A stretch of DNA of 28,531 nucleotides from Cyanophora paradoxa CCMP329 (lineage: Eukaryota; Plantae; Glaucophyta), in assembly GCA_004431415.1 (NCBI GenBank), contig QPMI01000253.1, positions 1 to 28,531 of the forward strand, in the 5' to 3' direction. The translations under genes were made by a program, and so were the position numbers. The notes under the pieces were generated by a model. It was given only the letters and a program-made list of their open reading frames with translations, made no database searches and was not told where the DNA came from. Positions within the stretch are counted from its first letter, which is position 1. Each line of letters begins with the position of its first letter. Of the stretch, positions 1-28,531 are shown piece after piece.

Positions 1-3000
1 GCGTTCTTGCAGTCGGCGTTGCCGACGGTGATCATCGAGTCGTCAAACTTGTCCTGTCCGAGCGGCCGTTGTTGAGCGTGTCGAGGAGGCCCTTGCGCTC
101 CTTGTTCGGGTTGAACGAGTGCTTCCAGTCCTTGCACTGCCCAAAGACCTCGTGGTCAGCTTATAATTAAAACAAGTCGCATTCGCACACTGTGACAGGA
201 GTGACGTCGACAGACGATGTATCCAAGCTGCAGATATAAATGAATTCAATTAATATTGGAAGCGCACCTTGCTCTCGGTGTCGAAGCTGGTGGAGATGGT
301 GGTGGACTGCTCGTGACGTTCGACTTCACGACCACCGTCGACGTCGGGCCGTCACGCCGGCCGTCATCGCCGCGTCCGGCGTGGCGCTCGTCGAGTTCGA
401 CGCCGCCGCCGGCGTCGGTGTCGGCGGTGCCGGCGCCGCAGTGGGGCTCGGGCTTGGCGTGGGCGTCGCCGTCGCCGGCGCCGGGCGTCGCGCTCGCGAG
501 GGCGTCGGGCTCGGCGACTGCGCCGAACGCTGAGCGCAAGAACTGCGGCGGCTCGCGACCGCACTGCGCACCGGAGTGCGGAGGGCTCGGGCTGGGGGTG
601 GCGCTGGGGCTCGGGCTGGGGCTCGGCGTCGGAACCACCACCGTGACGTTCAGCCGGTGCGCGAAGACATACGCCGCCTTGAATGTCGAGTAGGTGTCAG
701 TGAGGTTGCCCCATGCGGAGTAGAAGATCGGTAGTCGCGCGTGCCGGTCTGCGCGAGCGCTGGAAAGGGAGAAGCGCTACCGACGCCGAACTCTGCGCGT
801 CGGGCTGGAGGGAATATCGCGATGATTAGTCATTGAAATATGCTCGAAATAATGCGCGCTAAAGACTGCAGCTGCGCACAAGCATGCCCTAGATGCAATG
901 TATACGTACGCATACTCAGATACTGTATTTATTTTCGAACTCTTAATCTCGGCATATTCATGCGAATTGCAGCGCACTTGGCAACGGACGTGATCCTCTC
1001 GCTGCTACCTCGACGCGAGGAGTCGTACGACGCGATGTACCTGGTCGTGTCCGACTCCTGGATCTGGCAGCAACCGCCAAGGCCCGTACCTGTCTCGACA
1101 CTGACTCAGCATATATAATATATATATATATATATACTAACAAATGGCGCTCGAAGTTTGCACACGCACGTGCTCGTCACGATGGCGAGCCCGTTGACGT
1201 AGGGGGCGTCGTGCCCGCGAAAGTGGTGAAGTTCGTCACCGTGACTGAAGCCCCTCGATCGCCACCTTGCAAAATTGACCGGCCACGAGGCAGGAGCCTC
1301 GCAGTTTGAGGAGGCCATGGCCAGCCACAGCAATTGCAAGCACACGCAGGAGCGCGCTGCACCTTATGATTCGGAGGGAAGCGCCGGCCAAATCATCGCC
1401 GTTGAAGCCCTCGCGCTCACCGAGTCACGAGTGGCCTCCTTCAAGGCGCTTGCCGGCGCCTCCGACAGCCGCCGTTTAGTCTTCGACCGGAATCATGATC
1501 ATCGAATATATATATAGAGAGTTTAATACGCATGTGCGCATGCGAGCTCTCGATTTGAGAAGCCATTAAATCCAGCGCGCGCACCGCGGCGGACGTCGGC
1601 TTCCACGGACGCCGGTGTAGACGTGGATTGCGGAGCCGACTGCCTCGACGGCGATCGAGTTGGCGCGCGGAACGTAGTCCGAAGCGAAGGCAGTCTTCGT
1701 GAAGGCCGCAACGAACGTCGAGCTCCCTCCTGAATATCGATCGATATATCATGATCATGCATATATGTGATCAAGAATGCATCATTAATTACTACGTATA
1801 CGTATACGTTAGAATTGCAGCGTTAACGTACGCGTGTGCATCGAAAGGATCGATCCGGGGCGCTAGCAAGCTTATAATTAAGCGATTCAATGATTTATGA
1901 GCACTGATCATGAGTAGCACCTGTCGACGGACGGTGATGAGGACGACGCTGTTGGCGGTGGCCTCGCTGTCCGTGAACTGGCTGAGGGATCGGCGCGCGC
2001 TTGCAGCTACGCAGGCGGGACAGCCAGTGTTCGACTTGCGCTTCGCTACGATGTAGAGCTTGCCCTCGTGGTACGCCATAGATCCCGATCCGAACCGTTG
2101 GCGCTCTTGAGAAATGGGGATCGTGCAGAAACGCGACCCCGCACGCTGACGACGCGCTGGCGGCGGAGGGGCAGTCGGAGACGTGGACCACACGGGCGTC
2201 ACTTTCGAGGTCGCGAGATTGAGGTAGCGATGACGGCGTGTCCGAAACGCTGGATCCGGACATCCAGAAGAGGCCTTCGCTCGAGTCGCGTGAAGTCCGC
2301 TCACGTTCCTGCGCATGCACGACGTCGACGCCAGCGGGAAATGATCTCAGCATTTTAAACGATCTTATTCACGATCTTTCGCATGCAGTCGCGATTGTGT
2401 GCCACTCGCGATCGAGCTCACTGGAATTTAATGGACTTGGCGTCCGCTGACGCGCCGATCGTCGGGTCCACCAAGGGCGCGGCGCTCTCTCCCTTTTGGC
2501 CCGCGACGAGCTCCGCCGAGCAGGACGAGTTCACGCGGAAGATCCCGCGATGCGTTCCCACGTAGAGGTACCCTGCGCAGCCCAATCGACGGCGCTCTTC
2601 TATATCTGGACCCTAAGCAGCACTATCCGCTGAGCTGCAGCTGCAGCTTATTAAAATATTAATAGGAAAGAATCCGGCCGGACCATCGAACTGCGAGTAA
2701 TGAAGACCTGAATGAAGAATAAATCAGATCGTACGCGATTTCAAATTTACTCAGAATTGAAAGCCTATCATATTATATAATTATAAAGAAATGATCACTC
2801 ACTGCTGATCCGTAGGCTCCTTGGCCTCCGTCGCCGAAATTGGCTGTACCGCCAGTCCTGTACATGCATGCGCATATGGGCCGAGTCACTGTCGACTCGG
2901 CAAGCATGCGCAGCGGCGCGGTCGAGTTCGAGGATTTCATTCTGCAAGGCTCGCGACTTGCCTTCAGTCGCGTTGCCGATCAGAGCCAAGTTGCCCAGAC

Positions 3001-3270
3001 AGAAGCTGGAGTTCCCCTGGGCGAGGTCGTTCCAGCCGCTCCCGCGGGCAGCGAGCGGATGCCCGGCAGCAGGCGGTCCGAGAGCGCCCCGACCCTGCGC
3101 GCGCCGGCGCAGGCCGGCGCAAGCCGTGATCAGTCGTTGTGCAAACAAGTCAGGGCTGGCCATGGCGGGCGGGCGGCTGCGGCGGTACCGGCGAGGCAGC
3201 TGGCGAGGAGCACGGCAGCAGCGATGGCGACCGGTATCGGCAGCGCCGGCGAGTTCGAGGGGCGGCCCAT
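1..3270 (-). CDS. Multi-exon secreted/surface protein: signal peptide, NHL/beta-propeller-like motifs, Pro/Ser/Thr mucin-like stalk; runs off the window edge; apparent frameshifts
   Basis: ATG at 3270 gives MGRPSNSPALPIPVAIAAAVLLASCLAGTAAAA (signal-peptide-like). GC-rich exon-like blocks alternate with AT-rich intron-like blocks (e.g. GTGAGT donor at 2802; GTGCGC donors near 1583, 977, 266). Exon peptides include TGGTANFGDGGQG, GYLYVGTHRGIFRVNSSCSAELVAGQ, RYLNLATSKVTPV, MAYHEGKLYIV (NHL-like) and PTPSPSPSPSATPSPSP/PTPTP (270-640). Exact exon structure not resolved. Confidence 0.55.
1111..1136. repeat. (AT)n microsatellite in an intron
   Basis: atatataatatatatatatatatata seen directly. Confidence 0.9.
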
Positions 3271-3697
3271 CGCGCACGACTGAATGCGGCCTGGACCGAC
3301 TCGGCGACGTGCACAGACAAGGCTCGGGGGACGCGTACCGTAGTTCACCCTAGCTAGAGTTATCCTGCAGTTAGCAAAGTTAGAAGCGCTGAGCGCGCGC
3401 TATATAGCAGGCGCGCGCCTTCACTGCGGCACTGCGCATGCGCCGCGGCAGCCGCGCTGATCATCATGGCATGAGCCGCCGATAACGTCAACGTTCGAAG
3501 CGCGCGGCCGGCCGGCGCGCGATCGAGTCCCGCGGGCGCGGCTCCGCGCCCGCCGCGCTTGCCGGCGCCGACTCGGCGAGCCTCGGAGCTCGAGGGTCGA
3601 CGTCCCCCGTCGGAGCGTAAAACGTTGGATATCGATCATCATCGGATACGGGTCACGAGTCGACGTCACCGTCCGTCACGACTCACGCCGAGCAGAT

Positions 3698-3702
3698 GAG
3701 TT
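3698..3702. repeat. Left target-site duplication GAGTT
   Basis: GAGTT immediately precedes the left LTR and recurs at 21943-21947 immediately after the right LTR. Confidence 0.95.
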
Positions 3703-3952
3703 TGTCGGATGAGAGGATTCCACCGGTGCAGCGTCGTGCGGTCACGCACGGCTGTGGCTGTAGCTGGGAGCACAAGTGTCTATTCACCAGTGTACCCGTC
3801 CAGGGATCGCGTACCCAAACGGAAGTCGCGCCCGGCGCTAAGTCAGAATACAGAGAGTGCTAGAGCTAGCTGCTCGATAGCACTAGACTAGGGCTAGCGG
3901 CTACGCATAGACTACCGGCTAGCCTAATCCGAGGGAATCGCGGCACGCGACA
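3703..3952 (-). repeat. 3' LTR (250 bp)
   Basis: tgtcggatgagagg...cggcacgcgaca, near-identical to 21692-21942; 5-bp terminal inverted repeat TGTCG/CGACA. Confidence 0.97.
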
Positions 3953-3962
3953 CTCTCACTCT
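3953..3962 (-). other. Candidate polypurine tract
   Basis: Minus strand reads AGAGTGAGAG directly abutting the 3' LTR; short, with one pyrimidine. Confidence 0.65.
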
Positions 3963-4624
3963 GCATTACGGTGCGTCCTCGCACCGACCGCGCCAGCGAA
4001 CGTCGAGTCTGCATGCTCGACGGGGTCCACCACCGCCGGGTGTGCACCAACGCGGCAGCGACAGGCGCGGCGAGTGAACTCCTCTCGAAGTAGAATGTCC
4101 GTCATCAGCAACCAGATATGCCAGGTAGCATAGCTCGCGACCGAAATAGGAGCCGATACAGCATGTGCAGTACTAGGCAACCCAGCCAAGCTCGAAAGAT
4201 GAAAAGCATAAAAATCGGAAACCCCCCAAAAGCTGGCCAAACTCGCTCCAACGCGAGAGCCGAAGGAGAGTGGCACGGATGGGAAGTTTCACCGCCTCGG
4301 GAAGAAACCAACGAGGAGGTATCCGGGCCGCCCATCAGCCACGAAAGAGCGGGCACGGCTTGAGCGGACCGCCGACACACCTGCTCTCGGGCCAGATGTG
4401 CCAGCAAAGCTCACGCCAACACTCTTTTTCAAGCTCGTGGCCAGGCTCCAGAAAAGTGAACGAAAGGCTCTGACGGCGCCGCTACTGATCGTCTCACCCG
4501 ACAAGACGGTGGCCCGACCAATAACGACCCGCTCCTCGGCAAGACTGAGGCAAAGCGAGCAAAGAAATCTGCCCCACGGCGCAAGCACAGCGATCGCAAA
4601 GGGAACGGCAATGGGACAAGCATC

Positions 4625-6140
4625 TCACAGGTCGTCGACCAAAATGGCGTCATCCATCTCAACCTCGTCGCCTCGGCAGCCGCTCGGGCCCTCGGCGTCG
4701 ACGTCAGGGGCGAGAGGTGAGTTTTGTTCTTGAGCGAGCGAGTCCGCGGTGCGGGTCGATCGCCGGCTCGTCAACGTTCGCGGCAGTCTTCCGAGGCCGA
4801 CCAACGCGAGGGCGGGCTTGAGACTCGGAGAGACGCGTGCGGAACGGAAGCATGCAGTCGATGTGGGCGACGGTCTCGCGCAAGGACGGGTACGGGCGTC
4901 GTCCTTGGCGGAGTAGGGCTTAGCCGATCCCTTGACCGTGTAGGTGTAACCGCCAGGGTTAACGCCGGTCACGGTGTAAGGCCCGACCCATGAATTGTAC
5001 AGCCCTTTGTTGTGTTCGCCCATCCAGCACAATACCTTGTCGCCAACCTCAAAGCGGCGACGATGAGGCGGGTTGCCGTGCGAGCAACCATGCGGTTCCG
5101 ATAGAACCGACGGTACTCGCGCGAGGCAGCGTCGGCGCTCGCGGCAGCGCGCGTCATCGCGAGAAGGTAATCGGCTGGGTGCGTGTGGTCGGGTTCACGA
5201 AGCGGACGCCGGCTCCGAAGCGCACTTCGCAGGCAGGTGCACTTCAGAACCGCGTGCAGGACCATTGGGAGAACCGGTGGCGGAGTGCACGGTGGTCCGT
5301 AACGCGAGAACGATATCGGCGTTGTAGAGAGGCCAGTCAGAGAGCGGCCGCTTGTGCTCACGGCACATGGCGTAAGCGAGAGTCTTGTAGACTCCGCCCA
5401 GGCGTTCAGCGCCGCCGTTCGAGGCGTGGTGTAGGCGCCGCGTGCACGAACGGGTGCCTTTCTCCTTGAAGAACGCGTTCACGCGCCTCCAACGAGTTGG
5501 ACCGCGGTCCGTAAGACGCGCGCGGGCACGCCTCGTGCATATAGAAGTCGATCGCGGTGGCGAGCAAGGCCTCGCCGAGATACGGGAGAGCGGTAGATAT
5601 AGCAGAACTTGGTGTACGCGTCGACGTACGCGATGATGTATCGCGAACCGTCTTCGTGCATATCCAAGTGGAAGATATCCACCTGCACAGTCTCCTTGCC
5701 CGAAGCTGTATCACCTGAATGGCGTACGGCGGGCTTCGCGGCCTTCGCGAACTGACAGTGCGGGCACGACGCACAAAGCGAGCGATGGAGGCGTACATGC
5801 CAGGCCACCAGAACCGCAGGGCGATCGACGGGCTATCACGGGCGCGCCTCGATGGGCCCAGCCTCGTGATAGGCGTAGAGCACCTGTCGATCCAAGCGTC
5901 CGGCAAGACGGTAGAAACCGGCCGCAGGGACCAAGGGTTGCGCTCGATGACGCCGTCGTCGGCCAGGCTGAACTCGCCGGCCAGGCGTGCAAAGCGCTCC
6001 TTGGCCCGCAGGCAGTGAGCGCAGCTGGGCGAGCAGAGGTCTGCGTCGCGCCTTGAGCCGCGGGTGCAGACAGTTGGGTTCTCGCCTCTGTGTGGAAGGC
6101 GAGAAGCTTCTTGCAGAAGGAATCCTCCTTCTGAGCGCGA
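4625..6140 (-). CDS. Pol: integrase (HHCC zinc finger, DDE core, GPY/F motif); frameshifted in this read-out
   Basis: AQKEDSFCKKLL; VLYAYHE; RFWWPGMYASIARFV; SCPHCQ; VQVDIF...YIIAYVDAYTKF; SNGGAER; DWPLYNADIVLALRTTVHSATG; FEVGDKVL...WVGPYTV; TGA at 4627-4625. Confidence 0.9.
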
Positions 6141-7539
6141 GCAGACGCTCGCGCCTCTCGTCGGGAACATACGGCGCAGCGCGTCGGGGAGCGCCCGTCG
6201 ACGGCTGGCGAGGGTCCGCAGGCCACGCGTCGAGGACGGTATCCACGAAGACCGGCTTGCACGGCGGGCGAACGTCCGGCCTCTAGGGTCGAGTTCTACC
6301 CACCGCTGCGGGCAGCGGTCTCGGCGGCGACCGTCTCGGGCTCGAGCGGGCGGCGTCGTCGGGAGCCTGCCCGCGGGCAGAGGGGCGACCTCGAGCCCGC
6401 GCGCTGGCTTGGGGTCGGAGGGACCGGTCGGACGCGGATCTGGTGACGAGCAGTCTCGGGGAGAGCGAGCGCCGGCGCGGAGGCCCGGGAGGCGGCTCGC
6501 CCTCGGGTCCTCGGCTCCCACTCAATATGGACCGGCACCGGCGATCTGAGGGGTCGACCGGGAACGCCAGTGGCGCGTGTTGTACTCGTCTCGAGGCTGC
6601 CGCCTCAAGGCGGGCGCGAGGGAAGAGCGCGTCGGGATGCAGGGGCCGCGCTCAGCAAATCCCTTGGCGCCCACCGACGGGCCCGGTTCTGAGCGCTTCG
6701 GTACCCGCTCCGCAAGAGCGAGGGAAGCCGTCGGCGTCGCAGGCGTCGGAGGGCCAGGCCCTTCCGGCAACGACTCGTCGTCGATCTCGCCGAGCCTCGG
6801 CCTCTGCGTGAGCGTCCTCTAGCAGCGCGGCCGGGCGCCAGGTCGCCCTCAGGGCGTCGGGCATCTCCGCGTCCGAGGGGCCTCGCGCTCTTCGACAGCG
6901 GCGCCGGTCCGGCTCCGTCGTTTCGGGGCGGCGAGACCGATTCTGGCGCGGGAGCGCAAAGCGCTCTGGGCGGCCCGCGCTCGCTTGCGCGTGGCGGCGT
7001 CGGTAGCCGAGGCGGAGGCCTTGGCCTCAGCGAACCAGCCGACGCAGCAAGCTTGGCGAGCTCGCGGGCAGGCGTCGCGGCGCGCGCTCTGGCGGCGGGG
7101 CTCGGCGTCGGAATCTGTTTCCGCAGCACCGCCAGCCTCGCCTCAGGCTCGGGCGCGGGCGCTTCAGGGCGCCGGCGTCGGGCCGGCCTCGGAGCACTGG
7201 CTGGTACAGGGGCCGCGACTCCTCCTCTGCATAAGAGGAGCGGCCGTCGGGGAGGAGGGGCGCTCGCAGGCGCCGTCCGGGCGCTCGGCGCCTGGCGGCT
7301 CGGCACCCTCGCTGGGGCTTCCGCGCGGAAGCCGGCGGAGTTGGCGAGCTGGCGCAGGCCGCTCGGTCGGGCCAGCTGCATCCTAAAGATGCCAGCGAAC
7401 GTCGGGATCCTCAGCTCAGCCCCTACAGCGTACTGCGGGATGCGAAGCCTCGGCGCCTTGTAGGCGCGGGCTTGACGAGGAACCGTCGGCACCGCCTGCT
7501 GCCAGACGGGTGGTCCTTAGGGAGACGCGAGCATGCGTC

Positions 7540-7900
7540 AGGACCCCCGTTCTGCTTGCCGGGGCGTAGACGATCTCAAAGTCGTAGGCCTGCAAGAGCA
7601 GGGACCAGCGACCGAGGCGACCCGTCGTCGGTCCAGCGTTTCAGCCACTGGAGGCGTGGTGTCGGTCCGCACCAGGAACTGGGGCCGCCCAGCAGATAGT
7701 GGCGCCAATACTTAATGGCCCAGACTACTGCGAGGCACTCCAGCTCCGTAGCGGAGTAGTTCATCTCGGCCGCAGCAGCGTGCAGCTGATGAACGCGAGC
7801 GGCCGCTCGACGCCTTTGTCGTCGCCTGGCTCAGAATCGCGCCGATAGCGTAGGTGCTAGCGTCCGTCTGGAGAATGAAGGGCTTCGAGAAGTCCGGGAA
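7540..7900 (-). CDS. Pol: RNase H
   Basis: FPDFSKPFILQTDASTYAIGAILSQ (TDAS 7856-7867); NYSATELECLAVVWAIKYWRHYLLG; LQWL; LQAYDFEIVY. Confidence 0.93.
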
Positions 7901-8960
7901 CCGCAATATAATATCGCGGCCCAAGAGTTCTTTCAGCTCCTTAAAGGCACGGTCGCGGGGCCGTCCTCTGGCCAACTCCAGGCGGCGTCCTTCAATAGAA
8001 GGCGCTGCATGCGTGCACCACTTTGGAAAAGTTCTCAACAAAGCGGCGGTAGTAGCCGGCGAGGCGAGGAACGAGCGGAGCTCGTCCGCGTTCTTCGGCG
8101 TCTGCCAGTCCGTGATCACCTTGGTCTTCGCAGGGTCCTGGCGGATCCTTCGGCGGAGATGCGGTGGCCGAGAAGGTCGATTTCAGGCACGCAGAAGCGG
8201 CATTTCGACGGCTTCAGGCGCAGGTTCGCCTTAGAGATCGTCTCGAAGAGCGCCTTCAAGTCTAGAAGGTGCTGATCGATGGACGGAGAGAAGACCGTGA
8301 TATCGTCGATGTACGCGACGACACAGTGGTCAGCAAGGGCCTAAGATCGCAGTGATCGGCGGGAGAAGGCCGCGGGCCATTGGTGACCCAACGGCGTAAC
8401 TTTCCACTGGAAGTGGCCCAGGGGACCACGAATGCAGTGTAAGCTCGTGAGCCGGGGTGCAGAGGCAACTGCCAGAAGCCGGCAGTCGCGTCGGCAGTCG
8501 AGAAGACCATCGAGCCGCGGAGGCGCTCGAGCTGGTCGTCGATGCGGGGCAAGGAAACACGTCCCGCTCGGTGATCTGATTCAGCCTCCGATAGTCGACA
8601 CAGAAACGCCAAGTGCCGTCCTTTTTGGGGCCAACACTACCGGCGAGCCATATGCCGCTTGGAGGGCTCGATCAGCCGAGCTCAAGGAGTTCTGAATTTC
8701 CTTGCGGGCGTGTTCCTCGCGTGCGGGTTCATACGCCGCGGAGGCGTGAACACCGGAAGGCGAGTCGTGAGTTTGATCACGTGCTCGTAATAGAGCAGGT
8801 TGCTGGTGCCCTCTTGGCCTCGACCTTGTCTGCGAAGACATCCTTGTAGCGCGCAGGAGCGCGTGAAGTTCGGCTTTCTGCGCCGTCGTGATTGACGGGT
8901 GAGAGCCGAGCTCAGGAATCTTCTTCAGCAGCTCTTGCCACTCCTCCTCTGCATTAGGCA
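7901..8960 (-). CDS. Pol: reverse transcriptase and connection domain
   Basis: [25 protein letters not shown]; [28 protein letters not shown]; AYIDDI (YIDD 8302-8313); LRLKPSKC; DLLGH; [18 protein letters not shown]; [10 protein letters not shown]. Confidence 0.95.
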
Positions 8961-9689
8961 CCGGCCGCGGTGCCTCAGCGGGCTTCGCGTCGGGTGCTGC
9001 AGTCATAGGGGTGGGGCATCGGGCCGGCCGAAAGCGAGGCTGTGACCACACTCTGGGGTGGGGCCTCGGCGTCGGCGACCGGTGCGGCCTTGCGGACCGT
9101 AACGTCGCCGCGCATGGCGCGGACTGCATCGAGCAAGTCGCGCTCCGCTTTTTCGGAGAGACCGGGAAGGTCGAGCGCAGGTGGCGTCGCTGGGACGGCC
9201 ACTGCCTCGACTGCGGCGACGAACTCGTCGACCGAAGGGCCTGTGATCGGGGCCGGCGTTGGGGACTCGCTTCGTGACGACGTGCTCATAGCATCGTCGT
9301 CGAAGCTGATGATGCTCATAGCATCAAGGTCTGCAACGGCGGTCGGCTGTGTCGAGGGCAGCTCGCCAAACGTGACGACTATATCGTCGACGTCGTAGGG
9401 CGGTGCGCGGGGTGGGTCGGCGGCTCCGCAGGCGCTGCGCTAGATAGTGCGCGCTGCTTTTCCGCCTCATCTACGACAGAACGTAGGGTGGAGATTATTT
9501 TCTCAACGTCTTTGGCGGCTCATATGCCGCGCCAAGCATGCGTGCTTTTCTATTAAAGTGGCGGAGTCCAGTGCGGCGTTTGGCAGCACGATTCGCAGCC
9601 GGCGAATCAAGAGGTCTGTCAATGCACTCGCACTACAAGGCATTTGCTCAGGTTCGTACTCAAATCACCAGGCGGTAGGGCGACCGCCG

Positions 9690-9800
9690 AAGCGACCGCT
9701 ACTACCGATCCTAGCGGCAGGGTTACCGGCTGCCGGCCAGGATTGCACAACCGCACGTGAAACATTTTGTCTCCGGGTGATTATGCAGCTGGTAAGGGCA
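9690..9800 (-). other. Post-protease dUTPase-like remnant motif in Pol
   Basis: FHVRLCNPGRQPVTLPLGSVVA resembles the V-x-N...V-x-L-x-x-G-x-x-V-A motif that often follows the protease in Ty3/Gypsy polyproteins. Confidence 0.45.
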
Positions 9801-10029
9801 GAGTACGCCCAAGGCTTGCGGGACTCCGGCGACGGCTCGACGTAGAGGTGCGGCAACTCACGCGTTGCCGGGCCCTGCCCATTGAGCGTGCATGGGACGA
9901 GGCCTCTCCGACGGGAGCTTTACTGGTCCCAGGACTCGGACCAGGATCCCAAGCTGGTCCGGAGCCGAAAAGGGACGACGACTTCGCGGTGCAGGTGGTC
10001 ACGGGCCCGGAGGCACCACCCGGACAGCG

Positions 10030-10352
10030 TCGTGTCGATCTGGCCATGGACGGCCTGGATCGCGTCCAGGCCGAGCAGAATATCCGGCTCAACGCCCATG
10101 GCGCCGCGCGGGACGACGAAGACGCGGCGGCAGAAGCGGAGCGAGCCCAGGACGAAGACTACGTCGGCTCGGCGACAACGAATTTTGTCCCGGTCCATGA
10201 AACCGCGGACTATCGTGTGGCCCTCGACGTAATTGACTTCGTCGGCGGCAGGCGGTCGAGGACTTCCTGGGAACTACAGTTCCCTGGGCGCCCGTGTCGA
10301 CAACAATGCGAGCGGGCCGTTCGGCGCCGGAGCGGCCGTTCGGCAGGCGCAT
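10030..10352 (-). CDS. Pol: retropepsin aspartic protease
   Basis: ARIVVDTGAQGTVV (DTG 10290-10298) and downstream PDILLGLDAIQAVHGQID. Confidence 0.9.
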
Positions 10353-10399
10353 AGCAATGCTGCCGTGGATGTGCAGTGTCTTTGGCCGGAAGAATTCCA

Positions 10400-13300
10400 G
10401 GGCCCGTCGCGCGGGAAGCTAGGTCGGCGCGGCGGACGTGAATTCTGGTTCCGGCGGCGCGGTGGACCCGACAGGTCCGGCGCGCTCGCGGGTGGGGATG
10501 GGGCCGGGACTGGCGAGCCGCGGCTCGCTCGGCGACTCGGCGCTGCTCAGCCTGGTCGGCCAACGGCGAGGGCTTGGTCGCTTGCGCGGGCCCGGGCCGT
10601 GGCGGTTGGCGTAGAGCAACTCGTCGCTGGGCGGGTCATAGCCGGCGCGCGTTCCAGCGGCGTCTCCTCTGCCGGGCGGGCACGGCGAGGGACGGGCGGT
10701 TTTGGAGCCAGGGCGTGGCCCGCGGGCATGAGAGCTTCCTCGTCGGAGGTCAGGCCCTCGGGGTAAATGATCGCGGCGGCCTCGAGTGCGTTCTGCGGGG
10801 CGAACGCCGCTGTCGGCGCTGAACCCGAGAACCACGCGCGAGTTGGCCGTGGCGGGGCCTTATAGCCCGTTTTGCGCATCGAGATGCCGTAGCGGTCCAT
10901 GATCGCCTGATGCACCGCGCGTAAGGCGGGCTCCAGGGTTTTTGGATCGACTTGCAGCATTTGCGCGGGGTTCGACAGCCAGTTGAAGACCAGCACGGTC
11001 GAGCGCGGCCCGAGTTTGTGCAGCAGGCGGCGGGCCCAGGCCGGCGCGGGCTCGCGGCTCTTTGGTGGGGCCGGAGCGGGCGGCGCGGCTGGCGCCGACG
11101 GCGCGACCGTCTGAGCAGGCGGCTCGTGGGCAACCGTCTGGACGCGGCGGATCGAGATGTACTTCTCGTCCGCCGGCACCGGCACGGCGGCACGGACCGA
11201 CGCCGGCGTATGCAAGCGGGCGGGGAGGTCGCGGGGCTCGCGGGCTTCTTGCCCACGGTGCGCCGGCGCCTCTGCGACAGTGTATACCGCGAAGAAGGGC
11301 TTCGGGTGGGCCTTTGCTTCAGCCTGCATCGCCACGCGAGCCTCGTGCTGGCGCTCGCGCTCAAGCAGGGCGCGCCAGTCTTTGGTGCGATCGAGCGTGG
11401 CCTGCAGGGCTTCGAGGTCGGCACGGGGCCCGTCTGGAAGGAGCGAGATCATCATGCCCGTCTCTCCCGGGGAGAGGCTGATCTGCATATCGATGCCGGC
11501 CCGGAGGGCGCGGCAGACGTCTTCCAGGGCTCGCCGAGCAGCCTGCTTTGCCTGGGCGAAGGCTTCGTCTGAGACCTTCGGGGCGCCACCGGGCTTGGCG
11601 CGCGTCTCGGCGTGGCTAGCGGCGGTACGGATTTGGCGCTCGACTGTTTGAAGCCAAAGCCCCAATTCCGTGACCCCTTGGCTCCGGACCCTTACGTCGC
11701 GGCAGCTCGAGCACTCGCGCACAAACTGCAGGAGGCCCACTGCTGGGACGTCGGCCTGGGGGTTGAAAGTCGTGGCGGCGGAGGCGCGCGGCGCGGCCAC
11801 TGAGGCGCGCGGCTGCTCCGGCGTCGACTGGTCTGCGCGCGGCGGCTCGGCCTGGCTCGCACGCGATGACCGCTCCTGGGCCTGAGAGATGGAGGCGCGA
11901 CCCTCCGCAGGCTTGGACGGCGCCGCCGACTGCGGACCGGCCTCGCTCTGCCCCTCAGGCCCCTCTAGAAAGGGCCGCGGGCGCTCGTCGCGTCCGCCCG
12001 TCGGCGGCTGCCCGCCCGATGGCGGCGCGGCGGTGCGGGCCGAGGACGACGCGGACTGAGCGTCCATCTGGTTCTGGAGCTTGATCAGGACCAGCGCGGT
12101 GGCCTGCTCAGCTCGCGCGGGCGCCGAGAGCGAGTCTGGCATCTCAGCGTACTGCGCCTTCCAGACCATGTCGAAGAGCTCGCGCAATGTGGGCGAGCAG
12201 CCTCGCAGGCGGGCGTCGTTCTCGTGCCGCTTGTACGCAGCGTCTACGGCACCGCGCGGCGGGTCCGGCGGGCGGCGAGAGGACTGGCTGCTGCGAGGGC
12301 TGCGGCGGTCTCGCGGCGAGGCGCGGTCGCGCGAGCCCTTCTTCGAGCTCTTGCGCCGCTTATCGTCATGGCGGGGGCTCCGGCTCGGGCTCCGATCGCG
12401 CGAGCGTGAGCGGGAGCTAGAGCGGGACGGTGTTCGGCTCCGGCGGCGTTCCCGCGAGCCTCGGCGAGGACTCCGCCTGTCGCGGGTGTCGCGAGCCGTG
12501 GACCGTCGGCTCGGCGGGCTGCGGTCGCGGCGCGGCGGCGAGCGATCACGGCGGTCCGGGGAGCGGCGGCGGGAGGCCTCGCGGTCCGGCGGTCTGGCGA
12601 AGGGCGTCGGAGCCCTCGCGATCGCGGCGTTCCATCGAACGGCGGGACGCGGCGGCGCCCGGGACGGCCGGCGGGCTCCGGGAGCGCTCGCGGCGCGTGG
12701 AGGGGCCCCGCGTCTCGCGCCTGTCTGGGGTGCGAGAGCGGCGACTGGACGGGGCTCGGCGCGGCTCGGGTGAGCGGCGCTGAGACGAGGCCCGATCAGG
12801 GGTCCGGCGGGCTTGCGACGCGCGGCTGGCCGTCTCGTCCCGGCGGCTCGAGCTTGCCTCGGCCTGGCGGCTCGAGCTGGGCGGCGGCATCAGGGTCCGA
12901 GAGGAAGTCTCAGCCGGCGGGGCTTGGTCTTGCGGGGCGCCCTCGGCGATCCGCTCGACCTTCACCTTCCCGTCCGAGATGGTGACGCGCATAGTCTTGG
13001 GGTCGTACCCCTGCTGCCGCGCGAGGAACGTATCCAGCCCGAACGGGTCGTCCGGGTCGGCCGGGTTTGTGCGGGCTGCGCCTGGCCACCGCCGCGGTCG
13101 CCGCCACGGTCACGGTGGCCTCGGCCGTCGCGACCGCGGTGCCGGCCGCCCTCTGGTGACCCTGACCGCGGCCGCCGCGGCCGACGGCCTGGCCTGCGTT
13201 GCGCGGGCTGCGCCTGCTGCGGCGCCGCCGCGGCGCGGCGGTCTGCGCGGCGGCCTGCGCCGGCGCGGGCGCCGACGTGGTGGCGGAGGGCGCCGCCTCG

Positions 13301-16300
13301 GCGGGGTCATCCGAGAGCCCGCCGACGATGGTGGAGGGCGGCTGGAACCGCACGCCCGCCCACGTCGCGCGAACCGCCCCCTCGTAGATCGGCTGGTACG
13401 GCGTGCGAACCAGGAGGCTTTCGGCTTCCTTATCGGCGACGGCCGTCGCGGTCAGACTGCGCCGGGCTGAGGGCGCGGCGCCCTTGTTCTGGACCGCGTC
13501 CCACATCATCGCCGGGCGCAGCGCCTCAACGTCCCAGTCGGGAAGTTCAGGATCGTCCGTCTCCCAGTCGATCGGACGCGCGAGGCGGATCGCGACGTTC
13601 AGATCAGCGTAGAGCGAACGGAGCATAGTCTCGAACTGAGGCCGCAGGGAATAGCCTCATCGGTAAAGATGAGCCCCAGCGGAAAGTTCCCGGGACAGTT
13701 TTCTAGCTCCTCGGCGGCGCGGGCGGCCTCAAGGTGGCGCTGTATCCCACTCTTGCCCCCGGCGCCAAGGTCATCGCCAGAGGGCCACGCGTCCTCGGCG
13801 CCGGCCATCGGGGGCGAGCCGAGCTCAAGGCGCTGGTACCCAAGGCCGTGCGGCATGTTCGCGAGGTACGCGCGGATGCCGTCCGCCAGCGCGCGGGCCT
13901 CGGACTCGGCGCACTCATCCTCGTCATAGTGCGCAGGAGGGCCCTGAAGACCTCGGCCACGTTCTGGGGCATGGCGGCGTTCAGGGCGCGCAGTTGTCCG
14001 CGCGCTGCGCGAGCAGCGGGATGCGGGGATACTGGAAGCCCTGGAGCATTGCGAGCAGGATCCGCCCACAGATCGCTGCGCGACCCTCGTGGTCCGGCAC
14101 GACCGCATTGTTCGGGCCGAACTTCCACGCGAGCGTGGGTGGCCGTCCGGATACGTCGGCCTCGCATCCGCGTCGAAGACCTTCTTGCCCTGAGGCAAGA
14201 CGTCCGACCCGCGGTCCGGCTTGGCCGTCGGCTTAGTCAGGAAGGCCTCGTGAATGAACACCATCAGACCGTCCGGCACCACACAGCGGAACGAGTTCAA
14301 CACCTTGTTGAAGTCATCCATGTGTTCGGCGACCGCCTGAGCGATCTCAGGGACGTAGTCAGCCGGGCGTTCCGACTCGACGTCCATGGCCGCAGCCGAC
14401 AGAAAGTCGTCAGCCCAGTGCTGGCTGCGGAGGTGCTTGCCCGGCGCGTGGCGCTGGAAGAAGCGCGCGTGCCAGGCCAGCGTGAAACCGATGGCCGTCG
14501 CAAGGACTTCCTCTTCCGCCGGGATCGGCGCCCAAGGGCACGTCTCCGGAGGTGAGTTCGGGAAAGGCGGCAGCTCGTAACCGAACGCGGTGACGAGCCG
14601 CGGGTTCGCGTGACTCTTCTTGGGCTGGCTAGCCAGCTGGGCGACTGTCACCGCGAGCCACAGCTTCTTGTTTTCGCGCTGGCGCGGCGCGCCCTCTGCG
14701 ACATCCTTGTCGCAGGCGGCGTTCGGCGCAGGCGTGGCCGTGCCGGTCACGAGACGAGGCGCGTAGATACGCCGCGTCTTCAGGCGACCCTCAACGTTCT
14801 CGACGCGCTTGTCAGCGAGCGGGCGCAGCAGGGCCAGCACGGCGACGTCGCGCGCGAAGCGGGTCGAGAATGGCGTCCTGGCGTCCTCCTCGTTCGGGTC
14901 GGCAATGTTACCGCCCAAGACTGAGGTGTGCAGGGTGGGGCGCTCGGGGTGCGGCATGTACGGCGGCGGGGCGTTCCGCGCGCCGCCACCTTCGTGGAAG
15001 AAGGCGGTATACAGCACCGCGAGACCTGGCCTAGGGTCGAACACACGGGCACGTGGGCAGTGCCTCGTGCGTGAGATCCCAGGCGCCCGCATACGTCGGG
15101 ACGGCAGACTGTGCGGTACGGGTCCCGACCGCGAGGTACTGCACGATGTCCAAGCTGACGCCGCAGGCAGCGTGCGGGAACGCAAGCCCTGCAGGTCGAA
15201 GAGTTCCGGGTCCTCGTCGAACGGCCGCTGAGGCGGGCCTACGAGCGAGAACCAGTTCACTATGCCGCGCGCGGCGGGGCCGACGCGCTTAAGCATAGTC
15301 GAGCACAGCTCGCCCATGTGCTGGTCCTGCAGCGCGAGCACGTCGATGTTGTACTCGTCAACGTTGCCGGCGTGCTGCCAGCGCAGGGGTAGCTGATCGC
15401 GGGCAGCGTCGCCCACTCAGTGAACCCTGGCTCATAGCATTCCAGGGGCCGGAAAAACGCGTGTTTCCGGTCCATATACTCGCGCAAGAGCTTGTAATCG
15501 TTGGCGTACGTCGGGTCCGCCAACGAGAACAACGGCCGCGGCTGCCAGTCCTTGTGCGGCTCGAACGGCACGTGGGCCGCCGCGGGGATGGCAGCCGGCG
15601 CTTCTTCCTCCTCGCCCTCTTCCTCTTCACTCTCGACATGATCAATGTCGAGAGGATCGAGGCGGGGCTCGGGCTCTGTGTCAGCGCCGTGGCTGCTCAC
15701 GAGCGCGTCGTCGAACGTGAAAGACTGCTTCGCGGCGTGACGCTCGAGGGCGTGCAAAACCCTCTCCTGGAAGGCCGCGCGCTGGGCGGTCAGGGCCAAG
15801 CCCCGGTGCGGGTCGCTCTCGGCGGCTTCCTCCTGCGCACGCGTCCCTAGCCGCAGGTGGCGGCGTAGCCAGCGGACCCCGTGCGGGAACTCTAGGCCAG
15901 CGCGGTCTGCGGATGGGACAGTTGCCCGGCCGCCTCGGCACGGAACATGGTATGAGCACGCAGGAGATGCTGCGCCCACGCCGGCGGAATGACGGCCGAG
16001 TTCGGGTTGAAGCGGCCCCGTGAGTCCACCGCGGGAGGCGCGTGGTGGGGATCGCCAACGCATAGTCAGGAAATGCTCCAACTGCTGCTCCGTCCACTCA
16101 TGCAAGTGGAACGGAAGGTCGTTGGAGTGGGGCGTGACCGGGGCACGGAGGCCCAGCGCGATCATGAAGAGCTCAAACGCGGCCGCGTTCAGCCGCGCGA
16201 GGCGGATAGTGCGCTCGGCCCTAAGTGCAACGCGTCCGCCGGCGGCACCTCGTGCGGCACCGGCGGGCCGTCGAGGCGGCTCTGAATGGGCGTGCCCTTC

Positions 16301-19300
16301 TCGCCCGTGAGGAACGCCTTGAGGTGCGGGACCCGCAGATCAGCAAGGGTGCCCTTCAGCGCCTCATAGGGGATGTTCCAGCGGCGGGCAAGTTCCGCCC
16401 GGGCCGTCATCGGCCAGTCGGCAACTTGCCTCCCTCGCAGAGCTGCGGAGGGCAATGCGGCACCGCGAGGAGGCCGTCTTCCTCCTCACCCTGCCCCGGC
16501 GGGCGCTGCGGGTTCGAGGCCCTGCGAGCCACGCCCGCGGGTGCTGACGCGCACGACCCGTCCCGCGGCCACGCTCGCCGCGACGGGCGGTCTGCCGGGG
16601 GGCCGGTGCCGTCGCGCGCGCGAGATCGAGCGGCGGCTCGCTCAGGCGGGGCTCCACAGGCGCGGGTGCAGGGCAGGCGGCGTCGGCGCGGCGGCGGGGC
16701 GCGGCGCCAGTGGGCTCGCAAGCGGCGGCCATGTCACCGCGGCATGCAAGGTCACGAGCTTCGCCGTCGGTGCAGGCGGCGGGACAGGAGCGGGCGCTGG
16801 CCGGGCGGACCGCATCGGCGCTGGCGTGTCCTTGGCGAGGGCACTTTCACGGGCGGGCGCGGCGGCGGGCAGGCCTTAGCCTCCCTGATCGTCGCGCTGA
16901 CGGCCTTCGCCGTGTAGGCGCCCGTCGTGTCCGACGCCGGCTTCGGCGTGGTGGCAGGTCGTGGAGCGGAGTGGGGTGCGGCTGCCCGCGTCCGTGCGCC
17001 ACTTCTCCACGAGCGCAATCATGTCCTTGACCGCCTCGTCATTGAAACCGGCCTGCTTCTTCAGCAGCCGCCGGAATAAAATGACGAGGTGGCCCGGTCG
17101 CCTGCCTGGGCCCCTCGATGTACCGGAGCAGCTCCGCGGCCCGGCGGAGCCGGGACCGTGCGGGCCCAGGCTGCATCGCACAGGGCGGTGAGTGGCGGCT
17201 CGGGCCGAGCTGGCTCAGCACGTAGAGCTCCTCTGGCACGATCGTGGGCAGCTGCCCGCCTCGCGTCGTGCCGTGCAGGGCAGCTGCGTGGAGCGCGTGA
17301 TCGGGCGCACGCGGCCGACCTCCACGTGCTAGGCTCCGTCCCTGCAGGTGCGGCCCATGCAGCCAGGCATTGCACAAGGGCAGGTCCGGAGGTGCAGCAC
17401 GCGGGCGGCGGCGACGCGGGGGTCCACCGGAACGCGCTCCACCGCGCAGGGCTCGCCCTCGTGCACGAACGGAAAGGCGGGGCACGGCCGTCGCGGTACG
17501 CAGTCAGGCGCTCCGCGAGCGCTGCCCTCAGCCACCCTCGGTGTCCCGATCCGAGCGGAGCCGCGCCGCCCGGGATCGAATCTCGACGGAGAGAGCGAGG
17601 ACGGCGAGCGAGTGTACAGCCGCCGTGAACTCCGAGTCCGAGGGGACGAGAAGGTCCCGTCGGCCGGGCGACGGCGCTCTTGTGGGCGTCGTGGGACGGC
17701 GCGGCCGCCAATGCAAGCCACGGCCCTCCACTGGATCGCGTGCTCGAGGGCTAGCAGGGCGAAGCCGTAGGCGTCGACCGCGAGTCACCATGAGCGGCTC
17801 GGCGAACTTAAAGAAGCGGCCGAGGATCTTCTCGACGGCGCCGGCGGTGCCCGGGGCACCGTAGTCGACGCGGTGCAGGTAATAGCCGCAACGGTCGCGG
17901 CGCACGCGAGGCGGAGGCGGTCCTGAGCCGGCAGCAGCTCGCTCAGCTCGACCAGCTGGCGGCGCCCGACACCGTCATCTCGTGCGGCTCGAGAGAGGCC
18001 GCGCGGGTGAGTGCTGGCCTATGCTCCAGTGGCGGCGGTACGGATCCAGCCAGCCGCGTGGCCACGCACTCGTCCCAAGCTTCGCGAGCTTGTGAACGTC
18101 GGGCTCGACGGCAGGGCGGCCCTCGGACGTGAGGCCTCGGCGTGCGGCCACGCGTGCCCCCGGACCACTTCGCGGCGACGCGAGAGGCCTGGTGCGTGAG
18201 GCTCATGATCTCATAATAGTGCGTCGGCCAGGCGTGGGCCAGCGTGTCCTGGGACAGCGGGTCATGCCCCAGCATCTGCAGGAACGCAGTGGGGAGGGCC
18301 CGCGAGTCGAGGTACGTGCTCTCGGTGGCGAGCGGCTGAGAGAACGCCGCAAGCAAGAAGGAGAGCGTCTGGCGGGTGCGGCCGGGCAGCGGAACGCAGT
18401 GGCATACCACTGCTCGTCCCGGACCTCGATCAGCCCCTCGCTCACAGTGCAGCCGCAGTGAGTCTCGCACGGCGCTGGGTACAGGAACGCCGCGCGGTCG
18501 AGCGGACCGACGCGGCGCCCTTCAGCTTGTGCGCGTCCACGTTCCAGAGAGGAACGGCCCCAGCTCGTGCTCGCGGCCTTCTCCGGGCGAGCTCGACAGC
18601 TCCAAAGTGAGTGAGGTCGAGGCCGAGCTAGCGGCGAGGAGGCGAGCGCGTTGAGGCGCAGGGTCTCCTTGGCCGCTACGGCCATGTCCTCGTCAGCTAG
18701 CGAGGCACCATCGTCGGTCACCTCGAGGCTCGCCACGGTCTCGGCCCCGAAGAGTACTCCAGGCAGCAGCCCACGCCGGCGCAGGGTCCGCCGGAGCCTC
18801 AGCGGCGGTGGCCTCGGGGACCGACTCGGCGGGAGCGAGCTCCGTCGCAGGCTCGGGACCCTCGCTTCTGCGTCAGCGCCCTCGACCTCCGTTGGGTCCG
18901 GGGCGGCCGCCAAGAGGAGTGCGACCTCCTCAAGGCGGCGTCCACGATGCCGGCGGCGAGCTCGCGGGGCTAGAAGTCGGCGCGGGCGTCGGCGCGGGAC
19001 CCTTCGCTTCTGCGTCAGCGCCCTCGACCTCCGTTGGGTCCGGGCGGCCGCCAAGAGAGTGCGATTTCCTCAAGGGCGGCGTCCACTGCGTCGAACGCGA
19101 CCTTCTTCTCCCCCTCGTCCAGACCCGACTCGGCGGTCGGCAATAGATCCTGCGCCGCGCGCGGGGCCGCTCTCGAGCTCGGGCCCGGGGGACAGTCGGG
19201 GCGGTTCTCCGCCGTCAGCTGCGCCACCGCGACCGTGAAGGCGGTGGCTGCGGCGGCGACCGTGTCGAGCGCGGGTCCCTCCTGGGGGTTCTTCAGCGCG

Positions 19301-19600
19301 GCGGCGTTTGCCACGGCGGCCGCGATGAAGACCCGCAGGGTGTCCTCCAGGGTCGCCTCGTCGCTGCGCACGATGCGCACACGGTACACGTGCTTCGCAC
19401 TCCGGAGCTCGGCCGGGAGGCGCAGCGACGGGCAGACCCCGTGTGGGCTAGCGGTGCCCCCAGGAGGGCGCCCGACGCTGCAGGTGCAGCGCGGACGACT
19501 GCTCAGAGGGCGCGCGCGATCTGAATCGTCGCGGGGTCGTTGGCGCCGGCCTGCCCCCTCTGCTCGGCGAGGGCGCGGCGAACGGAGGCCTGGATCTGCT
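10400..19600 (-). CDS. Large extra coding region of the retrotransposon between gag and protease, function unknown
   Basis: Chain of minus-strand ORF fragments with protein-like composition (10547-12187, 12546-12992, 12910-13626, 13599-15416, 15260-16165, 16189-16455, 17528-17905, 17943-18470, 18203-19054, 19015-19389). Several join by single-base shifts, and no AT-rich gaps or intron-like blocks were seen. Confidence 0.75.
18854..19086. repeat. Internal ~92-bp direct duplication (18854-18945 / 18995-19086)
   Basis: gggaccc(t)tcgcttctgcgtcagcgccctcgacctccgttgggtccggg...gcggcgtccac occurs twice with a 141-bp period; encodes approximately DAALEE(V/I)ALLLAAAPDPTEVEGADAE. Confidence 0.92.
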
Positions 19601-21530
19601 CTTCAACGCGGGGCAGGCCGACGCGCGGTGGCCAGGCTCCCGCAGTTGTAGCAGTTGCGTTGATGGGGCCGGTGCCCGGGGACCGGGCTCGTGCGCCCGT
19701 TCGCGCCCGGGCGGGGTAGAACCGCGCTTGGGATCGCCGGCTCCCGCGCCCATCGGCCCGCGCGCTTAGTCGGCTGATCGCCGACCACTCGGGCAAGGGC
19801 CGCGGGTTGGTCCGGCACTCAAACGAGTAGTGCGATTCGCCGCAGTGGCACGGCCGCCGGGCTTCTCGGGAGGCCCCGGGCCTTCAGAAAATCTTTGATC
19901 TTTGCTGATAGACCGGGTCATCGAGGCGAGGCGGCGGTGCGGACGCCGACGGGTAGAGCGCGCGGACTACGGCGAGGGCTCGTCCTGAGCAATGAGCTGC
20001 AGGAACAAGACGACCTCGGCGTTCTGATCCTCGCCGTCGTCTGCGTCCCACCCGTGGCCTCGAGCTCTGCGAGCTCGGCCTCCGTCACCGTCGTCGCGAA
20101 CATGATGCGCGTGCCCGCGCCGGCGCCCGCGTTCGAGCGCGAGGGGACAACGGGAACGGCCGGCGTGTGCGTGGTCGGCGGCGCGCTCTGCGGCGTGCGC
20201 GAGGCAGCCGTGGGCGCCTGCAGCGGTGTTCCGCGCGCTCCAGCACCAAGGCCGAGCCAGGGACTTTAGAGATATCGACGTCCCAGGCGCCCAGTTCATT
20301 GGTGCGCTTGGTTACAAGGTCGATGACCGCAGAGGTCCCGTGATCTCGCGTCCGCGATCTTCTGCGACAGCTCGTCGTAGATCTTCCGAGCCGTGGCGAA
20401 GTTCGTGATCATGTGCCGCGATCGGTGTCCGAAATCTCGGAGTCTTCGAAGTCGCGGCACTGATTGCGAGTGCGGCGCTTGAGCATTTGCCCGCGTGGCG
20501 CATGAGTGCCATGAGCGGCGTCTCGTGCGCTTCGCGGCACTCCGGGATGATGCTCAAGTCGAGGATCGGCGGTAGAACGCCTCCGGCGCCTCGCCACGTG
20601 CGGCAGGTCGAGGAGCGCCTTGTACCGGTCAGGGTTCCGCATCTCGCGTCATCTTCGAGACGGCGCCTGATCGCGGTGTACGTGACCGTGAGGGCGGTCC
20701 GCTGCAAGCCCTCCTCGGCTTGCGCGATCTTCTCGTCGAGCGTCTCAGGATCGCGACGTCCACGAGTCCTCCGTGCTCGTGCGCGCGCGCTCAGCCCGGT
20801 ACGCCCTCAGCTTCTCGAGCTCCGCGCGTGTCGATCTGCTCGGCGCTCTGGAACAACGAGATGTTCTGGCGCACGGGGTGCCGTGATCTAGCGTGCTGAG
20901 AAGAGCCCACCAGTTCGCTTCTGCACTTCGATGTGTGCAGTCGGCGAGACACTAAGCAAGTCCTTGCTCATGCTCGCGCAGCTCTCGAACTGGCGGAGGT
21001 GGTCTGAACCGTGCGCTGATCGCTGCCCGGCGGCAGCTTCGGCAGGCTCTGGATCCATTGCAAAACATTTGATCCGCTCATAGAGTCCATGTCGGCGGCG
21101 CCACGCGCGTGCGCGGCCCGGACGACGAACTCCGGGAGGCTCCGGCCCGAGGACATTCTCAGGTCAAGCGGCGACGTAAGTCACGCTAGTCCGTGAGAGA
21201 ATGTGCCTCGCTCGAGGTCCGAGGCCGTCGTGGTCCACAGCAGCGGCGAGCAAGCTCGGCTGCAGCGATTCTGGAGACAGCTCGGGCGCGCACGCCTCAG
21301 CCGTCGATCCGATCGCTCTTCGTCTTGTCCAGCACGATCGCAGCAGCCGGAGAAGGCTGCGTCGCGGCGAGTGACTGGCGACCGACCGGGAATAGCACCC
21401 TCGGGCTCGCACGGCAGCTCGCGCAGGCGGCGTCGACGAATCCGCCGGAATAGCACCCTCGGGTATTCGCGCGCGGGCCTGGCTTCCACGGGACTAAGTT
21501 CTGGTTCTTTCCAGAATGTTCGGTCGCCAA
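19500..21530 (-). CDS. Gag-like region with CCHC zinc knuckle(s)
   Basis: CYNCG(EP/SL)GHRASACP (C-x2-C-x4-H-x4-C once one missing base is restored, 19613-19653) and CHCGESHYSFEC (19815-19850); helical upstream segments (TLDEKIAQAEEGLQR). Start codon not resolved. Confidence 0.7.
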
Positions 21531-21679
21531 CTGCGGATCAGCCCGGAGCGGCGCAGGCGGGGCGCGAGAAGCGACCCACGACCTCTACCGAGGTCTACCT
21601 GCGCGCGGCTGAGCCGCGGTCGCCGAGCTGGGTCGGTTGCTGATGACGGTCGCTGATGATCGGGGTTCTAGCTCCGTGA

Positions 21680-21691
21680 GCCGATGGCGCC
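21680..21691 (-). other. Candidate primer-binding site
   Basis: Minus strand reads GGCGCCATCGGC immediately after the 5' LTR. It resembles (T)GG-C + 7-nt stem + GC of tRNA-Ser-type PBSs, but the initial T is absent. Confidence 0.4.
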
Positions 21692-21942
21692 TGTCGGATG
21701 AGAGGATTCCCACCCGTGCAGCGTCCGTGCGGTCACGCACGGGCTGTGGCTGTAGCTGGGAGCACAAGTGGTCTATTCACCAGTGTACCCGTCCAGGATC
21801 GCGTACCCCCAAACGGAGTCGCGCCCGCGCTAAGTCAGAATACAGAGAGTGCTAGAGCTAGCTGCTCGATAGCACTAGACTAGGGCTAGCGCTACGCATA
21901 GACTACGGCTAGCCTAATCCGAGGGAATCGCGGCACGCGACA
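21692..21942 (-). repeat. 5' LTR (251 bp)
   Basis: Near-identical copy of 3703-3952, TG...CA. Confidence 0.97.
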
Positions 21943-21947
21943 GAGTT
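21943..21947. repeat. Right target-site duplication GAGTT
   Basis: Matches 3698-3702 exactly. Confidence 0.95.
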
Positions 21948-22287
21948 CTAGGGTACGGTAGTAACGGCCTAACGCCCGAGTTTTTGTCTCTTGAATCGGT
22001 CAAGTCCTTTTTTGCGCAACGCCTTCCTTGATCATGAATGATGTACTACAGTAGATACCGGGTACCCGCCAGCGACGGGCTGGAGCCTGGCGGCCACGTA
22101 TGCGTGCATCATGGCACCACCTGCTCTGCACTGCAGCTGAGTCTGCAGTCGCCCCTGTCCGCTGCAGCTGCTGAACTCCCGCACACTGCCCCGCGCTCGT
22201 GCAGCGCGCTCGCCATCGGATCATCGCATGGTTCTGATTGCGGGCGGCAGGCAGGGCCAGCCGCAGCCGGCGGGTGGGGCGGCTGCC

Positions 22288-25200
22288 CTACTGGATGGAG
22301 AGGGTCCAGTCGGCGTCGACGGGGGCGGCCGGCTGCCGCAGCGTCAGCCGCCGCGCCGCCGCGTCGTACTCGAACTCGACAGGGTGCGGGGCCCCGCCGG
22401 CGACTGCGATGGAGGCGGCGCGGGGCGCGGCCGGCCAGCCCAGCACCACCACCCGCTCCACTACCGTCCCCGGCGCGAACGTCTCCTGCGCGGCGCGGCC
22501 CGCTCAGGCACGCCGTCGCCGGCGAGGGCGGGGGCGGGGGGCGAGGGCGCGGGGCGGACGGTGCGGGCGGGAGGGGGATCCGGCGCCGGCGGCCTTCGAG
22601 GTGAGGGCCTTGTCTGCGGGGCCGGCCCGGTGAGAATGGCGCGCGTGAGCGGGAGAAGGCGCCCGGCGGGCGGCCCACCGGCGAAGGAGAAGGCGCGGTG
22701 GATGAAGCCGCCGCTGCCGCACCCCGTCAGGCCCGCCGCGCGGGGGCGGGGCGGGGCGGGGCGGAGCGGGGCGGCACCGCTGGTAGGCGTAGGAGCGGCC
22801 GTCGTCGACGTAGAGCTCGCCCTCCGCACGCCCCTGCGCCCCGCCCCGCCTCGCTCGGCCCGGCCCCGCGCGGGCGCCGCGCCGCGCCGGGCGGGGCGGG
22901 GCGGGGCGGACGGCGGAGTCGAGGGCGACGAGGAGGGTGTAGGGGTCGGCGTGGGAGGCGGCCGAGGAGCGGCGCTGGCGCTCGCGGCGCGGCACGACGG
23001 AGCCGCCGCGCTGGAAGACCGGCACCACGTCCAGCGGCGCCTGCACCGTCACCGTCTGCCCGCCCGCCACCGCCGAGCCCTTCCAGTAGTCGTACCACGG
23101 CTGCAAGGGGCGTAAGGGCGGCGGCAGCGCGGGGGGGGGCGTGGAGGCGGACCTGGTCGCCGGGAAGGTAGACGGAGACAGAGGTCTGGCCCTCCTTCAC
23201 GGCCGGCTTGACGAGGATGTCCCGTCCCACCAGCCACTGGTCGTCCATCGCGAACGTCGCCGCGTCCGCCGGGTACTCCGCCCACAGCGGCCTGCCACGG
23301 CGCTCGGCGCGGCGCGCGGGCGGGGCGAGCGAGGGGAGCGGGGTGCTCCGCACCGCATCGGGGGCATGCCGGTGACGTGGGCGGCGCGGAAGAGGGTGTA
23401 CCAGTAGGGGAGGAGGGCGTAGCGGGCCTGGATCGCCGCCCGGATGTGCGACGTGTACGGCTCGCCGAACAGCCACGGCTCCCGCCGCTTCGTGTCTGGC
23501 GACAGCTCAGCCGGGGCCGGCGGAGCGGGGCGGGGCGGGGCACCGATGTGGGCGTGGCCGCGGAAGAAGGGCGTGAAGGCGCCTGCCTGGTACCAGCGGA
23601 CCATCAGCTCCGGGCCCGGGTTGTAGAAGAACCCGCCCACGTCCGCTGCGCGCGCGCGCGAGAGCGAGCGAGCCGCGTCGGCCGGGGCGGCGCGGAGAGG
23701 GGCGGGGGCGGCGGGGCAGCGAAGGCGGGGCGGACCGCCGGAGAAGACGATGCCGGAGAGGGAGAGGGCGAGGAGCATCGGGCTCGCCGCCTCCAAATGC
23801 TCGAACTTGGCCTGCGCCCCGAGGCTCGCGCACGCCCCGGCCCGGCCCGATGGGCCCCGGCGGGGGGCGGCGGCGGGGGGGACCTGGTTGTCGCCGGTCC
23901 AGACGGCGCCGTACTTCTGGGAGCCGGCGAAGAAGGAGCGGGAGAGGACGAAGGGGCGGTCCTGCCGCCCGCTCCGCCGCAGGTGGCCCTCGAACGTCGC
24001 CGCGTTCTGCGCACCGCCACCCGCCCCCTCAGAGGAGAAGGAGGGCGGGGGCGGGGGCGGGGGCGGGGGCGGGGGCGGGGGCGGGGCGGGGGCGGCGGGC
24101 CTGAAGGAAGCCGTACATGTTGTGGACGTCGCGGTGCTCCACGCCGCCCGCGTGCACCGCGTCCTTCGCCGTCTGCAGCTCCGGCCCGTTGAACTGCGTC
24201 GGCTGCGCAAAACGAGCTCAGGGGGGGCGAGGGGGCGGGGTGCGCGGGGCGGGGCGGGCCTCGTTCATGTCGTTCCAGGTGTAGAGGGTCTTGGTGGAGC
24301 CCTTGTACTGGTCGTAGGCGTGCTTGTCCGCGTACCAGCCGCGCACCTCCGGGCTCAGAAAGTCCAGGTACGACACCGAGCCTGCCCGCCCCGCCGCGCA
24401 GCGCGTCAGAGGGGCCAGGCGCGAGCGAGCGGGGCGGGCGGGCGGGGACGGGGGCGGGAACGGGTGCGCACCGGGCCAGCACCAGCCCTCGTAGTCGGAG
24501 CCCTCGGCGGTCTTGATGTAGTAGCCCTTGGAGGTCGCCTCCGAGTGGATGTGGTACCCGCTGTCCCGCTTGATATGCGGGTCGATGATCGTCACCATCT
24601 GCCCCCGGGGCAAGTCAGGCGCCGGCCCGCGGGGCGAGTGAGGAAGCGGGGCGAGCGGGACGGGCGGGGGCGGGGCGGGCCTTGCGGCCGCGGGAGGCGA
24701 GGTCCTCCTGCATGGCGGCGGGGTTGGGGAACTTGGTGGCGTCCCACGTCATGTACCTGCCCCGGCCCCTCAGCGGGGGCCGAGCGCAGCGGGCAAGGCG
24801 GGCTGGGGAGCGGGGGCGCGCTTCTTGCCGTCGGTGTGCTCGATGTCGAGCCAGAGGACGTCGTACGGGATGTCGTTCTCGTCGAAGCCCTGCGCCACCA
24901 CCACCTCAGCCCGGGCGAGAAGGGGCGAGGGGCCGGGGCGGCGGGTTCGGGCGGACGGCGTCGACGGCCTTGACGTCCTCCTCGTTGTTGTAGTTCCAGC
25001 GGCACTGGTGGTACGCCGTCGCGAAGTACTGCGGCATCGCCGGGCGGCCGGTGACGGCCGTGTACTGGCGCTGGACGTCGCCGAAGGAGGGCCCCATCAT
25101 GAAGAAGAGGTCCATCGCCCCGCTCTCCGCCATCCAGTGCGACTCGGGGCCCGGGCCGGCCTGGCCCCGGCAGAAGAGCGCGCCCAGCAGGCACTGCACC

Positions 25201-26398
25201 GGTCAGCCGGCGCGGGGCGGGGGCGGCGGAGCAGAGGGAGGGGCGGGGACCTTCTCGGCGGGCTGCTGGAGGACGTCGACGAACATCTCGCCGGCGTTGA
25301 GCCAGAAGACGGCGCTCGTCTTCTCCGCGTCGTGCCCCAGCATCAGCGGCACCGCCCCGTACAGCCCGATGTTGTTCTCCAGCTCGTACCTGCCCCGGCG
25401 TCGGCGGCGGGGCGCGGCGGGAGGGGAGTGGGGAGCGGCCCGCACTCGAAGATGTCGAGGGTGTAGAGGCGGTACGGCTCCGTCGACTCGCTCACGCCCT
25501 CCCCGCTGCCCCGCGCCCCGTCGCCCGCGCCGGGGCCGGGGCCGGGGCGGGCGCGGCGGGGGTACCGGGTGGGCTTGAGGGCCATGGAGGTGGCGCGCTC
25601 GGGGATGCCGTACACGTGCTTCGCCCCCAGGAACGTGAAATCGGTGCCCATCGACGCGGGGCCTGCGCATCCGGCCCCACCCCGCTCGCAACCGCGCCGC
25701 GCGGCGAGGCGAGGCGGGCGCGGCGCGGCGGGCGCACCGAAGGGCTTCTTGTCGGTGTGCGAGCCGAAGGACTCGGAGCCGGCGCTCTCGAGGCCGCTGG
25801 AGCCGTCGTCGGGGGAGTTGCGCGCGCGCTCCCAGTTGAAGAGGTTCCGCGCGTTCATCACGATGGCCGGGCCCTTCGGGCCGCTCACGGTCAGCCGGAA
25901 CGGCGAGTGCTCGATCTTCACCGACGAGGTGCCGGCGGTCACGACCGTCGCGCCAGCCTGCGGCGGCGTCGGCGGCGCAGGCGGGGGAAGTACTGGAAGG
26001 CCCGAGAGAGTTCGCACCTCAGCGGTCTTGGCGTACTGGGCGACCGATGCCTTGAGGTCCTCCTCCTGCACGACGACTGGCACCTCGAACCGCGGCCGCG
26101 CCGGGTTCACTTCTCGAACGCGCAGGCGGAAAGTGGCATCGCGGTAGGGCGTGAGCTCAAACTGCAGCTTGTTCTCCGCCTGCTCGCTGTGCACAAGCAC
26201 GCCGACTACACTGCTGCCATCGCCAGCGATGCTCTCAGGCAGCACGCTCCACTTGGACGGGTCGCCCGCCTTGTTGAAGCTGCGCTGGCGCTTGCAGAAG
26301 CCGGTATCGCCGCACTTGCGAAACTTGTTGGCTTCGAACGCACTCGCAAGGGCGAGGAACGCGACCAGGGCGACCAGCACCAGCGCCCCGCGACGCAT
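22288..26398 (-). CDS. GANAB: Glucosidase II alpha subunit-like (glycoside hydrolase family 31), ~21 exons
   Basis: Signal peptide then [14 protein letters not shown]; YGIPER; PYRLYTLD; YHQCRWNY; [18 protein letters not shown]; IIDPHIK; WNDMNE (nucleophile); HRDVHNMYG; AVWTGDN (acid/base); ADVGGF; FFRGHAH; GELYVDDG; ends DWTLSIQ* (TAG 22290-22288). Inferred introns: 26017-25958, 25737-25663, 25565-25506, 25445-25390, 25250-25194, 24956-24890, 24821-24757, 24680-24599, 24471-24382, 24259-24203, 24100-24007, 23883-23812, 23735-23646, 23543-23496, 23353-23292, 23152-23101, 22911-22834, 22777-22714, 22678-22614, and one ambiguous near 22590-22486. Confidence 0.95.
24043..24093. repeat. (GGGGGC)n tandem repeat inside a GH31 intron, G-quadruplex-capable
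   Basis: About 8 copies of gggggc on the + strand. Confidence 0.85.
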
Positions 26399-26642
26399 CT
26401 CGGATGGCCCCCGACGGTCCGCGGCCGACTTTCGATCTACTCCGCGTCGAAAGAAAGGGCCTCTGATTGTGCGCTTCTGTGTCCTGCTCGAGATTGTGTA
26501 CCCAGTGCGACGTGCCGTGCCTGTACCCCGCTGAGACGACTGATCTCAAAACCGTGCCGCAGCGCGCGTATGACACGACACTTCACGTTCTAAGACGCTT
26601 TAGCATCTTTTGCGTCAGCAGCATCATTTGCGTCAGTACGCA
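26399..26642. promoter_or_regulatory. Probable compact bidirectional promoter
   Basis: Only 244 bp of lower-GC sequence separates the divergent ATGs of the GH31 and F-box genes. Confidence 0.6.
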
Positions 26643-28374
26643 ATGGGCGAGCTGCTCGAGCTGCCCTCGGAGCTCCTCACGCGCGTGCTGGAGCTCCTCG
26701 GCGCGCGGGACGCGTGGAGGGCGCGCGGAACGAGCCGCGCCGTGCGCGCTGCGGTGGACGGCATCGCCTGGAACGAGCTTGAGGTCCATTACAACATCCC
26801 GGGCGACCCCGACGGTCTTTACAAGTTCGTGTGGATCATGGATTCCACGACAAGGCTCGTCGCGGGCGGGAAACTGCGGCTCGCCCCCTCCGCGACCGTC
26901 GGTCTCGTCGGGAACCTGACCGTCACCGACGACGGCCGCGAGTCCGTCCAGCTGGCCTCCTCGGCGCGCAGACTGCTGCACGCGTGGAGCGCGGCGTGCC
27001 CGGCGCCGGGCCTGCGGAAGGTGCGCGCGGGGTTGGCGCTCAGGCTGCTGGGGCACGCGGCGCGGTCGCCGGGGCCGGCGGCGATGCTCCACTCGGTGAC
27101 CGTGAGCGTGCTCGACGGGCTCTTCCCTGCGGCGGATCGGGAGGAGCGGACGACGGCCCTCTCCTCGCTCAAGCTCGACGTCGTCTTTCCCGACGCCGGG
27201 CCGCACGGCTGGGCGGTTCGTTTGCGCGCCGCCCCCGAGCTCCCCCGCCCGGGAGCAGCGGCCCGAGGCCGGGGCGGGGCAGGTGAGCGCGTCGGACGGG
27301 GCGGTGCTGCGGGCGCTGCTGGCGCCGCACGAGGCGCTGCGGTCGCTGCGGCTGCCGGGCGCGGCGGTGCTGGACCGGCGCGCCCTCGAGTTCCTCGCCG
27401 CGGCGTGCCCGCGCCTGCGCCGCCTGCGCTGCAGCCTCGCGGAGAGGCCGCCCTCGCCGGCGCCGCCCGCCTGCCCCTCAACGAGCTCCTCGTCTGCGCC
27501 TGCGAGGGCCCCACGGCGCCGGCCTCGCCGCCCTCGCCGCCGGCCCCGCCGGCCGCTCCTCCGCGAGTTCGCCCCCTGCGCGCTCTTCGGGCGCGACGCC
27601 GCCGCCGGCGCCGCGGCCGACCTGCCGGGCGCCGCGCGGCCCGACCCGCCCGTCCTCGGGCCGGCCCTGCGCGCCCTCGCCGCCCTCCCCTCCCTCGAGC
27701 ACATCCACGGCTGGCTCCACGTGCGCCGCCCCCCGCGCCCCCGCCCCCGCCCGCCCGAGCCGAGGCGAGGCGGCCTGGCAGCTGGGGCACCTGACGGGGA
27801 TCGGGGAGGGGGACTTCCGGGCGATGGCCGCCGGCTTCCCCCGCCTACGCTCCCTCGCCCTCCGCCTCTACTCCGACGACCAGGCCCGCCCCCGCCCGCG
27901 CACGCCCGCCCCCGCCGCCTTCTCCTCCAACGCCCGGCGGCAGGTCCTGTGGCTGACCGCCGCCCTCCGCGAGTGCCGCTGGCCCCTCGAGCGCCTCGAC
28001 CTCTGCCTCCGTCCGCCCCGCCCCGACGCCCCGCCTTCCTCCCCGCTGTTCGTCCGACCCGGCCGGCGGCAGACGGGGTACAGCTGGAGCGCTGGGCGCC
28101 CCCCCCGCAGTTCGGAGCGGCGGCCCTCTGCGGCCTCGCCGCCGCCGCCGCCGCCCGCTTCCCCTTCTCCTTCTCCCTCTACTCCCAGCGGCCCCTGGAG
28201 CCGCCCCTGCTCGCCGCCCTCGCCGCCCTCGCCCCGCGCCTCGTCGCCGCGCAGATCACCGCCGCGCCCCCCGCCGACGCCGCCGCCGCCGCCGGCCCCC
28301 GCGCCGCCCTCGAGGCCCTCGCCAGCGAGAGCCGCCCCGTCCGCATCCGCCTCTTCGAGCCCCCGCGCGTGTGA
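26643..28374 (+). CDS. F-box-like protein with LRR-like C-terminal part, multi-exon
   Basis: MGELLELPSELLTRVLELLGARDAWRARGTSRAVRAAVDGIAW (F-box-like); LRSLRLP, ACPRLRRL, ALPSLEHI, FPRLRSLAL (LRR-like). Inferred introns 27216-27282, ~27721-27800, 27884-27943 (GC-AG), 28011-28072; apparent single-base frameshifts at 27440-27560; TGA at 28372-28374. Confidence 0.75.
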
Positions 28375-28531
28375 GAAGCGACCCGCCTCGCTCTTTCGAG
28401 ACACGCGTGCCGCGCCGCGGGGCGGGGCGGGGCGGGGCGGGCGGGCCACGAGAAGAGTCAAAAGCCCTCCTCACTTGCCCTTGGTCAAGTTCTGGAACCA
28501 CGAGAAGAATCGGAAGCCCTCCTGAGCGCCC

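What the first reader, a model, noticed from the sequence alone, without database searches (positions are those of the whole stretch)
3703..21942. Giant 18.2-kb Ty3/Gypsy retroelement with tiny LTRs and an almost fully coding interior (possible ~5,600-aa polyprotein)
Seen: 250/251-bp LTRs, GAGTT TSD, one set of Pol domains, and minus-strand coding signal from ~21.5 kb to 4625 (~16.9 kb). Established: typical Ty3/Gypsy elements are ~5-10 kb. Large plant Ogre elements owe much of their size to multi-kb LTRs and non-coding spacers, while planarian Burro elements are giant through long polyproteins. Inference: this is a coding-expanded giant lineage in a protist/algal host, possibly undescribed.
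Basis: partly seen in the sequence, partly recalled or inferred. Interest (0 to 1): 0.9.

Follow-up and report, generated by a model that had tools for sequence, protein, structure and literature searches.

The report
Giant frameshifting retrotransposon of a glaucophyte
This is a real, multi-copy 18-kb retrotransposon in the alga Cyanophora paradoxa that carries about 3,100 amino acids of unrecognisable protein between its capsid-like start and its protease, and it likely makes its copying enzymes by a one-base ribosomal slip just after the protease.

Summary
Confirmed: 250/251-bp TG..CA LTRs, GAGTT duplication, and one PR-RT-RH-INT set of Ty3/Gypsy order; about 93% of the interior is coding. 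The broken frames are errors of this sequence: 66 of 68 small shifts against a sister protein are missing bases. Short-read contigs cover all 30 bins at roughly 20-30 times single-copy depth, so 18 kb is the family's normal size. Sister proteins are Cyanophora paradoxa gene models. A second family keeps the whole insert at about 40-50% identity. Correction: it is not one ORF. A stop after the protease stands in contigs of 3 of 3 runs, and pol continues in the -1 frame behind an in-phase C-CCU-UUU heptamer and a hairpin. A distant family shows the same -1 offset. So ORF1 (Gag-insert-PR) is about 3,800 aa, ORF2 about 1,820 aa, and the predicted fusion about 5,600 aa. The insert of about 3,100 aa has no Pfam, NCBIfam, PDB or fold match. 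The RTs form their own well-supported clade. The layout resembles planarian Burro, and the expression scheme resembles RSV; no description was found in 8 literature searches.

The parts
21943..21947 (.). Target-site duplication, right copy (GAGTT)
21692..21942 (-). 5' LTR, 251 bp, TG..CA
21157..21691 (-). 5' leader, 535 nt; the letters next to the LTR look PBS-like but lack the usual initial T; primer tRNA not identified
   Evidence: (no tRNA gene in window)
9920..21156 (-). ORF1: Gag-like N-terminus, zinc knuckles, ~3,100-aa orphan insert, aspartic protease; about 3,800 aa; frame-broken in this sequence by single-base losses
20240..21156 (-). Gag/capsid-like N-terminal block (~300 aa); Gag identity inferred from position before the knuckle, no capsid profile hit
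19610..19860 (-). Two Cys/His knuckles; the second hits Pfam zf-CCHC in sister models (E about 1e-5)
18850..19103 (-). 141-bp tandem repeat inside ORF1; this copy is 126 nt longer here than three sister models (in-frame or predicted intron)
17000..18750 (-). Orphan block A (~600 aa), 52% identical between two families
13230..16420 (-). Orphan block B (~1,000 aa), 48% identical between two families over the part both models cover
10600..12241 (-). Orphan block C, read in frame in sister model P0016; no match to the N-terminal Gag block and no Atlas hit
9975..10380 (-). Aspartic protease with DTG motif, last domain of ORF1
   Evidence: (weak Pfam gag-asp_proteas, E 0.008)
9968..9974 (-). Slippery heptamer C-CCU-UUU in phase with the protease frame; predicted -1 frameshift site
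9937..9961 (-). 8-bp hairpin starting 6 nt after the heptamer; possible pseudoknot partners downstream
   Evidence: (z -1.8 on a chosen 33-nt window, not significant on 53 and 81 nt)
9920..9922 (-). TAA ending ORF1, also present in short-read contigs of 3 of 3 runs
4625..9968 (-). ORF2 (pol, -1 frame): ~450-aa spacer with a dUTPase-like remnant (motif recalled, no profile hit), RT, RH, ~550-aa spacer, INT; about 1,820 aa
8146..8640 (-). Reverse transcriptase core (YIDD)
7580..7900 (-). RNase H (Ty3/Gypsy type)
4990..5900 (-). Integrase: H2C2 zinc finger, rve core, GPY/F-like motif (recalled); no chromodomain hit
3953..4624 (-). 3' non-coding region, 672 nt, ending in a purine-rich PPT-like tract next to the LTR
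3703..3952 (-). 3' LTR, 250 bp, TG..CA
3698..3702 (.). Target-site duplication, left copy (GAGTT)

Best explanation
A recently inserted, multi-copy Ty3/Gypsy LTR retrotransposon of the glaucophyte Cyanophora paradoxa has two long overlapping ORFs: ORF1 of about 3,800 aa (Gag-like start, zinc knuckles, about 3,100 aa of orphan sequence, protease) and ORF2 of about 1,820 aa (RT, RH, INT), likely joined by a programmed -1 ribosomal frameshift just after the protease. Shown: boundaries, domain order, copy depth, the stop after PR, the -1 offset of pol, and the in-phase heptamer. Inferred: most ribosomes would stop after PR, so every Gag molecule would carry the whole insert and its own protease, as in RSV Gag-Pro; a minority would slip at C-CCU-UUU, helped by the hairpin, to make the ~5,600-aa fusion. 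PR would then cut ORF1 into capsid, nucleocapsid and three or more accessory proteins made at capsid stoichiometry. My committed guess for those proteins (about 35%) is nucleic-acid or chromatin binding that helps the element handle its 18-kb RNA and escape host repeat silencing.
For: Boundaries and TSD. Pol domains and closest solved relative Ty3 Gag-Pol, E 4e-76. Short-read contigs cover 30 of 30 bins in 3 DNA runs; seven interior contigs of X1 are 20-30 times the depth of the one single-copy flank contig, and LTR positions 72-76 times. Sister models tile the window collinearly from 21156 to 4628, and 66 of 68 small shifts against P0004 are missing bases. Contig lengths keep the frame across 7 of 8 tested stretches. 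Over 9860-10620 all 3 runs show the same 10 single-letter insertions, none between 10243 and 9912, and no change at the TAA. Only 5 X-XXY-YYZ heptamers occur in 18,240 nt, and one sits in phase in the 76-nt ORF overlap, against 0.007 expected. Distant families (RT-RH about 48-51% identical) keep Val-Pro-Phe at the same place after PR (3 models). In one of them the PR-frame tail of P0091 is jointly encodable with the pol N-terminus of P0085 for 49 residues in the -1 frame, against 10 or fewer in the other 37 of 38 comparisons. Family 2 keeps the insert at about 40-50% identity over 2,300 aa. All 19 Cyanophora-style RT-RH sequences form one clade, SH-like support 1.0. Repeats in this alga are methylated (PMC12344493, passages).
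Against: Frameshifting is not measured. The hairpin is modest: z -1.8 with 11 of 200 shuffles as good on a chosen window, and z -0.35 and -0.48 on wider windows. Val-Pro-Phe in other families is protein-level only, and the P0091 offset could be a sequencing error in that copy. One of 8 phase checks (6877-6243, RH-INT spacer) is off by one and unresolved. About 650 nt of ORF1 (12250-12900) and a few short stretches have no sister model, so a hidden stop is not excluded. The Gag block has no capsid profile hit. One family-2 model (P0028) joins the Gag start directly to RT without PR, either a long predicted intron or an internally deleted copy. LTR depth is about 2.5-3.5 times the interior, so solo LTRs or short derivatives probably exist. 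The role of the insert rests only on an Atlas lead below 0.9 and on the RS-rich segment.
Confidence: 0.74

Rival explanations
1. Same giant element, but RT-RH-INT is reached by splicing out a short intron after the protease (as in Ogre) or by separate initiation, not by ribosomal slippage.
For: The host has many short introns (mean 86 bp; PMC6704402, passages). [quoted passage not shown] Predicted models join PR to RT across introns (P0006), and several pol models start at a Met after PR.
Against: The ORFs overlap by 76 nt rather than being separated by a 170-270-nt spacer. An in-phase heptamer sits in the overlap. A distant family shows the same -1 offset. The modelled introns differ between copies and remove conserved coding sequence.
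Confidence: 0.13
2. One continuous ~5,600-aa ORF; the stop after PR marks a defective but abundant subfamily.
For: All other breaks examined are sequence errors. Non-autonomous subfamilies can outnumber autonomous ones (own knowledge).
Against: The stop is in the dominant contigs of 3 of 3 runs. The -1 offset recurs in a family with about 48% RT-RH identity. No sister model in hand reads PR into the pol spacer without a break.
Confidence: 0.05
3. The insert is the relic of an ancient fusion of nested elements or captured host genes, now carried passively rather than working as accessory proteins.
For: ORF1 diverges much faster than pol between families 1 and 2 (about 40-50% against 92-98% in RT-RH). 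More distant families carry an unrelated pre-PR block.
Against: The frame is kept open for about 9 kb in two families with conserved motif blocks and codon bias like pol. No second RT, Gag or LTR remnant was found. The origin may still be by capture; only passivity is doubted.
Confidence: 0.06
4. A normal 8-9-kb element inflated here by a nested insertion or a misassembly.
For: The sequence is error-rich. One model joins Gag to RT directly.
Against: Depth is even across the interior, and contigs bridge 11331-14204 and 14236-16338. The largest listed skip is 409 nt (15 of 94 joints shown). Sister models on several contigs share the order. No internal LTR or second TSD-bounded unit was found.
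Confidence: 0.02

Closest known systems
Burro / GYPSM1 giant gypsy-like elements of planarians (PMC6431247, passages)
   Same: N-terminal Gag with CCHC knuckles, then thousands of residues of extra protein before PR, a dUTPase-like stretch between PR and RT, and a precursor of about 5,000 aa (4,873-5,140 aa there, about 5,600 aa fusion here).
   Different: Burro has one ORF1 through INT, long LTRs, a total above 30 kb, and recognisable extras (BIR, BCL2, ankyrin, MATH, Env). Here the LTRs are 250 bp, the total is 18.2 kb, the ORFs split after PR, and no extra domain is recognisable. No Burro RT was in the tree, so kinship is untested.
Ogre (plant Tat clade; PMC6317226 and PMC6431247, passages)
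   Same: [quoted passage not shown]
   Different: Ogre has 1.9-6.5-kb LTRs, an intron-bearing spacer between the ORFs, an archaeal RH between RH and INT, and separate extra ORFs. Here the LTRs are tiny, the ORFs overlap in the -1 frame, the RH-INT spacer has no aRH hit, and the extra sequence is fused inside ORF1.
Alpharetroviruses RSV/ASLV (PMC12789967 and PMC5009743, passages)
   Same: Protease encoded at the end of Gag; pol reached by a -1 frameshift at an X-XXY-YYZ site with a downstream structure.
   Different: A functional analogy only: this is a Ty3/Gypsy retrotransposon by RT, RH and INT, has no env, and its Gag ORF is several times longer.
Yeast Ty3 (closest solved structure, 7q5b)
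   Same: PR-RT-RH-INT order; RT-RH matches at E 4e-76; short LTRs and a 5-bp TSD (Ty3 features recalled).
   Different: Ty3 is about 5 kb and shifts +1 before PR (recalled).

Membership tests
Ty3/Gypsy (Metaviridae) LTR retrotransposon | Two direct LTRs with TG..CA ends and a 4-6-bp TSD | tested here: met
Ty3/Gypsy (Metaviridae) LTR retrotransposon | Domain order GAG-PR-RT-RH-INT | tested here: met
Ty3/Gypsy (Metaviridae) LTR retrotransposon | RT/RH closest to Ty3/Gypsy | tested here: met
Ty3/Gypsy (Metaviridae) LTR retrotransposon | Capsid domain in Gag | tested here: inconclusive
   zf-CCHC hit only; no capsid profile or PDB sequence hit; this block was not folded
Ty3/Gypsy (Metaviridae) LTR retrotransposon | PBS and PPT | tested here: inconclusive
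   PPT-like tract present; PBS-like letters lack the initial T; no host tRNA set available
Burro (planarian giant gypsy) | Extra protein between Gag knuckles and PR | tested here: met
Burro (planarian giant gypsy) | Single ORF through INT | tested here: not met
   stop after PR
Burro (planarian giant gypsy) | BIR, BCL2, ankyrin, MATH or Env domains | tested here: not met
   no such Pfam hit in 110 and 8 proteins scanned; remote homology by HHpred not testable
Burro (planarian giant gypsy) | RT groups with Burro | not testable with these tools
   no Burro sequence among the 82 tree rows
Ogre / Tat clade | Multi-kb LTRs | tested here: not met
   250 bp
Ogre / Tat clade | Archaeal RNase H between RH and INT | tested here: not met
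   no Pfam hit in the spacer of P0006
Ogre / Tat clade | Intron between GAG-PROT and RT ORFs | tested here: inconclusive
   ORFs overlap instead; no RNA reads cover the site
Chromovirus clade | Chromodomain at the end of INT | tested here: not met
   no chromo hit
Chromovirus clade | RT groups with plant and green-algal chromoviruses | tested here: not met
   separate from the plant, Chara and Haematococcus group (support 0.97); that group is unlabelled, and its chromovirus identity is inferred from Pfam chromo marks
-1 programmed frameshift site | X-XXY-YYZ heptamer in the zero frame inside the ORF overlap | tested here: met
-1 programmed frameshift site | Stable stem-loop or pseudoknot 5-8 nt downstream | tested here: inconclusive
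   8-bp hairpin at 6 nt, z -1.8; wider windows not significant
-1 programmed frameshift site | Measured frameshifting or transframe peptide | not testable with these tools
   needs a reporter assay, ribosome profiling or mass spectrometry

The most novel reading that the evidence does not exclude
A glaucophyte-specific clade of virus-like retroelements that independently reached Burro-scale polyproteins and loads about 3,100 aa of new protein folds into every Gag subunit: a swappable accessory cassette (different in distant families, on a shared pol) that provides new structural, anti-silencing or cell-to-cell functions.
Probability: 0.25. Interest if true: 0.85.

Novelty: new variant of a known kind. 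Interest (0 to 1): 0.63.

Why it matters
A review calls Burro's giant multi-domain polyprotein a unique example (PMC6431247, passages). This is a second case with the same layout in a distant lineage, the glaucophytes, whose LTR elements were reported only as 1.77% of the genome (PMC6704402, passages). Placing the frameshift after the protease predicts that the orphan insert is made as abundantly as capsid, so it is directly testable by proteomics in a culturable alga. It offers at least three large conserved protein blocks with no known fold, and a test of how large an RNA and Gag a Ty3/Gypsy particle tolerates. In practice, gene predictors split these elements into ordinary-looking host gene models.

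Tried and rejected
No whole genome is held, so siblings could not be measured at DNA level. No RNA holder was listed, and the one RNA-labelled run laid gave only short off-target pieces; this says nothing on expression. AlphaFold2 of blocks A and B failed (mean pLDDT 34.6 and 29.8), and Foldseek of model A gave no match at E 0.001 or better; the wider structural search was busy and not run. Pfam, NCBIfam and PDB sequence profiles gave nothing for the insert; PHROGs timed out. The Atlas gave only leads under 0.9 for block B (ALOG, QRICH1, Phage_int_SAM_1, GINS) and nothing for block C. The idea of a second Gag at 11-12 kb was rejected: no similarity to the N-terminal block. A read-through TAG just before PR (10421-10423) was rejected: it is out of frame once the short-read differences are counted. 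Homology of the pre-PR block of distant families to this insert was not found. The HMMER scan of 1.84 billion representatives with P0001 gave 16 hits; the 5 of them looked up by name were Cyanophora models. Viral contigs gave none, and metagenome contigs gave only an unrelated 35%-identical element. Earlier scan notes: none. PMC1370496 (recoding signals in LTR elements) is not held. The first tree run returned no answer and was redone with FastTree.
Full report
Observation. The element runs from 3703 to 21942 on the minus strand. Its LTRs (250 and 251 bp, TG..CA) align with 244 matches, 1 mismatch and 11 gap columns, and GAGTT flanks both ends. Near-identity implies a recent insertion. Pfam on 105 minus-strand ORF pieces finds RT and RH clearly and PR and INT weakly, in the order PR-RT-RH-INT. 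A sister pol model, P0006, gives all of RT, RH, H2C2 and rve above cut-off and matches Ty3 Gag-Pol best among solved structures (E 4e-76). No other long direct repeat exists inside apart from a 141-bp tandem.

Host. Nine proteins related to the element were looked up by name and all are EukProt models of Cyanophora paradoxa (9 of 9 listed). Other hits with the same naming style are taken as the same species by inference. The right flank holds an intron-rich GH31 glycosidase gene, in line with the high GC and short introns reported for this alga (PMC6704402, passages).

Is 18 kb real? Twenty DNA runs hold the stretch. Three were laid: all cover 30 of 30 bins, and contigs bridge 11331-14204, 14236-16338 and 9953-11185. 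In run X1, seven interior contigs have 20-30 times the depth of the one single-copy flank contig, and LTR positions 72-76 times. This is a rough copy estimate from one reference contig. The largest listed skip is 409 nt (15 of 94 joints shown). This copy differs from the majority contigs by about 1-8% substitutions, so it belongs to a subfamily. One family-2 model joins the Gag start straight to RT (P0028), so deleted derivatives may exist, but the nested-insert and misassembly readings fail.

Why the frames are broken. Six sister models chain collinearly along the window from 21156 to 4628; P0016 and P0008 fill most of the remaining gaps. Against P0004, 66 of 68 small shifts are bases missing from the window, and the listed contigs are nearly all longer than the window span they cover. 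These are errors of this sequence. Adding each contig's extra letters to the span between known codon starts keeps the frame in 7 of 8 tested stretches; the exception, in the RH-INT spacer, is unresolved. The Arg/Ser-rich stretch at 12250-12900 has no sister model but is net in frame.

One ORF or two? Around the protease all 3 runs agree on 10 single-letter insertions over 9860-10620, none between 10243 and 9912, and no substitution at the TAA at 9920-9922. So the protease frame really stops there, while the TAG just before PR is out of frame. Coding continues in the -1 frame, which opens at about 9998. In this 76-nt overlap lies C-CCU-UUU (9974-9968), in phase with the protease codons. Only 5 such heptamers occur in 18,240 nt, giving 0.007 expected in phase in the overlap. 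An 8-bp hairpin starts 6 nt downstream; its stability is modest (z -1.8 on a chosen 33-nt window, not significant on 53 and 81 nt). Three models from distant families (RT-RH about 48-51% identical) carry Val-Pro-Phe at the same distance after PR, and several pol models begin at a Met just after PR. For one distant family, the PR-frame tail of P0091 and the pol start of P0085 are jointly encodable for 49 residues with pol in the -1 frame; the other 37 of 38 comparisons give 10 or fewer. The X-XXY-YYZ rule, the 5-8-nt spacing and PR-in-Gag for RSV/ASLV are from PMC12789967 (passages); -1 pol frames in animal LTR elements are from PMC5009743 (passages). Frameshifting itself is inferred. Splicing as in Ogre (PMC6317226, passages) remains the main rival because no RNA covers the site. 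Sizes from shift counts: ORF1 about 3,800-3,840 aa, ORF2 about 1,820 aa, fusion about 5,600 aa.

The insert. About 9.3 kb (about 3,100 aa) separates the zinc knuckles (about 19.6 kb) from PR (about 10.4 kb). A second family (P0022, P0014) starts with the same N-terminus and keeps the same order at about 40-50% identity over 2,300 aa. Its neighbouring pol models (close gene numbers on the same contigs) are 92% identical over the RT-RH query. Codon-position GC in the insert resembles pol. Nothing names it: Pfam, NCBIfam and PDB profiles are blank, folding failed, and a scan of 1.84 billion representatives gave 16 hits. The Atlas returned only leads under 0.9, three of which (ALOG, QRICH1, Phage_int_SAM_1) I recall as recombinase-derived DNA-binding folds. 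More distant families have at least 480-930 aa of a different, unrelated block before PR, which suggests a swappable cassette on a shared pol; their full lengths are unknown.

Placement. Of 121 proteins examined, 111 had a long RT-RH match and 82 were kept; 29 redundant pseudoscorpion rows were dropped, and 6 Cyanophora-style models were too short. All 19 Cyanophora-style sequences form one clade (SH-like 1.0, long stem), with about seven families, apart from the plant, Chara and Haematococcus group. Its sister group is unresolved (FastTree, midpoint root, no labelled GyDB, REXdb or Burro references).

Mechanism. Shown: architecture, copy depth, stop and -1 offset. Inferred: a full-length RNA is translated mainly into Gag-insert-PR; a minority of ribosomes slip to add RT-RH-INT; PR, present once per Gag, processes the precursor; reverse transcription and integration follow the Ty3/Gypsy route, leaving a 5-bp TSD. 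The insert products would be as abundant as capsid. My best guess is nucleic-acid or chromatin binding that serves RNA handling and escape from the repeat methylation reported in this alga (PMC12344493, passages); this step is weakly supported.

Comparison and novelty. It is a Ty3/Gypsy member. It works like Burro in layout (PMC6431247, passages) but fails Burro's single-ORF and domain tests. It shares Ogre's GAG-PROT / RT split but not its LTRs, aRH or spacer. It works like RSV in expression. Eight literature searches listed no paper describing this element; the genome paper reports only 1.77% LTR content (PMC6704402, passages). I did not read that paper's supplements, and Repbase and Dfam could not be checked, so an unannotated library entry may exist. 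All papers were seen as search listings or find-passages, none in whole. Verdict: real; new variant of a known kind; interest 0.63.

Noticed in passing
window 22280-26400 (-): Intron-rich GH31 glycosidase gene (likely glucosidase II alpha) with all three GH31 Pfam domains; it ends about 350 nt from the element's 5' LTR.
   Followed up: partly
window 26640-28380 (+): Gene with a weak F-box hit at its N-terminus (E 3e-4), divergent from the GH31 gene.
   Followed up: partly
L001 126-11494 (and L002): Unrelated metagenome Gypsy-type element (35% identity): ORF1 of 2,027 aa containing a DTG protease motif, and an overlapping -1-frame ORF2 with a C5 DNA-methylase-like domain (Pfam E 3e-4, below cut-off) before RT-RH-INT and a C-terminal PHD-like finger. 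Recalls KnitGypsy-Dnmt3 (PMC5890265, passages). Its one heptamer in the overlap is not in phase.
   Followed up: partly
P0022/P0014 with P0025/P0026 against P0004/P0024: Family 2 has ORF1 only about 40-50% identical but RT-RH 92-98% identical to this family, suggesting recombination of pol between families or very fast ORF1 evolution.
   Followed up: partly
window about 15050-15070 (-), block B: An HExxxH-like run is identical in both families; a possible metal-binding motif, recalled and untested.
   Followed up: no
window 5910-7560 (-): About 550-aa acidic, Pro-rich spacer between RH and INT, ending in a Cys-rich motif before the integrase zinc finger that is also seen in a 69%-identical family.
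   Followed up: no
window 16338-16497 and 19395-19775: Majority contigs carry 286 and 434 letters where this copy has 158 and 379: length polymorphisms in low-complexity linkers of ORF1.
   Followed up: partly
P0001-P0006, P0016 and other sister models: Copies of this element are annotated as ordinary host genes, often with predicted introns placed at frame breaks.
   Followed up: yes

Follow-up and report, generated by a model that had tools for sequence, protein, structure and literature searches.

A giant Gag-protease frame with conserved, element-encoded cargo in Ty3/gypsy elements of the glaucophyte Cyanophora paradoxa

A Ty3/gypsy retroelement of Cyanophora paradoxa carries 9.3 kb of coding DNA between its Gag zinc knuckles and its protease. 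The element occupies 18.2 kb on the minus strand of the window, the whole stretch of 28,531 nucleotides (contig QPMI01000253.1) that was analysed. We read the insert as conserved cargo, encoded by the element within its Gag-protease frame and likely consisting of particle-associated proteins that handle the 18-kb RNA; our confidence in this reading as a whole is about even. That one frame runs through Gag, two knuckles, blocks A to D and the protease to a stop is highly probable, and the assignment of the cargo to the particle or to RNA handling is tentative, slightly short of evenly balanced. The giant Gag-cargo design belongs to a lineage of element families in Cyanophora paradoxa, not to one copy.

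The element and its enlarged coding frame

The element has LTRs with TG..CA ends and a target-site duplication within the 4-6 bp range, and Pfam searches of 129 minus-strand stop-to-stop frames recovered protease, RT, RNase H and integrase pieces in the PR-RT-RH-IN order of Ty3/gypsy elements. The assignment of the RT to the Ty3 type rests on a PDB sequence match of the sibling model P0029, not on a tree: Ty3 Gag-Pol is its best match (E 3e-97; next other protein 1e-48). Pfam found no chromodomain after the integrase in the window frames or the sibling pol models. Between the two LTRs (~250 bp) there are 1 substitution and 11 gap columns, a likeness by which the element appears young. No priming tRNA was matched to the PBS-like sequence, and the window holds no tRNA genes. 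An intron-rich host GH31 glycosidase gene at 22200-26545 (minus strand), presumably glucosidase II alpha-like, adjoins the 5' LTR, and a host F-box gene lies at 26604-28374 (plus strand).

For comparison, protein searches gave sibling gene models assigned to Cyanophora paradoxa by EukProt. The introns in these models were guessed and differ from copy to copy, so that the models show the order of the parts rather than exact proteins. The features of the element are listed below in coding order; identities are to family 2, a sibling family described later.

21692..21942, minus strand: 5' LTR, with TG...CA ends; GAGTT target-site duplication outside at 21943-21947
21674..21691, minus strand: PBS-like sequence adjoining the 5' LTR
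19870..21156, minus strand: start of ORF1, N-terminal Gag region, colinear with P0005/P0025; 43% identical
19610..19850, minus strand: two zinc knuckles, Cx1Cx3Hx4C, then Cx2Cx4Hx4C
18670..19600, minus strand: cargo block A, an Ala-rich, likely helical stretch with acidic motifs; 52% identical
16990..18670, minus strand: cargo block B, ~540 residues of globular composition; 54% identical
16460..16990, minus strand: Pro/Ala-rich linker; 37% identical
13330..16460, minus strand: cargo block C, ~1,030 residues, the sole cargo block with detectable homology in three families
12260..13330, minus strand: low-complexity tract, with an RGG box near 13180, then an Arg/Ser-rich tract
10400..12241, minus strand: cargo block D, short domains separated by Pro-rich spacers; short-read contigs place it in frame with the protease
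9968..10400, minus strand: aspartic protease with DTG at 10298, the final domain of ORF1
9920..9974, minus strand: likely -1 frameshift signal, with C CCT TTT at 9974-9968, a hairpin at 9961-9937 and TAA at 9922-9920
4625..9968, minus strand: ORF2 (pol), with a linker domain, RT (YIDD at 8313), RNase H, spacer and integrase
3953..3962, minus strand: short polypurine tract preceding the 3' LTR
3703..3952, minus strand: 3' LTR; GAGTT outside at 3698-3702

The first knuckle (CHCGESH..C) starts at 19850 and the second (CYNC..H..C) spans 19653-19613; PF00098 matched the knuckle in sibling models. Pfam returned no capsid match in Gag, where the knuckles are present, and we infer from its position that the N-terminal region (19870..21156) is the capsid. 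Block A holds a 141-bp tandem duplication at 18850-19103. The Arg/Ser-rich tract of family 1 has 29-30 RS/SR dipeptides per 150 residues.

The original prediction had placed ~3,100 codons between the knuckle and the protease, and the gap is borne out by the window's letters (9,315 nt, or 3,105 codons, from 19613 to 10298). Its statement that the insert shares the strand of Gag and pol also holds: all three lie on the minus strand between both LTRs. That the insert is intron-free is supported in block C, of which the sibling P0069 matches 929 residues without a jump. A codon model seeded on pol stretches only called 16% of the minus strand of 10400-19600 coding, rising to 58% after self-training, against 0% on the plus strand. 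Markov-resampled controls likewise gave 0% (10 without self-training, 2 with).

Set against the sibling proteins, the window's frame shifts are nearly all 1-2 missing letters, with a density of ~3-8 per kb in the cargo versus 9-11 per kb in RT-RH and integrase. At 10200-11200, 12/12 length differences from the short-read contigs of three DNA runs are single letters absent from the window, and the frame shifts are best read as long-read assembly errors. Contigs from these three runs span 30/30 bins of the element. Once an N had been set at every listed difference, block D could be read without a stop as far as the protease motif.

The end of ORF1 and access to pol

The original prediction missed a stop in the frame just after the protease, which puts the cargo at Gag level, not Pol level. 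ORF1 ends there, which makes the cargo a portion of a Gag-protease protein of ~3,750 codons; whether pol is reached by frameshifting or by splicing, the cargo precedes the control point. Under the slippery-heptamer rule for -1 frameshifting, the candidate slip site is C CCT TTT, one of 5 slippery-type heptamers in 17.7 kb, which encodes a conserved xPF in phase. An 8-bp hairpin starts 6 nt after it, and the -1 frame is open for 38 codons at this site. Sequence homologous to the pol starts of other families comes next in this region. Folding of the 63 nt downstream of the slip site is no stronger than that of shuffled sequence (z -1.1).

Sibling models end in the same place. P0069 and P0070 of family 1 and P0052 and P0058 of family 3 terminate 15-31 residues after xPF, the two family 1 models at the same residues as the window and the two family 3 models 31 residues past xPF. 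Among the family 1 models holding the protease end, none reads through without a predicted intron or break; in P0053 and P0054 of family 3, the stop is bridged by a predicted intron. On this sequence evidence, ribosomes probably enter pol by shifting to the -1 frame directly downstream of the protease. Splicing, as in Ogre, or read-through is a possible route, because the listed short-read contigs leave 9861-9952 uncovered. Alpharetroviruses have the protease at the end of Gag and make Pol through a -1 frameshift; the Cyanophora element resembles them in expression logic alone, with no env and no giant Gag in common.

Several smaller features were seen in and around pol. A short domain at its start (9600-9900) is shared with families 3 and 4, and we take it to resemble the dUTPase-like linker of other gypsy elements; GC3 drops to 0.48 at 9430-9516. 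The RNase H-integrase spacer, ~420 residues rich in Pro, Ala and acidic residues (window 6310-7500, minus strand), is present in all families compared at 32-68% identity and has no Pfam match. Past the pol stop, ~670 bp (3953-4620) are lower in GC, and in some contigs 4338-4545 is swapped for a different 204-bp stretch.

Sibling families, selection and copy number

Three sibling models together cover the design: P0025 begins in Gag and extends as far as block D, P0069 carries block C and what follows up to the protease, and P0063 continues from the end of C into integrase. Absence from sibling elements or termini of its own would speak against an insert carried by the element. Instead, the insert is present and colinear in the sibling models from Gag to protease, and no repeats bound it among those listed. 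On the matched diagonals, P0069 and P0060 show 0 residue differences from the window.

Selection was assessed in a stretch of block D and in block C. In the indel-free stretch 10708-11185 of block D, 12/14 substitutions fall in third positions and 12/14 are synonymous (pN/pS 0.06, p 6e-6). In block C, pN/pS is 0.08-0.30, a rough value that sets contig-level nucleotide counts against protein differences and assumes that the contigs are of P0001 type. The low ratios indicate purifying selection, and together with colinearity in siblings and the lack of termini of its own they bear out the view of an element-borne protein. Between families 1 and 2, blocks A and B are 52-54% identical versus 37% for the B-C linker.

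The depth in run X1 was 1,540-1,830 for the listed cargo contigs and 1,990-2,090 for the listed pol pieces, versus 72-108 for incidental contigs. A cargo depth near that of pol and far above incidental contigs points to many copies. Read literally, it would mean roughly 20, but depth does not measure copy number.

Family 2 (P0024, P0016, P0023) has the same order as family 1, with 43-54% identity over Gag and cargo (P0024 compared with P0025) and 46-54% over the cargo blocks. The enzymes are far closer, at 98% for RT and 96% for RNase H and the integrase core, whereas the pol linkers are 58-68% identical; here the pol of family 2 is that of P0035/P0031, set against P0029, and its linkage to the family 2 cargo rests on neighbouring gene numbers on two contigs. 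This pattern suggests that the enzyme cores may have been exchanged or homogenised between the two families.

Family 3 (P0053, 4,924 residues; RT 75%) has 2,434 residues between knuckle and protease. Its cargo showed no homology to ours by blastp, HMM and free-end pairwise tests. A global comparison with the family 1+2 profile, however, scored block C at z 4.9 with 0/100 shuffles as good, a value inflated by block limits set by eye; Gag gave z 2.9, block B was not significant (z 0.5), and five wrong-block controls stayed at z <=1.4. A fourth pol family (P0043, P0041, P0049), with an RT 79% identical to that of family 1, is sister to family 3 in the tree.

Possible roles of the cargo

Neither Pfam, PHROGs, NCBIfam, PDB sequences nor the ESM Atlas gave a usable assignment of the cargo. 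Pfam gave nothing convincing for the knuckle-to-protease interval in the 129 minus-strand frames, and 70 plus-strand frames of the interval had zero matches. Against 1.84 billion representatives, block C had 16 matches: 2 come from family 2, the other 14 are 79-100% identical, and all are pieces of these element families. This outcome does not support the earlier suggestion of captured host genes. For block B, 7,996 scored candidates included 2 siblings and no match outside these families. Blocks B and C were the queries of these outside searches. Two cargo structure predictions had pLDDT 35 and 33, too poor for a comparison with F-type or gB-type folds. The Atlas leads for block C included ALOG, QRICH1 and Phage_int_SAM_1, all presumably related to tyrosine-recombinase DNA-binding domains, at scores of 0.77-0.79, where values under 0.9 are at chance level.

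We favour a role in the particle or on RNA because the position of the cargo implies capsid-level abundance and the RNA is ~18 kb and unspliced. Cargo and protease would be made about one-to-one with the capsid, in excess over RT and integrase. The protease may cut the Pro/Ala/acidic linkers and free blocks A-D; no cleavage site was identified. Blocks B and C might then be large particle proteins with a scaffolding or accessory role, the RGG/RS tract might bind unspliced RNA in an intron-dense host, and the cargo proteins might help to package and handle the 18-kb genomic RNA. The RS tract varies among families: family 3 has RGG between knuckle-like motifs, its best window holds 6 RS/SR dipeptides versus 29-30 in family 1, and the family 2 model P0023 has no RS tract.

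The main rival, which we consider rather unlikely, is that the cargo consists of host-manipulation or anti-silencing factors (chromatin, small-RNA or DNA-binding) placed in Gag only for abundance. Divergence of the cargo far faster than that of RT, RNase H and the integrase core would fit host conflict; yet fast divergence is not specific to the cargo, because Gag itself is only 43% identical between families 1 and 2, and selection within family 1 is purifying. The Atlas leads for block C point the same way as this rival but lie at chance level, and Pfam matched no catalytic or DNA-binding family in the cargo. It gains from two sources, by which Cyanophora paradoxa methylates its repeats, with 32% CpG methylation (PMC12344493), and the planarian Burro insert holds apoptosis and ubiquitin domains (PMC6431247). 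The size of the cargo would also suffice for an envelope or another exit or entry module moving the element between cells, and the corresponding place is taken by Env in Burro (PMC6431247) as well as in elements of nematodes, bryozoans and flatworms (PMC13524379). Against this improbable reading, no Env family was matched by Pfam, and no 19-residue window exceeds a Kyte-Doolittle hydropathy of 1.89, the best ones being Ala-rich. A simple hydropathy scan, not a dedicated predictor, thus gave no clear transmembrane helix; Cys is 0.9-1.1%, and N-glycosylation sequons number 0-1 in families 1 and 2 and 7 in family 3. A non-enveloped exit protein is a possible role.

A nested element, captured host DNA or an assembly artefact is largely refuted and extremely unlikely. 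The window is full of frame shifts and the sibling models are gene predictions with guessed introns, which could favour it. But the insert is in frame with the protease and, in the sibling models, with Gag; it is present in three families with synonymous-biased substitutions, lacks bounding repeats among those listed and transposon domains on either strand, and is skipped by 0 joints among the 15 of 43 listed. Beyond the favoured particle or RNA role, we speculate that blocks B and C could have an undescribed fold and act as shell or exit proteins, produced in a 1:1 ratio to the capsid. They would build an enlarged or double-layered, envelope-free particle for the 18-kb RNA, maybe moved between algal cells, and the whole Gag-cargo module would be swapped between families over a shared pol. 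We regard this extended picture as unlikely.

The closest precedent for the layout is Burro / GYPSM1 of planarians. Its giant polyprotein (4,873-5,140 residues) has Gag at the N-terminus and CCHC knuckles, and a long stretch in the same frame precedes the protease; that stretch holds recognisable BIR, ankyrin, MATH, BCL2, SUMO-like and Env domains, and the whole element is >30 kb (PMC6431247). The Cyanophora element shares the long in-frame region between knuckles and protease but has no known domain in it, lacks Env hallmarks, has 250-bp LTRs and lives in a glaucophyte. Pfam found no BIR, ankyrin, MATH, BCL2 or SUMO-like domain in the cargo (P0024, P0025 and P0018 to E 1; P0053 to E 0.1), and instead of a single frame through pol, ORF1 closes behind the protease, both in the window and in four sibling models. 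GAG-ENV-POL errantiviruses of nematodes, bryozoans and flatworms are also Ty3/gypsy elements with extra coding between gag and the pol enzymes; their insert encodes a glycoprotein of the gB type that has cysteine bridges and a signal peptide or transmembrane anchors (PMC13524379), whereas hydropathy, Cys and sequon counts gave no glycoprotein ectodomain, anchor or cysteine bridges in the ~3,100 residues of Cyanophora cargo. Plant Ogre/Tat elements owe their size to long LTRs, non-coding DNA and separate extra ORFs, with frames joined by splicing (PMC6317226). The Cyanophora element likewise has a GAG-PROT frame separate from an RT-RH-INT frame, but its extra coding lies inside Gag-protease, its junction looks like a -1 frameshift, and the second (archaeal-type) RNase H is absent from P0029, P0053 and P0063 by Pfam. 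A precedent, by description, for an accessory protein supplied by the element comes from Cer1 of C. elegans, whose CERV is made from spliced mRNA and is required for the export of unspliced genomic RNA (PMC10309623).

The available part of the C. paradoxa genome paper gives 1.77% LTR and 11.5% unknown repeats and does not describe such an element (PMC6704402). Our literature search, with supplements, Repbase and most subscription journals outside its scope, turned up no account of the Cyanophora elements; they may already stand in a catalogue. Among printed Gag-to-protease expansions this large we found only Burro, whose domains are recognisable, and the Cyanophora element follows the giant Gag-insert layout of gypsy elements in a host outside the animals, with cargo that could not be assigned. 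In this glaucophyte lineage, purifying selection maintains 2,400-3,100 residues of such protein at a position that would give capsid-level synthesis; ~2,000 of them are globular protein without known family. The elements offer a testable system for how retroelements pass the usual ~10-kb packaging limit, and some orphan gene models of Cyanophora paradoxa are retroelement cargo.

Two local observations concern block A and its border. Short linker motifs at 18700-19500 hardly change between families that are otherwise ~50% identical; they may mark cleavage sites, crossover points or RNA signals. At 19100-19723, contig depth is ~tenfold lower in runs X1 and X3, and the window's second knuckle and the start of block A differ strongly from P0005 and P0025; the window copy carries a minority variant of this segment.
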